A stretch of 58,365 nucleotides of DNA from Acidobacteriota bacterium (GCA_003697015.1 RFGL01000338.1:1-58365); one strand, 5' to 3'. Counted from the stretch's first letter, positions 1-58,365 are shown. Made by a program: numbers and translations. Notes: generated by a model not told the origin, from the sequence alone.

Positions 1-381
1 ACCAACTTCGGGCTGCAGAATTTTCAGGGCCTGCCGCCGGGAGGGACGAGCGTGGTCAACGGCAGCGCGCCGCCCTACAATCCGACCACCGGCTTCACCA
101 CCGGCTTCAACGTCACCGGCCCTCCCCTGCGCCCCTTTCCGACCCATCCGACCTTCGTCTTCGACCGCGCCTTGACCAACTTCGGCCGCGGGCGCAATTT
201 CGGCACGGGCGTGCAGAAGACCAATCCCAAGGACCCCCACGCCTACGGCGGTCTGTTCAACATGGGCGGCTGCATGGGCTGCCACGCCGTCGCCGCCGCC
301 GGCGGCGCCGACTTCAGCTTCGTTCTCCTGCAAGGCCAACGCGGCGCCAAACCCGACGCCATCCACGGCACGCCGGACTAG
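1..381 (+). CDS. 3' end of a CDS that begins upstream of the window; putative c-type haem-binding protein
   Basis: Frame 1 is open from base 1 (TNFGLQNF...) to TAG at 379-381. It carries a CMGCH (CxxCH haem c attachment) motif near the C-terminus. No further family recognised. Confidence 0.5.
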   Translation, partial: TNFGLQNFQGLPPGGTSVVNGSAPPYNPTTGFTTGFNVTGPPLRPFPTHPTFVFDRALTNFGRGRNFGTGVQKTNPKDPHAYGGLFNMGGCMGCHAVAAAGGADFSFVLLQGQRGAKPDAIHGTPD

Positions 382-479
382 TCCGCATGATCCACGGTCT
401 TCGTCGCGCGAGGCCGTAGGCGGGCGGACTCGAGGGGCCGACGGCGCGCGCCTGCTCCGGCCGGCCGAAGCGCTGTACA

Positions 480-1151
480 ATGCCCCCCATGCTCAAGATC
501 CTGCGACGGGCGCGGGTGCTGCCGGTGGTGACGGTGGACCGGGCCGGCGACGCCGTGCCCCTGGCGCGGGCGCTCGTCGCCGGCGGCCTCCGGGTGATCG
601 AGATCACCCTGCGCAGCGACGCCGCCCTCGAGGCCATCCGGCGCATCGCCGGCGAGGTTCCGGCGGCGACGGTCGGCGCCGGCACCGTCACCCGGCCCGC
701 CCAGCTCGCCGCCGCCCGCGACGCCGGCGCCCGCTTCGCCGTCAGCCCGGGCCTGACCGACGACCTCGCCGCCGCCGCCGGCGACGTCGCCCTGCCCTTC
801 CTCCCCGGGGTGAGCACCCCCTCCGAGGCCCTCGCCGCCGCCGGCCGCGGCTTCCGCGTCCTCAAGCTCTTCCCCGCCGAGCTCCTCGGCGGCCCGGCCT
901 ACCTGCGGGCCCTCGCCGGGCCGCTGCCCGAGCTGCGCTTCTGCCCTACCGGCGGCATCGGTCCCGACACCGCCGCCGCCTATCTCGAGCAACCCAACGT
1001 CGTCTGCGTCGGCGGCTCCTGGTTGGCCCCCCGCGCCGCCATCCGCGCCGGCGACTGGCGCCACCTGCGCCGGCTCGCCGCCGCCGCCAGCCACCTCCAC
1101 CGGCCGCCGGCGGGCAGGCCCGCCGCTCCCCAGCCGATCGGTCGCACCTGA
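480..1151 (+). CDS. eda: 2-dehydro-3-deoxyphosphogluconate (KDPG) / 4-hydroxy-2-oxoglutarate aldolase
   Basis: Typical Eda blocks are present: [39 protein letters not shown] (Schiff-base Lys region) and FCPTGGI. Length is about 220 aa. Confidence 0.85.
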
Positions 1152-1172
1152 ACCCATGCGTAGGGACGCATC

Positions 1173-2273
1173 ATGGACAAACTACGTATCCTGATCAGCG
1201 CCTCCCCCGCCGACCGGCGGGTGGCGGAAGCCCTCTTGATCAGCCTCGAGCCCGAGCTCGAGTGCGTGCCGTCGTTCCAGGACGCCGCCGAGCCCGACGC
1301 CGGCCGCTTGAGTGACGTCGTCGCCGACTGCGACCTCGCCCTCTTCGTCACCGGTGCCGGCGACGACGAGGCACCCGCTCCGCCGCTCTTTGCCAGCGGC
1401 CTCTTGGCCGGCATCCTCGGCCCCGAGCGGGTCTCGATCGTGCTGCCGCAGGGAAGCGACGAACGTCCGCCTCTGCCCCAGCTGCGGGTCATGACCTACG
1501 ATGCGCAGCGATTCAAGCAACAAGGCCGTCCCGCCCTCGCCGTCATCGCCGCGACGATCAAGGAATACGCCGAGCGACTCGGCCGGCGGCATCGGCTGCC
1601 CGGCGCCTCGGCGCGCATGATCGAGGACTCCTTCAAGCGCACCGGCTTGTCCAATGCCTACCGCGCCCGCGAGGACGCGCGTCACGACATGCTGAACGAC
1701 GTCGAGGCGGCGCGGCGATCGGTCTCCCTCTACGCCCGGGTCTACATCACCGAGCTGATCAAGCGGCCGCCGCAGTTCGCCGCTGCGTTGAAACGTGCCG
1801 CCACCAACGTTCAGGCCGGCCGGCTGGTCGTGACCCACACCTCGACCAGCCCGCGCAACGCCCCCCTTGCGGGCAAGGCCTGGGAGCTTGAGGACCCGCT
1901 GCGCGAGCGCTGGCAGAGCGTCGAGGAATACCAGCGACACCTCAAACGCAGCGACGACCTCTTCACCAAGACGCATCAGGTCCTCAGCGAAGAGGTGGCC
2001 AGCGGCGAGGCGCAAGCCCGCGCCAGCGTCCTCTTCGTCCGCCGCTACCTGACCAAGGTCATCCCCTACAGCATGGTGGTCATCGACGGCTGCATCCTCT
2101 ACGTCAGCTTCTACTCGATGAGCCGCGACGAGCGCTACGGCAAGTTCGCGCCCACCATGCGCCTGACCTGCGACGGCGACGACGGCGACAGCTGGGCGCA
2201 CGCCTTCCTGCACGAGCAACGCGACATCGACGGCAAGTTCTCCGACGACGGCGAGACCTTCCCCCTGATCTGA
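1173..2273 (+). CDS. TIR-like (CAP12-type nucleotide-binding fold) N-terminal domain protein with an unassigned C-terminal domain
   Basis: ATG lies 22 nt after the eda stop. The N-terminal ~130 aa (LRILISASPADRRVAEAL, DCDLALFVTGAGDDE, GPERVSIVLPQG, LRVMTYD) match by eye the pattern of bacterial TIR-like domains. The C-terminal ~230 aa (GLSNAYRAREDARHDMLNDVEAARRSVSLYA ... IPYSMVVIDGCILYVSFYS) look PLD-fold/DUF5919-like but have no HxK(x)4D motif. The domain calls are by eye only. Confidence 0.6.
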   Translation: MDKLRILISASPADRRVAEALLISLEPELECVPSFQDAAEPDAGRLSDVVADCDLALFVTGAGDDEAPAPPLFASGLLAGILGPERVSIVLPQGSDERPPLPQLRVMTYDAQRFKQQGRPALAVIAATIKEYAERLGRRHRLPGASARMIEDSFKRTGLSNAYRAREDARHDMLNDVEAARRSVSLYARVYITELIKRPPQFAAALKRAATNVQAGRLVVTHTSTSPRNAPLAGKAWELEDPLRERWQSVEEYQRHLKRSDDLFTKTHQVLSEEVASGEAQARASVLFVRRYLTKVIPYSMVVIDGCILYVSFYSMSRDERYGKFAPTMRLTCDGDDGDSWAHAFLHEQRDIDGKFSDDGETFPLI

Positions 2274-2289
2274 GCCGCCCGGTGGACGA

Positions 2290-4125
2290 ATGAAGGCCGA
2301 CGTCGAGCTGGCGATCCGCCGCGAGCACGGGGCTTCGAGGCCGCAGCTGGTCTACGAGCTGAGCTGCGAGAAATGGGGGATCAATCGCAAGACCTTCCGG
2401 TCTTCGCCCCTCGAAGACCAGCCGCGGGTCTACGTCGAAAGGCGACTGGCGGATCTCGGGCGGCACCTCAAGCGCAGCCGTCATCCCCCGACCTCGCGGC
2501 TCGATCGCCTGGCCGACTGGGGAGCGGAGCTCGGCCGGCGTCTGATCCCGCAGGACCTCGGCGATCTCCTCGACGAGCTGGCGGGAGAGGACGGCGAGGC
2601 GCCGACGCTCCTCCTCCAGTCCGAGGATCCCTACCTGCCCTGGGAGCTGCTCAAGCTGCCGCGAACGGTCGCCGGCCGGACTCGCCCGGGCCCCTTCCTC
2701 TGCGAAGCCTTCGCCGTCGCCCGCTGGTTGCCGGGCAGAGACTTCCACTTTCAGCTGCCGGTCGAGCGCATCGCCCTGATGACGCCGGGGGGCGGCGAGC
2801 AGGCGCAGGCGGAAAGGGCCTCCCTCGAGAGCCTGTGCGACGTCAGATCCGTCGCCGCGACGGAAGAAGCCCTGCGTCGGGAGCTGGCCCGGGGCATCGC
2901 CGGCGCCTGGCACGTCGCCGGCCACGCCGAGCTGACGGCGGACCGCGAGCACGTCGAGATCCCCCTCGAAGACGGCGGCTTCTTCACCCCCGCCGCCCTC
3001 AGCAACGTCGACGGCGACGGCCCGCCCGCCCTGGCCTTCCTCAACAACTGCCACAGCGGCCGGGCGGAGCCGGCGCTCAGCGGCATCGGCGGCTGGGCCG
3101 AAGCCTTCCTCACCGCCGGCTGCGGCGCCTTCATCGGTTCCTTGTGGGCGATCGACGGCGGTCGCGCGGCGTGCTTCGCAGAAGCGTTTTACCGCGCCTT
3201 CCTCGGCGGCGCACCGATCGCCCGGGCGGTGCACCGAGCGCGGCGGGCGATCCGCAGCGAAGCGGATCCAACCTGGCTCGCCTACCAGCTCTTCGCCCAC
3301 CCCCTCGCCCGCCGCAGCCGCTGCGACGAGCGGCAAGAACGGCCGCCCAGGCGACCGACCGCCGGCGTCGAGCCGGTCGGGGAAGTCGAGCCCGGGATCG
3401 CGCGTGCCGCGCCGGCGGTCGCGCCCTCCGCGCCCCCCGCCGGCATGGAACGGATCCACGAGATCGACGGCTCGGTGCTGGTCTACGTGCCGGGCGGGAT
3501 CTACCGACTCGGCGACGGCGACGGCTTCGAGGTCACCCTGAACCCGTTCTGGATCGGCCGTTACCCCGTCACCCGCGAGCAATACCAGCGCTTCCTCGCC
3601 GCCGACCCGAAGCGCGCCGAACCGCCCTTCTGGCGCCGGGAGGGCTTCGGCGATCCGCGCCAGCCGGTGGTCGGCGTCTCCTGGCACGACGCCCGGGCCT
3701 ACTGCGACTGGGCCGGTCTGGCCCTGCCCTGCGAAGCCCGGTGGGAAGCCGCGGCCCGCGGACCTGAACGACGTCCCTACCCCTGGGGGAAGCAGCCGCC
3801 GAACGCCGCGCGCGCTTGCTACGGTGCCACGACGGCCGGCCCGGCGCCGGTCGGGCACCATCCGGCAGGGGCTGGGCTCTTCCACCTCCAGGACCTGGCG
3901 GGCAACGTCTGGGAATGGTGCGCCGACGTCTGGGACGACGACTTCGGCCGCGTCCTCGCCGCCGGCGTCGACCCGGTCGGCGGCGTTGGCAACGGCGAGC
4001 GGCGGGCGCGGCGCGGCGGCTCCTGGAGGAGCGATGCCGGCGCTCTCGCGGCCTCGCATCGCAGCTGGCATTGGGTGACGACGCGCCACCCCGACGTCGG
4101 ATTCCGCTGCGTTCTGCCGGCCTGA
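2290..4125 (+). CDS. CHAT (caspase-like) protease domain fused to a C-terminal FGE-sulfatase/SUMF1-type domain
   Basis: ATG lies 16 nt after the upstream stop, with GGTGGA upstream. The CHAT dyad context is WHVAGHAE (His212, nt 2923-2925) and AFLNNCHSG (Cys254, nt 3049-3051). FGE-sulfatase blocks are WIGRYPVTREQY, VVGVSWHDARAYC, YPWG, LAGNVWEWC, RRGGSW and VGFRC. Confidence 0.85.
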   Translation: MKADVELAIRREHGASRPQLVYELSCEKWGINRKTFRSSPLEDQPRVYVERRLADLGRHLKRSRHPPTSRLDRLADWGAELGRRLIPQDLGDLLDELAGEDGEAPTLLLQSEDPYLPWELLKLPRTVAGRTRPGPFLCEAFAVARWLPGRDFHFQLPVERIALMTPGGGEQAQAERASLESLCDVRSVAATEEALRRELARGIAGAWHVAGHAELTADREHVEIPLEDGGFFTPAALSNVDGDGPPALAFLNNCHSGRAEPALSGIGGWAEAFLTAGCGAFIGSLWAIDGGRAACFAEAFYRAFLGGAPIARAVHRARRAIRSEADPTWLAYQLFAHPLARRSRCDERQERPPRRPTAGVEPVGEVEPGIARAAPAVAPSAPPAGMERIHEIDGSVLVYVPGGIYRLGDGDGFEVTLNPFWIGRYPVTREQYQRFLAADPKRAEPPFWRREGFGDPRQPVVGVSWHDARAYCDWAGLALPCEARWEAAARGPERRPYPWGKQPPNAARACYGATTAGPAPVGHHPAGAGLFHLQDLAGNVWEWCADVWDDDFGRVLAAGVDPVGGVGNGERRARRGGSWRSDAGALAASHRSWHWVTTRHPDVGFRCVLPA

Positions 4126-4225
4126 GGCGGCGGTTGGCCCTGAGCTATGATGGCGGTCGAGCCGCAACGGGAGGGGGCTCGAGCACCCCTCCGTTGCCGA
4201 AGTTGACCCGCCACGGGAGACCGGC

Positions 4226-5686
4226 GTGGCCAAACGCCAGATCGACATCCGTCGCCTGCGGACCGAGAAACGGATCCTGCGCCAGTGGGCGAAACGCGAG
4301 CGGAGCTTTCCGGGGGATTGCGCCCGCGTCGAACGGTCCGGGGAGCCGGTCCCCAATCCGCGCTCGCAGGAGGAGATCGGCCTCTACCACGACCCGCGCT
4401 CGCGCCGCTACGCCACCGTCGACTTCGACATCGCCGAGCTCTTCCGGCAGGCCGGCAAGGAGGTTCCGACCTTTCTCGAGGCCGGGCCGCGGCGCGAGCT
4501 GTGGTTCGACCCGGTGCAGGTCAATGCGGCGATCGTCACCGCCGGCGGCCTGGCGCCGGGGCTCAACTCGGTGGTCCACTCGATCGTCAGCCGCCACGTC
4601 AATACCTATGGGCTGAATCCCAACGCCGGCAGCGTCATCGGCATCTACGACGGCTTCAAAGGTCTGCTCGACATCCCCGGTCATAAGATCGAGCTCGATC
4701 CGGCCGAGACCATCGACTGGCTGCGCGAGGGCGGCTCCAACCTGGGCAACGTGCGCTACTTCCACCCCGAATCCGCCGGCGGGCTCGACGGCATGGTGTC
4801 GCGCATCTCCCAGAACCTGGAGCTCATGGCGATCAACATCCTCTACGTCATCGGCGGCGACGGCTCGCAGGAGGTGGCCCACCGCCTGGCGCGCGCCAAC
4901 CCCAGGATCGCGGTCATGGGCATCCCCAAGACCATGGACAACGACATCCTCTGGGCCCGCCGCTCCTTCGGCTTCGATACCTCCGTCACCCAGGCGACGC
5001 GGGCGATCAATACCCTGCACTTCGAGGCCCAGTCGACCCGCCGCGTCGGCATCCTCAAGTTCTTCGGCGCCGAGTCCGGCTTCGTCGTCGCCCACGCCGC
5101 TCTGGCCAGCGGCCAGGTCGACCTGGTGCTGATCCCGGAAGCCTTCCTCGGCCTGCGCGCCGACCGTTTCGCCGACTACTGGGACTCGCTCATCCGCCAC
5201 CTCGCCACCATCGTCACCCGGGCGGAGACCAACGCCCACGCCATCATCGTCGTCGCCGAGGGGGTGGAGACCGTGCTCGCCGAGCAGGGCTTCTCGATCG
5301 AAGGCCGGCCGGTTCGCTGCAGCGCCGGAGGACGGCCGGGCAACTTCGTCGAGCTGCTCAAGAAGGCGATTCGAAAGCGGGTACGAAACGTGCGCGGCGA
5401 GACCTTGTCGGTGTTCACCAACGAGCCGCGGCACTACATCCGTTCCGGCCCCGCCAACGCCCACGACCAGGTCTTCTGCGAGCGCCTCGGCGCGCTGGCG
5501 GTCGACAACGCCCTGGCCGGCTTCACCGACTGCATGATCTCGGACTGGTTGTCGGAGTACGTGCTGGTGCCCCTCGAGCTGGTGGTCGGGGGACAGAAGA
5601 GCGTCGACGTCCAGGGGATGTTCTGGAAACAGGTGGAGAACAGCACCGGCCAGCCCAACTCGCCGCTGTCCGAAGGCGGCAGCTGA
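4226..5686 (+). CDS. pfkA: 6-phosphofructokinase (PfkA family, long N-terminal extension)
   Basis: Family blocks are AAIVTAGGLAPGLNSVV, YVIGGDGS and GIPKTMDNDI. The GTG start at 4226 is preceded by GGGAGA. GGDGS (not GGDDS/T) suggests the ATP-dependent type, but that is only an inference. Confidence 0.8.
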   Translation: MAKRQIDIRRLRTEKRILRQWAKRERSFPGDCARVERSGEPVPNPRSQEEIGLYHDPRSRRYATVDFDIAELFRQAGKEVPTFLEAGPRRELWFDPVQVNAAIVTAGGLAPGLNSVVHSIVSRHVNTYGLNPNAGSVIGIYDGFKGLLDIPGHKIELDPAETIDWLREGGSNLGNVRYFHPESAGGLDGMVSRISQNLELMAINILYVIGGDGSQEVAHRLARANPRIAVMGIPKTMDNDILWARRSFGFDTSVTQATRAINTLHFEAQSTRRVGILKFFGAESGFVVAHAALASGQVDLVLIPEAFLGLRADRFADYWDSLIRHLATIVTRAETNAHAIIVVAEGVETVLAEQGFSIEGRPVRCSAGGRPGNFVELLKKAIRKRVRNVRGETLSVFTNEPRHYIRSGPANAHDQVFCERLGALAVDNALAGFTDCMISDWLSEYVLVPLELVVGGQKSVDVQGMFWKQVENSTGQPNSPLSEGGS

Positions 5687-5696
5687 GGCCGCCGGC

Positions 5697-6530
5697 TCAG
5701 CCGCTGCACAGCCAGGCGAAGTCGTGCCGCGGCGCGCCGCTCCAGCCGGCGCCGAGGACGCGCCGCATCACCCACCGCTTGTCGTCGCGCGACAACGCCC
5801 CGCGGCTGCGCTTCAGCCGCCGCCGGCCGCCGGCTTGATCGGCGGCCCCCGGATACTCGCCGGGGTAGAGACCGCCGTCGAAGATCCGCCGCCAGCCGCC
5901 GAAGAGGGTGGCGGGGTGGTCGAGCAGGCGGCAGAGGCTCGGCCGTCCCGCCGCCCGCCGCCGGCCCTCGCTGCGGGCGATCTCCCCCGCCACCGACAGC
6001 GCGCTGGCGGCGAAGCCGGCGACCGCCGCCCGAAAGGCCGTCAGACGCTCCGCGGCCGGATCCGCCGCCATGGTGACGGCGGCGCGCTCGGCGAGCTCGG
6101 CGGCGAAGCCCGGGTCGGTTCCTTCAGCCCGCTCGAGCCACCCCTCGAGCAGGGCGTAGTAGAGCTGCTCGGCGACGTCCACCGGCATCTCCGCCAGCGG
6201 CCGCCAGCGACCGGCGGGCCGGTAGTAGGGGGCGTAGAGCACCAGCCGCGGCAGGGCCAGACCGGGCAGCAGGCGGGCGCTGCGACTGCCCTCGGGACCG
6301 AGCATCAGCTCCAGATCGCGCACCGGGGTGCTCGCCGGCAGGTAGAAGGCCATCCGCCAGTCGTCGCGCCGGTGCAGCACCAGCCACAGGCTGGGCGCGA
6401 GCTCCGCCAGACCGGCGAGCGGCAGGCCGGCGGGGGCCGACGGCGGGCTCAGCACCGGCCGCAGGGCGGCGCCGTCCGGGCCGAGGGCGACGGCCAGGGT
6501 CAGCAGCAGGGCGCTCAAGCTGGTCTGCAT
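5697..6530 (-). CDS. hypothetical protein (N-terminal signal-like hydrophobic segment)
   Basis: 277-aa ORF with ordinary amino-acid composition, co-directional with the downstream end of the DUF4388 operon. No recognisable domain. Confidence 0.5.
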   Translation of the reverse strand: MQTSLSALLLTLAVALGPDGAALRPVLSPPSAPAGLPLAGLAELAPSLWLVLHRRDDWRMAFYLPASTPVRDLELMLGPEGSRSARLLPGLALPRLVLYAPYYRPAGRWRPLAEMPVDVAEQLYYALLEGWLERAEGTDPGFAAELAERAAVTMAADPAAERLTAFRAAVAGFAASALSVAGEIARSEGRRRAAGRPSLCRLLDHPATLFGGWRRIFDGGLYPGEYPGAADQAGGRRRLKRSRGALSRDDKRWVMRRVLGAGWSGAPRHDFAWLCSG

Positions 6531-6703
6531 GCCTCACCCGCCTCCGGCGGCGAAGCCGTAGCTGCCCGAGGCCGCGGCCTCATCCAGCCCCGTCGCGCCT
6601 CGACGCACTGCGGGTACGCCTGCGTCGGGCCGGCACGTCTTGCCTCGCATCGTCGGGCACCTGCGGCCCCGGGCGCCGGACGCCACCCAGGCCGGAAGTC
6701 AGC

Positions 6704-8317
6704 TCAGACGCCGCGCTGGAGCTGCCGCCGGAGCAGCTCGTTCTCGAACGCCACCCCCACCTGGGCGGTGGCCAGCTCGAGCAACTCGATGTCCTCGATG
6801 GCACGGTTGGACGAGCCGTTGTCGGTGTAGACGACCGAGATCACGCGCTCGGCACCGAGCACCGGGAAGACCACGACCTGGCCCGAGCGCGGGCGGCCGA
6901 GAAGGGCGGCGAAGTCGTCCGGCAGATTGGCCTGATCGAAGCTCATGGCGCGCAGCTGGCCGTCGCTGATGCAGTGGGTCAGGACGTTGTCGGCGTCGAG
7001 GCTGATGGTGAAGTTGCGGGTTTCCTCAGCCAGGGCCTCGCCGTTGGCGCCGAAGCCGAAGGCGCCGATCGCCAGCAGGTGGTCGTCGCGCACCAGGAAG
7101 AGCACCGCCCGCTCCACCGACTCGGAGATGACGTGCATCAGGTTGAGGGCCATGGTCGCCGACAGCAGGCCGGAGCGGATGTCCGCCAGCACCCGCCGCA
7201 GGCGGGCGAAGCCGGCGCGCACCGTCCGCCGATTGCCGGCGGTGCCCCCCGAGGCGTCCTGGAGCGTGCGCACCAGGCTGGTGAAGCAGGCGGCCAGGGC
7301 TTCGGGATCGCCGGGGATCGCCGCCACCGCCCCGGCCTCGAAGGCCCGGCGGGTGAGCTCCTGCGAATCGATCAGGGCGATCACCGAGGAGCGCGGCCGG
7401 GAGCGGCGCACCGCCAGCAGATCCTCGATCGAGTGGTTGCCGTCGCGCAGATCGAGCACCACGATGGTCGGCGACGGTTCGCCGGGCAGACGGGTGCCGG
7501 CTTCGCGCAACGGCACCCGTACCACCCGCGCCATGTCCGCCGGGACGATCTCCGCCACCTGGTCGGCGAAGCGGCGGTCGGCGGAGACGATCTGCAGTCG
7601 CCGCAGCTGCGGCTCGGGCTCCTCCTCGTCGCTCCCCTGGCCGAGGTCGATGTCCTCCAGCCCCTCCAGGGTCTCCGCCACCGACGGCAGGTCGACCCGC
7701 TGCGTCGGCCGCGGCGTCTCCGGGCTCACCTCCGGCAGGCGCGACGCCATGCCGCTCTGGGCCACCCCGCGCAGGGCGGCGCCGGCGTCGGTGGCGGCAT
7801 CGATCGTCCGCCGCCGCTCGTCGAAGATGCGCGTCGCCTCGAGCAGCACCATCTGGGTGTTGAGATCGAGCTGGGGGATGACGTCGCCGGGATACATGGC
7901 GATGTCGTCGATCGGGCGCAGCTCGTCGAGGGCGAATTCGAACGAGCCGGTGGTCCAGGTCACCAGCTCGTAGATGGTCTCCTCGATCTGCTTTTCGATC
8001 GCCCGCCGGATGTCGCTGAAGGCGAGGATGTCGTTGCTCACCAGCAGCTGGCCGAGGGATTGGCGCGGCTTCTGCGTCTTCTGCTGTTCGATCAGCGAGC
8101 GCAGCTGCTCGGGGGTGATCAGGCCGTCGGCGATCAGCAGCTCGCCGAGACGGCGGGTGCCGGGACCGGAGGCGCTGACGATCTGACCGCGGTGGAAGCC
8201 GATCTCGGCCTCCCGGTTGCCCTGCACCAGGGACAACGTCCCGGTCCGCCGGCCGAGATGGATGAACTGCATCACGTCGGCGAGGGAGACGTCTTCGAGC
8301 TTGCCGTTGAGGCTCAT
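6704..8317 (-). CDS. DUF4388 domain protein with receiver-like and GAF-like C-terminal regions
   Basis: The N-terminus GKLEDVSLADVMQFIHLGRRTGTLSL...EIGFHRGQIV is the typical DUF4388 signature. The middle region has a receiver-like block (TIVVLDLRD...VIALI). The C-terminal ~160 aa look GAF-like. Confidence 0.75.
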   Translation of the reverse strand: MSLNGKLEDVSLADVMQFIHLGRRTGTLSLVQGNREAEIGFHRGQIVSASGPGTRRLGELLIADGLITPEQLRSLIEQQKTQKPRQSLGQLLVSNDILAFSDIRRAIEKQIEETIYELVTWTTGSFEFALDELRPIDDIAMYPGDVIPQLDLNTQMVLLEATRIFDERRRTIDAATDAGAALRGVAQSGMASRLPEVSPETPRPTQRVDLPSVAETLEGLEDIDLGQGSDEEEPEPQLRRLQIVSADRRFADQVAEIVPADMARVVRVPLREAGTRLPGEPSPTIVVLDLRDGNHSIEDLLAVRRSRPRSSVIALIDSQELTRRAFEAGAVAAIPGDPEALAACFTSLVRTLQDASGGTAGNRRTVRAGFARLRRVLADIRSGLLSATMALNLMHVISESVERAVLFLVRDDHLLAIGAFGFGANGEALAEETRNFTISLDADNVLTHCISDGQLRAMSFDQANLPDDFAALLGRPRSGQVVVFPVLGAERVISVVYTDNGSSNRAIEDIELLELATAQVGVAFENELLRRQLQRGV

Positions 8318-8330
8318 CGGAGGAGCGGAG

Positions 8331-9056
8331 CTAGGTGCCGCGGACCAGCTGCACCAGGCTCTCCAGGGTCCGCAGTTTGCGGTCGGTATTGGAGTAGACC
8401 CGCGCCGCGAACAGGGCGGACGCGGCGTGGGCGGCGAGCAGGTCGAGCAGATCGCGATCCTCCGCCCGCAGGATCGCCTTGTGATCGAAAAGCTTGAGCA
8501 CCACCAGCACCCCGACGATCGCCTCCTGCACCCGCAGCGGCACGGCGGCGATCGCCTCCGAGAACTCGTCCGGGCCGAGGCGCAGCACCCCGTCCTCGAG
8601 CGCGGCGTCGACCAGCGGATCGCCGCCGCGGTAGCGGTCCCCGGCGTAGAGCCCGCTCGGATCCTGCTCCAGGCCCTTGGCGAGGGCGATCTCGCACTCG
8701 CTGCTGCCCTCGAGCCGCAGCAGCAGCACGAAGCGCTCGGCCCCGAGCAGATCGACGGCGATCTCGGCGATCGTCGCCTGCACCTCGTCCGGGTCGAGGG
8801 TGGCGTGGAGCTGGAAGGTGGCGACGTAGAGATTCATCAGGCGGCCGAGCTGGTGCTCGGCCTCGACCAGGCGCGCCGACAGCTCCTCGCGGTCGCGCTC
8901 CACCTCCTCGAGCTTGGCGTCGAGGGAGGGCCGCTCGGCGAGCGCCTCGGCGGCCTCCGCCGCCCGCCCCTCGACCAGCTGGTCGAAGAGCTCACGGGCC
9001 CGTTCGAGGGTGGCCCGCAGCTCGACGATGGCGTCCGATGATGCGACCTTCTCCAT
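8331..9056 (-). CDS. coiled-coil + GAF domain protein
   Basis: The N-terminal ~70 aa are heptad-like and charged (LEEVERDREELSARLVEAEHQL). They are followed by a GAF-like fold (IAEIAVDLLGAERFVLLL...VGVLVVLKLF). Confidence 0.65.
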   Translation of the reverse strand: MEKVASSDAIVELRATLERARELFDQLVEGRAAEAAEALAERPSLDAKLEEVERDREELSARLVEAEHQLGRLMNLYVATFQLHATLDPDEVQATIAEIAVDLLGAERFVLLLRLEGSSECEIALAKGLEQDPSGLYAGDRYRGGDPLVDAALEDGVLRLGPDEFSEAIAAVPLRVQEAIVGVLVVLKLFDHKAILRAEDRDLLDLLAAHAASALFAARVYSNTDRKLRTLESLVQLVRGT

Positions 9057-9069
9057 GAGTCCGGGCCAG

Positions 9070-9429
9070 CTAGAGGCGCTGAATCACCTCCAGCAACTCC
9101 TGGTTGCCGAACGGCTTCTTGATGTAAGCCGAGGCGCCGGCTTCCAAGCCCCGGATGGTGTCCTCTTCCTTGCCTTCCGTGCTGATGATCACCACCGGGA
9201 TGTCCTTCAGCGCCTCGTTGGCCTTGACCTGCGACAGGAATTCGAGGCCGCTCATCCGCGGCATGTTGATGTCGAGCAAAATGAGATCGATGTCCGCGTC
9301 GCTGCCCAGGCACTGCAACGCCTCCAGGCCGTCGTGGGCGTGCACCAGCGCGTACTGACGCAGCAGGACCTCGAACATTTTGTGGATCAGCTTGGAATCA
9401 TCGACAACCAGGATCTTCCTCGGTTGCAC
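9070..9429 (-). CDS. cheY: CheY-like single-domain response regulator
   Basis: ILVVDDS, LILLDINMPRMSG and AYIKKPF are receiver motifs. I place the start at the GTG at 9429, preceded by AAGGAGAG (minus strand). The 153-aa ORF start at 9531 adds a non-homologous extension. Confidence 0.85.
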   Translation of the reverse strand: MQPRKILVVDDSKLIHKMFEVLLRQYALVHAHDGLEALQCLGSDADIDLILLDINMPRMSGLEFLSQVKANEALKDIPVVIISTEGKEEDTIRGLEAGASAYIKKPFGNQELLEVIQRL

Positions 9430-9718
9430 CGCTCTCTCCTTGCTCGAAGTCCATGCGATCTCCGGCACGGGCCCGCGCGGAGAGCCCGCGCCCCATCCCA
9501 CGCGAGCTGCCTCTTGCCTGGTCACCGTCAACCGGGCGAATACCGGACCGGTAGCCTAGCCCAAGCGCCCTGGCCTTGCAAGTGTGGCCAGCGGCTTGAC
9601 AAGCGGTCGCTCGCCATCCCAAACTGATTCGCTCGGCTCAAGCCAGGGCTGCTCGTTCGCCTGCGACGGCGTGCCGTCGGAGCCTCGGCGGCGCGGGCCG
9701 GGCCCGAGGGTGCATCGC

Positions 9719-11308
9719 ATGGACGCAGCGTTCCGAGAGCTACTGGGGGAGTTCCTGCTCGAGGCGGGCGAGCGCATCGACGCCGTCGAGGCCTTGCTCC
9801 TCGGCCTGGGCAGCGCCGAACGGGGAGCGAGGCGCGACGCCCTCGCCCGCCTGCGGCGCGAGCTTCACACCCTCAAGGGCAACGCCGGCATGATGGGGAT
9901 GGGCGACCTGCAACAGCTGGCCCACGCCCTGGAGGACGAGATCGAGTCCCTCGATCCCGCCGCACCGCAGATCGACGATCTGCTCGCCGGCCTCGACGCC
10001 ATGCGCGACCACCTGCGGCAGATCGCCGGCGGCGACGCCGCCGGCGACGCCACGGCGGCCGCCGAGATGCCGCCGGCCTTCTTCCTCGGCGGCGGCGACG
10101 CCAGCGTGCGGGTACCGTTCGCCAAGATCGATCAGCTGGTCGAGATGCTGGCCGAGATCCTGATCTTCCGCAACCGCCTGAGCGACGCCATCGCCAGCGG
10201 CCTGCCCGAGGCCCTCGACCTGGATCCGGCGGCGGCCCTGGCCCGCGCCCGCGCCGCCTGGGAGACGGTGGAGGAGACCCACGCCGCCCTGGAGAAGACC
10301 CTGAACCGGCTGCAGGAAGCGGTGACCGACCTCGGCATGGTGCCCCTGCAACTGCTCTTCCGCTCCCTCGGACGGATCGTCCACGACGAGTCGCGGCGCG
10401 AGGGCAAGGAGGTCACCCTCGACGTCGACGGCGGCGAGACGCCGATCGACAAGACCCTGCTCGAGACCGCCGGCGAAGCCCTCGGTCACCTGGTGCGCAA
10501 CGCCGTCATCCACGGCATCGAGACGCCGGCCGAACGGCGGCGCGCCGGCAAACCGGAACAGGGCACGGTGCGCGTCGGCGCCGCCATCGAGGGCGGCGAG
10601 GTGATGATCGAGGTGCGCGACGACGGCGCCGGCATCGACCTCGAGGCCCTGCGCCGCCTGGCGCCGCCGGCCGCCGGCGACGCCTACCCCGCCGCCGGCG
10701 AGGAGGCGCTCTTCGCCCTGCTCTTCGAAGAGGGGGTCACCACCCGCGGCGGCGCCGACCTGTCGGCCGGCCGCGGCGTCGGCCTGGCGGCGGTGAAGAA
10801 GAGCGTCGAGCGCCAGGGGGGGCGCATCGAGGTGAGCTCGAGCGCCGGCCGTGGCAGCGCCTTCGTCCTGCGCCTGCCGCTCACCGCCTCGATCCTGCGC
10901 TCCCTGCTGCTGCGGGTCGACGGCGAAGACTACGCCCTGCCCCTGACCACCGTCACCGAGACCCTGAGCCTCGAGGCCGGCGATCGCCACGAGCTCAATC
11001 ACGCCGGGGTGCTGCGCTGGCGCGGCGGCGTGTTGCCGCTGCTCGACCTCGGCCTGGCCTTCGCCACCGCCGAGGAGCCGCGCCGGCAGGGCTATGCGGT
11101 GGTGATCGAGAGCGGCGGGCGGCTGCGCGCCCTGGCCGTGGACGACATCATCGGCATCCGTGATATCGTTGTCCGCGGTCTGGATCCGGTCGTCGGGCAA
11201 CCGATCGGCATTTCCGGCTCGACCATCCTGGGCGACGGGCGGGTGATCATGATCCTCGATCCTGCGAGCTTGATGACCATCCCGCCCTTTGTGGGTGCGG
11301 AGCGATGA
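9719..11308 (+). CDS. cheA: chemotaxis histidine kinase CheA
   Basis: The Hpt phosphorylation site is LHTLKGNAGMMG. HATPase blocks are HLVRNAVIHGIE, DDGAGID and GRGVGLAAV. A C-terminal CheW-like domain is present. I chose the ATG at 9719 (MDAAFRE) over the upstream in-frame ORF start. Confidence 0.85.
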   Translation: MDAAFRELLGEFLLEAGERIDAVEALLLGLGSAERGARRDALARLRRELHTLKGNAGMMGMGDLQQLAHALEDEIESLDPAAPQIDDLLAGLDAMRDHLRQIAGGDAAGDATAAAEMPPAFFLGGGDASVRVPFAKIDQLVEMLAEILIFRNRLSDAIASGLPEALDLDPAAALARARAAWETVEETHAALEKTLNRLQEAVTDLGMVPLQLLFRSLGRIVHDESRREGKEVTLDVDGGETPIDKTLLETAGEALGHLVRNAVIHGIETPAERRRAGKPEQGTVRVGAAIEGGEVMIEVRDDGAGIDLEALRRLAPPAAGDAYPAAGEEALFALLFEEGVTTRGGADLSAGRGVGLAAVKKSVERQGGRIEVSSSAGRGSAFVLRLPLTASILRSLLLRVDGEDYALPLTTVTETLSLEAGDRHELNHAGVLRWRGGVLPLLDLGLAFATAEEPRRQGYAVVIESGGRLRALAVDDIIGIRDIVVRGLDPVVGQPIGISGSTILGDGRVIMILDPASLMTIPPFVGAER

Positions 11309-12042
11309 GCGGGAAGGAACGTCGAGGGCGAGAAAAAGGCGGCAAGAAACCGGCCGCCCGCAAGAAGCCGGCTGCCGCCAGCCGGGCGAAGGGCCGGAGC
11401 CCGAGCAAAAGCCCGACCAAGAGCCCGACGAAGAAGGAAACCGCCCCCGTCACCCTGCCGGCCTACGGGCTGGCCGAGGACGTCCTCGGCGGCGCAGCGG
11501 CCAAGGCGGCCGGGAGCGGCGAGGAGCGGATCTACGACTTCGCCGCGGCGCTGGAAGCCGAAGACGCTCGCCGTCTGGAGGAAGCGCCGGCCAGGCCGCA
11601 GCGCCTCGAGACCTGGGTCACCTTCGGCCTCGGCGACGAGACCTACGGCCTGCCGGTCGCCCCGGTGCAGGAGGTATTGCGGGTCACCGGCATCACCCGG
11701 GTGCCCCACGCCCCGCGCCCGATCCGCGGCGTCACCCAGGTGCGCGGCCGGGTCATCCCGGTGGTCGACCTCGGTTTGCGCCTCGGCCTCGAGCCGCGGA
11801 CCATCGACCGCGCCAGCCGCATCCTGGTGGTCGCCTCCCGCGGTCATCGCCTCGGCCTGCTGGTCGATCGCGTCGACCAGGTGGTCCATCTCGACCTGGA
11901 ACAGGCCCAGGCGCCGCCGGAGGACGTGGTGACCGTCGAATCGGATTACATCTCCGCCGTCTACCACCTCGAAGACCAGCTCATCCTGCTGCTCGACGTC
12001 GACCGCGTTTTGATCGTCCATGAAGTTTCAGGAGCTGCTTGA
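11305..12042 (+). CDS. cheW: CheW coupling protein with a Lys/Pro/Ser-rich basic N-terminal tail
   Basis: An ATGA overlap joins it to the cheA stop. The CheW domain is WVTFGLGDETYGLPVAPVQEVL...VIPVVDLGLRLG...LGLLVDRVDQV. The first ~48 aa are KKPAARKKPAA / KSPTKSPTKK type. Confidence 0.85.
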   Translation: MSGKERRGREKGGKKPAARKKPAAASRAKGRSPSKSPTKSPTKKETAPVTLPAYGLAEDVLGGAAAKAAGSGEERIYDFAAALEAEDARRLEEAPARPQRLETWVTFGLGDETYGLPVAPVQEVLRVTGITRVPHAPRPIRGVTQVRGRVIPVVDLGLRLGLEPRTIDRASRILVVASRGHRLGLLVDRVDQVVHLDLEQAQAPPEDVVTVESDYISAVYHLEDQLILLLDVDRVLIVHEVSGAA

Positions 12043-12043
12043 C

Positions 12044-12856
12044 ATGCGTTCGACGATCTTCCATCCCCGCGCCGTCGCCGTCGCGCTCTGCTGCGCGCTG
12101 CTGGGCGTCGCCTCCGCCGCCCCCGGCCACGCCCAGAACCGGGCCTTCAAGGTCGTCGTCAACGGGCAGAATCCGACCGATGAGCTGCCGAAGGAGGAGG
12201 TGTCGCGTCTCTTCCTCAAGAAATTGCGCAAATGGCCGGGCTGGGATGAGCAGGTGATGCCCGCCGACCTGGAGGTCGACTCGCCGATCCGCGAGGCCTT
12301 CTCCCTCGAAGTGCTCGGCCGCAAACCGATCCAGGTCCACCGCTTCTGGCAGCGCCAGCTCTTCGCCGGCCGCGACGCGCCCCCACCGATCTTCTCCTCC
12401 GATGCCCAGGTGCTCGACTTCGTGCGCAGGAATCCCGGGGCGATCGGCTACGTCGCCAGCGACACCAGCCTCGGCGACGGCGTCAAGGAGCTGGCGATCA
12501 AGGAATTCCAGATCGTGGTCAACACCCGAAACCCGACCAGCGTGCTGGCGAAGAGAGAGGTGGCGGACATCTACCTCAAGAAGATCACCGTCTGGGAGGG
12601 CTGGCAGGAACCGATCGTTCCGGTCGACAATCTCAGCCTGTTTACATTCTTCAGCTTCGAGATCTTCGGCAGAAAAAGCCGTCTGCTCGACGAGCTCTGG
12701 CTGCGCAAACAATATCGCTACAACCTGGATCCTCCCCCGCGGCTGCGTTCGAACGAAGAGGTCTTGGACTACGTTCGCACCACCCCCGGGGCCATCGGTT
12801 ACGTGTCGAGAGACGCCGTGCTCGGAACCGGCGTCAAGCTGGTAACGGTCGAGTAA
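12044..12856 (+). CDS. secreted tandem PstS-like (PBP-like) substrate-binding domain protein
   Basis: The ATG at 12044 lies directly after the cheW stop (TGACATG). The signal peptide is AVAVALCCALLGVASAAPGHAQ. There are two repeats of a ~115-aa module ending in GAIGYV(A/S). Confidence 0.7.
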   Translation: MRSTIFHPRAVAVALCCALLGVASAAPGHAQNRAFKVVVNGQNPTDELPKEEVSRLFLKKLRKWPGWDEQVMPADLEVDSPIREAFSLEVLGRKPIQVHRFWQRQLFAGRDAPPPIFSSDAQVLDFVRRNPGAIGYVASDTSLGDGVKELAIKEFQIVVNTRNPTSVLAKREVADIYLKKITVWEGWQEPIVPVDNLSLFTFFSFEIFGRKSRLLDELWLRKQYRYNLDPPPRLRSNEEVLDYVRTTPGAIGYVSRDAVLGTGVKLVTVE

Positions 12857-12915
12857 GCGCGATTCCGGCGCCCCACGGCCCGCGACCGGCGGGCTGAACT
12901 GTGAGGAAGAGTAAG

Positions 12916-15120
12916 ATGTTTCGACTCTTCGATCGATTGCGCCTCAGCACCAAAGTGTTGCTGAGCCCGATTCTCGCCTTCGTCGGCGTTGCGGTCATCT
13001 TCGGCATCACATGGTTTTTCGGCTCGCGCATCGGCGACCTGGCGGACGACATCACCCAGGAGTACTTCCCCGGCTTCGATCTGACGCGGGACGTCAAGGA
13101 GCAGCTCAACCGGTTGCCGGAGATCTTCGTCGACGCGGTGACCCAGATGGACGACTTCATCCTCGACGAAGACGCCCAGGAGGTGCACGAGAGAATCCTC
13201 GACCTCTTCGAGCAAGCCAAGGACAACGCCACCTTCGAGCCGGAGGCGAGCAAGCGCCAGGCGATCCTCGCGTCGCTCAGAGCCGACGCGAAAGCCCTCG
13301 CCCAGGCAGCTGCCGCAGCGGAAGGGTCGGCGCAGGAGCAGCGCGCCGCGCTGGAGAAGCGGGCCGCGGACTTCGCCGATTTGGTCCGCTTCCTCGAAGA
13401 GCAGTGGTCGGCTACCGATGCGGGTTCCAACAAACCGTTGGTCGAGACCGTGAAAGAAGCCTACGAAAGCTACTTCCAGCTCGCCAAGGCGACGGTCCTG
13501 GAACAGATCCGCGCCCAGGAGGGGAGCGCCGGCGAGATCATGCCGCCGGAGATGGCGGCCAAGCAGGCGGCCCTCAAGGAAAGCACCGCCGGCATCATCA
13601 CCCAGATCAACGCCCTCGCCGAGGTCGGGCGTACCGGCCTGCGGGTCGAGCTCGACAGCCTGCGGCGGGATCAGCGGCGACAGGTCATCGCCGTCGGCGC
13701 CATCACCATCGCTCTGCTCCTCGGCCTGGGAGGGCTGGCGCTCCTGGTCTACAACTCGGTCAACCAGCCGATCAACCTGGCGGTGCAGGTCGCCGACCAC
13801 CTCGCCCAAGGCGACGTCTCGACCGACTTCCGGGTCGACCGCGACGACGAGATCGGCCGCCTGCTCCAGGCGATGGAGCGCATGCTCACCTACCTGCGGG
13901 AGATGGCCGACCTGGCGGGCTCGATCGCCACCGGCGACCTGCGCCATCAAGTCGAGCCGCGCTCCGACGCCGACCTCTTCGGCAAGGCCTTCCGCGACAT
14001 GTCGGAGAACCTGCGGCAGATGATCGGCCGCATCAAGCAGGCCGCAGCCCAGGTCGCCCAGGCCTCCGACGACATCGCCTCGTCCTCGGCCCAGATCACC
14101 AGCGGCGCCGAGAGCCAGTCGGCGTCGGCCGACGAGACCCTGTCGACCATGGTCGAGATCGCGGCCCAGATCGACAGCGTCGCCAAGTCGTCCCAGGCAC
14201 TGGCGATCAACGTCGATCAGACCTCCTCCTCGATCCAGGAGATGGGCGCCTCGATCGAGCAGGTGGCAAAAAACTCCACCAACCTCCTGACCTCGGTCGA
14301 GGAGACCTCGTCGACGATCGAAGAGATGACCGCCTCGATCCAGTCGATCGAAGCCAAGGTGCGGGTGGTCGACGACGTATCCCGCGAGGCGGCGGGCATC
14401 GCCCAGAACCGCGGCGAAGAGCTGTCGAAGAAGATCGGCGGCATCAGCGTCGCCAGCCAGGACATCGGCAAGATCGTCGGCATCATCGAAGACATCGCCG
14501 ATCAGACCAACCTGCTGGCGTTGAACGCCGCCATCGAGGCGGCACACGCCGGCGACGCCGGCCGCGGCTTCGCGGTGGTCGCCGAGGAGGTCAAGCGCCT
14601 GGCCGAGCGCTCGGTCGCCTCCACCCGCGAGATCGCCGCGGTGGTGGAGAACGTGCAGAAGTCGACCGCCGAGGCGATCGCCATGACCAAGGAGATCCTC
14701 GAGCAGATCATCGGCTCGGTGACCCGCACTTCGGAGCTGGTGGGGGAGGTCTACGCCGCCACCCAGGAACAGAGCGGCGGGGCGGCGCAGATCTTGAACA
14801 CCACCAGCCACATGCAGACCGTCACCCGCCAGCTGGCGGCGGCGGCCAAGGAGCAGGCCAACGGCGCCCGCGACATGATGAAGGCGGTGGAGACCATGAA
14901 CCGCATGACCCAGCAGGTCGCCGACGCCAGCCGCGAGCAGAAACAGGGCGGCGATCTGGTGGTCAAGGCGGTGGAACGCATCGCCCAGATCGCACAGCAG
15001 AACCTGGCCGCCGCCGAGCAGCTGTCGGGCAACACCCAGAACCTGTCGCAGCAGGCCGAGGGCCTGCTGAGCGTCGCCGAGATCTTCACCATCGAGACGG
15101 CGAACGGAGCCGACACGTGA
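12916..15120 (+). CDS. methyl-accepting chemotaxis protein (two TM segments, helical periplasmic domain, HAMP, MCP signalling domain)
   Basis: The ATG at 12916 is preceded by AGGAAGAG. HAMP is [13 protein letters not shown]. The highly conserved tip is [34 protein letters not shown]. Confidence 0.85.
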
Positions 15121-15256
15121 TCGCCGCGTGCCGAGCTCGTACCACCCCCCTTGCGGCCGGCCGCCAGGCCGGCCGTTTCCATCGGGATGCACCCCGCGAG
15201 AAGCGCCGGCGGGCGCCTGCCGGCGTCGCCGCGGACGGGGTGCCGGAGGCCCCGCG

Positions 15257-17158
15257 ATGACCATGAACGGAGTACCGCAATCCCTCGACACCAGCTGGGA
15301 GGAGTGCATCGCGCTGCTCGACAGCCTGCCCTCCCTGTCGGTCGAAGCACGCGTCGCCGCGCTGGAGAAGCTGATCCGCAACCCCAGCCCGGGCATCCGC
15401 AGCCGCGCCCTGCGCATGGGCGCCGCCGTGCTGCCCGACGAGCAGCTCAAGAGCTACCTGCGCAGCGAGGCCGACGACGTGCTGCGCAACGCCGGCGTCG
15501 AGATGCTCAAGATGCGCGGCAACCGCGGCTTCTCCCTCGCCCTGCAGCTGCTCAAGGACGACGATTCGGACATCGTGCTGCAGGCGGTGGTGGTGCTCAC
15601 CGCGCTGCGCGATCCGCGGGCCCTCGAGCCCCTGCGCGGGGTGCTGCATCACCAGGACCCGAACGTGGTGCAGGAGGCGATCGTCGCCATCGGCCAGCTC
15701 GGCGACGCCCGTGCCATCCCCGACCTGCTCGGCTTCCTGGAAGCCGATCCGTGGCTGCAGATGGCCGCCGTCCAGGCCCTGGGGAACCTGCGCTCGCCGG
15801 TGGCGGTGCCGCATCTGAAGCGCCTGCTGACCGACCTGATGGCCGGGCCCCTGGCCGCCGAGGCCCTGGCCCGCATCGGCGGCCAGAGCGCCTTCCTCGC
15901 CCTGGTGCACCACTGGCTGCGCTTCCGCAACGAGCTCGACACCGAGACCGTCCTCGGCCTCCTGGCCCACGTCCTCGAAGGCCTGCCGCGAGCCCCGAAA
16001 GAGGTGCCCGACTTCCGCGCCGCCCTGCTCGACCTGCTGGAGGACGATCGCGAGACCATCCGGGTCACCGCCGCCCGCTGTCTCCTCACCCTCGGCGCCA
16101 GCGCCGAGGACCGCAAAGCGCTGGTGCTGGTGGCGGACTTTCACCAGGAGGCGTCGGTGCTGCCGGCTTGCCTCCACCACCGCAGCGACCTGATCGGCTA
16201 CCTGATCGCCCAGACCGGCAGCCAGCGCACCTGGGGCTTTCTGCTGGCGGCCCGCTTCCCCGACGAGACGCCGATCCCGACCCTCGCCGACGCCCTCGCC
16301 TCGACGCCGCTGCCCGACCAGTTCGGTCCCCTGCTGCGCGCCCTGGAGAAAATCCGCCACCCCGACCTCGCCGAGCCGCTGCTCGGCTTCTACCTGCGCC
16401 AGCCGGAAGAACAGCGGCCGCTCCTCCACCCGCTGCTGCGGATCCACCGCGCCTCCCTCGCCGCCCACCTCGAGGACGCCGGCCTCGAAGACGCCACCCG
16501 GGTGGTGCTCAAGGCGCTTCTCGGCGTGCCGGAGAACGAGCTGGTGGCCGAGATCACCGCCCTGCCCCATGAAGAGCGGGTGAGAGCGATGGCCGAGCTC
16601 GTCGGCCAGGACCGCCTGATGCGTCTCCTGCCCTGGGACGCCTGGCTGCGCGAGGCCCCCGAGTCGTACGGGCCGGTGGCGGCCGAGTTCGCCTCCAAGG
16701 TCGGCCTGCGGGAGCTCGCCGCCAGTTTCCGCCAGCTGCTGGAGAAACGGCCCGAGCCCTACCTGATCCGCACCCTCGGCGAGCTCGGCGACCGCAAGAG
16801 CGTCAAGCTCTTGATCGGCTTGCTGGAGGAGACGAGCTCCCCGCTCGAGCCGATCGTGATCGAAAGCCTGGGCCGCATCGGCGGGCCGCAGGCACGCCAG
16901 GCGCTGCGCGGCGCCACCCGCTCGCACCGCGCCCAGCGCCAGCGAATGGCCTTCCGTGCCCTGGCACGCTGCGCCACCGAAGAGGACGACGCCATCTTCC
17001 GCGACGCGATCAGCAACCAGGACTGGTACATCCGGCTGTCCTGCGCCGAGGTTCTGGGCCGCTTCTCGCGACCGGAGAACCTCGCCGCCCTGGCCCAGCT
17101 CGCCGCCGACCCGGTGCCGATCGTCGCCCAGCGGGCGCTGTCGTTTCTCGAGAGCTGA
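15257..17158 (+). CDS. HEAT-repeat (PBS-lyase-type) protein
   Basis: Repeated units of the form D..V...A..ALG.L.D.RA...L are present (DIVLQAVVVLTALRDPRALEPL, NVVQEAIVAIGQLGDARAIPDL, WLQMAAVQALGNLRSPVAVPHL, and C-terminal copies). I chose the ATG at 15257 (MTMNG). Confidence 0.7.
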   Translation: MTMNGVPQSLDTSWEECIALLDSLPSLSVEARVAALEKLIRNPSPGIRSRALRMGAAVLPDEQLKSYLRSEADDVLRNAGVEMLKMRGNRGFSLALQLLKDDDSDIVLQAVVVLTALRDPRALEPLRGVLHHQDPNVVQEAIVAIGQLGDARAIPDLLGFLEADPWLQMAAVQALGNLRSPVAVPHLKRLLTDLMAGPLAAEALARIGGQSAFLALVHHWLRFRNELDTETVLGLLAHVLEGLPRAPKEVPDFRAALLDLLEDDRETIRVTAARCLLTLGASAEDRKALVLVADFHQEASVLPACLHHRSDLIGYLIAQTGSQRTWGFLLAARFPDETPIPTLADALASTPLPDQFGPLLRALEKIRHPDLAEPLLGFYLRQPEEQRPLLHPLLRIHRASLAAHLEDAGLEDATRVVLKALLGVPENELVAEITALPHEERVRAMAELVGQDRLMRLLPWDAWLREAPESYGPVAAEFASKVGLRELAASFRQLLEKRPEPYLIRTLGELGDRKSVKLLIGLLEETSSPLEPIVIESLGRIGGPQARQALRGATRSHRAQRQRMAFRALARCATEEDDAIFRDAISNQDWYIRLSCAEVLGRFSRPENLAALAQLAADPVPIVAQRALSFLES

Positions 17159-17173
17159 GAGGAGCCCGCGGCG

Positions 17174-18013
17174 TTGCATCCCACCACCGCGCCGTTGACC
17201 CTCGAGGAGCTGGCGCTCTTCAACGAGCTCTTCATCGCTCGTTTCGGCCTCCATTTCCCCGATCACAAGCGGGAGATCCTCGAGTCGCGGCTGCTGCCCC
17301 GGCTGCGCGCCAACCACTTGAAGCGATATATCGATTACTATTTGCTCCTGCAATACGATTACGAACGCGAGAAAGACCACTTGATCCGCGCGATCACCAA
17401 CAACGAGAGCTACTTCTTCCGCGAGACGACGCAGATCGAGGTGCTGCAGGGCGACGCCGGCACCGAGCTGCGCGCCGGCGGCATCCTGCCCGGCCGGCTG
17501 CGCATCCTCTCCGCCGGCTGCTCATCGGGGGAGGAGCCCTACACCCTGCGCATCTTCGAGCAGCGCTCGCCCTTCGGCCGCGGCGAGCCGGCTCACATCG
17601 ACGCGGTCGACATCGACAGCGAGCGCTTGGAGCGGGCGCGGCAGGCGGTCTACCGCCCGAGCTCCCTGCGCGTCCTCACCCCGGCGCAGATCCGGTGCTA
17701 CTTCGAGCGGCTCGACGAGGAGAGCTACGCCCTGCGCGCGCCCTTCCGCCAAGGGGTGCGCTTCCGCTTGGGCAATCTGGTCGACCTCGACAGCCTGCGC
17801 GGCGTCCTGCCCTACGACGCGGTCTTCTGCCGCAACGTCCTGATCTACTTCGCCGAGCCGGCGCTGAAGAAGGCGATCGACAACTTCGCCCACCTGGTGC
17901 GCCCCGGCGGCCTGCTCTTCCTCGGCCACTCGGAGTCGATCATCGGGCTCACCCAGAGCTTCAAGGCCGAGCGGCTCGGCCAGTGCATCGCCTACCGCCG
18001 GGAGGGGACGTGA
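17174..18013 (+). CDS. cheR: chemotaxis protein methyltransferase CheR
   Basis: ITNNESYFFRE, LRILSAGCSSGEEPYTL and FCRNVLIYF are CheR SAM-methyltransferase blocks. The start is TTG per the ORF track. Confidence 0.85.
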   Translation: MHPTTAPLTLEELALFNELFIARFGLHFPDHKREILESRLLPRLRANHLKRYIDYYLLLQYDYEREKDHLIRAITNNESYFFRETTQIEVLQGDAGTELRAGGILPGRLRILSAGCSSGEEPYTLRIFEQRSPFGRGEPAHIDAVDIDSERLERARQAVYRPSSLRVLTPAQIRCYFERLDEESYALRAPFRQGVRFRLGNLVDLDSLRGVLPYDAVFCRNVLIYFAEPALKKAIDNFAHLVRPGGLLFLGHSESIIGLTQSFKAERLGQCIAYRREGT

Positions 18014-19161
18014 GCGCGCGGCGCGACGACCCGAAACGCCCCGGCGGCCCGCGCGTGCGGGTGGCGGTGGTCGACGATTCGACCTTCATCCGCAAGGCCC
18101 TCGAACGCATGCTGCGCGATCACCCGCAGATCGAGATCGCGGGCAGCGCCAGCTCGGGGGAGGAGTTGCTGGCCAACCTCGAGCGCTGGCGTCCCGACGT
18201 CGTCACCCTCGACCTCGACATGCCGGGGATGGGGGGGCTCGAGACCCTCGACCACCTGATGGCCCGCCGCCCCCTGCCGGTGATCATCATGTCGACCCAC
18301 AGCGGCGAGGGGGCACCCCTGACCATCGAGGCCCTGCACCGCGGCGCGGTCGATTTCATCGACAAGCAGCGCTACTCCCTGGTCGACTTCGCCGCCCTGC
18401 GAGCGGTCTTGCTGGACAAGATCTTCCAGGTCACCGGCACCGAGCTCCAGGAGGACGTCGCCGACGAGCCGGATGCGGCCGAATCGAGCACCGAGATCCC
18501 CAGCCTCGCCGACTGGGCCGAGCGCCGGGCCGCACCCGAGCCCCCGCCGTCGCGCTGCGCCTTCGACCTGATCGCCATCGGCGCCTCCACCGGCGGGCCG
18601 CCGACCGTCCAGGCCATTCTCGAGGACCTCGGTGCGTCGGTTCCGGTGCCGATCCTGGTCGCTCAGCACATGCCGGTCGGCTTCACCCAGGCCTTCGCCG
18701 AACGGCTCAACGCCCACCTGGCGCTGACCGTGCGCGAAGCGCAGGACGGCGAGCGCCTCCTCCCCAGCACGGTCTACATCGGCCCGGCGGGCCAGCACCT
18801 GCGGGTACGACGGGGGGACGAGGGCCTGCGCGTCGAGCTCGGCAGGCATCCGGAGAGCGCCGCCCACAAACCGTCGGTCGACGTGCTCTTTCGTTCGGTG
18901 GCGACGGCGGCCGGACGGCGCGCGATCGGCATCCTCCTCACCGGCATGGGACGGGACGGCGCCCGCGGCCTGGCGCGGGTGCGCGACGTCGGCGGCCATA
19001 CCCTGGTGCAGGACGAGGCGAGCTCGGTCGTCTACGGCATGCCGCGGGCGGCGGTGATGCTCGACGCCGCCCGCGAGGTGCTGCCGGCATCGCGCATCGG
19101 CCCGCGGCTGCGCGAGCTGCTGGCGCGCAGCGAGCCGGAGAACGAGGACGCCGGCGCCTAG
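18010..19161 (+). CDS. cheB: chemotaxis response regulator protein-glutamate methylesterase CheB
   Basis: The GTG at 18010 overlaps the cheR stop (GTGA). The receiver is VAVVDDS...VTLDLDMPGMGG. The methylesterase blocks are IAIGASTGGP, VAQHMP and GHTLVQDEASSVVYGMP. Confidence 0.85.
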   Translation: MSARRDDPKRPGGPRVRVAVVDDSTFIRKALERMLRDHPQIEIAGSASSGEELLANLERWRPDVVTLDLDMPGMGGLETLDHLMARRPLPVIIMSTHSGEGAPLTIEALHRGAVDFIDKQRYSLVDFAALRAVLLDKIFQVTGTELQEDVADEPDAAESSTEIPSLADWAERRAAPEPPPSRCAFDLIAIGASTGGPPTVQAILEDLGASVPVPILVAQHMPVGFTQAFAERLNAHLALTVREAQDGERLLPSTVYIGPAGQHLRVRRGDEGLRVELGRHPESAAHKPSVDVLFRSVATAAGRRAIGILLTGMGRDGARGLARVRDVGGHTLVQDEASSVVYGMPRAAVMLDAAREVLPASRIGPRLRELLARSEPENEDAGA

Positions 19162-20393
19162 TAGCCGGACTCGCTGGCGACCGCCACCGCCATGCCGTCG
19201 GCCAGCCCGGCGGGGGGATCGAGAATGACCAGCTCACCGGCCTGAAGCCCCTCCTCCACCGCCTGCCGGCCGCCCTGCTCCGCCCCCAGACGCACCGCCC
19301 GCCGCCGCGCCCTGCCGCCGGCGGCGACGAAGACGTAGGCCTCCTCGCCGTCGCGCCGTACCGCCGCCCGATCGATCCACAGGCGCGGCGCGGCCGCCGC
19401 CTCAGCCGCCGGTGCGGCGGCATCGAGAAACGACACCTTGACCCCCATGTCCGGCAGCAGGCGGGGGTCGAGCCGGTCGAAGGCGATGCGCACCTTGACC
19501 GTCGCCCGCTGGCGGTCGGCGGTCGGCACCGAGATGATCACCGACGCCGGGATGCGCCAGTCGGGGTAGGCGTCGAGCACCGCCTGCACCCGCTGCCCGG
19601 GCCGCACCCGGCCGATGTAGGCCTCGTTGACGTCGACCTCGATCTCCAACGAGCTCATGTCGACCAGGGTGCAGATGCCGGTGCGGGTGAAGCCGCCGCC
19701 GGCGGAGACCGGCGAGATCATCTCCCCGGGCTGGGCGTCCTTGGTCACCACGATGCCGTCGAAGGGAGCGCGGATGATCGTGTCCTCGACGGCCTGGCGG
19801 CGGACCGCGAGCCGCCGCTCGGCCACCCGCACCTGCTCGCGTCCCAGGGCCAGCCGGGCGCGCAGGGCGTCGGCCGTCGCCTGGTCGTCGTCGAGCTCGG
19901 CCTGACTGATCACGTCGCTCGCCACCAGCCGGCGGCTGCGTTCGAGATCGCGCTCGGCGTCGCGCAGCAGCACCTCGGTCTCCGTCAGGGACCGGCGCGC
20001 CGCCGCCAGCTCGGCTTCGGCCAGGGCCAGCTCGCGGCGGGCGTTGGCGTCGTCGAGCCGGGCCAGGATCTCACCCGCCTTGACCGGCGTGCCTTCCTCC
20101 ACCCGTACCTCGACGATCTTGCCGGTGACCTTGGACGACACCGTCGCCCGCCGCCGGGCGACGACGTAGCCGGTGGCGTCGAGCACCGTGGCGGCGCGGA
20201 GCGGGCGCTCCTCCACCACCGCCCGCGCCCTCACCTCGACCGCCCGCGGGCGGCTCCACCACCAGCCGGCGGCGAGGGCGGCGAGCAGCAGGACGAGGGC
20301 CATCACGACCACGGGCCCGCGCCGCCCCGGTGCCGGGTCCTCGTCGCGCCGCTCGATCCGCAACGCCTCGATCTTGCTCCGATCCGTCATCAC
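19158..20393 (-). CDS. efflux transporter periplasmic adaptor subunit (HlyD/MacA-like membrane fusion protein)
   Basis: It has an N-terminal TM segment, a lipoyl-like motif (ATGYVVARRRATVSSKVTGKIVEVRVEEGTPVKAGEILARLD), a coiled-coil hairpin and a beta-barrel. No pump gene is adjacent. Confidence 0.8.
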   Translation of the reverse strand: MMTDRSKIEALRIERRDEDPAPGRRGPVVVMALVLLLAALAAGWWWSRPRAVEVRARAVVEERPLRAATVLDATGYVVARRRATVSSKVTGKIVEVRVEEGTPVKAGEILARLDDANARRELALAEAELAAARRSLTETEVLLRDAERDLERSRRLVASDVISQAELDDDQATADALRARLALGREQVRVAERRLAVRRQAVEDTIIRAPFDGIVVTKDAQPGEMISPVSAGGGFTRTGICTLVDMSSLEIEVDVNEAYIGRVRPGQRVQAVLDAYPDWRIPASVIISVPTADRQRATVKVRIAFDRLDPRLLPDMGVKVSFLDAAAPAAEAAAAPRLWIDRAAVRRDGEEAYVFVAAGGRARRRAVRLGAEQGGRQAVEEGLQAGELVILDPPAGLADGMAVAVASESGY

Positions 20394-20463
20394 GCCTCCG
20401 CGCCGCCGACGCTACCAGGTTCGGCCCCTCTGCCGGCACCGCGCCGCATCCGCGCCGAAAAAA

Positions 20464-20629
20464 GGGTGGCACCCCCTCCCCGCCGGCCAAAGGGTGGCAC
20501 CCCCCTCCCCGCCGGCCAAAGGGTGGCACCTGCGCCCCCGGCCTCTCTGTCGGCGCCGCGCCGAAGGGTGGCACCCGAACCGCCGCGCCGAAAAAAGGGT
20601 GGCACCTGAACCGAGAAAAGGGTGGCACC
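20464..20629. repeat. array of six direct copies of A-tract + GGGTGGCACC in an intergenic region
   Basis: GGGTGGCAC starts at 20464, 20492, 20521, 20566, 20597 and 20620 (spacings 28, 29, 45, 31, 23). Each copy is preceded by 2-6 A. The core GGTG-G-CACC is a small palindrome. Copies 1-3 sit in a near-tandem 28/29-bp unit (copies 2 and 3 share identical upstream flanks). Copies 1 and 5 share a 23-nt identical flank (cgcgccgaaaaaagggtggcacc). Confidence 0.8.
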
Positions 20630-20672
20630 TGAATCCCGTTCATGTTATAGTCAGGTTGAACGGCGATTCAGG
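20628..20672. promoter_or_regulatory. 15/16-bp imperfect inverted repeat with an AT-rich 14-nt spacer (candidate operator or RNA hairpin)
   Basis: CCTGAATCCCGTTCA (20628-20642), spacer tgttatagtcaggt, then TGAACGGCGATTCAGG (20657-20672), with one bulged C. It lies in the lowest-GC stretch of the divergent region between the adaptor gene and the MBL-rhodanese gene. Confidence 0.45.
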
Positions 20673-20875
20673 CATAAGCAATGCTCATATAGGCTTGCGC
20701 GAATCCACAAAAACCAAGCGTTGGGCCGCAGAGTCTTGCTTCCCAGATTGCTGAGTCGAGCACGCGAACGGGCGCCTGGATGGAGGGTGACGGGGCGTTG
20801 AGGGTGCCGTAGCAGCGGACGAGGCCGGTCGTGGCCGGCGACCGGAGAGGGGATCCACAAGGCGAGGAGAGCACG

Positions 20876-22369
20876 ATGTTGTTTCGACAGATCGCCGACC
20901 AACGCCTGGGACAGTACAGCTACCTGATCGGCTGCCCGACGAGCGGCGAAGCGGCCGTCGTCGACCCGCAGCGCGACGTCGACCGCTACCTGGCGGTGGC
21001 CGAAGCCGCCGGCCTTCGCATCACCGCGGTGGCGGAGACCCACGTGCACGAAGACTTCCTCGCCGGCACCCGCGAGCTGGCCGCCCGCACCGGCGCCCGC
21101 GTCTTCCTCTCCGGCGAAGGCGGCCGCGACCACGGCTGGCGCGACGGCGAGACCACGCCGACCCTGCTCTCCGACGGGGAGAGCTTCGCCGTCGGCGGGC
21201 TCGACTTCCGCGCCCTCCACACCCCCGGCCCGACCGCCGAGCATCTCTGCTTCCTGGTGCGCCAGCGGACCGGCCTCGACAGCGAGGGCATCGGCGTGCT
21301 GTGCGGCGATCTCTTGACCGTCGGCGAGGTCGGCCGGCCGATGCTGTTGCCGCCGGTGGGAGCCGCCGCCTCGGCCGAGGCGATGCGCCTGCTCTACCGC
21401 TCCCTGTGGCGCATCCTCGAGCTGCCCGAGTACCTTCAGCTGTGGCCCGCCCATCGGCCGCCGCGATTGCCGGCGGCGGCGGTGACCACCTCCACCATCG
21501 GCTACGAACGCCGCAACAGCTATCCGATCCGCCTCGCCTCCCTCGGCAGCGACGTCTTCGTCGCCACCGTCCTCGAGCAACGCCCGGAGCCGCTGCCGCC
21601 CTACTACGCCCGGCTGAAGGAGCTCAACCGCGACGGCCCGGCTTTGCTCGGCCCGCTCAAGCGGCCGCCGGCGGCGACGGTCGCCACCCTGCGCCGGCTG
21701 CTGCGCGGCCACGACGCCCTGGTGCTCGATACCCGGTCGGATCGCAGCCGCTTCCTCCGCGGCCACCTTTCCGGCTCTCTCTACGCCCCTCTCGACCGGC
21801 GCTTCTCCACCGTCGCCGCGTCGCTGATCCTCCCCGACACGCCCCTCTTCCTGATCGTCGAGGAGCACGACGTCGAGGACGCGGTGCGCGCGCTCGTCCG
21901 CGTCGGCCTCGACCGCGTCGTCGGCTACGCCACCCCCGCCGTCGTCGCCGCCTACGCCGCCGGCGGCGGCCGCCTGGCGCGCCTGCCGAGCATCGGTTTC
22001 AGCCAGGCCGAGAAGCTCCACCAGCGCCACGACGACGTGCAGCTGGTCGACGTACGGCGCCGCGATGAGCACCGCAAGGGCTGCCTCGAGGGGGCGCTGC
22101 ACGTCCCCTACGCCCAGCTGCTGCCGCTGGCCGACGAGCTCGAGCGCGATCGCCGGCTGGTGGTCTACAGCGCCACCGGGGCGCGCGCGGCGGTGGCGGC
22201 GGCCTGGCTCGCTCGTCTCGGCTACCGCGTCGCCCAGGTCGAGGACGACCTCGCCCGCCACCTCGGCGGCGCCACCTCGGCGGCCGGCGAGGCGCCCCGG
22301 CGGCGCCCGGTGTCGGCCTTCCCGCAGCCAGCGGTCGAGCTGCCCCGGGCTCAGCTGGCGAGCGCCTGA
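20876..22369 (+). CDS. MBL-fold metallo-hydrolase fused to two rhodanese-homology domains (persulfide-dioxygenase-like architecture)
   Basis: The ATG at 20876 is preceded by GGAGAG. MBL blocks are SYLIGC, AVVDP, AETHVHEDF and LHTPGPTAEH. Two C-terminal rhodanese-like modules are LVLDTRS...GHLSGS and VQLVDVRRRDEHRKG...VVYSATGARA. Confidence 0.75.
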   Translation: MLFRQIADQRLGQYSYLIGCPTSGEAAVVDPQRDVDRYLAVAEAAGLRITAVAETHVHEDFLAGTRELAARTGARVFLSGEGGRDHGWRDGETTPTLLSDGESFAVGGLDFRALHTPGPTAEHLCFLVRQRTGLDSEGIGVLCGDLLTVGEVGRPMLLPPVGAAASAEAMRLLYRSLWRILELPEYLQLWPAHRPPRLPAAAVTTSTIGYERRNSYPIRLASLGSDVFVATVLEQRPEPLPPYYARLKELNRDGPALLGPLKRPPAATVATLRRLLRGHDALVLDTRSDRSRFLRGHLSGSLYAPLDRRFSTVAASLILPDTPLFLIVEEHDVEDAVRALVRVGLDRVVGYATPAVVAAYAAGGGRLARLPSIGFSQAEKLHQRHDDVQLVDVRRRDEHRKGCLEGALHVPYAQLLPLADELERDRRLVVYSATGARAAVAAAWLARLGYRVAQVEDDLARHLGGATSAAGEAPRRRPVSAFPQPAVELPRAQLASA

Positions 22370-22411
22370 GCTGCGGACGGCGGCCGATCCCCGCGATGGT
22401 AGCATCGCGCG

Positions 22412-23233
22412 ATGCCCGGCAGGCGCCTCGTCGCCGCCGGACCGAGCCGCGAGGATGCCGCCGTGAGAATCGTCTTACGCCCCGCCGACGACGCGATCGA
22501 CCTGCACTTCGACGACCGCACGGCGGCCGAGGGCTTCTTCCGCGACGTCCGCCGGCAGAACGGCTTCTTCGTTCATCTGGAACACAAGCTCAAGCAGTTT
22601 CAACGGCTCGAGGTGCGCGCCGCCGCGCCGGACTTCCGCTTCGACTTCACCGCCGAGGTGGTACAGCTCTTCCCCGGCCCGGCAACCTTCGGCACCGCGT
22701 TCCAGCTCTGCGGCTGGGACGATCAACGGGAAGCGGCTCTCGAGCGCGCCCTGGCCGGGGAAGCGGAGGAGCCCGGCGACGAGCCCGAGCGCCAGCGGGT
22801 GCTCTCCGACAGCGAGCTGTCGCCGATGTTCAAGATCAAGAAGATGAACGTCACCCAGCGTTTTCAGCTGGCGATGAAGGCGTCGCGCATCGAGCGGCAG
22901 ATCCTGGTCCGCGACACCTCGCCCCAGGTCCTCCTCGGCCTCCTCTCCCACCCCCGGATCGAAGACAAGGAGGTACTCGAGGTGGTGAAGTCCAACTACG
23001 CCTCGAGCGGCATCCTGCAACGGGTGGGTGAAAACCGCAAGTGGATGCAGAATCCCGAGATCCGCCTGGCGGTGGTCAGAAGCCCGAAGACGCCGCCGCA
23101 GCTGGCGATGAAACATCTCGACAGCCTCCGCACCCGCGAGCTGGGCACCATGGCCAAGGGCTCGTGGGTACGCGAGAGCCTGCGCAAGGCCGCCCTCAAG
23201 CTCTACCTGCGCCGCATCGGCCGGCCGCCCTGA
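22412..23233 (+). CDS. hypothetical protein; PilZ-like beta-rich N-terminus and C-terminal helical repeats
   Basis: Codon-consistent ORF. The N-terminal ~100 aa resemble PilZ-type domains by eye. The C-terminus has repeated P.I......V..NP.TP-like helical units. The start is uncertain (ATG at 22412, or the GTG near 22463 preceded by GAGGA). Confidence 0.5.
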   Translation: MPGRRLVAAGPSREDAAVRIVLRPADDAIDLHFDDRTAAEGFFRDVRRQNGFFVHLEHKLKQFQRLEVRAAAPDFRFDFTAEVVQLFPGPATFGTAFQLCGWDDQREAALERALAGEAEEPGDEPERQRVLSDSELSPMFKIKKMNVTQRFQLAMKASRIERQILVRDTSPQVLLGLLSHPRIEDKEVLEVVKSNYASSGILQRVGENRKWMQNPEIRLAVVRSPKTPPQLAMKHLDSLRTRELGTMAKGSWVRESLRKAALKLYLRRIGRPP

Positions 23234-23254
23234 GCCGGCGGGGTCGCTGGAAGT

Positions 23255-23291
23255 GGGTAACGCCTTACCCACCGCGGGTAAGGCGTTACCC
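23255..23291 (+). terminator. perfect 16-bp stem hairpin downstream of the preceding CDS (terminator-like, no U tract)
   Basis: GGGTAACGCCTTACCC (23255-23270), loop ACCGC, then GGGTAAGGCGTTACCC (23276-23291). It starts 22 nt after the stop at 23233. Confidence 0.45.
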
Positions 23292-23572
23292 GATCACGGT
23301 GGGGAAAACCCGCCAGACAAGGCCGTTTTTGCTCCCTTGCCATGGCATGACCTTTGCTCTTTCATCCCGCGTCCATCCTCCGATGGACCGTTGAGAGAGC
23401 GATCAGGAGCTGATCCACCAGCACCGGTCACCCATCGTTTCGGGGAGTCCCGGGTCAGCGAGGTGGCAAGCCCACCTGAGATCTTGTCGGCGTAGGAGGT
23501 ACTTTTTTTTCGCCGGGATCTCCCGGCTGCCCAACCCCCCGTCCCTGCGCCGGCTGCCGAGGGACCGCGCAG

Positions 23573-23613
23573 CCTCCGGAGGCCGCCGGCGGCGGCCTCC
23601 GGAGGGTTTGCTT
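23573..23613 (+). terminator. intrinsic-terminator-like hairpin with a short U-rich tail
   Basis: CCTCCGGAGGCCGCC (23573-23587), loop GGC, then GGCGGCCTCCGGAGG (23591-23605), followed by GTTTGCTT. It sits 66 nt upstream of the pcm ATG, so it could end an unannotated transcript or act as a leader element. Confidence 0.45.
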
Positions 23614-23678
23614 GGCCCGCCGCCGGCCCGCGGCCGTCGCGTTTCGACCTGCCTTCACCCAGCTGATACCATCCCCCC

Positions 23679-24449
23679 ATGCGCCGTTTCGCCGTGCTCG
23701 GGCTCGCGTCATGCCTGCTCGCCGGCACCTCGGCACGCCTTCCCGCCCTCGCGGCCGATCAGCCGGCAGCTGCGGAGGACCCGTACGTGGAGCGACGACA
23801 GGCCATGGTCGACAAGATCGCGGCCGAAGTGCAGGCCACGCGGCGCTACGTCGGCAAGGATCACCTCGATCCGCGGGTCATGGAGGCGATCGCCCGCGTA
23901 CCGCGCCACGAGTTCGTGCCCGGGGCCTACCGCTCGCGGGCCTACGACAACCGCCCGCTGGCCATCGGCCACGGCCAGACCATCTCCCAGCCCTACGTCG
24001 TCGCCCTGATGACCGACCTGCTGGAGCTCGAGCCCGGCGACGTGGTGCTCGAGGTCGGCACCGGATCCGGCTACCAGGCGGCGGTCCTCGCCGAGCTCGC
24101 CCGCCGGGTCTACACCATCGAGATCGTCGAACCCCTGGCCGAGCGCGCCCGGCAGACCCTCGCCCGCCTGGGCTACGACAACGTCGAGGTGCGGATCGGG
24201 GACGGCTACCGGGGCTGGCCCGAGCACGCCCCCTTCGACGCCATCATCGTCACCGCCGCCCCCGACCACGTCCCCCAACCCCTGATCGAGCAACTCGCCC
24301 CCGGCGGCCGCATGGTGCTCCCGGTCGGCAAGCCCTACGACACCCAGGACCTCCTGCTGGTCGAGAAATCCTCCGACGGCGAGGTCACCACCCGCACCAT
24401 CATCCCCGTCGCCTTCGTCCCCCTGACCGGCGACCACCAGCGCCCTTGA
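23679..24449 (+). CDS. pcm: protein-L-isoaspartate O-methyltransferase with an N-terminal signal/lipoprotein-like peptide
   Basis: RVPRHEFVP, GQTISQPYVVALM, VLEVGTGSGYQAAVLA, DAIIVTAA and GGRMVLPVG are canonical Pcm blocks. The N-terminus is MRRFAVLGLASCLLAGTSARLPALAADQ. Confidence 0.85.
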   Translation: MRRFAVLGLASCLLAGTSARLPALAADQPAAAEDPYVERRQAMVDKIAAEVQATRRYVGKDHLDPRVMEAIARVPRHEFVPGAYRSRAYDNRPLAIGHGQTISQPYVVALMTDLLELEPGDVVLEVGTGSGYQAAVLAELARRVYTIEIVEPLAERARQTLARLGYDNVEVRIGDGYRGWPEHAPFDAIIVTAAPDHVPQPLIEQLAPGGRMVLPVGKPYDTQDLLLVEKSSDGEVTTRTIIPVAFVPLTGDHQRP

Positions 24450-24529
24450 CGCCCCCCGGTCGCCCTCGCGCCGACCCGGCCGGTGACCCTCTCGGATCCC
24501 GCCGTGAGCCCGACGAACCGACGCGAGCC

Positions 24530-26317
24530 CTATCGATCGCCGGCTTGGGGTGGGGCGAGGGGGAGGACGACGGTGGCGGTCAGGGGACGGTAGTCGTCGC
24601 GCACGGCGGCGGCTACGGCGGCGCTGCCGGCGGGCACGGGGAGCTCGAGGGTGTATTCGATGGTGCGCAGCAGGGCGCCCTCGAGCTCGCCGGCGGCGAA
24701 GGCGACGGGCACCACGGCTTTCTGCACCTGGGTCGCTCCCTGGGCCAGACCGCCGGAGGTGAGGTAGACCGACATCTGGGCGCGGTAGCCGCTCTCCCCG
24801 TCGGGGACGAAGGTCAGGCTCGCCACCGGCACCAGGATGCTCAGCGGCAGGCGGACGACGTCGTCGCGACCGGCGATCGGCCTGGCCGCCGCGGCCGCCA
24901 GCTCAACCGACAGGGGATTGTCGGTCGCCCCCAGCACCAGCGCCGTCACCGCCCGATCGGCCGCCTGGTGGTCGGCGTCGCGCAACCGGAAGCTGCGGCG
25001 GTGACGCACCTCGAGCCCCTTGTGCCGGCGCTTGAGCCTCACCTCCAGCCGGTGGCGCTCGGCGCGGGCCTCGGAGGGTGGAGGGAAGCCGAGGGTGTAG
25101 TAGGAGCGCAGCTGCGCCGCCAGGGAGTCGAGGGCGTTGTGGAAGTCGCGGCTGCCCTTGATCGCGACGCCGCCGGTGGTCTCGGCCATCATCGCCAGGA
25201 TCTGCGGATTGCCCACCCGCTGGCTGGCGCCGAAGGCGGCGCCGATCAGCGCGTCGCCGCCGCCCTGGCGGGTCGACTCGTGGCCGCGGGAGGCGAGGAA
25301 GCCCTGACCGCGCAGGCCGCCGGCATCGACCGCATGGAGGGTGATGCCGAAGTCGTTGGCGCGCGCCGCCACCGCTTCGAAGAGAGCGCTGGCGTCGATC
25401 TCGTTGACCGGCCCGCCGAGGGTGATGAAGGCCGACTGGGAGTCGTCCTGGCGGCCGGCGCCGCGGCTGATCTGGTAGCGCGAGCCCGGACCGAAGGCGC
25501 TGCGCCAGGCCTTGTAGAGGGCCTGGCCGGCATCGGCCGGCAAGGTGCCGCCGACGTAGAGGATCGCCGTGCGCCCCGGCAGGCCGGCCAGGGCGGGGAT
25601 CAGGCGGTGCAGCTGGTGGGTGGTCTGCTCGAGCTCGCGGTGGGTCTCGACGGCGAAGCCGTCGATCTGGCTCTTGAGGGTCTGAGGGGCGGAGTTGCGC
25701 TCCCGCGCCAGCACGTCGGGCCCCCCCTGGACCTGACGCTCGATCGCCGCCAGGAGAGCGAAGAAGTCGCCGGCGGCGCGGCTGCGCGGTGCGCTGGGGG
25801 GCAGCTCGTCGAGCTGCGCCAGCGCCAGCTCCGGCAACGAGGTCAAGGGCTGGACGATGGTCAGGGAGCGGTTGGCGGTGACCAGCATCACCCGATCGCC
25901 GGGCCTGAGGCCGCGGCGCAGGAAGCCGCGCAGGGCGGCGACGACCGCCTCGATCTCCCCCGGCTCGAGGTAGGTGCGGTCGAGGTAGATCACCAGGTTG
26001 AGGCGGCCGGCGCGGGCGCTCGCCAGTGGTGCCGGCACGGCGTCGCCGGCGCCGTCCGCCGCCGGGGGCAGGGGCCGTCCCCCTTCGATGGCGGCGAAGT
26101 GGGTGATGGCGACCCGTTTGCCGTCGTAGCGCAGCTCGAAGTCGTCGCGCATCAGGCCGGTGACCGGCTTGCCCTGGCGGTCGGTGACCACCACCTCGAC
26201 GTCGACCAGGCTGACGTCGATCTCTTCGACGAAGGCCGCCGGCTGCGCCGCCAGGGAAGAGGCGGCGAGGGCCAGCGCCGCGCCGGCGACGGCGGGCAGG
26301 GGGGAGGGCAGGCGCAT
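24530..26317 (-). CDS. secreted VWA-domain protein of the 'VWFA-related acidobacterial domain' type
   Basis: It has a signal peptide followed by the characteristic start FVEEIDVSLVDVEVVVTDRQGKPVTGLMRDDFELRYDGKRVAITHF. A VWA-like central region follows (LVIYLDRTYL...). Confidence 0.7.
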   Translation of the reverse strand: MRLPSPLPAVAGAALALAASSLAAQPAAFVEEIDVSLVDVEVVVTDRQGKPVTGLMRDDFELRYDGKRVAITHFAAIEGGRPLPPAADGAGDAVPAPLASARAGRLNLVIYLDRTYLEPGEIEAVVAALRGFLRRGLRPGDRVMLVTANRSLTIVQPLTSLPELALAQLDELPPSAPRSRAAGDFFALLAAIERQVQGGPDVLARERNSAPQTLKSQIDGFAVETHRELEQTTHQLHRLIPALAGLPGRTAILYVGGTLPADAGQALYKAWRSAFGPGSRYQISRGAGRQDDSQSAFITLGGPVNEIDASALFEAVAARANDFGITLHAVDAGGLRGQGFLASRGHESTRQGGGDALIGAAFGASQRVGNPQILAMMAETTGGVAIKGSRDFHNALDSLAAQLRSYYTLGFPPPSEARAERHRLEVRLKRRHKGLEVRHRRSFRLRDADHQAADRAVTALVLGATDNPLSVELAAAAARPIAGRDDVVRLPLSILVPVASLTFVPDGESGYRAQMSVYLTSGGLAQGATQVQKAVVPVAFAAGELEGALLRTIEYTLELPVPAGSAAVAAAVRDDYRPLTATVVLPLAPPQAGDR

Positions 26318-26478
26318 CGCTCAACGATTGTAGTCCACGCAGTCCACCCCCTCTCCGGGGGAGCCGGCGGCGCCGTAAGACGAGATCGTAAGCTGGGGTT
26401 GGTACATCCTTTGCTGGGCCGTCTGACGACCCCGGCCGGGATGCGCCCCCGGGGCGACACCATCCAGGAGGACGACCG

Positions 26479-28173
26479 ATGAAGAAAACCCGCCTGTTGC
26501 TTGCATCGATAGCCGTCGCCCCGCTGCTCGCCGCCTGGCCGGCGGCGGCGCAGAGCGGCGAGAAATTGTCGCGCCGCGGCGGCGCGACGCTCTACGAGAA
26601 CACGGACTTCCGCGGCCGCCAGGAGACCTTCTTCGCCGACGACGCCGACCTCGGCGACAACGCCATCGGCCGCAACCGCGCCTCGTCGGTGCGCGTCGAC
26701 CGCGGCTGCCGGGCGCGGCTCTACAGCGAGGTCGGCTTCCGCGGCACCTACGCCGAGATCATCGGCGACGAGCCCGACCTGCGCGGCACGCCGATCGGCA
26801 ACGACCGCGCCCGCTCGATCAAGGTGCGTTGCGGCTTCGACCTCGATTGGGGCGACGGCCGGGACGCCCCCGCCCCCGTCCCCGGCCGCCGCGGCGCCAC
26901 CCTCTACGCCGACGCCCGCTTCGCCGGCGCCAGCGAGAGCTTCGGCCCGGGCGACGTCGCCGACCTGTCGCGCAGCCGCATCGGCAACGACCGGGTGAGC
27001 TCGATCCGCATCGACGCCGGCTGCCGCGCGCGGCTCTACGCCGAAGCCGGATTCCGCGGCGCGATGAGCGAATTCGGAGCCGACGACGCCGACCTCAGCC
27101 ACACCGAGGTGGGCAGCGATCGGGCGTCGTCGCTCAAGGTGCGCTGCGGCGGACCGCCCTTTGATTTCGGCGACGCCGACACCCGTCGCCGCGGCGTCAC
27201 CCTGTTCAGCGAGCCGCGCTACGGCGGCCGCGCCCAGACCTTCTACGAGGACGTCGCCGACCTGTCGCGCAGCCGGGTGGGCAACGATCGCGCCGCCTCC
27301 CTGCGCCTCGATCCGGGCTGCCGGGTGCGGCTCTTCAAGGACAGCTCCTTCCGCGGCGACTTCATCGAGCTGCGCAGCGACGTCCCCGACCTCGGCTCGA
27401 CCGTCCTCGGCTCGCGCAGCGTCTCGTCCCTCGCGCTGCGCTGCGACGGCGCGCCCTGGGGCAGCGGCCTGCCCGGCGACGATCACCACCACGACAGCGA
27501 CGATCACCACCACGACAGCGACGATCACCACCACGACAGCGACGATCACCACCATGAGGGCGGCGACCCCTACGACGACGACGATCACCACCACGATCGA
27601 GGTGGCGACCGGCGCGGCGTGACCCTCTATCGCGACGCCGAGTTCCGCGGCGTGGCGGAGACCTTCTACGGCGACGTCCCCAACCTCAAGGGCAGCCGCA
27701 TCGGCAACGACAAGGCATCCTCCGTGGCCCTCGATCGCGGCTGCCGAGCGCGGCTCTACGAGCACGCCGAGTACCGCGGCGACTACGTCGAGCTGCGTTA
27801 CGACGAGCCCTATCTCGAGGCCACGCCGATCGGCAATGACTCGGTGTCGTCCCTCGAGGTGCGGTGCGGGCCCTACGACGACTGGGGCGGCGGCCGGCGC
27901 GGCCGCCACCACGGCTCGGTGACCCTCTTCCGCGACGTCGACTTCGAGGGCGTGGCGGAGACCTTCTACGGCGACGTCCCCAACCTCAAGGGCAGCCGCA
28001 TCGGCAACGACAAGGCGTCGTCGGTGCACGTCGACCGCGGCTGCCGGGTGTGGCTCTACGAGGACGCGGACTACCGCGGCGACTACGTCGTGCTGCATCA
28101 CGACGAGCCCGACCTCGACGCCACGCCGGTGGGCGGCGACCGCGTCTCCTCCCTGCGCCTGGAGTGCCGCTGA
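26479..28173 (+). CDS. secreted protein with five beta-gamma-crystallin domains (ten Greek-key motifs) and a His/Asp-rich linker
   Basis: The ATG is preceded by AGGAGGA, and the signal peptide is LLLASIAVAPLLAAWPAAAQ. There are five ~85-aa units of the type G(A/V)TL(Y/F)...F.G....F......L....IGND..SS..V..GC.(A/V).LY....(F/Y)RG......D.PDL......D..SS..V.C. DDHHHDS repeats lie between units 3 and 4. Confidence 0.8.
   Translation: MKKTRLLLASIAVAPLLAAWPAAAQSGEKLSRRGGATLYENTDFRGRQETFFADDADLGDNAIGRNRASSVRVDRGCRARLYSEVGFRGTYAEIIGDEPDLRGTPIGNDRARSIKVRCGFDLDWGDGRDAPAPVPGRRGATLYADARFAGASESFGPGDVADLSRSRIGNDRVSSIRIDAGCRARLYAEAGFRGAMSEFGADDADLSHTEVGSDRASSLKVRCGGPPFDFGDADTRRRGVTLFSEPRYGGRAQTFYEDVADLSRSRVGNDRAASLRLDPGCRVRLFKDSSFRGDFIELRSDVPDLGSTVLGSRSVSSLALRCDGAPWGSGLPGDDHHHDSDDHHHDSDDHHHDSDDHHHEGGDPYDDDDHHHDRGGDRRGVTLYRDAEFRGVAETFYGDVPNLKGSRIGNDKASSVALDRGCRARLYEHAEYRGDYVELRYDEPYLEATPIGNDSVSSLEVRCGPYDDWGGGRRGRHHGSVTLFRDVDFEGVAETFYGDVPNLKGSRIGNDKASSVHVDRGCRVWLYEDADYRGDYVVLHHDEPDLDATPVGGDRVSSLRLECR
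27478..27555 (+). repeat. 21-bp in-frame tandem repeat (3.7 copies) encoding (DDHHHDS)n
   Basis: gacgatcaccaccacgacagc occurs at 27478-27498, 27499-27519 and 27520-27540, with a partial copy to 27555. All copies are identical at the DNA level. Confidence 0.95.
27651..28016 (+). repeat. 66-bp identical direct repeat exactly 300 bp apart (crystallin units 4 and 5)
   Basis: cgtggcggagaccttctacggcgacgtccccaacctcaagggcagccgcatcggcaacgacaaggc occurs at 27651-27716 and again at 27951-28016. Confidence 0.9.
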
Positions 28174-28180
28174 GCGCCGA

Positions 28181-29983
28181 TCAGGCAGTGAGCGGCCGGC
28201 TGAGCACCAGCACCGACGACTCGTGGCCCGCCTCGTCGCGGATCAGGGTGAAGCGGCTGTCCACCGCCAGCCGCTCGCCGCTGCGGGTCGTCAGGTGGAG
28301 GACGCCGCGCCACGCTCCGCGCTGGCGCAACGCCTGGCGCACTTCGGCGTAGCGCTCCGACCCGTCGCCGGCGAGGAGGTGCTCGACCGGCCGGCCGAGC
28401 ACCTCGTCGCGCGACCAGCCGCAGAGCTCCTCGGCGCTCGGATTCCAATAGCGCAGGCGGGCGTCGAGGTCGAGCACGCAGATCGCGTCGCGCGCCTGAT
28501 CGAGCAGCAGCGCCTGCTCGCGGAGGGTCTGCTCGGCGTGCTCCATCTCGGTGACGTCGTGGCCGACGATGATCAGGCAGCGTTCGCCGGCGATCTTGAT
28601 CGGCTGGGCGGAGAACAGGGCGATGCGACGCTCCCCCGCCTTGTTGCGGTAGGGCAGCTTGAGGTCGCGGACGCTGCCGTGCTCCTCCACCGCGCGCACG
28701 ATCTGCGCCCGATCTTCCGGATCGAACCAGATGCCCAGCTCGCTCGAGGTGCGGCCGAGAATGGCGCCCCGGCGGTAGCCGAGGAGACGTTCGAAGGCGG
28801 GGTTGACCTCGACGAAACGCCCGTCCTCCGCCGTCGAGATGGCGATCGCGTCGGGCGAGAAGCGGAAGGCGCGAGCAAACTTCTCCTCCGACGCGGAGAG
28901 GGCTTCGCGGGCGCTGCGCCGCTCGATGATCACCCGCAGATCCTGCTCGCTGGCGCGCAGGGAGCTCTCGATCTGCCGCCGGTCGCGCTCGAGGGCGCGG
29001 GCGCGCCCTTCGAGCCACCGGCGCTGCAGCAGCGCGACGGTACCGAAGAGCACCAGCCAGCCGAGCACCAGGAGCTCGCGCGCGTCGCGCAGCTCGGCCG
29101 TCTCGCTGCCGCCGAAGGCGCACCACCCGAAGTGCACCAAGGCGAGGATCAGAGCGGCGGCCATGGCCTGCCCCTGGGGCAGGATGGTGGCGTCCTGTTG
29201 CTGCACCGGCGTCGCCGGCCGCGGCCCGGGGACGGCGGCACGCAGCCGGGCCGCCAGCAGGACCGCCGCCGCCGGCAGGTAGCTCAACCCCTCCCCCAGC
29301 ACCACCGCCCAGGCCGGCGGCGACGGCGCCAGGTGACGCAGCAACAGATCGGCCAGGAAGGCCGCACTGGCGGCCGCCAGGAGGGCGTAGATCGCCCGCA
29401 TGACGGGGCTCGGCGCGGCGCGCGCGGCGAAGAGGAAACGGCCGCTCAGATAGACCGCGAAGAGAGCGTAGACCGGCGACCCCAGCCAGCTGCCCGTCGC
29501 CTCCCCCTCGCCGAGGGCCGCCGGCAACCAGACGAAATAGGACAGCAGACCCAGCACCAGCGCCGACGACGCCGGCCAGGCGCCCGGGGTCAGGGGGCGC
29601 CAGGGCTGGCGCTCCGCCGCCAGCGCCAGGGCGACGAAGGAGACCGCCAGCAAGCTGGAACGGAGCACCTCGCCCCAGGCTCCTTGCGCCCCTGCGGCGA
29701 TCAGCACCAGAGTCAGCGTCCAGGCGCTGATCGACGCCGCCAGCGGCCGCCACAGGCAGATCTCCCGCCGCTGGCGCCTCGCCCATGCCTGCCGCCACAG
29801 GGCCGCCGCGGCGAGCGCCGCGGCGAGCACGGCGATGGGATGGCCGGAGACGGCGGGACCGGAGACGGCGCGGCCGGCGACGGCGAGCACCCACCCCGCC
29901 CCCCACAGGACGAGCATCCCCTGGCACCAGCGGTCGTGCCGCAGCAGGCGGGCGAAGAGCCGCAAGGGATCCGCCGGCGTCAT
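28181..29983 (-). CDS. polytopic membrane protein with two C-terminal PAS domains and no output domain
   Basis: The ATG at 29983 (MTPADPL) is preceded by GGAGGAGG and overlaps the upstream stop (ATGA). About 330 aa form a multi-TM region, followed by a coiled coil and two PAS modules (EEKFARAFRFSPDAIAIS..., LLLDQARDAICVLD...YWNPSAEELCGW). The protein ends right after PAS2. Confidence 0.75.
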   Translation of the reverse strand: MTPADPLRLFARLLRHDRWCQGMLVLWGAGWVLAVAGRAVSGPAVSGHPIAVLAAALAAAALWRQAWARRQRREICLWRPLAASISAWTLTLVLIAAGAQGAWGEVLRSSLLAVSFVALALAAERQPWRPLTPGAWPASSALVLGLLSYFVWLPAALGEGEATGSWLGSPVYALFAVYLSGRFLFAARAAPSPVMRAIYALLAAASAAFLADLLLRHLAPSPPAWAVVLGEGLSYLPAAAVLLAARLRAAVPGPRPATPVQQQDATILPQGQAMAAALILALVHFGWCAFGGSETAELRDARELLVLGWLVLFGTVALLQRRWLEGRARALERDRRQIESSLRASEQDLRVIIERRSAREALSASEEKFARAFRFSPDAIAISTAEDGRFVEVNPAFERLLGYRRGAILGRTSSELGIWFDPEDRAQIVRAVEEHGSVRDLKLPYRNKAGERRIALFSAQPIKIAGERCLIIVGHDVTEMEHAEQTLREQALLLDQARDAICVLDLDARLRYWNPSAEELCGWSRDEVLGRPVEHLLAGDGSERYAEVRQALRQRGAWRGVLHLTTRSGERLAVDSRFTLIRDEAGHESSVLVLSRPLTA

Positions 29984-31887
29984 CGCCCTCCTCCCTCGGC
30001 GCGGACTGCCGCCGCCGTCCGGGCGGGGGTATGGATCATCAGCCGGCCGTGGGGCCGGCCGGCCTCGTCGTAGATCAAGGTCCAGCGGCCGTCGATCCGC
30101 AGCGCCTCGCCGGCCCGGTTGCGCTGGTCCAGCTGGCCGATCCAGTCGCCCTTGGCGTCGACCGCGTCCATCGCCCGCTGCCAGGCCTCGTCGTCCGCCG
30201 CCAGCCGCTGGCGCAGGGGGAGGCCGAGCACCTCTTCCACCCGCCAGCCATAGAGCCGCGCGGCGCCGCGGTTCCAGTAGGTCACGCGATCCTCCAGGTC
30301 GAGGACGATGATCGCGTCGTGGGCCTGATCGAGACGCGCCGCCTGCTCGCCGACCAGGGCCAGGGCCCGCTGCTGCTCGGTGACGTCGCGCGCCAGGCTG
30401 AGCAGGCAGCGCTCGCCGCTGAGCTCGATCACCCGCGCGTCCATCAGCATGGTGCGCACCGCCCCGTCCTTGCGACGGAAACGGAAGCGCTGGTTGCGCA
30501 CCGTGCCGAGCTCGCGCAGCCGCTCGATCAGTTCGCTGCGATCGTCCGGGCGCAGCCAGATGCGGAGCTCCTCCGACGTCCTGCCGATCGCCTCGCTGGC
30601 GGCGTAGCCGGTCATGCGCTCGAAGCCCTCGTTGATCTCCAGGATGCGACCGTCGGCCAGACGCGAGATCGCCATGCTGCTCGGGCAGGCGCGGAAGACC
30701 TTGGCGAAACGGTCTTTGGAGGTGCGGATGGCGTCGGCGGCGGTCTTGCGCTCGAGCATCAAGCGCAGGTCCTGCTCGCTCTTGCGCAAAGCCAGCTCGA
30801 CCCGCCGGCGCTCGCGCCACAGCTGCGCCGTCTTGCGCCTCAGCAGGTAGTGCTGGAGCAGAGCGATGCCGCCGAGGAGGAGGAGGGAGGCGAAGACCAA
30901 CCGTTCGCGCGGCACGCGGCTGGCGTCGGACAGCAGGCCGAGGGCATAGCCGGCGGCGTGGAGCAGAGGAAAGGCGAGGGCGGCGACGACGGTGTGGACG
31001 GTGACCTCGAGCCGATCCGCCGCTCCTTTCTCCGCCTCGCCGGCCGGCAGCACGAACGCCAGGCGACGGCTGCGCACCGCCAGCAGGGCGCCGAAGCTGG
31101 CGGCGGGGCCGCCGAGCCAGTCGGCCCAGGCCGCGTCGAGCCCCAGGCTGCGCCCGAGATCGCCGGCCAGCCAGCTGCCGGCGAGCACGGCCAGCAAGAG
31201 GTAGATCGTCCGCCAGCGCGGCTGGCGGGCGTCCGCCGCCAGGATCAGCAGCTGGACGGTGAGGTAGGCCTCGAGCACCGTGGCGAGGCCGGCGGAGGGG
31301 GCCCCGCTGACGTAGCTTCCCCGGTCGACCAGCAGCGGGATCCCCACGAAGTAGAGGAAGAGCCCGAGAACGAAGAGCGCCACCGCCGGCCAGGTCAGCA
31401 TGGTCTCCAGCCCGGTAGGACGCCAGCGCGAGCGGCGGTGGGGGCGGCGCTCGACGGCGATCAGCAAGAAGGCGTAGGCCAGCGCGGCGATGGCGTCGGC
31501 GGCGAGGCGGTGCACGGCAGGAGACGCGGGAAGCGCGATCCCCAGGCGCAGCAGCTCGGCCAGTCCCCAGCAGGCGAAGGCGACGGTCAGCTCGGTCCAG
31601 AACGGACGCTCCTGGCGATCGACGATCCGCCGCCGGCCGCGCAGCAAGGCGACCAGCAGCAGGGCGAGCACCGCCAGGCCGGCGGCGCTCCCGAGCTGCC
31701 GCGCCGCCCCCATCCCGCCGGCGGCGAGGAAGGCCGCCGCCACGCCGGCCAGGACCCCTGCCAGGCCCAGCTGGATGAAGACGTCGCGCCGCACCAATCG
31801 CCGCAGAGCGTCCAGCGGCGAGCGCACGAGCGCATGGATCGCGTCGGTCATGGTCGTTGTGCCGCCTGCGCCTGCCGGATGGCGCAC
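29980..31887 (-). CDS. polytopic membrane protein with two C-terminal PAS domains and no output domain (paralogue of the downstream gene)
   Basis: Same architecture as 28181-29983 (KDRFAKVFRACPSSMAIS..., ARLDQAHDAIIVLD...YWNRGAARLYGW). The start is uncertain: ATG at 31887, or ATG at 31851 (MTDAIHAL). Confidence 0.7.
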   Translation of the reverse strand: MRHPAGAGGTTTMTDAIHALVRSPLDALRRLVRRDVFIQLGLAGVLAGVAAAFLAAGGMGAARQLGSAAGLAVLALLLVALLRGRRRIVDRQERPFWTELTVAFACWGLAELLRLGIALPASPAVHRLAADAIAALAYAFLLIAVERRPHRRSRWRPTGLETMLTWPAVALFVLGLFLYFVGIPLLVDRGSYVSGAPSAGLATVLEAYLTVQLLILAADARQPRWRTIYLLLAVLAGSWLAGDLGRSLGLDAAWADWLGGPAASFGALLAVRSRRLAFVLPAGEAEKGAADRLEVTVHTVVAALAFPLLHAAGYALGLLSDASRVPRERLVFASLLLLGGIALLQHYLLRRKTAQLWRERRRVELALRKSEQDLRLMLERKTAADAIRTSKDRFAKVFRACPSSMAISRLADGRILEINEGFERMTGYAASEAIGRTSEELRIWLRPDDRSELIERLRELGTVRNQRFRFRRKDGAVRTMLMDARVIELSGERCLLSLARDVTEQQRALALVGEQAARLDQAHDAIIVLDLEDRVTYWNRGAARLYGWRVEEVLGLPLRQRLAADDEAWQRAMDAVDAKGDWIGQLDQRNRAGEALRIDGRWTLIYDEAGRPHGRLMIHTPARTAAAVRAEGGGR

Positions 31888-32007
31888 GCGGGGGGTGGCC
31901 GCGGGGGCACCGTCCGCCCGCGACCGGCGGCCGGGGGAAGTCGAACGGCGTCGTGGCCGCCTATGCTACCGCTTCCATCGAGACTTGAGACTATTCAAAC
32001 GTGTCGT

Positions 32008-32838
32008 TCAACGAAACCACGGGCAGGCATCGCGCAATCCCCAGTACAGCACCCGCGCCAGCACCCGCTCGCGGTAGGCGGCGGTGGAGCGCAGGTCGTC
32101 GATCGGCGATACGTCCCGGCGGAGTGCGGGAAGCAGGTCGGCGGGGCCGGCGATCGGCGTCTCGTTGGCGAGCAGGCGCTCGACGCTGGGGCAGCGGCAG
32201 ACGGTGGGAGCGACGCTGTTGGCCACCACCCGCCAGCCGGCGGCGGAACGGGTGACCGCCGCGCCGACCTTGGTGATCGCCTGGGCCCGCCGCGAGCCGA
32301 CCTTCTCGAACCACTGCAGATCGTAGCGCCGCCGCGGCAGGCGGATGCTGCGGATCAGCTGCTCGGGCCGCCGGCGCATGTCCTTGTACCCGCGGTAGAA
32401 GGACGCCAGCGGCACGAGCTCGACGCCGTCGCGCGACGCCAGCTCGAGCACCGCGTCGTAGGCCATCAGCACCGGCACCCCGTCGGCGGCGGGAGAGGCG
32501 TTGGCCACGTTGCCGGCCCAGGTGCCGCGGGCCTGGATCTGGATCGCGCCGACCTGGCGGGCGGCGCAGGCGAGGAGCGGAAAGGCCCGCCGCACCGCCG
32601 GGTCCTGGAGCACGTCCCAGTAGGTGGTCAGGGCCCCCAACACCAGCGCCTCGTCGCTCAGCCGGTGAGGGCGCAGCTCGGCCTCGAGGGCCGACAGATC
32701 GAGGTAGGTACGGCGGTGGGCGTCGAGCTGCTGCGGCCACTCGACCAGCAGATCGGTGCCGCCGGCCACCGGCACGGCGCGATGCTCGGCGAGCAGGTCG
32801 CACGCCTCTTCCAAGCTGGCCGGCAGCAGGACGTTCAC
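32008..32838 (-). CDS. xanthine dehydrogenase family FAD-binding (medium, CoxM/XdhB-like) subunit
   Basis: VPVAGGTDLLV, GALTTY, ARQVGAIQIQARGTWAGNVANASPAAD and the C-terminal DDLRSTAAYR are typical of the FAD-binding subunit of molybdenum hydroxylases. Confidence 0.8.
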   Translation of the reverse strand: MNVLLPASLEEACDLLAEHRAVPVAGGTDLLVEWPQQLDAHRRTYLDLSALEAELRPHRLSDEALVLGALTTYWDVLQDPAVRRAFPLLACAARQVGAIQIQARGTWAGNVANASPAADGVPVLMAYDAVLELASRDGVELVPLASFYRGYKDMRRRPEQLIRSIRLPRRRYDLQWFEKVGSRRAQAITKVGAAVTRSAAGWRVVANSVAPTVCRCPSVERLLANETPIAGPADLLPALRRDVSPIDDLRSTAAYRERVLARVLYWGLRDACPWFR

Positions 32839-33350
32839 GAACGCGCCCCGCGGGCCTTCGTCTTCGCCGCCGCCGCCAGGTCGGCCTCGACCCCCTCGAC
32901 GATGCCGTCATAACCGGTACAGCGGCAGAGGTTGCCGGCCATCAGCTGGCGCACCGTATGCTGCTCCAGGAGCTCCGGATGACGCGCCACCCAGCGCGCG
33001 GTCATCGCCACGCCGGGGGTGCAGGCGCCGCATTGGGTAGCCCCGGAAGCGTGCAGATTGGCCACCTCCGCCGGCGTCAAGGACTCGACCGTCTCCACCC
33101 GCCGGCCGCGGACCTGGTAGGCCGGCACCAGGCAGCTCATCACCGGCAGGCCGTCGAGGTAGACGGTGCACGCTCCGCACTCGCCTTCGCCGCAGCCCTC
33201 CTTGGTGCCCGGCAGGCCGAGGCGGTAGCGGAGCACGTCGAGCAGGCGCTCCGCCGGGTCGACCGCCACCGACGTGGTCTCGCCGTTCAACGTCAGGGTG
33301 ACGTCGAGCAGGCCGCGGGTCTCATCGTCTCGGTCAGCCATCGTCTCCAT
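32835..33350 (-). CDS. xanthine dehydrogenase family [2Fe-2S]-binding small (CoxS-like) subunit
   Basis: GCGEGECGACTV, SC, QCGACTPG and CRCTGY are the two canonical 2Fe-2S cysteine clusters. It overlaps the downstream FAD-subunit gene by 4 nt. Confidence 0.85.
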   Translation of the reverse strand: METMADRDDETRGLLDVTLTLNGETTSVAVDPAERLLDVLRYRLGLPGTKEGCGEGECGACTVYLDGLPVMSCLVPAYQVRGRRVETVESLTPAEVANLHASGATQCGACTPGVAMTARWVARHPELLEQHTVRQLMAGNLCRCTGYDGIVEGVEADLAAAAKTKARGARS

Positions 33351-33437
33351 CCGTTCGTCTCACGCCGATTCTTCCAGGCGCCGGAGCAAAGGGCAAGGCG
33401 GCGTCGCGGCCGCCTCCACCCCGCCGGCGGCAAGCCA

Positions 33438-33446
33438 TGCTAGAAT
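33438..33446 (+). promoter_or_regulatory. candidate extended -10 element (TGcTAGAAT) upstream of the PhoD-like gene
   Basis: TGCTAGAAT at 33438-33446 lies in the divergent intergenic region, about 160 nt upstream of the GTG at 33608. No convincing -35 element was seen. Confidence 0.3.
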
Positions 33447-33607
33447 CGCACCACTGTATCGACTTCGACAGCGTGGTTTTGTCGGACTGAGGACGAAGCA
33501 CGTGCAGCCTCCGGCGCGCCGTGTCGGCCGTAGCCGAAAGCTCGGCGGAGTATGCGCCGCCGCGATGCCGATCAGCCGGATCAGGCTTACGACGAAAGGA
33601 GACGATC

Positions 33608-35044
33608 GTGGCCATCACCCTAGGACCGTGGATCGGTCATACCACCACCAGCTCGGTCAAGATCGCCATGCGCGGCGAAGAAGGACCCAGGCACGACCGA
33701 GGACACTTCTGCTATGGCGCCGTCGACGTGCTCGACATGAACGGCGATCCGGTTCAGTCGATGTATTGTCACTTGAAAGATTACTACGACTTCACGGGTC
33801 ACGTCGTGATCGAGGGACTCGACCCCGGCACCAGCTATCGAGTACGCTGCGACACCGTCTTTCACGAAGACGACGCGGCGCCGCCCGTCCAGCAACCCGT
33901 TCCCGGCCCGGTGGCGAGCGACAAGAAAGCCAGGACCGGCCGGTTCCGAACGGCACCCGACCCGGACCAACAAACGGGCTTGCGCTTCGTCCTCGGTTCC
34001 TGCCGCTATCTGTTCTGGGACGTCGGCTTGTTTCATAGCGATGCGGCCAAGGGCGACAAGGCATTCAAGTCGATCCGCGCCCTGCACGACCAAGATGCGA
34101 TCGACTTCACCCTCATGGTGGGCGATCAGTGCTACGCCGATCCGCTCAACGTCGTGAAGCGGGCGAGCACCCGTGAAGAATTCTACGCTCGCTATCGCAA
34201 GACCTTCGATCAGCCTCATTTTCAGGATCTGCTTTCTCGCGTGCCGAATTACATGGTCCTCGACGATCACGAGATACGCAACGACTGGTCGAAGGACAAA
34301 CTGGACGATGGAGAGGGTCTCGACGGCGTCTTCGAGGCGGCGATGAACGCCTATTTTTCCTATCAACATCTGAAGAATCCGTCGACGCCGCGTGGTCAGT
34401 ATTGGTACACCTTCGACCACGGTCGTTTCCCTTTCTTCGTCATGGACACCCGTACCCAGCGCATCGTCAAGCCCCAGTACGGGCAGCAGAAGACCATTCT
34501 TGGGCGGGAACAGCTCAATGCGCTTCTCGAATGGCTGCATCAAAATCGCAGAGCGCCGATGAAGTTCCTGGCGACCAGCGTGCCATTCTTCCCCGACACC
34601 AAGAAGGGAACAGACAAGTGGGCCGAATTCGAGCTCGAGCGCAGCACGGTACTCGAATTCCTGCGCGTCGAGCGCATCCGCAACGTCGTTTTCCTGTCCG
34701 GCGACGTTCACAATACGAGCTTCTCGTCCATGGGTTGTCATCAGGATCGGAGCTTTCGAACCACCTCCTTGGTCGCCTCTCCATTCTACTGGCCCTATCC
34801 CCACAGCAGTGGCAGCGATTTCTTCCAGAGTCGGACGATCGAATACATGGAGTGGTCCGACAAGGCTCGTCGCACCCGCGACCGCATCGAATACCGCTAT
34901 GAAGGGGTGGGCTTCGTCCCGGACGAGAGCTTCGCCGTGGTCGAGATCGATCTCGACGAGAAGGGCAGGGCGAAAGGCACCGCCAAGGCCTTCGGCCGCA
35001 AGGGGGCGCCTCACCCGGACTTCCCCTCCGCCTACGGGTTCTGA
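33608..35044 (+). CDS. PhoD-like metallophosphatase / alkaline phosphatase D family protein
   Basis: The GTG at 33608 is preceded by AAAGGAGA. Family blocks are FVLGSCRY, FTLMVGDQCYAD, VLDDHEIRNDW, FFVMDTRTQR and VVFLSGDVHN. GC is visibly lower than in the neighbouring genes. Confidence 0.75.
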   Translation: MAITLGPWIGHTTTSSVKIAMRGEEGPRHDRGHFCYGAVDVLDMNGDPVQSMYCHLKDYYDFTGHVVIEGLDPGTSYRVRCDTVFHEDDAAPPVQQPVPGPVASDKKARTGRFRTAPDPDQQTGLRFVLGSCRYLFWDVGLFHSDAAKGDKAFKSIRALHDQDAIDFTLMVGDQCYADPLNVVKRASTREEFYARYRKTFDQPHFQDLLSRVPNYMVLDDHEIRNDWSKDKLDDGEGLDGVFEAAMNAYFSYQHLKNPSTPRGQYWYTFDHGRFPFFVMDTRTQRIVKPQYGQQKTILGREQLNALLEWLHQNRRAPMKFLATSVPFFPDTKKGTDKWAEFELERSTVLEFLRVERIRNVVFLSGDVHNTSFSSMGCHQDRSFRTTSLVASPFYWPYPHSSGSDFFQSRTIEYMEWSDKARRTRDRIEYRYEGVGFVPDESFAVVEIDLDEKGRAKGTAKAFGRKGAPHPDFPSAYGF

Positions 35045-35050
35045 CGCCGC

Positions 35051-35650
35051 TCACGCGGCGCGGGCTGGGACGGGGCGGGGCGGGGGGGCGCAGCGGGCGG
35101 CGATGCGCAAAGCGAGGACGCCGAGGACGGCGGCGGCGAAGGGCAGGTGGACCGGGTTGACGAAGGCGCCGCCGACGTAATTCAGGGCGAAGATCAGCCA
35201 CAGGAAGTAGGCGCTCACCCGGTGCAGCAAGCGCCAGCGCCGCGGGCCGAGCCAGGCGGCGGTGCGGTCGAAGGAGGTGGCGGTCATCAGCCCCAGGGCG
35301 ACGTAGGCCAGGATGCCGCCGATCAGCTCGGCGGTGGGCAGGAGGGCATGCTCCGCCGGCACCACCCGCGCCAGGGCGAGGATCGCCGCCAGGTGGATGG
35401 CGTGGGAGACGGCGAAGGACACCCCGACGTAGCGCCGGTTGGCCAGCAGCCAGGCGGTGAAGGGCAGCGGCCACAAGCGGCGCAGGCTGGAGGCGGCGAA
35501 GGCGAGGAGGAAGAGGCTCACCGAGGTGCGGGCGGTGGCGCGAACGGCGCGGCGCAGCCCCTCCTCGCCGGTGCCGTGCAGGAGGAAGACGACCAGCACC
35601 ATGGCGCTCAATCCCACCGCCGCCCAGCCGACGATCGGCCAGCCGCGCAT
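35051..35650 (-). CDS. ferric-reductase-like (MsrQ/YedZ-type) polytopic membrane protein
   Basis: The ATG at 35650 lies 2 nt after the large-subunit stop (TGA 35655-35653). About six hydrophobic helices are present, with NRRYVGVSFAVSHAIHL and LHRVSAYFLWL resembling the haem-b-ligating motifs of the family (by eye). Confidence 0.6.
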   Translation of the reverse strand: MRGWPIVGWAAVGLSAMVLVVFLLHGTGEEGLRRAVRATARTSVSLFLLAFAASSLRRLWPLPFTAWLLANRRYVGVSFAVSHAIHLAAILALARVVPAEHALLPTAELIGGILAYVALGLMTATSFDRTAAWLGPRRWRLLHRVSAYFLWLIFALNYVGGAFVNPVHLPFAAAVLGVLALRIAARCAPPPRPVPARAA

Positions 35651-35652
35651 CC

Positions 35653-37881
35653 TCACGCGGCCCCCGCCACCGGCGCCTCGTCCTCCCCTTCGACCAGCGC
35701 CATCAGCCGCTCCGGGGTCAAGGGGATGGCGCAGGGATCGACGCCGAGGGCGTCGGCGACGGCATTGGCGATCGCCGGCGCCGGGCCGTCCATCGGCAGC
35801 TCGCCGATCCCCTTGGCCCCCTGCGCGCCGTGAGGATAGGGATTCTCGACGAAGGCGACGCGGATCGGCGGCACGTCCTCGCTGGTCGGGATCACGTAAT
35901 TGGTCAGCTGATTGTTGCGCATGGCGCCGCCCTCGACCTTGAGCTCCTCGAGCAGGGCCCAACCGATGGCCTGGACGACGCCGCCCTGGATCTGCCCGCG
36001 GGCCAGGGTCTCGTTGAGCACCTTGCCGACCTCCTGGACGGCGACGAAATCGATCACCGTCACGACGTAGGTGCGCAGGTCGACCTCCACCTCGGCGACG
36101 TACGCCGCCCAGCCGTAGGTGCCGTAGGCATCGCCGCGGTAGTGCTCCTCGTCCCAGTGGATGCCCGGCGGCGGCTCGTATCGCCCCTCGCCGACCGGTT
36201 CCTCGCCGGGGTGCTGGCGGTGCCAGGCGCGGATCGCCTCGACCACCGCCGCCCCCGGCGCCGCGTCGCCGACGCCGAGCCGACGGCGCAGGTCGTCGCA
36301 CGCCTTCTCCACCAGCCGGCCGACGATCATCGCCGTGCGCGAGGCCACCGTCGGGCCGCTGTTCGGCACCCGCGCGGTGTCGGGCTCGGCGATCACCACC
36401 TGCTCGGGCTCGAGGCCCAGGCGCGCGGCGGCGATCTGGGTGAAGATGGTGATCGTCCCCTGGCCCATCTCGGTGGCGGCGGTGCGCACCTCGACGCGGC
36501 CGTCCGCCAGACCGGCGACGTGAGCGCGGGAGGCGAGATAGACCTCCCCGGCACCGGTGAAACCGGCGCCGTGGAAGAAGGTGGCCAGCCCCAGACCGCG
36601 GCGGCGGAAGGGCTGCTCGGCGTTCCACGAGCGGTGCGCGGTGCGCTTCGCCTCCCAGCCGGCGAGCTTCAGGGCGCGATCGAGCAGGGCCTCCCGGTCG
36701 GTGCCGTCGTCGATGCGCTGGCCGGTGGCGGTGGCGTCGCCGTCGCGCAGGAGGTTGCGCCGCCGCAGCTCCGCCGGCTCGAGGCCGAGGACGCGGGCAC
36801 AGCGGTCCATGTGGCGCTCGCAGGCGAAGAGGGTCTGGGGCGCGCCGAAGCCGCGGAAGGCGCCGGCGGGAACGAAGTTCGCCAGCACCGCCCGGCCGCG
36901 GATGCGGACGTTGGGGCAGCGGTAGGGGCCGGCGGCGTGGATCACCCCGCGCGACAGCACCACCGGCGACAGGGTGACGTAGGCGCCGGCGTCGAGCACC
37001 ACCTCGACGTCCTGAGCGAGGAGATTGCCCCCGGCGTCGAAGGCGGTCCTGTGGCGCACCCACGACGGGTGGCGCTTGGTGGTCGCAGCCATGTCCTCGC
37101 CGCGTTCGTAGACCAGCTTCACCGGCCGCCGCGCCTTGAGCGCCAGCAGGGCGGCGTGGATCGCCACCCCGGAGGGGAACTCCTCCTTGCCGCCGAAGCC
37201 GCCGCCGGTCGGCGCCTGGATCACCCGCACCCGCTCCGCCGGCCGGCCGAGGGCGTAGCACAGGGCCTCGTGCACGTAGTAGGGGCACTGCATCGAGCCC
37301 CTGACCACCACCACCTCCCGCTCGCCCTCGCCCTCGAGCCAGGCGAGCATGCCCTGGGGCTCGAGGTAGACGTGCTCCTGGGCGCCGGTCTGGTAGATCC
37401 CCTCGACCACGTGGGCGGCGGCAGCGAAGGCGGCGTCGACGTCCCCCTTGTCGATCGCCAACCGTTTGAAGACGTTGTCGTCGCCGTGCTGGATCTGCTC
37501 GCGGGCCGGCGGCCGGCGGTAGTCGAGGACCGGCGGCAGGGGATCGACCACCACCTCGACCGCTCGCACCGCCCGCCGCAGCAGCGCGCGCGACGGATGG
37601 GCGAGGAGCAGCACCGCCTCGTGCACGTGGCGAACCTCGCCGGCGGCGAGCACCGGCTGGTCGTCGACGATCAGCTTGATCACGTTCCTGCCCGGCACGT
37701 CGCGGTGGTCGACGACGATCATCTCCGACCAGTCGACGCCGGCGCCGAAACGGATCTCGCGGATGCGCCCCCGCGGTAGCGGGCTGCGCACCGTCGCCCC
37801 CCACAGCCCCCCGTCGAACGGCAGGTCGTCGACGTAGGGCTCGCGACCGGTGAGCTTGGCCAGACCTTCGCGTCGTTTCAT
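35653..37881 (-). CDS. xanthine dehydrogenase family molybdopterin-binding large (CoxL/XdhA-like) subunit
   Basis: The N-terminus is GLAKLTGREPYVDDL. Further blocks are GGGFGGKE, FRGFGAPQ, MGQG and the C-terminal GAKGIGELP, typical of aldehyde oxidase/xanthine dehydrogenase Mo-binding subunits. Confidence 0.85.
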   Translation of the reverse strand: MKRREGLAKLTGREPYVDDLPFDGGLWGATVRSPLPRGRIREIRFGAGVDWSEMIVVDHRDVPGRNVIKLIVDDQPVLAAGEVRHVHEAVLLLAHPSRALLRRAVRAVEVVVDPLPPVLDYRRPPAREQIQHGDDNVFKRLAIDKGDVDAAFAAAAHVVEGIYQTGAQEHVYLEPQGMLAWLEGEGEREVVVVRGSMQCPYYVHEALCYALGRPAERVRVIQAPTGGGFGGKEEFPSGVAIHAALLALKARRPVKLVYERGEDMAATTKRHPSWVRHRTAFDAGGNLLAQDVEVVLDAGAYVTLSPVVLSRGVIHAAGPYRCPNVRIRGRAVLANFVPAGAFRGFGAPQTLFACERHMDRCARVLGLEPAELRRRNLLRDGDATATGQRIDDGTDREALLDRALKLAGWEAKRTAHRSWNAEQPFRRRGLGLATFFHGAGFTGAGEVYLASRAHVAGLADGRVEVRTAATEMGQGTITIFTQIAAARLGLEPEQVVIAEPDTARVPNSGPTVASRTAMIVGRLVEKACDDLRRRLGVGDAAPGAAVVEAIRAWHRQHPGEEPVGEGRYEPPPGIHWDEEHYRGDAYGTYGWAAYVAEVEVDLRTYVVTVIDFVAVQEVGKVLNETLARGQIQGGVVQAIGWALLEELKVEGGAMRNNQLTNYVIPTSEDVPPIRVAFVENPYPHGAQGAKGIGELPMDGPAPAIANAVADALGVDPCAIPLTPERLMALVEGEDEAPVAGAA

Positions 37882-37962
37882 TCGCTACCTCGAAAAAACC
37901 CTCGATTCGAGTCTTATTGTCCCAGGCGGTAAAGACCAGCGCAAATGGGCCGCCGGATCGCC

Positions 37963-37968
37963 TAGAAT
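37963..37968 (+). promoter_or_regulatory. candidate -10 hexamer (TAGAAT) upstream of the M23 peptidase gene
   Basis: TAGAAT lies 39 nt upstream of the ATG at 38007. No clear -35 element. Confidence 0.2.
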
Positions 37969-38006
37969 GCGGCCCCGCCTGCTCCGGCGGACGACGAGGA
38001 CGCGAG

Positions 38007-39404
38007 ATGAATCTGCCCAGCCGCAAGCGACCGCGACGCCTGAAGCGCTTCGTTCTCGCCGCCGCCGTGGTGGTGGCGGCGGTGGTTCTCTTCTTCGAGC
38101 TGCGGCTGGGGCCGCCGCCGGCGATCGAGGTGGTGGCCGAGCGCGACGGCGTCGGCCGCGGCGGGACGGCGGTGGAGGTGCGCATCGCCGCACCGCACCG
38201 CGGCCTCGGCGAGGTCGCGGTCGAGGCGCGGCAGGGGACGCGGTCGGTGGTCCTCGCCGAGCGCCATCACCGGGCGCCGCCGCGTTGGGCCTTCTGGCGG
38301 CCGCGGGTACGCCGGGACGAACTGTCCCTCACCGTCGGTCCGGACGTCGTGCCCGGCCTGCGCTCCGGCGAGCTCGAGCTGCGGGTCACCGCCGAGCGCG
38401 CCGGCAGCTGGCTGCGGCGCAGCGTGCCGGTGGTGGTCACCCGCCGTCTGCCCGTGCGGCTCGAGCCGCCGGCCCTGGCGGTGCTGTCGCCCGACAACGT
38501 CGCCGAGCAGGGAGGCAGCGGGGTGGTGGTCTACCGCGCCGGCGACGGCGTCCTCGAGGAGGGCGGTCGCGACGGCGTCGAGGCCGGGGACTGGTTCTTC
38601 CCCGGCCATCCCCTGCCCGGCGGCCGCCCGGGCCAGCGCTTCGCCCTCTACGCCGTGCCCTACGACCTCGACGACCCGGCGGCCATCCGCCTGGTGGCGA
38701 TCGACGGCCTGGGCAACCGCGCCGTCCAGGCCTTCCTCCGCGACCTGCGGCTCGAGCCGGTGCGCACCGACGTCATCCGCCTGAGCGACGATTTCTTCGC
38801 CGAGGTCGTGCCCGAGATCCTCGCCCAGACGCCGGAGCTCAGCCCGCGCGAGACCCTCCTCGACACCTACCTGATGCTCAACGGCGAGCTGCGGCGGCAG
38901 AACGCCGCGACCCTCAAGGCCCTGGCGGCCGAGTCGCGCCCCGGCTTCCTGTGGTCCGGACCCTTCCTCCAGCTGCCCGGCAGCCAGGTGACCTCGGCCT
39001 TCGCCGATCGCCGCACCTACGTCTACGACGGGCGGCCGGTCGACCGCCAGGACCACCTCGGCTTCGACCTCGCATCGGTGCGCCGCGCGCCGGTGCCGGC
39101 GGCCAACGGCGGGGTGGTGGTGCTGGCGCGCTACTTCGGCATCTACGGCAATACGGTGGTGCTCGACCACGGCTACGGCCTGATGAGCCTCTACAGCCAC
39201 CTGTCGTCGATCGACGTCGAGCCCGGCCAGGCGGTGGCCAAGGGCGAAATCCTCGGCCGCACCGGCGAGACCGGCCTCGCCGCCGGCGACCACCTGCACT
39301 TCACCATGCTGATCGGCGGTCTGCCGGTCAACCCCCTCGAATGGTGGGATCGACGGTGGATCGAGAACCGCATCCTCGCCCCCCTCGCCGCCGCCGGCGG
39401 CTGA
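38007..39404 (+). CDS. membrane-anchored M23 family metallopeptidase
   Basis: The N-terminal TM segment is FVLAAAVVVAAVVLFF. The C-terminal LytM/M23 blocks are HLGFDLA, GNTVVLDHGYGLMSLYSHL and GETGLAAGDHLHF. Confidence 0.85.
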   Translation: MNLPSRKRPRRLKRFVLAAAVVVAAVVLFFELRLGPPPAIEVVAERDGVGRGGTAVEVRIAAPHRGLGEVAVEARQGTRSVVLAERHHRAPPRWAFWRPRVRRDELSLTVGPDVVPGLRSGELELRVTAERAGSWLRRSVPVVVTRRLPVRLEPPALAVLSPDNVAEQGGSGVVVYRAGDGVLEEGGRDGVEAGDWFFPGHPLPGGRPGQRFALYAVPYDLDDPAAIRLVAIDGLGNRAVQAFLRDLRLEPVRTDVIRLSDDFFAEVVPEILAQTPELSPRETLLDTYLMLNGELRRQNAATLKALAAESRPGFLWSGPFLQLPGSQVTSAFADRRTYVYDGRPVDRQDHLGFDLASVRRAPVPAANGGVVVLARYFGIYGNTVVLDHGYGLMSLYSHLSSIDVEPGQAVAKGEILGRTGETGLAAGDHLHFTMLIGGLPVNPLEWWDRRWIENRILAPLAAAGG

Positions 39405-39465
39405 AGCGCCCGGCCCTCCATCGGCGGAAAAAAACCGAAGGATTCGCCCGCGTACGACCTCCTAC

Positions 39466-40128
39466 GTGTCGATGGCTGGCGGACGGTCCAACCACCTTCA
39501 GATCCGGCGAGATCGCACCCTCGTCCGGCGCATGCTGCGGGGCGAGGAACGGGCGTTCGAGCGGTTCTTCGAAGACCACGCCGAGCGGTTGTATCGCTTC
39601 GCCCTCACCCGCCTCGACTACGACGAGGAGCTGGCGGCGGAGGTCGCCCAGAGCGCCCTTTGCAACGCCATCGACAAGCTCGACGGCTACCGCGGCGAAG
39701 CGACGCTGTTCAGCTGGCTCTGCAGCTTCTGTCGCTATGAGATCAGCGCTCACCGGCGGCGCCAGAAGCGGGCGCCGGCGGCATTTCCCTTGACCGACGG
39801 CTCGGCGCAGATCACCGCCTTGGTAGAGACGGCGAATGCTTCGACCTCGCCGGAAGACGAGCTGCGGCGCAAGGAGCTTGTCCGCCTGGTGCATCTCACT
39901 CTCGACCATCTGCCGGCGCGCTACGGCAGTGCGCTGGAATGGAAATACCTCGACGGATTGAGCGTCGAGGAGATCGCGAAGCGGTTGCAGATCGGGCCCA
40001 AAGCAGCGGAATCCGTGCTGAGCCGGGCTCGGCAATCCTTTCGCAACGGTTTCGCGGCGATCTGCAAGGGCCTGGATGGGCGAGGCTATCGCGGCCTCCG
40101 CCTGACGGCTTCCAGAAGGAGCGGGTGA
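39466..40128 (+). CDS. ECF-type RNA polymerase sigma-70 family factor
   Basis: The region-2-like block is FERFFEDHAERLYRFAL...GEATLFSWL. The region-4 HTH is LEWKYLDGLSVEEIAKRLQIGPKAAESVLSRAR. Confidence 0.8.
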   Translation: MSMAGGRSNHLQIRRDRTLVRRMLRGEERAFERFFEDHAERLYRFALTRLDYDEELAAEVAQSALCNAIDKLDGYRGEATLFSWLCSFCRYEISAHRRRQKRAPAAFPLTDGSAQITALVETANASTSPEDELRRKELVRLVHLTLDHLPARYGSALEWKYLDGLSVEEIAKRLQIGPKAAESVLSRARQSFRNGFAAICKGLDGRGYRGLRLTASRRSG

Positions 40129-41177
40129 TGAGCCAGATCACCGGAGACGAAGACGGCGTGCAGCGGCCGCGACCGGAGGACGAAGAAGACGTGGCACGCC
40201 TGGTGCACCTCGCCGGGCGCAGACCCGCCATGCCCGAGCATCTGCGCGGCCGGCTCAAGCGCGCAACCCACGCCGCCTGGCAGGCGAAGACCAGATCGTA
40301 CGCCGCCGCCCGGAACCGCCGCTTGGGTCGGCTGCTGGCCGCGGCCGCCTTGCTCCTGGCAGGCGGCGGCCTGGCCCTGGTCTGGCAGCGATCGGAGATC
40401 GGAGACGCTTCTCCGAGTCGACCCGGCGGCCGGCTCGACGACCGCGTCGTCGCCACGGTCGAGCGCTGGTACGGCGCCGGCTCGGGCACCGGCTTGAGCG
40501 CCGGCAGCGTCCTCGCCGCCGGCAACGAGATCGTCACGGGCGAGCACGAGCGCGCGGCCTTGCGCCTGGCCGGCGGTCAGTCCTTGCGGCTCGACGAACA
40601 CACCCGCCTGCGCCTGCGGTCCGCCGCCGAGCTGGTACTCGCCCAAGGCGCCGTCTACCTCGATTCCGGGCGCCGTGCCGGCGAGGCGCCGACGCACCTC
40701 GGCGTGACGACGCCCTACGGCGTGGCCCGCGACGCCGGCACCCAATTCGAGGTGCGCCTCGCCGCCAGCGACCTCGAGCTGCGGGTACGCGAGGGCGAGG
40801 TCCGGCTCGAGGGGCGTGAGGAGGTCCACACGGTGACGGCTGGCACGGCGCTCACCATCCGCGCCGACGGCACGGTGGAGCAGCGAGAGATCGCCCCCTA
40901 CGGTCCGACGTGGCAGTGGGTGGTCGATTCCGCACCGCCTTTCGAAGTCGAGGGACGTACGGTCGCCGACTTCCTCGCCTGGGTGAGCCGGGAAACCGGC
41001 TGGCGGCTCGAGATCGCCGACCCCGAGCTCGAGCGGGAACTCGAGGAGATCGTCGTCCACGGCTCCGTCGCCGGCCTGTCCCCGGACCAGACCCCGGCCC
41101 TGGTGCTGCCGACCTCGGGTCTCGCCTACCGCATCGAGGACGGCACGATGTGGATCGAGCGCGCGCCGGGCCCATGA
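40128..41177 (+). CDS. FecR-family anti-sigma factor / transmembrane sensor
   Basis: The ATG at 40128 overlaps the sigma-factor stop (GTGATG). It has a cytoplasmic N-terminus, one TM segment (LLAAAALLLAGGGLALVW) and a periplasmic FecR-like beta-rich domain (LRLAGGQSLRLDEHTRLRL...GAVYLD). Confidence 0.75.
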   Translation: MSQITGDEDGVQRPRPEDEEDVARLVHLAGRRPAMPEHLRGRLKRATHAAWQAKTRSYAAARNRRLGRLLAAAALLLAGGGLALVWQRSEIGDASPSRPGGRLDDRVVATVERWYGAGSGTGLSAGSVLAAGNEIVTGEHERAALRLAGGQSLRLDEHTRLRLRSAAELVLAQGAVYLDSGRRAGEAPTHLGVTTPYGVARDAGTQFEVRLAASDLELRVREGEVRLEGREEVHTVTAGTALTIRADGTVEQREIAPYGPTWQWVVDSAPPFEVEGRTVADFLAWVSRETGWRLEIADPELERELEEIVVHGSVAGLSPDQTPALVLPTSGLAYRIEDGTMWIERAPGP

Positions 41178-41206
41178 GCGCGCAGCGTGACGAGGAGGAT
41201 TGAACG

Positions 41207-42226
41207 ATGGCGAGAACGTCTTGGCCTCTGCTCGGCATGGTGGCGACTCTTCTCTCCTTCGGCTTGCCCCGGCCGGCCTGCGCCGGCCGCGGCGATGCGT
41301 GGCGTTTGAACGCCGCTCTCGAGCGCCAGCTGGCGGTCGCGTGGGAGAGGCCTTGGGCTCAGCTCTTCGGCGACGCCCCCGCGCCGGCAGACCCGCAGCG
41401 TATGGACGACTTCTTCGGCGGAGAGCACCTCTCCGCCCTGGCGGGCGGTCCCTCTCATGCGCTCGCCGAAGACGCCGCAGGCGACGGCCGCCGGAACGAC
41501 GCCGCGCCGGCGGTCCGGTCCTTCCACCGTCGCTTCGTGGCCGACGTCAAAGACCTCGTCGCCTCACCGCTGAGGATGAATGGCCGGCAGTGGCGCAGGG
41601 TCGGCGCGGGCCTCTTGGTGGTGGGAACGGTGAGCCTGCTGGACCATGACGTGCGCGACCTGATCCACGGCAACGACGGCGTCGCCAGCGCCAAGCTGGC
41701 GACCTCATTGCGGCCCATCGGTGATCGCGGCGGGCTGCTGGTGCTCGGTGCCGTCGGCTTGAGCGGACGGGTGCTCAAGCAGCCGCAGCTGGTGGCGGTC
41801 GCCGCCGACGGCTTCGAAGCTTCCTTGCTCGCTGCGGGGGTGATCAGCCCACTCTTGAAGCAAGCCGTCGGCCGCGCTCGGCCGCGCCAGGACGCCGGCG
41901 CCCAGGCCTTTGACGACGGTGCCTCGTTCCCCTCGGGCGAAGTCACCCAGATCTTCACCCTGGCGTCGGTGGTGAGCGCTCACTTCCACCACCGGCGGTG
42001 GGTTCGGGCCCTGGCCTGGAGTCTAGCCGGCACCATCGCCTATCAGCGCATGCAGTCCGACGCCCACTGGGCTTCCGACGTCGTGGCGGGCGGCCTGATC
42101 GGCACCGCGGTCGGACGCTGGGTGGTGCACCGCAATCGGCCCGATCTGCGATCGGGGCCGCGCTGGTCGCTGAACCCGCACGTCGCGGCGAAGCGTTACG
42201 GCATCGGCGTGCGGGTGTCGTTCTAG
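41207..42226 (+). CDS. PAP2 superfamily phosphatase-like protein (secreted or membrane-associated)
   Basis: It has a signal peptide. The PAP2 motifs are C1 KQAVGRARP, C2 FPSGE (the family has PSGH) and C3 R-x5-H-x3-D (RMQSDAHWASD). Confidence 0.7.
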   Translation: MARTSWPLLGMVATLLSFGLPRPACAGRGDAWRLNAALERQLAVAWERPWAQLFGDAPAPADPQRMDDFFGGEHLSALAGGPSHALAEDAAGDGRRNDAAPAVRSFHRRFVADVKDLVASPLRMNGRQWRRVGAGLLVVGTVSLLDHDVRDLIHGNDGVASAKLATSLRPIGDRGGLLVLGAVGLSGRVLKQPQLVAVAADGFEASLLAAGVISPLLKQAVGRARPRQDAGAQAFDDGASFPSGEVTQIFTLASVVSAHFHHRRWVRALAWSLAGTIAYQRMQSDAHWASDVVAGGLIGTAVGRWVVHRNRPDLRSGPRWSLNPHVAAKRYGIGVRVSF

Positions 42227-43806
42227 GGCCTGAGACGGCGCCCGCCGGCGGGATCGAGCTGCCTGCCGGCGGCCATCGTGGCGGTCCGCGCCGACCCGTG
42301 ACAGCGCAGGATCGCCAAGCCGTCGCCGGCGGGATACGCCTCGCAGCCGCCACCGAACGGCAGCTCCCTCTCCAGCTCGGCAAGGTGATCGCGGTGGACG
42401 ACGAAGGCCACCGGTCGGCCGGCGGCAGGCCGCAGGTCGCGGAGCTCCTCGCCGAGGGTCCGCGGCGGCGAGTAGAACGGGTAGGGACGGCTCCAGCGGC
42501 GCACCCAATGCAGCTGGCGGTAGCCGTAGAAGGCCAAGCCGTTGCACTTGACGTCCACCGCGACGACGACCGACGCCGGTCCGACGTCGAGATCGCTGAG
42601 GGCAGCCGCCAGGCGCCGCGCGTCGTCGTCCGTCGGCCAGGTGCTGGCAGCGACTTTAAGCGCCAGCAGAGAGACGACCCAGCCTGCAGCCAGGAGACGG
42701 TGACCTTGCCGGAGGCGGTCGGTGGCGCCGGCCGCGCGATTCAAGAGACGCGTGGTGGCCAGGGCCAGGGCGGGCATCACGGGCAGGGCGTACAGCGGCA
42801 AACGCGAGCGGGCGACGGCGAGCACCACCAGGGGCAGGAGAATCCAACACGCGATCAACAAGGCCGCGGGCCGGTGCCGCAGGCCGCGCCACCAGTCGTC
42901 GTTGCGCAGGCGGCGACGAGCACGCCACAACCAGCTCGGCCAGACGAGGGACCAGGGCAAGCCACCGACCAGAAGCATCGGCAAGTAGACTCTGAAGGAA
43001 CCGAGCAGATCGCCGTTGCGCCGGTAATGCGCCGACCACAGACGTCCGGCGACCTGGTTGTCGAAGACGTAGGCGGCGGCGCCGGGCAGACGCTCGACGA
43101 TCAACAGGTACCACCCGCCACCGAGCGCGATCGCCAGCAAGGCAGCGACCGCCGAGGCCGGCCGCAACCAATCTCGCCAGCCGCCGGCGACAAGCGCGTG
43201 GGCGCCGATCGGCAGCAGGAAAATCAGCATCGCCGGTCCCTTGGCGAGAAAGCCGCCACCCGCCGCCAGGCCGAGGAGGACGATCCACCTCCCGGCTCGC
43301 CGGCCCGCACCGAGGTCGGCTCGAGCCCGCCAGTAGAGGTAGAACGCAGCGCTCACCCAGAAGGTGAGGAGGGTGTCGGGAGTGAGGACGTTGGCGGCGA
43401 CGAAGGGGGCGAGCATGAGGGCATAGACCGCGACCGCCAGCGGCCCGGAGCGCCGGCCCCAGAGACGGCCGGCAAGGAGGCCGACGAGGATCGCCGTCGC
43501 CACCAGGCTCAGGGCATGGCCACTGCGCAGCGCCCACTCGTCGTGGCCGAAAAGCTCAAGCCCCGCCGCCATGCTCCAGTAATTGAGCGGCGGCTTGTCG
43601 AGAAAGGGCTCACCGTTGAGCCGCGGAATCCACCAGTCGCCACTCGCCGCCATGCCCTGGGCGACGTTGGCATAGAAGCCCTCGTCGGGTTCCCACAATC
43701 CGCGCGAGCCCTGGACCGCGAAGGCCAGTACCGTGGCCAACGAGAGAACCGCCAGCCAGCGCCGGGCCGGCTCGCCGCGACGATCTACCGCGATCGCACG
43801 TTCCAC
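42223..43806 (-). CDS. GT39/ArnT-like glycosyltransferase (dolichyl-phosphate-mannose-protein mannosyltransferase family)
   Basis: LWEPDEGFYANVAQGMAASGDWWIPRLNGEPFLDKPPLNYW is the typical family N-terminal loop, and the protein is multi-TM throughout. The start is uncertain: I favour the GTG at 43806, preceded by GGGAGG. The longest ORF reaches 43917. Confidence 0.7.
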   Translation of the reverse strand: MERAIAVDRRGEPARRWLAVLSLATVLAFAVQGSRGLWEPDEGFYANVAQGMAASGDWWIPRLNGEPFLDKPPLNYWSMAAGLELFGHDEWALRSGHALSLVATAILVGLLAGRLWGRRSGPLAVAVYALMLAPFVAANVLTPDTLLTFWVSAAFYLYWRARADLGAGRRAGRWIVLLGLAAGGGFLAKGPAMLIFLLPIGAHALVAGGWRDWLRPASAVAALLAIALGGGWYLLIVERLPGAAAYVFDNQVAGRLWSAHYRRNGDLLGSFRVYLPMLLVGGLPWSLVWPSWLWRARRRLRNDDWWRGLRHRPAALLIACWILLPLVVLAVARSRLPLYALPVMPALALATTRLLNRAAGATDRLRQGHRLLAAGWVVSLLALKVAASTWPTDDDARRLAAALSDLDVGPASVVVAVDVKCNGLAFYGYRQLHWVRRWSRPYPFYSPPRTLGEELRDLRPAAGRPVAFVVHRDHLAELERELPFGGGCEAYPAGDGLAILRCHGSARTATMAAGRQLDPAGGRRLRP

Positions 43807-44050
43807 CCGCACCTCCCTTGCCGCGCGGGCGCACCATGCGCCCGGCAGTAGGAGGCCGGCAGAGGGAGAATCCTTCGGTTTTTCTGCTTGCCGGCGCGCA
43901 GCGCCCGCCGGCCTCACCGGCCCGCGGCGATCGAGGCGGAGCTCCGGCAGCGATCAAGCCCCGCACGGACGCACCGAAACGGCCGAGGACGGCAGACCCT
44001 GGGACGGGCCCGGCAAGGCGGTGCCTCACATACGGCACGGCCGTCGCCGG

Positions 44051-46615
44051 TCAGAAGGTCCAGCTGATCCCGAAGCTCGGCAGGAGGCCGGGCCAGTGTT
44101 TCGCCTCCCGGACGACCCGGACCTGGCCGTCGGGCTGCGGTTCGAAGCTGAAGGCGAAGCCGCGGACGTTGCGGGCGCCGGTCAGATTGCGCAGATCGAA
44201 GGACAGGCGCAGGGTGCCGGAGCGCCAGGCGAAGCGCCGGCTGAGTCGCAGGTCGAGCCGCCGGTAGGGGGGCAGACGCTCGCCGTAGAGCGGGCCGAGG
44301 ACGGGCACGATCTGCGTGCCGCCGGCGCCCTGCTCCAAGCGGGCGGTGAGGGCGGTGGTCGGCCAGCCGGCGTGGTAGGTGCCCGCGAGGTTGACGTTCC
44401 ACTGCCGCGGAGCCCGGAAGTTGAGGTCGAAGCGCAGGGCGTCCGGTTGCTCGTCGCCGCGCGGCACCTCGCCGCTGGCGAGACGATCTCGGCTGGTGGC
44501 GCGGGTGTAGCTCACAAAGTAGTCGAGGCGCCGGCCGGCGGCGCCGCGGAGGAAGACCTCGACCCCCCGAGCGACGCTGCTCTGAGGCGCGATCCGTACC
44601 CGGTCGGCCGCCAGCTCGGGGACCAGGTTCAAGGGTTCGAAGAGGTTCTCGAAGCGCAGCCGCGGATCGTGGATGCGCCGCTGGTAGAGCTCGAGGCGCA
44701 GGCTCAAGGGAGGGCGGCCGGCCACCCCGGCGCCGAAGGCGTGCTCGAAGCCGAGAATCACCTGTTCGGCGCGCTCGGACGGCGAGAAGCGGGTCTCGCC
44801 GTCCTCGACCTGAAGCTCGTAGAGCCGCTGGCTCTGGGTGAAATGACCCCAGGCGAAACGCAGCTGGCTGCCGGCGCCCAGGGCGTAGGCGAGATTGAAA
44901 CGCGGGCTTGTGAGGGGTTCGTCGTCGATCACCGTATTGCCGTCGAGGCGCAGGCCCAGGTCGAGGCTCAAGGCCGGCGACGGCTTCAGGTGATCGGCGG
45001 CATAGAGGGCGTATTGCGATCCCCGGAAGCGTCGCCGGAATTGACCGTCGTCCGGCGGCTGATGGCGGATCCGGGCGAGCGGATCGCTCAGTGCCAGCTC
45101 GGCAGCGTAGTCGTAGCGGGCGTCGAGGAAGCGCCCCGAAAAGCCCCACTCGATCTCGTGGCGCGGCCCCGGGTGCCAGCCCCACTCCTGCTCGACGCCG
45201 GCCATGTCGAGAGCCCGCTCGTCGCGCACGCTGAGCTCACGCTTCCCGCCGGCCTCGCCACCCCGGCGATCGCGCTCGGTACGGGTGAACGATCCCCGCG
45301 TCTCGACGAAGAGCTCGGAGCGCAGCACGCTCAGGTGGGTGAGCCAGACGTAGGTGCTGAGGTAGCTGGTGTTGAACCGCTCTCGCGTTCCGTCCTCCTC
45401 GCGCTCGGTGAAATTGAGCCGATCGTCGGAGTGCAGCAGATTGCCGCGCAGGTCGTGGCGCCGCCCCATCTGGCGCTCGAATTTGCCGAAGGCATCCCAG
45501 AAGCGGGGATTCTCCGCCTCGTCGGCGAGCTTGAGTGCCAGCTCCAGGGAGCCGGCGCGCAGGGAAGTCAGCCACCGGCCGCGGTCGCCGGCGAGGTTCC
45601 CCGAGCTGCTGCCGTGGAGGCTCACGGGGGTCATGGAGACCTCCGTCCGCCGTCGCCAGTCCGGCTCCACGGTCGTCAGCTCGAGGACGCCGCTCATGCG
45701 ATCGCCGCGGGCGACGGAATAATCGCCGCTATGCAGCTCCAGGCTGCCGATCACCGCCGGTGAGAGGATGCTGAGGGCACCGTCGAAGTCCTGCAAGTGG
45801 TAGGGCTCGACGATCTCCAGCCCGTCGAGCCGAACCATCACCTCGTCCGCCCGCCCGCCGCGCAGCCGCGGCCGGGCGGAGAGCTCCCTCCTCGCCGTTC
45901 CCGGCAGCAGACTCACCCCGCGGATGACGTCCTCGGCGAGATGGGGGAGGACGCTGACCTGCCGGCCCTCGAGGGTGAGGGTGGAGAGACCCTCGCCGAG
46001 GATCCGCGAGCGCTCCGAGACCACGTCGATGCGCTCCTCCGCCACCGGCAACCCCATCAGGGCCAGCTCGATCTCGGCGGTCTCACCGGCGGCGAGCGTC
46101 AGCGTCCGCGTCTCACCGCCGAAACCCGCGAGGCGCGCTTCCAGGGTATGGCGTCCGGCGGCAAGGGGGCCGGCGAAAAAGCTGCCGTCGGCCTTGGTCC
46201 TCACCTCCCGGCCGCTCTCCCGAAACCGGATCTCAACCCCGGCGAGGGGCCGTCCGCTGAGCAGTTCGTGGACCGAGCCGTAGACGGCGGCGGCTCGGGG
46301 CTCGCCGGCGGCGCGGACGATCAAGAGATGATTCCCCGGGCCGGGGCGAACGGTCAGCCGGTGCGGCGCCAGGAGCTGGTCGAGAATGCGTCGCGGATCG
46401 CCGGCCGTCGGTTCGCGCTCGACCCGCATCTCCGGCCGCACCAGCTTGCTGCTGAATACCAGCGGCAGACCCTGGTCGGTCAGGGCCCGCAGCGCTCGCT
46501 CCAGGGTAAGGCCGGCATAGGGTGGCGGCGCGGCGGCGGGAGCCCCCGGCACCGCCACCAGCAGGGTGAGTACCCAGATCGCGCCGGCGTGGAATCGGGG
46601 TCGAATCACCGACAA
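44051..46615 (-). CDS. TonB-dependent receptor with an N-terminal STN signalling domain and a carboxypeptidase-regulatory-like domain
   Basis: The STN domain is YAGLTLERALRALTDQGLPLVFSSKLV...LLIV. A CarbopepD_reg-like domain, the plug (LEIVEPYH...) and the barrel follow, ending in the terminal SWTF. I chose the TTG at 46615, preceded by AGGAGG with a 6-nt spacer. An in-frame ATG at 46672 is the alternative. Confidence 0.8.
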   Translation of the reverse strand: MSVIRPRFHAGAIWVLTLLVAVPGAPAAAPPPYAGLTLERALRALTDQGLPLVFSSKLVRPEMRVEREPTAGDPRRILDQLLAPHRLTVRPGPGNHLLIVRAAGEPRAAAVYGSVHELLSGRPLAGVEIRFRESGREVRTKADGSFFAGPLAAGRHTLEARLAGFGGETRTLTLAAGETAEIELALMGLPVAEERIDVVSERSRILGEGLSTLTLEGRQVSVLPHLAEDVIRGVSLLPGTARRELSARPRLRGGRADEVMVRLDGLEIVEPYHLQDFDGALSILSPAVIGSLELHSGDYSVARGDRMSGVLELTTVEPDWRRRTEVSMTPVSLHGSSSGNLAGDRGRWLTSLRAGSLELALKLADEAENPRFWDAFGKFERQMGRRHDLRGNLLHSDDRLNFTEREEDGTRERFNTSYLSTYVWLTHLSVLRSELFVETRGSFTRTERDRRGGEAGGKRELSVRDERALDMAGVEQEWGWHPGPRHEIEWGFSGRFLDARYDYAAELALSDPLARIRHQPPDDGQFRRRFRGSQYALYAADHLKPSPALSLDLGLRLDGNTVIDDEPLTSPRFNLAYALGAGSQLRFAWGHFTQSQRLYELQVEDGETRFSPSERAEQVILGFEHAFGAGVAGRPPLSLRLELYQRRIHDPRLRFENLFEPLNLVPELAADRVRIAPQSSVARGVEVFLRGAAGRRLDYFVSYTRATSRDRLASGEVPRGDEQPDALRFDLNFRAPRQWNVNLAGTYHAGWPTTALTARLEQGAGGTQIVPVLGPLYGERLPPYRRLDLRLSRRFAWRSGTLRLSFDLRNLTGARNVRGFAFSFEPQPDGQVRVVREAKHWPGLLPSFGISWTF

Positions 46616-46690
46616 AACGATCCTCCTCGCAGAGCGTACGACTTTACTGTATCTTGGCTGGAAAGCCCTCATCACCACCAGGAGATGCCG

Positions 46691-49600
46691 ATGCACCCCC
46701 GACGCCCAAGCCTCGCCGGTCCCGCCGCCCTCGTCCTGCTGCTCTCGTTCTGCCCGTCGGCGGCGCCGGCGGTCGACGTCCACGACACCCGCCTGCTGGC
46801 CGAGCCGGCGGTCTCCGCCGAGCACGTCGCCTTCGTCTATGCCGGCGACCTCTGGCTGGCGCGCCGCGACGGCAGCGGCGTCCACCGCCTGACCTCCCAC
46901 CCGGGCCGCGAGTCGAATCCGCGCTTCTCCCCCGACGGCCGCCAGGTCGCCTTCACCGCCCGCTACGACGGCAACGTCGACGTCTACCTGACGTCGGTCG
47001 ACGGCGGCGAGCCGCGGCGCCTGACCTACCATCCCGCTCCCGACCGCGCCGGCGGCTTCACGCCGGACGGCACGGCGGTCTTCTTCACCTCGCCGCGCGG
47101 CGTCCACACCTTCCGCCACGCCAAGCTCTTCACCGTCGCCACCGGCGGCGGCTTCCCGGTGGAGCTGCCGATCCCCCACGCCGACGACGCCGCCTGGTCG
47201 GCCGACGGCACCACCATCGCCTACACCCCCTTGGGCGAAGCCTTCCGCGAATGGAAGAACTACCGCGGCGGCACCGCGTCGCGGATCTGGCTCTACGACG
47301 TCGCCAGCCACCACGTCGAAGAGATCCCGCGGCCGCCCGAGCGCTCGAACGACCACAACCCCATGTGGCTCGGCGGGCGGGTCTACTTCCTTTCCGACCG
47401 GGCGGGGGAATTCAACCTCTTCCGCTACGACCCGGCGACCGCGGCGGTCGAGCAGCTCACCCATCACGACGACTTCCCCATCCTCGCCGCCAGCGCCGGC
47501 CCCGACGTGGTGATCTACGAGCAGGCCGGCTACCTCCACCTCTACGATCCGGCGCGGGGGAACAGCGAGCGCCTGACGATCGGCGTCGGCGCCGACCTGC
47601 GCGAGACCCGGCCGCGCTACCGCAGCGGCGCGCGCTTCGTGCGCAGCGCCGCCCCCTCGCCGTCGGGCGCCCGGGCGGTCTTCGAATTTCGCGGCGAGAT
47701 CGTCACCCTGCCGGCGGAGAAAGGCGATCCGCGCAATCTCACCAACACGCCCGGGGTGCACGAGCGCTCGCCGGTCTGGTCGCCCGACGGCTCCCGCATC
47801 GCCTACTTCTCCGACGCCTCCGGCGAGTACGCCCTGCACGTCGCGCCGCAGGACGGCCGCGGCGAGACGCGGATCTACCCCATCGCCGGCAACGGCTTCT
47901 ACGAAGATCCGAAGTTCTCCCCCGACGGCAGGAAGATCAGCTTCACCGACAACGGCTGGAGCCTCTACTGGCTCGATCTCGACGGCGGCGAGCTCACCCT
48001 GATCGACAGCGAGCCGGTCTACGGCCCGGTCAAGACCCAGCACCACAGCTGGTCGCCCGACTCGCGCTGGCTGGTCTACACCAAGATCACCGACACCTAC
48101 TTCCGCCAGATCCACCTCTACGACCTCGAAAGCCGCACCTCCCATCCGCTGACCGAGGGGCTGGCCGACGCCGGCGAGCCGGTCTTCGACGCCGGCGGCA
48201 AGTACCTCTACTTCTCCGCCTCGACCGACGCCGGGCCGGTGCGCAGCTGGTTCGCCATGTCGAACGCCGACATGGAGATGACCAGCAATCTCTACCTGGC
48301 GGTGCTGGCGGCGGACGAACCGTCGCCGCTGGCGAAGGAAAGCGACGAGGAAAAGCCGGCGAGCGACGGCGCCAAGGCCGCCGGTGGCGGGGCGCAGGCC
48401 GGCGGCGCCAAGCCGGGGGCGACGGGAGACGGCGGGGCGGAGGCGGACGGCGATGCGGAGGGCGTCGAGCCGCTGCGCATCGATCTCGAGGGGCTGGCCC
48501 AGCGCATCGTCGCCCTGCCGCTGGACGAGGCCTACTACTCCGGCCTGGCGGCGGCGGCGGGCAAGCTCTACTACGTCAAGAGCGGCGGCGCGGGGCTCTT
48601 CGGCAATCTGAGCGGCAGCTCCAGCCTGGCGACCTTCGACCTGGCCAAACGCGAGGAGACGGTGCTGATGGAGGGCGCCACCGGCTTCCGCCTCGCCGCC
48701 GGCGGCAAGAAGATCCTGGTCCAGGCCGGGCAGCGCTGGTACCTGGCCGATGCCGGCAAGCCGATCGACCGCTCGCAGAAGAGCCTGGCGGTCGACGCCA
48801 TCCAGGTGCGGATCGAGCCGCGCGCCGAATGGCGGCAGATGTTCGAGGAAGCCTGGCGCATCAACCGCGACTACTTCTACGACCCGGGCATGCACGGCGC
48901 CGACTGGCCGGCGATGCGGGCGCGCTACGAGCCCTTCCTCGACCACCTCGCCACCCGCGACGACCTGAACCGCGTCCTCCAGTGGCTGGGTTCGGAGCTG
49001 GCGGTGGGCCATCACCGGGTCGGCGGCGGCGACTTCCTCGACCCGGTGGAGCGGGTTCCCGGCGGCCTGCTGGGGGCCGATTACGAGATCGCCGGCGGCC
49101 GCTACCGCTTCGCCCGCGTCTACGGCGGATTGAACTGGAATCCGGAGCTGCGGGCGCCGCTCACCGAGCCCGGCGTGGGGGTGGTGGCCGGCGACTACCT
49201 GCTGGCGGTCGGCGGCCGCGAGCTGCGGCCGCCGGAGAACCTCTACGCCCGCTTCGAGAACACCGCCGGCAAGATCGTCGAGCTCACCGTCGGCCCCGAT
49301 CCCGGCGGCGCCGGCTCGCGCACCGTCCAGGTGGTGCCGATCGAGAGCGAGATCGCCCTGCGCAACCGCGCCTGGGTGGAAGACAACCTGCGGCGGGTCG
49401 ACGAGGCCACCGGCGGACGGGTGGCCTACGTCTACGTGCCCGACACCTCGCGCCGCGGCCACACCTACTTCAAACGCTACTTCTTCCCCCAAGCCAACAA
49501 GCAGGCGATCATCGTCGACGAGCGCCACAACGGCGGCGGTCAGGTCGCCGACTACTACATCGACGCCCTGCGCCGGCCCCAGATCGCCTACTGGGCGATG

Positions 49601-50020
49601 CGCTACGGCAAAGACCTGCGCACCCCGCTGTCCTCGATCCAGGGGCCGAAGGTGATGCTGATCGACGAGACCGCGGGCTCCGGCGGCGACCTCCTGCCGT
49701 GGATGTTCCGCAAGCTGGGCCTCGGACCGCTGATCGGCAAGACCACCTGGGGCGGCCTGGTCGGCATCCTCGGCTTCCCGGTGCTGATGGACGGCGGCCG
49801 CGTCACCGCCCCCAACCTGGCGATCTGGACCGAGGACGGCTGGGTGGTGGAGAACGCCGGCGTGCCGCCGGACATCGAGGTCGAGCAGTGGCCGGAGGAG
49901 GTCGTCGCCGGCCGCGATCCGCAGCTCGAGAAGGCGATCGAGGTGGTGCTCGAGATGCTCGAGGCGGATCCTCCGAAGACCCCCGAGCGACCGCCTTATC
50001 CGGTGCGCGTCCGGCGCTGA
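46691..50020 (+). CDS. tricorn-protease-like S41 peptidase (beta-propellers + PDZ + S41 domain)
   Basis: It has a signal peptide. The TolB-like repeats include PRFSPDGRQVAF, SPVWSPDGSRIAY and PKFSPDGRKISF. The C-terminal S41 blocks are LIDETAGSGGDLL and GKTTWGG. The start is the ATG at 46691 (AGGAG 6 nt upstream) or at 46685. Confidence 0.8.
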   Translation: MHPRRPSLAGPAALVLLLSFCPSAAPAVDVHDTRLLAEPAVSAEHVAFVYAGDLWLARRDGSGVHRLTSHPGRESNPRFSPDGRQVAFTARYDGNVDVYLTSVDGGEPRRLTYHPAPDRAGGFTPDGTAVFFTSPRGVHTFRHAKLFTVATGGGFPVELPIPHADDAAWSADGTTIAYTPLGEAFREWKNYRGGTASRIWLYDVASHHVEEIPRPPERSNDHNPMWLGGRVYFLSDRAGEFNLFRYDPATAAVEQLTHHDDFPILAASAGPDVVIYEQAGYLHLYDPARGNSERLTIGVGADLRETRPRYRSGARFVRSAAPSPSGARAVFEFRGEIVTLPAEKGDPRNLTNTPGVHERSPVWSPDGSRIAYFSDASGEYALHVAPQDGRGETRIYPIAGNGFYEDPKFSPDGRKISFTDNGWSLYWLDLDGGELTLIDSEPVYGPVKTQHHSWSPDSRWLVYTKITDTYFRQIHLYDLESRTSHPLTEGLADAGEPVFDAGGKYLYFSASTDAGPVRSWFAMSNADMEMTSNLYLAVLAADEPSPLAKESDEEKPASDGAKAAGGGAQAGGAKPGATGDGGAEADGDAEGVEPLRIDLEGLAQRIVALPLDEAYYSGLAAAAGKLYYVKSGGAGLFGNLSGSSSLATFDLAKREETVLMEGATGFRLAAGGKKILVQAGQRWYLADAGKPIDRSQKSLAVDAIQVRIEPRAEWRQMFEEAWRINRDYFYDPGMHGADWPAMRARYEPFLDHLATRDDLNRVLQWLGSELAVGHHRVGGGDFLDPVERVPGGLLGADYEIAGGRYRFARVYGGLNWNPELRAPLTEPGVGVVAGDYLLAVGGRELRPPENLYARFENTAGKIVELTVGPDPGGAGSRTVQVVPIESEIALRNRAWVEDNLRRVDEATGGRVAYVYVPDTSRRGHTYFKRYFFPQANKQAIIVDERHNGGGQVADYYIDALRRPQIAYWAMRYGKDLRTPLSSIQGPKVMLIDETAGSGGDLLPWMFRKLGLGPLIGKTTWGGLVGILGFPVLMDGGRVTAPNLAIWTEDGWVVENAGVPPDIEVEQWPEEVVAGRDPQLEKAIEVVLEMLEADPPKTPERPPYPVRVRR

Positions 50021-50061
50021 CCTCGATGCGGTAGGATAGGGCGAGACAACCGGAACCGACG

Positions 50062-50295
50062 ATGATCACCGTGCTGAGAGCCTTTCTCGCCCGCCTCAGG
50101 TTTCCCCAGCTCTTCGTGCTGGCGGCCGTCCTCTTTCTGCTCGACCTGGGGGTGCCCGACATCATCCCCATGTACGACGAGGTGATGCTGGCTCTCCTCA
50201 CCCTGCTGCTCGGCCGCTGGAAACGCCGCGGCGAGGGGGAGGAGCTGCCGGCGGCCAAGCCGCGGGCCAAGAACGTCACCCCGAGCGGCTCCTAG
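50062..50295 (+). CDS. small hypothetical membrane protein
   Basis: 77-aa ORF with two hydrophobic helices (LFVLAAVLFLLDLGV, VMLALLTLLLG) and a charged tail. It lies between the tricorn-like gene and the TonB-receptor gene. Confidence 0.45.
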   Translation: MITVLRAFLARLRFPQLFVLAAVLFLLDLGVPDIIPMYDEVMLALLTLLLGRWKRRGEGEELPAAKPRAKNVTPSGS

Positions 50296-50342
50296 CGCGG
50301 TCTTCGCCAGCGTGATCGACGGCGGCATGCGTGCCGCTGGTG

Positions 50343-50350
50343 AAAATTTT
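50343..50350. promoter_or_regulatory. AAAATTTT palindromic AT island upstream of the TonB-dependent receptor gene
   Basis: GGTGAAAATTTTTGGATC lies 25-33 nt upstream of the ATG at 50376, in otherwise very GC-rich DNA. It could be a -10/UP-like element or a repressor (Fur-type) site. Confidence 0.25.
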
Positions 50351-50375
50351 TGGATCGAGCACAAAGGAGGCAGCG

Positions 50376-53105
50376 ATGAAATCAGAAACGAGCGTGGGAG
50401 CAGAGCGGAGCGGGTCGGCGGACGGCGGGCGGTGGCTGCCGGTCGCGACGCTGTTTCTGATCCTGACCGCACTGGCGGCGGCTGCCGGCGGCCAGTCGAC
50501 CGGCACCGTCAGCGGCACCGTCAGCGGCCCGGGAGACGCGCCGATCAGCGGCGCCACGGTGATGGTGGTCGAAACCCAGCGCAGCGTCGTCACCGGCCGC
50601 GACGGCACCTACTCCATCCACGTCAGCCCCGGCGAGCACACCATCCTCGCCACCGCCAGCGGCTACGAGACCGACCAGCAGCGCGTCACCGTCCAGGCCG
50701 GCTCCGAGCTGGCCCTCGACTTCAGCCTCGACCGCGCCCTGTCGCAATTCGGCGAGGAGCTGGTGGTCATCGGCTCGCGCTCCCACCGCACCGCCATCGA
50801 AACGCCGGTGCCGGTCGACGTGCTGTCGGAGGACGACATCCAGGAGAGCGGCCAGACCGAGACCAGCCGCATCATCCAATTCCTCGCCCCGTCGTTCAAT
50901 TTCTCGACCTCGACCATCTCCGACGGCACCGACATCGTGCGGCCGTCGACCCTGCGCGGGCTCGGCCCGGATCAGACCCTGGTGCTGATCAACGGCAAGC
51001 GGCGCCACAACAGCGCCCTGGTGCACGTCAACGGCTCGATCGGCCGCGGCACCGCCGGCGTCGACTTGAACGCCATCCCCGCCGCCGCCATCGAGCGCAT
51101 CGAGGTGCTGCGCGACGGCGCCGCCGCCCAATACGGCTCCGACGCCATCGCCGGGGTGATCAACATCGTGCTCAAGGAGCAGGTCGACGTCACCCAGATC
51201 GAGCTCCAGGCCGGCCAGACCTACGAATCCGACGGCGAGGTCGTCAACGCCAGCATCAACCGCGGCTGGCGCATCGGCGAGCGCGGCTTCTTCAACCTGA
51301 CCGCCGACTACCGCGACCGCGACCCGACCAACCGCGCCGGCCGCGATCCGCGACGCATCTTCAACTTCCTCGAGCAGCAGCTCTTTCAACCCGAGCTGAC
51401 CTCGGGCACCCTCGACCCGCGCGAGCAGACCTACGACCGGCTCAACCACCGCTACGGCGACGCCCGGTCGGAGAACGCCGGTCTGTTCTTCAATTCCGCC
51501 ATCCCGGTGGGCGAGTCGGATCAGTTCTACTTCTTCGGCGGCTTCACCATGCGCGACGGCGAGTCGGCGGGCTTCAACCGCCTGCCGCGGCAGAGCCGCA
51601 CCAACATCTTCATCCATCCGGAGGGCCACCTGCCGCTGATCAACACCAACGTCGACGACCTGTCGCTGGCCGCCGGCTACCGCAAGAACCTGGGGGAGAA
51701 CTGGTCCCTCGACGCCAGCGTCGTCACCGGCGGCAACTCCTTCGAATTCATCATCACCAACTCGGCCAACACCTCCCTCGGGCCGGCCAGCCCGGATCAC
51801 GCCAACGCCGGCGAGCTCAAATTCGACCAGACGACGGTCAACCTCGATTTCTTCGGCACCATCCAGACCGCCAAGCCGCTCTACGTCGCCTTCGGCGCCG
51901 AGTACCGCCAGGACAACTACGAGATCGTCGCCGGCGAGCCGGCGTCGTGGATCGACGGCGGCTTCCCCGATCAGTTCGGCGGCCGGGCGCCGGCGGGAAT
52001 CCAGGTCTTCCCCGGCTTTCGGCCGGCGAACGAGGTCGACGTATCGCGCGACAACGTCGCCGTCTACGGCGACCTCGAGGTCAACCTGAGCGAGAAGTTC
52101 CTGCTCGGCGCCGCGGTGCGCTTCGAGGACTACAGCGACTTCGGCAACACCACCACCGGCAAGCTCGCCCTGCGCTATGCCTTCAGCGAGAAATTCGCCC
52201 TCAGGGCCTCGGCCTCGACCGGTTTCCGGGCGCCCTCCCTGCACCAGGCGAACTTCAACAACACCAGCACCCAATTCGTCTTCGTCGGCGGCGAGCTGGT
52301 GCCCCTGGAGGTCGGCACCTTCCGCAACGACGACCCGGTGACCCGCGCCTTCGGCGTACCGCGGCTCAAGGAAGAGACCTCGACCAACCTCAGCTTCGGC
52401 TTTACCGCCCGCCCGTTTGAGCGCCTGTCGATCACCGCCGACGCCTACTCGATCGACATCGACGACCGCATCGTCATCTCCGGTCAATTCCGCGCCACCA
52501 ACCCGCAGATCGCGCCGATCCTGGCGCCCTTCGGGGTCAACGCGGCCCAGTTCTTCTCCAACGCCATCGACACCGAGACCGAGGGCATCGACCTGGTGGT
52601 GGCCTACGTCTGGCCGCTGGCCGACGGCAGCAGCTTGAGCGTCACCGGCGCCGCCAACTGGACCGGCACCGACGTGGTGGGTCCGGTGCGCACGCCCCCC
52701 ACCCTCCAGGGCCTGGGAGAGACCCTCTTCGATCGCCGCGAGCGGGTCTTCGTCGAGCGCGGCCAGCCGCAGGAGCACTACAACCTGTCGGCGCGCTACG
52801 AGCGCGGGCCCTTCGCGGTGCTGGCGCGGCTCAACAAATTCGGCGCCGTGGTCACCGCCGAGTCGGCGAGCAATCCCGGGATCGACCAGACCTTCACCGG
52901 CAAGTGGCTGGCCGACCTCGACGTCTCCTACCGCTTCAACGACTACCTCAAGCTCTCGGTCGGCGGCAATAACGTCTTCGACACCTTCCCCGATCGCAAT
53001 CGGCCCGAGATCTCGTTCAACGGCATCTTCCCCTTCCCCCGCCGCACCGCCCCCTTCGGCTTCAACGGCGGCGACTACTACCTGCGCCTCTCCCTCACTT
53101 TCTGA
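50376..53105 (+). CDS. TonB-dependent receptor with an N-terminal carboxypeptidase-regulatory-like domain
   Basis: The ATG at 50376 is preceded by AAAGGAGG, and a signal peptide is present. The CarbopepD_reg-like domain is GTVSGPGDAPISGATVMVVET...TGRDGTYSI. The plug is GLGPDQTLVLINGKR...IERIEVLRDGAAAQYGSDAIAGVINIVLK. The terminal sequence is LSLTF. Confidence 0.85.
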   Translation: MKSETSVGAERSGSADGGRWLPVATLFLILTALAAAAGGQSTGTVSGTVSGPGDAPISGATVMVVETQRSVVTGRDGTYSIHVSPGEHTILATASGYETDQQRVTVQAGSELALDFSLDRALSQFGEELVVIGSRSHRTAIETPVPVDVLSEDDIQESGQTETSRIIQFLAPSFNFSTSTISDGTDIVRPSTLRGLGPDQTLVLINGKRRHNSALVHVNGSIGRGTAGVDLNAIPAAAIERIEVLRDGAAAQYGSDAIAGVINIVLKEQVDVTQIELQAGQTYESDGEVVNASINRGWRIGERGFFNLTADYRDRDPTNRAGRDPRRIFNFLEQQLFQPELTSGTLDPREQTYDRLNHRYGDARSENAGLFFNSAIPVGESDQFYFFGGFTMRDGESAGFNRLPRQSRTNIFIHPEGHLPLINTNVDDLSLAAGYRKNLGENWSLDASVVTGGNSFEFIITNSANTSLGPASPDHANAGELKFDQTTVNLDFFGTIQTAKPLYVAFGAEYRQDNYEIVAGEPASWIDGGFPDQFGGRAPAGIQVFPGFRPANEVDVSRDNVAVYGDLEVNLSEKFLLGAAVRFEDYSDFGNTTTGKLALRYAFSEKFALRASASTGFRAPSLHQANFNNTSTQFVFVGGELVPLEVGTFRNDDPVTRAFGVPRLKEETSTNLSFGFTARPFERLSITADAYSIDIDDRIVISGQFRATNPQIAPILAPFGVNAAQFFSNAIDTETEGIDLVVAYVWPLADGSSLSVTGAANWTGTDVVGPVRTPPTLQGLGETLFDRRERVFVERGQPQEHYNLSARYERGPFAVLARLNKFGAVVTAESASNPGIDQTFTGKWLADLDVSYRFNDYLKLSVGGNNVFDTFPDRNRPEISFNGIFPFPRRTAPFGFNGGDYYLRLSLTF

Positions 53106-53123
53106 GCCGCGCTCAGGCGCCGC

Positions 53124-53158
53124 CCGAGGACGCTCCGCCACCCCCGGAGCGTCCTCGG
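53124..53158 (+). terminator. 14-bp perfect-stem hairpin after the receptor gene (terminator-like, no U tract)
   Basis: CCGAGGACGCTCCG (53124-53137), 7-nt loop, then CGGAGCGTCCTCGG (53145-53158). It starts 19 nt after the stop. Confidence 0.4.
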
Positions 53159-53319
53159 CCCGGCGTGCCTCCTCCCCGCGCCGGGCGATGAAAGGGCGGA
53201 ACAATTGCGGTAGCATCCGGTCTCCGAGCGCTTCCTCGCGGCTTCCGGCGCATGCTGCCCGGAGGCCAACGCCGTCGCGGCGGCGCGCCGCGGTCGCGGG
53301 CGATCCGCTCGCCTGAGTC

Positions 53320-56199
53320 ATGCGCATCGACGTCGATATCCGCCGGCTCGGCCTGCGATTGGCGGCGGCGATCCTCGCCGCCTGGACGGCCGGTGCGGCG
53401 GTCGCCGGCAGCGCCGAGTTGCCCGAGCTCGCCGGGCCCTGGCGCTTCCGTTCCGGCGACGAGCCGCGGGGGGCCGACGCCACCCTGGACGATCTGAGCT
53501 GGCCGACGCAGGTGCTCCCCGCCGACCTCGAGCAGCTGGCCAGCGCCGCGGGCGGTCGTTCCGCGAGCTTGTGGCTGCGGCGGCAGGTGCGCATCCCCGC
53601 CCGCATCCCCTGCCCGCGCTCGCAGCTCGCGTGGATGGTCGGTGCGCCGCCGCGCGGCCGCTACGACCTCTTCGCCGACGGCCAGGAGGTCGGGGTCTTC
53701 GACACCGGCGACGTCGGGCCGCGGTGGTTGCGCAAGCCGCGGGTCTTCAGCCTGCCGCCGGGCATCCTCGGCCCCGACGGCCGGGTGCTGCTGGCGTTGC
53801 GCTACACCCCGTCGCCGGCCAGCACCGTGCGCCGCATCGCCCGCCTCGGCCCCCTCGGCCTCGACCTCGCCCTCGGCTGCCAGGCCGAGCTGGAGGAACG
53901 CGCCGAGCTGATCTGGCTGCGCCACCTGCACCGGCAGCGCTCGCCCCTCGTCCTGGGCTCGATCTTCCTCGTCCTCGGCGCCTATCACCTGCAGCTCTTC
54001 AGCCGCCGGCGCAAGTACGTCGACTATCTCTGGTTCGGCATCGCGTCGATCCTCTTCGGCGCCCTGACCTTCCTCGCCTCGCCGTGGATCTTCGACCTCA
54101 CCGAGAGCTACGGCGCCGTACGGCGGGTGCTGGCCGCCCTCATCCACCTGCTGGCGGCGGCCTGGCTGCAGTTCATGTGGCCCTTCCTCGGCCGCCGATT
54201 GAGCCCTGGCCTGCGCGCCTATCAGCTGTCGAATCTGCTCATCGCGGCCCTGCTGCTGGTGCCGCCGACCATCGATCTGCCCTACGCCGCCGTCGTCCGT
54301 TGGTTGTGGTTGCTGCCGGCGCTGGTCGCCACCACCACCCTGCTGGCGCAGGAGGCCTGGCGCGGCAACCCGGAAGCGCGGATCGTCGGCGCCGGCGGCC
54401 TGGCGCTGGTGATCGCGGTGCTGGCGGAGGCGGTCCGGCAGATCACCTTCGGCACCACCACCAGCCCGCTGCCCTTCTGGGCCTTCGCCGTCTTCGCCGT
54501 GACCATGACGACGTCGCTCTCCGGTCGTTTCACCCGCGTCCACGGCGAGCTCGATCGCCTGCGCCTGCAGCTCGAGCGGATGGTCGCCGATCGCACCGAG
54601 GAGCTTTCCCTGGCCAACCAGCGGCTGCAGAACGAGATCGCCGAGCGCCGGCTGGCGGAGGGGGCGATGCGGGTGCTCGAACGGGCGGTGGAACAGTCGA
54701 GCGACGGCATCGCGGTCACCGACATGGAGGGCAACACGCGGTTCGTCAACGAGGCGTGGGCGCGCACCCACGGCTACGAGGTGCTGGAGGTCCTGGGGCA
54801 GCACTTCAACGTCTTCTTCACCCCCCAGCAGATGCACAACGAGGTGCTGGCGATGATCCGCAAGGCGGAGCAGGAGGGGGCGCACGAAGGGGAGATCGAT
54901 CACCGCCACCGCGACGGCTCGACCTTCCCCACCTGGATGAGCGTCACCCTGCTGCGCGACGCCGACGGCAAGCCGGACGGCTTCGTCGCCATCGCCCGCG
55001 ACATCTCCCAGCGCCGGGCGGCGGCCAGCGAGCGCCTGCGCCTCGAGTCGCGGGTGCAGCGGGCGCAACGCCTGGAGAGCCTGGCGCGGCTGGCCGGCGG
55101 CATCGCTCACGACTACAACAACCTGCTGACCGCGGTGCTGTCCAACGCCAGCCTGGCCCTGCGGGACGCCACCCCGGGCTCGCCGCTGGAGGATCGCCTG
55201 CGGCAGATCGAGAGCGCCGCCGACCGCGCCCGCGACCTGACCAGCCAGCTCCTGACCTACGCCGGCGAAGACGAGCTGCGCCGCGAGCCGCTGCAGCTCA
55301 GCGACCTGGTGCGGTCGATGGAGGAGCCCCTGCGGCCGTTGATCGGCGAGCGCGCCACCCTCGACCTGCAGCTGGCGGCGGAACTGCCCCTGGTCGAGCT
55401 CGACCAGGACCAGATCCGGCAGATGATCCACCACCTGGTGAACAACGCGGTCGAGTCCCTCGGCACCGAGCGCGGCTTCATCACCCTGCGTACCAGCAAG
55501 CTGACGATCGACGCCGCCTACCTCGAGGACGCCGTTCTCGACGGCGAGCAGGAACCGGGGGAGTACGTCTTCCTCGAGGTCTCCGACTCGGGCATGGGGA
55601 TGGACGACGAGACCCGGCAGCGCATGTTCGAGCCCCTCTTCACCACCAAGTCGTCGGCCAGCGGCCTCGGGCTGGCGGTGGTGCAGGGCATCGTGCGCCG
55701 CCACGGCGGTATCATCAAGGTCTTTACCGAGGCCGGCCGGGGGACGACGGTCCAGGTCCTCTTCCCGCCGGCCGCGGAACGAGCTGCGGAACGGGTCGCG
55801 GCAGCGCCGGCCGAGGACGTCGAGCACTGGCGCGCCAGCGGCACCATCCTGGTGGTCGACGATCAGGACTACGTGCGCGAGGTGTCGCAGGCGATTCTCG
55901 AGCCCCACGGCTTCCAGGTGCTGGTCGCCGGCGACGGGCCGCAGGCGCTGGCGCTCTATCGCCGGCATCGCGAGGCGATACGGCTGGTGCTGCTCGACTG
56001 GACGATGCCGGAGATGAGCGGCGAGGAGGTTTTTCGCGAGATCCGCCGGCTGGCGCCGAAGGCCAAGGTCATCGTGATGAGCGGCTGGCGCGAGCGGCAG
56101 GTGATGAACGACCTCGCCGGCCTCGGCCTGGCGGGCTTCCTGCAGAAGCCCTTCCGGCCGGAGCACGTGATCACCAAAGTACGGGAGATCCTGGGCTGA
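53320..56199 (+). CDS. hybrid sensor histidine kinase (7TMR-DISM extracellular + 7TM, PAS, HisKA, HATPase, C-terminal receiver)
   Basis: It has a signal peptide, an extracellular beta-rich domain and seven TM helices, then PAS (LERAVEQSSDGIAVTD...FVNEAWARTHGY). The H-box is LAGGIAHDYNNLL. The HATPase blocks are NLVNNAVES, DSGMGMD and GLGLAVV. The receiver is ILVVDDQ...LVLLDWTMPEMSG...QKPF. Confidence 0.85.
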   Translation: MRIDVDIRRLGLRLAAAILAAWTAGAAVAGSAELPELAGPWRFRSGDEPRGADATLDDLSWPTQVLPADLEQLASAAGGRSASLWLRRQVRIPARIPCPRSQLAWMVGAPPRGRYDLFADGQEVGVFDTGDVGPRWLRKPRVFSLPPGILGPDGRVLLALRYTPSPASTVRRIARLGPLGLDLALGCQAELEERAELIWLRHLHRQRSPLVLGSIFLVLGAYHLQLFSRRRKYVDYLWFGIASILFGALTFLASPWIFDLTESYGAVRRVLAALIHLLAAAWLQFMWPFLGRRLSPGLRAYQLSNLLIAALLLVPPTIDLPYAAVVRWLWLLPALVATTTLLAQEAWRGNPEARIVGAGGLALVIAVLAEAVRQITFGTTTSPLPFWAFAVFAVTMTTSLSGRFTRVHGELDRLRLQLERMVADRTEELSLANQRLQNEIAERRLAEGAMRVLERAVEQSSDGIAVTDMEGNTRFVNEAWARTHGYEVLEVLGQHFNVFFTPQQMHNEVLAMIRKAEQEGAHEGEIDHRHRDGSTFPTWMSVTLLRDADGKPDGFVAIARDISQRRAAASERLRLESRVQRAQRLESLARLAGGIAHDYNNLLTAVLSNASLALRDATPGSPLEDRLRQIESAADRARDLTSQLLTYAGEDELRREPLQLSDLVRSMEEPLRPLIGERATLDLQLAAELPLVELDQDQIRQMIHHLVNNAVESLGTERGFITLRTSKLTIDAAYLEDAVLDGEQEPGEYVFLEVSDSGMGMDDETRQRMFEPLFTTKSSASGLGLAVVQGIVRRHGGIIKVFTEAGRGTTVQVLFPPAAERAAERVAAAPAEDVEHWRASGTILVVDDQDYVREVSQAILEPHGFQVLVAGDGPQALALYRRHREAIRLVLLDWTMPEMSGEEVFREIRRLAPKAKVIVMSGWRERQVMNDLAGLGLAGFLQKPFRPEHVITKVREILG

Positions 56200-56251
56200 G
56201 CGGCGAGCGGCGCCGCTCGTCGGCCACCGAGAAGGTCGTGAGGAGAGCTGA

Positions 56252-56680
56252 ATGAACGCCAAGACGAACGTTGCACAGGGACGCAGATTCACCGACGATG
56301 CGCCGGCGGAGACCAGCACGACGGTCGCCGCCGGCACCCGCATCGAGGGTACCTTGACCGGCTCGGCGCCGCTCGACGTCAGCGGCACCATCGAGGGCGG
56401 CATCGACGTCGACGCCCTGGTCTGGGTGCGGCCGGACGGTCACGTCAAAGGGGAGATCTCAGCCCGCTCGCTGGTGGTCGAGGGCCATCTCGACGCGCGC
56501 ATCGACGTGCGCGAGCGCATTGAGCTGCGCGCCAACTCCAAGGTACGGGGCGATCTGCAGGCGACCGAAGTGGCGATCGCCGACGGTGCCTTCTACGAGG
56601 GCCGCATCGAGATGGAGGGCGCCGGCGGCGGCAGCGGCAGCGGCGCCCTGCGCTTCCAGGAAAAACGCCGATCCGGCTGA
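56252..56680 (+). CDS. bactofilin-family polymer-forming cytoskeletal protein
   Basis: The repetitive beta-helix pattern is IEGTLTGSAPLDVSGTIEGGIDVDALVWVRPDGHVKGEISARSLVVEGHLDARIDV...VRGDLQATEVAIADGAFYEGRIEM, typical of bactofilin/DUF583. Confidence 0.8.
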   Translation: MNAKTNVAQGRRFTDDAPAETSTTVAAGTRIEGTLTGSAPLDVSGTIEGGIDVDALVWVRPDGHVKGEISARSLVVEGHLDARIDVRERIELRANSKVRGDLQATEVAIADGAFYEGRIEMEGAGGGSGSGALRFQEKRRSG

Positions 56681-56690
56681 GGGCGCGGCC

Positions 56691-57128
56691 TCAGCCGTCG
56701 CCGCAGTCGAGGCACTGGCTGTGGATCTGCAGGGTGTGGACCTCGGGGTCGAAGCCGTGGGCGCGGGCGATCTCGCGCTGCATGGCGACGATCGCCGGGC
56801 TGACGAACTCCGCCACCCGGCCGCAGCGACCGCAGACGATGTGGTCATGGCGCTGGCCGGGGTGCACGTGCTCGTAGAGGTAGCGGTTGCCCCCCAGCCG
56901 GTGCTTGCGTACGAAGCCGAGCTCGGCGAGCAGCTCCAGGTTGCGGTAGAGCGTGGCGCGGGAGATCTTGCGCCCCTTGGCCTTGAGCGCTTCGAGCAGC
57001 GCCTCGGCGTCGAGGTGACCGTGCTGATTGTAGACCTCGCGGAAGAGATGCATGCGCTCCATGGTCACCCGGTGGCCGGTCTGCCGCAGGCGGTCGATGA
57101 AATCGTCGAGCTCGGGGAAGCTGGGCAT
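56691..57128 (-). CDS. fur: Fur family transcriptional regulator
   Basis: I chose the ATG at 57128 (MPSFPELDDF). The winged helix is ISRATLYRNLELLAELGFV. The metal sites are HDHIVCGRCG and HSQCLDC (two CxxC). Confidence 0.8.
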   Translation of the reverse strand: MPSFPELDDFIDRLRQTGHRVTMERMHLFREVYNQHGHLDAEALLEALKAKGRKISRATLYRNLELLAELGFVRKHRLGGNRYLYEHVHPGQRHDHIVCGRCGRVAEFVSPAIVAMQREIARAHGFDPEVHTLQIHSQCLDCGDG

Positions 57129-57183
57129 GGCGACACCTCGAAGTCGGGGGTGACGAGGGCTGGCGACCTCGATGATACAGGAT

Positions 57184-57198
57184 CGAAGCGATGCTTCG
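57184..57198. promoter_or_regulatory. 6-3-6 inverted repeat (CGAAGC-GAT-GCTTCG) in the divergent fur / BNR-lipoprotein promoter region
   Basis: It is a perfect palindrome, flanked upstream by TCGATGATACAGGAT (relatively AT-rich). Candidate operator; it is not a canonical Fur box. Confidence 0.25.
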
Positions 57199-57229
57199 GG
57201 TAGGATGGCCCGACACGAGGAGAGCCACG

Positions 57230-58365
57230 ATGCCCTTGACCGCCGTCCCCCGCCGTCACCTATCGATCGCACCGCTCGCCGCCGGCGGGCCCGTCGCCCT
57301 GCTCGCCCTGCTCCTCGCCGCCTGTGGCGCTCCCGGCGGCGAGAGCGCGGTCGCCGCGATCGCGCCTGCGGCCGGCCCCCCGGCGCCGGCGATCCAACGC
57401 CTCGATCCCCCCGCCGGGCCGGGGGCGATGGCGCCCAATCTCCACGCCGGCGCCGGCGGCGTCTACCTGAGCTGGATCGAGCCGGTCGACGGCGGCCACC
57501 GCCTGCGGGTGTCGCGTCTCGAGGGGCGAACGTGGAGCGAGCCCGCCGACGTCGCCCGCGGCACGACGTTCTTCGCCAATTGGGCCGACGTGCCCGGGGT
57601 GGTCGAGGCCGAGGACGGCGCCCTCTACGCCCACTGGTTGGAGAAGCTCGGGCCCGGCACCTACGCCTACGGCGTGCAGCTGGCGCGCTCCGCCGACGGC
57701 GGCCGTACCTGGGAAGGCCTCGGCCTGCTGCACGACGACGCCTCCGAGACCGAGCACGGCTTCGTCTCCTGGCAGCCCTTGGACGACGGCGTCCAGGCTG
57801 CCTGGCTCGACGGCCGCGCCACCGCCGACGGCGGGGCGATGCAGCTACGCGCCACGACGGTGAGCGCCGGCGGACCGCAGCCGAGCACCGTCGTCGCCCC
57901 CTCGGTCTGCGACTGCTGCCCCACCGCCATGGCGCGCACCGCCGGCGGGCCGATCGTCGCCTTCCGCGGCCGCACCGAGGGCGAGATCCGCGACGTCGCC
58001 GTCGCCCGCGCCGCAGGCGGGGCCTGGAGCGCTCCGCTCGAGGTTCACGACGACGGCTGGCGGATCGCCGGCTGCCCGGTCAACGGCCCGTCGATCGACG
58101 CCGACGGCGAGCGCGTCGCCATCGCCTGGTTCACCGCCGCCGGCGCCCGCGCCCGCGTCCAGGCCGCCTTCTCCGACGACGGCGGCGCCACCTTCGGACC
58201 GCCGATCCTCCTCGACGCCGACAAGCCCCTCGGCCGCGTCGGCCTGGTCCTCGACGGCGACGCCGCCTGGGTCCTGTGGCTCGCCACCCGCGACGGCCGG
58301 GGCGAGCTCCGCCTGCAGCGCATCCAAGGCGACCACCCCACCACCCCCCCGATCCTCATCACCCC
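57230..58365 (+). CDS. BNR/sialidase-like beta-propeller lipoprotein (3' end beyond the window)
   Basis: The ATG at 57230 is preceded by GAGGAGAG. The lipobox is LLLAAC. BNR-type motifs are SADGGRTW and SDDGGATF. The frame stays open to the last base. This ORF is absent from the ORF track because no stop lies in the window. Confidence 0.7.
   Translation, partial: MPLTAVPRRHLSIAPLAAGGPVALLALLLAACGAPGGESAVAAIAPAAGPPAPAIQRLDPPAGPGAMAPNLHAGAGGVYLSWIEPVDGGHRLRVSRLEGRTWSEPADVARGTTFFANWADVPGVVEAEDGALYAHWLEKLGPGTYAYGVQLARSADGGRTWEGLGLLHDDASETEHGFVSWQPLDDGVQAAWLDGRATADGGAMQLRATTVSAGGPQPSTVVAPSVCDCCPTAMARTAGGPIVAFRGRTEGEIRDVAVARAAGGAWSAPLEVHDDGWRIAGCPVNGPSIDADGERVAIAWFTAAGARARVQAAFSDDGGATFGPPILLDADKPLGRVGLVLDGDAAWVLWLATRDGRGELRLQRIQGDHPTTPPILIT

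Follow-up and report, generated by a model that had tools for sequence, protein, structure and literature searches.

Two genes between eda and pfk

Two co-directional genes that lie between the housekeeping genes eda and pfk in an Acidobacteriota bacterium raise the question of whether they form a single immune system or are two separate pieces that have come to be neighbors. The first possibility was put forward in an earlier note, in which the pair was described as a candidate for an undescribed two-gene conflict or immunity system, composed of a TIR-like protein and a fusion of a CHAT protease with an FGE-sulfatase domain. The features concerned are the following, in coordinates of the window, that is, the whole stretch of DNA that was analyzed (58,365 nucleotides):

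480-1151, plus strand: eda (KDPG/KHG aldolase), the upstream flank (PF01081, E 2e-68), which stops 21 nt before gene 1
1173-2273, plus strand: gene 1, 366 aa, a degenerate CAP12-type TIR domain and a PLD-like "domain X" (ORF list, relatives, AF2, Foldseek)
1173-1583, plus strand: gene 1 residues 1-137, TIR-like fold of CAP12/PycTIR descent, predicted to be catalytically dead (family profile against PDB)
1368-1400, plus strand: gene 1 residues 66-76, "EAPAPPLFASG", in place of the family motif "..ARDNVIFExG" (alignments)
1602-2270, plus strand: domain X, gene 1 residues 144-366, PLD-like fold, no canonical HKD motif, no Pfam family
2290-4125, plus strand: gene 2, 611 aa, a CHAT protease and an FGE-sulfatase-type (FGS, C-type-lectin-fold) domain (Pfam, ~40 homologues)
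2797-3267, plus strand: CHAT core, gene 2 residues 170-326 (PF12770, E 8e-18)
2923-2925 and 3049-3051, plus strand: catalytic codons of gene 2, His212 and Cys254, respectively
3529-4113, plus strand: FGE-sulfatase-type domain, gene 2 residues 414-608, non-catalytic (PF03781, E 5e-42)
4226-5686, plus strand: phosphofructokinase (pfk), the downstream flank (PF00365, E 2e-53), which starts 100 nt past gene 2

The ORF check and the two flanking Pfam matches agree with the arrangement originally described, with both genes on the plus strand and a gap of 16 nt, in which neither a promoter nor a terminator was detected; the hairpin 3′ of gene 2 is not significant (z-score -1.55). The coding signature is like that of the neighbors (GC3 of 0.90 for gene 1 and 0.89 for gene 2). 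The surroundings are housekeeping and chemotaxis (Che) genes rather than a defense island, with no mobile element or defense gene among the annotated genes around the pair, and PADLOC gave no system-level match in the window. When a genome collection was scanned with the PFK, the best relatives had at most 53% identity, so that the source lineage appears to be unsampled and to have no sister genomes with which it could be compared; eda and pfk were not syntenic in 75 loci.

Gene 1: a TIR domain that has lost its active site

The first half of gene 1 had been read as a TIR-like fold of the CAP12 type, and this holds by descent and by fold, although the sequence itself matches no profile. The protein gave no match in Pfam (E<=0.1), NCBIfam, PADLOC, PHROGs or the PDB sequences, and the TIR and PycTIR models of PADLOC did not recognize it at E<=1, so that its ancestry is visible only through its relatives and its structure. 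The close relatives are only three (38-42% full-length identity) and match PF10137 at 1e-27 to 1e-31, and the family profile matches the Cap12/PycTIR entries 9lmq, 7un8 and 8jsj of the PDB at 1e-20 to 1e-22. The AF2 model obtained in a 53-sequence run reached a mean pLDDT of 91 (a 4-sequence run gave 62), and its best Foldseek matches are TIR-STING. The origin of the N-terminal domain of gene 1 lies in the TIR proteins of the CAP12/Pycsar type.

The active site of these enzymes is another matter. The NADase site of SfSTING is formed by S10, R78, N80, E84 and D110 (PMC9402430), and in the alignments the positions of gene 1 equivalent to R78, N80, E84 and D110 are occupied by Pro, Pro, Ala74 and Pro; in other words, four of the five residues have been replaced, the catalytic Glu included. 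The motif "RDNVIFE", which ~18 of the ~21 CAP12-type members of the family retain, is absent from the window copy, where the "EAPAPPLFASG" that takes its place is preceded by a 9-residue deletion with respect to the relatives. The TIR half as a whole keeps 19 of 36 family-conserved columns (53%), against 77-100% in other members, and from its sequence it is predicted to be catalytically dead.

Domain X and the family to which it belongs

The earlier note left the C-terminal domain of gene 1 unassigned, and at the level of Pfam it stays so, as no match was found even at E<=10, PLD-clan families included. The predicted fold is more informative: Foldseek finds PLD, F13, NucT, FAM83 and TrmBL2 folds (PDB entries 1v0v, 9fhk, 7e0m, 6ehi, 4urj and 8v07, also 5bpi), with a probability that is mostly 0.98-1.0 (0.93-0.96 for 7e0m; 0.84, E 3e-3, for 8v07), viral PLD proteins also match the model, and the top BFVD match is a PLD phosphodiesterase. 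These matches to PLD-family structures come from two libraries. The nearest known proteins of this fold are non-catalytic members of the PLD superfamily, namely FAM83/DUF1669 and the C-terminal domains of the TrmB family, from which domain X differs in having neither a sequence-level match to the PLD clan nor an HxK(x)4D motif. This catalytic motif is absent from the conserved columns of the domain X alignments (A3 and A4), in which the equivalent stretch can be read as "P-Y-S-x4-D...V-S-F-Y". The string "HLKRSD" was considered as an HKD motif and rejected, being non-canonical, with the wrong spacing and a variable Lys, and sitting in a predicted helix.

Domain X is predicted to be a ligand-sensing domain. 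The window copy keeps 50 of 59 family-conserved columns (85%), within the range of the intact members, and all the near-invariant residues of the 53-member alignment. Since domain X has apparently been maintained despite the dead TIR domain, gene 1 would still do something, and the protein of the window probably still binds its ligand.

The family is small, with 62 clusters among 1.84 billion proteins. The effectors placed ahead of domain X are CAP12-TIR (19 members), TIR_2 (6) and DUF4062 (6), with SEFIR, TIR, patatin and EAD11 in one member each. A HAD phosphatase gene adjoins the gene 1 relative in five of six other independent loci, a small sample, and in others it is fused; it lies directly downstream at L001-L005, L088 and L093, and the fused versions, where HAD_2 is joined to domain X, are PF13419 (P0083, P0085, P0088 and P0094). 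The 280-aa downstream partner of the gene 1 relatives had been tried as a CHAT homologue, to which it has no similarity; it is the HAD protein. No HAD partner was found by tblastn in the 58-kb window. Scans elsewhere added little: the genome collection gave no match to the gene 1 family, metagenomes gave only two new loci with domain X, viral sequences gave none, and the plasmid matches were TIR-only or DUF4062-only, a longer one on a Vibrio plasmid proving to be a shorter, different protein. The family is thus a small and undescribed one, in which an NADase or lipase effector (CAP12-TIR, TIR_2, DUF4062, SEFIR or patatin) precedes the PLD-like domain X and is coupled to a HAD phosphatase.

Two known kinds of system invite comparison. 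CAP12 (the TIR-STING of CBASS) and PycTIR (Pycsar) have, like gene 1, a TIR at the N-terminus and a regulatory domain at the C-terminus; however, gene 1 lacks their R78, N80, E84 and D110 equivalents and has no profile match of its own, and its C-terminus is PLD-like and not STING, SAVED or cNMP-binding. CBASS and Pycsar also have a cyclase as neighbor and a cyclic-nucleotide sensor domain, neither of which is present at gene 1, whose neighbors are eda, the CHAT-FGE gene and pfk, with no CD-NTase or pyrimidine cyclase nearby.

The second is Metis, in which a sensor-effector, MisA (PUA-like and calcineurin-like) or MisC (with 3 TM), activated by m6dAMP, is combined with the HAD phosphatase MisB, a logic that has been shown experimentally (bioRxiv 10.1101/2025.11.05.686725). 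The gene 1 family likewise links an effector and a putative ligand-binding domain tightly to a HAD phosphatase, shares the NAD+-depleting class of effector and, at the Pfam level, carries in its fused members the same family that was reported for MisB (PF13419, HAD_2); in contrast, it has TIR, DUF4062 or patatin with the PLD-like domain X, and not the MisA or MisC domains. If the same logic applies, in the intact members domain X would bind a phosphorylated small-molecule danger signal and turn on the effector, and the HAD enzyme would remove the basal ligand and so prevent self-intoxication. The window gene 1 cannot work as such a system, because it has no HAD gene and its effector is predicted to be dead. 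Its best description is that of a disarmed pseudo-enzyme, given that the HAD gene is absent, the NADase site is destroyed and domain X is conserved as in the other members.

Gene 2: a CHAT protease with a non-catalytic FGE-type domain

The fusion of CHAT and FGE-sulfatase domains attributed to gene 2 is borne out by two Pfam matches above their gathering scores. That of CHAT (PF12770) has 65.3 bits against a cut-off of 24. The His/Cys dyad had been described as having an intact context, and in the 19-sequence alignment of the family (A5) H208, H212 and C254 are invariant, in the contexts "WHVAGHAE" (H212) and "FLNNCHSG" (C254); by its sequence, then, the His212/Cys254 dyad is intact. CHAT proteases take part in defense as SAVED-CHAT (type III CRISPR/CBASS-like) and as the TPR-CHAT Csx29 (type III-E). 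With these gene 2 shares the caspase-like CHAT fold and its dyad, but it carries neither SAVED nor TPR and is not accompanied by CRISPR or cyclase genes; the PADLOC match to SAVED_CHAT is weak (E 7e-5) and covers residues 252-316, only 65 residues of the core.

The FGE match (PF03781) has 144.6 bits against a gathering cut-off of 23.3. In the comparison with a solved FGE, 6s07, the stretch "GGSFLCHESYCNRYR" is aligned with "GGSWR---SDAGALAASHR" of gene 2, and opposite "LCHESYC" gene 2 shows a gap and no Cys. As the FGE Cys pair is absent, the domain is regarded as non-catalytic, and the EgtB, SenA, GldK and PvdO equivalogs of NCBIfam score far under their cut-offs (EgtB 84 bits, cut-off 360; SenA 69, cut-off 420). 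The EgtB, OvoA and SenA enzymes are marked by a match at equivalog level together with an N-terminal DinB domain, a combination that gene 2 lacks.

The plan of gene 2 is not new. In silico work has proposed that FGS domains, joined to TIR, caspase and kinase effectors, sense invaders (PMC8195603; PMC10907252), and orthocaspase-FGE-sulfatase proteins are found in cyanobacteria (PMC8283722). The suggestion in the earlier note of an FGE-type domain that serves as the sensor for the effector to which it is fused agrees with this published work (PMC8195603). Gene 2 follows the same plan as these effector-FGS (Kaur et al., 2021, PMC8195603) and orthocaspase-FGE (PMC8283722) proteins, a caspase-like protease with a non-catalytic FGE-type domain, although its protease is CHAT and not Peptidase_C14. 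It also differs from the effector-FGS systems in its context, as there is no STAND NTPase, RT or EAD adaptor among the annotated genes of the window and no template-like repeat of the 3′ region of gene 2 in the window that would indicate DGR diversification, and as the conserved neighbors of its family are of another kind.

These neighbors are an M48 peptidase and an RDD protein, which adjoin the gene 2 relatives in all four of four loci, in varying orientation; both are absent from the window. Some of the family loci, in what is a small sample of nine, lie near ECF sigma factors. Full-text searching found no paper linking CHAT, M48 and RDD together. The ~40 single-chain CHAT-FGS proteins (full-length homologues with 37-42% identity) form a family in which gene 2 is unexceptional. 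More widely, CHAT proteins carry highly variable fused domains (TIR_2, DUF7363, TCAD7) and have NB-ARC neighbors, one member being located among toxin-antitoxin genes; the FGE subtype of gene 2 is also fused to TIR_2, SEFIR, NACHT and kinase effectors, and the fusions include one TIR_2-CHAT (P0022) and many TIR_2-FGE. The lectin-fold FGS domain of gene 2 could recognize a ligand derived from an invader or from the envelope, and this would activate the CHAT protease.

The destroyed TIR site, the missing FGE cysteines and the existence of a CHAT-FGE family of this size do not appear in the earlier note.

One system or two?

If the two genes formed a system, their relatives should be found together, and they are not. 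In 17 loci examined by tblastn the two families do not co-occur and their members are never adjacent: none of eight gene 1 family loci has a CHAT/FGE gene and none of nine gene 2 family loci has a gene-1-like gene. The gene 1 relatives are followed by the HAD phosphatase and not by a CHAT/FGE gene, those of gene 2 are flanked by Peptidase_M48 and RDD and not by a TIR-like gene, and the pairing exists on this one contig only, where the CHAT-FGE gene occupies the slot held by the HAD gene in the gene 1 relatives. Profile comparison found no adaptor (EAD) domain common to both proteins. At L006, the 387-aa protein that lies upstream of the CHAT relative was considered as a relative of gene 1 and rejected.

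Since the families differ and have different usual partners, what the window contains is probably two separate pieces rather than a new immune system of two genes. We therefore incline, with some reserve, to the view that these are two independently derived conflict-type genes that are neighbors by chance, with no conserved two-gene system; in the best reading, gene 1 is a disarmed sensor-effector and gene 2 a stand-alone effector-lectin protease of a kind already predicted. As the two-gene immune reading fails so far as the present data reach, there is no case for presenting the pair as a new system. The better targets would be two uncharacterized and conserved modules. In the first, effector-X with HAD, the principle of Metis (a danger metabolite is sensed and a phosphatase damps the basal signal) would be realized with a different sensor fold, and the second, the triad of CHAT-FGS, M48 and RDD, ties a caspase-like protease to membrane proteolysis.

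Alternative explanations

Some observations count against chance adjacency. The gap of 16 nt and the same orientation, with no terminator detected in between, suggest co-transcription; the presence of the CHAT-FGE gene in the slot that is normally that of HAD could mean functional displacement; TIR, CHAT and FGS recur together at the domain level, as the fusions indicate; and one option for the retained gene 1 is that it acts with its neighbor. These same observations would fit a co-opted hybrid, in which gene 1, after the inactivation of its TIR and the loss of HAD, was kept through domain X as a sensor or regulator that controls the CHAT-FGS protease or is cleaved by it, and the contrast between the conserved columns of domain X (85%) and those of the TIR half (53%) argues for a retained function other than that of an NADase. 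We nevertheless think it unlikely, because the pairing is confined to a single contig, the 17 loci contain no instance of co-occurrence, there is no common adaptor domain and the partners of the two families are distinct and strongly conserved; moreover, another TIR-degenerate member of the gene 1 family, P0055, has kept its HAD partner, so that the loss of the TIR does not of itself imply a change of partner.

Somewhat less probable is that gene 2, and possibly gene 1, has no immune role and serves in regulated proteolysis or in envelope or stress signaling (for example, in a CHAT/M48/RDD pathway), with eda-gene1-gene2 as the metabolic operon that drives expression. The partners of the gene 2 family, an M48 metalloprotease with an RDD membrane protein and in some loci ECF sigma factors nearby, are of the kind that typically serves in envelope proteolysis and signaling, and the housekeeping and chemotaxis neighborhood without mobile elements or defense genes, the native codon signature and the lack of a DGR-type repeat for the FGE domain point in the same direction. 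On the other hand, variable domains fused to CHAT and a member amid toxin-antitoxin genes form a pattern typical of conflict systems, to which must be added the TIR_2, SEFIR, NACHT and kinase effectors fused to the FGE subtype of gene 2 and the swappable NADase and patatin effectors of the gene 1 family.

Doubtful to a slightly greater degree is a unique rewiring in which the Metis-like domain X sensor, having lost NADase and HAD, would have been re-coupled to the CHAT-FGS protein in the HAD slot, giving a new system of two components in which a small-molecule sensor would gate a caspase-like protease that has a lectin sensor of its own.

We give least credence to the idea that gene 1 is a decaying and functionless relic, a pseudogene in the making whose ORF is still intact and whose adjacency to gene 2 is meaningless, for although four of its five NADase residues are lost, its TIR half has suffered deletions, its usual HAD partner is missing and no Pfam, PADLOC or NCBIfam model recognizes it, the ORF is of full length with a GC3 of 0.90, domain X has 50 of its 59 conserved columns and every near-invariant residue, and a decay limited to one domain is not that expected of a dead gene.

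Within the reading that we prefer, of two conflict-type genes brought together by chance, the gene 1 of the window shows how, in nature, a TIR effector can be disarmed and yet retain its sensor domain, and it bears on how toxic immune effectors come to be neutralized or repurposed.

Gene order and surroundings

Two open reading frames separated by a gap of 16 nt had been described in the earlier note between eda and pfk, and both the ORF coordinates and the annotation of the flanks bear this out:

480-1151, KDPG aldolase (eda), one flank of the pair
1173-2273, + strand, gene 1, 366 aa
2290-4125, + strand, gene 2, 611 aa
4226-5686, phosphofructokinase (pfk), the other flank
6704-18013, chemosensory region: a DUF4388-GAF protein, a GAF protein and a complete cluster of CheY, CheA, CheW, PBP-like, MCP, HEAT-repeat and CheR

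The G+C content of the window is about 72%, and at third codon positions it reaches 0.90 in gene 1 and 0.89 in gene 2, with similar values in the neighbouring genes. The pair is surrounded by eda, pfk, the DUF4388/GAF proteins, the Che cluster and other chromosomal genes, and a search around it within the window revealed no mobile or defence genes. The eda-pfk synteny is not conserved in other genomes, and no close genome to the source lineage was present in a set of 185k species, the closest PFK having 53% identity.

Gene 1: a degenerate TIR half and an apparently maintained domain X

The gene 1 protein itself has no match in any profile library searched, and a search of 5.8 billion proteins gave only three close relatives, which align over their full length at 38-42% identity; each of them matches PF10137 (CAP12/Pycsar TIR) at 1e-27 to 1e-31, and the family profile matches the solved Cap12 (TIR-STING) and PycTIR at ~1e-20. 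In SfSTING, the residues of the NADase site are S10, R78, N80 and E84, of which E84 is catalytic, together with D110, contributed in trans (PMC9402430). In the window protein, after a deletion of nine residues, 'APAPPLFASG' stands where the family has 'ARDNVIFExG', and the active-site R, N, E and D are replaced by P, P, A74 and P. The motif is kept in ~18 of the ~21 CAP12-type family members; it is lost in the window protein, in P0055 and, through an E to K change, in P0051. Thus, the TIR-like label previously given to gene 1 is correct by descent, but its active-site motif has gone, and therefore this half is almost certainly not an NADase.

For the remainder of the protein, domain X (residues 144-366), a profile search of 1.84 billion proteins yields no more than 62 clusters (represented at 50% identity); PDB sequences give no match, nor does Pfam at a threshold as loose as E<=10. 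When the AlphaFold2 model of gene 1 (53-sequence alignment; mean pLDDT 91, pTM 0.73) was compared using Foldseek, the N-terminal half retrieved TIR-STING and the rest PLD-superfamily folds (Streptomyces PLD, vaccinia F13, NucT, PLD3, FAM83 and the TrmBL2 C-terminal domain), while in a viral structure library domain X matched PLD phosphodiesterases and F13-like envelope proteins; the canonical HKD motif does not appear in the family alignments. The domains that precede X are CAP12-TIR (19), TIR_2 (6), DUF4062 (6), and SEFIR, TIR, patatin and EAD11 (1 each); recent work has established that DUF4062 is a TIR-like NADase with a role in defence. Judged from these architectures, such interchangeability is the pattern of a putative sensor domain serving swappable effectors.

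Of the columns conserved in the family, the window copy retains 50 of 59 in domain X, where other members keep 69-94%, but only 19 of 36 across the TIR half, where they keep 77-100%; its decay is therefore domain-specific. Domain X thus appears to have been maintained, which argues against gene 1 being a simple pseudogene.

The link with a HAD phosphatase

In loci of gene 1 relatives (L001-L005, L088 and L093) the next gene, overlapping or at most 18 nt away, encodes a ~280-aa protein with HAD motifs ('DLNETL', 'GDSASDIPMF'), and in other domain X members, for example DUF4062-X-HAD, a HAD_2 domain is fused C-terminally. The proteins P0083, P0085, P0088 and P0094, which carry domain X, belong to this family, whose loci are:

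L001/L002, 2298-4300
L004, 1526-3544
L005, 202-1667
L088, 315-2580
L093, 293-1572

The exception is L087 (1002-6975): here the genes after CAP12-TIR-X encode a UPF0029/IMPACT-type (YigZ-like) protein and an unknown protein of 228 aa rather than a HAD, and the other strand carries a kinase-STAND-TPR gene.

Experiments on Metis have demonstrated that m6dAMP, freed as the phage degrades the host genome, turns on a sensor-effector (MisA or MisC), and that the HAD phosphatase MisB clears basal ligand and prevents self-toxicity (bioRxiv 10.1101/2025.11.05.686725). The effector-X + HAD family follows the same logic of a sensor-effector accompanied by a HAD phosphatase; however, its sensor and effector domains are unlike those of Metis, and for this reason it is not a Metis member. 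Its action would be Metis-like, with a PLD-like sensor and, presumably, a phosphorylated ligand. PADLOC recognises the TIR part alone, and we propose effector-X linked to HAD as an undescribed family and a candidate new type of defence system.

No HAD partner of gene 1 was found anywhere in the 58-kb window, and the dead effector agrees with the loss of such a "safety" phosphatase. The TIR of P0055 is also degenerate, yet its HAD partner is kept; degeneration can thus occur with HAD retained.

Gene 2: a CHAT protease with a lectin-fold domain

Pfam places CHAT at residues 170-326 of gene 2 (E 8e-18) and FGE-sulfatase at 414-608 (E 5e-42). H208, H212 and C254 are invariant in an alignment of 19 sequences, and therefore the caspase-like dyad (H212/C254), as had been proposed, is intact. 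The FGE-type domain scores far under the NCBIfam equivalog cut-offs and lacks catalytic cysteines, with a gap opposite the 'LCHESYC' of the solved FGE (6s07); on these sequence grounds, it is no enzyme of the FGE, EgtB, OvoA or SenA kind.

A full-protein search returned ~40 full-length CHAT+FGE homologues (37-42% identity, 95-100% query coverage), some of them from MAGs of Thermoanaerobaculia and other Acidobacteriota; gene 2 is therefore one member of an existing fusion family. Its FGE subtype recurs at ~50% identity in fusions with TIR_2, Ser/Thr kinase, SEFIR and NACHT; in P0146-P0176, from Acidobacteriota MAGs, it is combined with TIR_2, NACHT, an EAD, or a Ser/Thr kinase that may also carry TIR_2 or SEFIR, an apparent expansion of effector-FGS proteins within this lineage. 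Earlier work has predicted FGS domains to be lectin-fold sensors of invaders, attached to effectors of the TIR, caspase and kinase types and frequently diversified by DGRs (PMC8195603; PMC10907252), and orthocaspase-FGE-sulfatase proteins are widespread in cyanobacteria (PMC8283722). A DGR-like repeat matching the 3′ region of gene 2 was looked for in the window and not found.

Four full-length homologues lie on long contigs, and in each of them the CHAT-FGE gene adjoins genes for a Peptidase_M48 protein (~350 aa) and an RDD-domain protein (~190 aa), which between loci are orthologous at 50-74% and 37-60% identity, respectively. Three of these loci have a convergent orientation, and the fourth is co-directional. 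Their coordinates, with those of a CHAT-only relative (L006), are:

L089, 5001-8505, CHAT-FGE + M48 + RDD
L090, 3277-7094, CHAT-FGE + M48 + RDD
L091, 5001-10809, two CHAT-FGE genes flanking the M48/RDD pair
L092, 5001-8655, CHAT-FGE + M48 + RDD
L006, 1404-6233, CHAT-only gene behind a larger M48 protein, in a toxin-antitoxin-rich stretch (HicAB, PIN)

A full-text literature search found no paper combining CHAT, M48 and RDD. Neither partner was found in the window, where gene 2 would represent the effector-lectin kind already predicted, here lacking the M48 and RDD genes that usually adjoin it.

In other CHAT-only relatives (L008, 3602-10381; L009, 1546-8325; L010, 4300-8804), the stop codon overlaps the start codon of a gene for a ~917-aa CsgG-domain protein, after which two of these loci have a CHAT-NB-ARC protein; upstream are an ECF sigma factor and a kinase-TPR gene.

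One system or two genes

We are inclined to regard the two as independent conflict-type genes that have become juxtaposed, gene 1 being a disarmed member of the undescribed, Metis-like effector-X(+HAD) family and gene 2 a typical CHAT-FGS member. That they form a single two-gene system, as the earlier note had proposed, is not supported: each family has its own, differing and strongly conserved partner, the two co-occur in none of 17 loci, and no adaptor domain common to both proteins was found. A hybrid system co-opted from both genes would account for their tight spacing with no terminator detected between them, for the CHAT-FGE gene occupying the slot usually held by HAD, for the maintenance of domain X, and for the recurrent association of TIR, CHAT and FGS domains; it is nevertheless unlikely, since the same observations on partners, co-occurrence and adaptors count against it, the pairing is seen on one contig only, of which there are two deposits, and PADLOC reports no system there. 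The main interest would lie in the two conserved modules, effector-X + HAD and CHAT-FGS + M48 + RDD, rather than in the proposed pair.

Other features of the contig

Elsewhere in the window, the following were observed:

5697-6530, - strand, well-supported ORF, 277 aa, GC3 0.94, without Pfam match
24530-26317, - strand, well-supported ORF, 595 aa, GC3 0.94, without Pfam match
26479-28173, + strand, 564-aa protein with beta/gamma-crystallin and Inhibitor_I36 domains
45797-50020, + strand, tricorn-type protease, 1407 aa, with PD40 repeats and Tricorn C1, PDZ and S41 domains

Downstream of the protease lie a CarboxypepD_reg-TonB receptor and a 7TMR-DISM hybrid histidine kinase, and this stretch is consistent with an Acidobacteriota-like chromosome.
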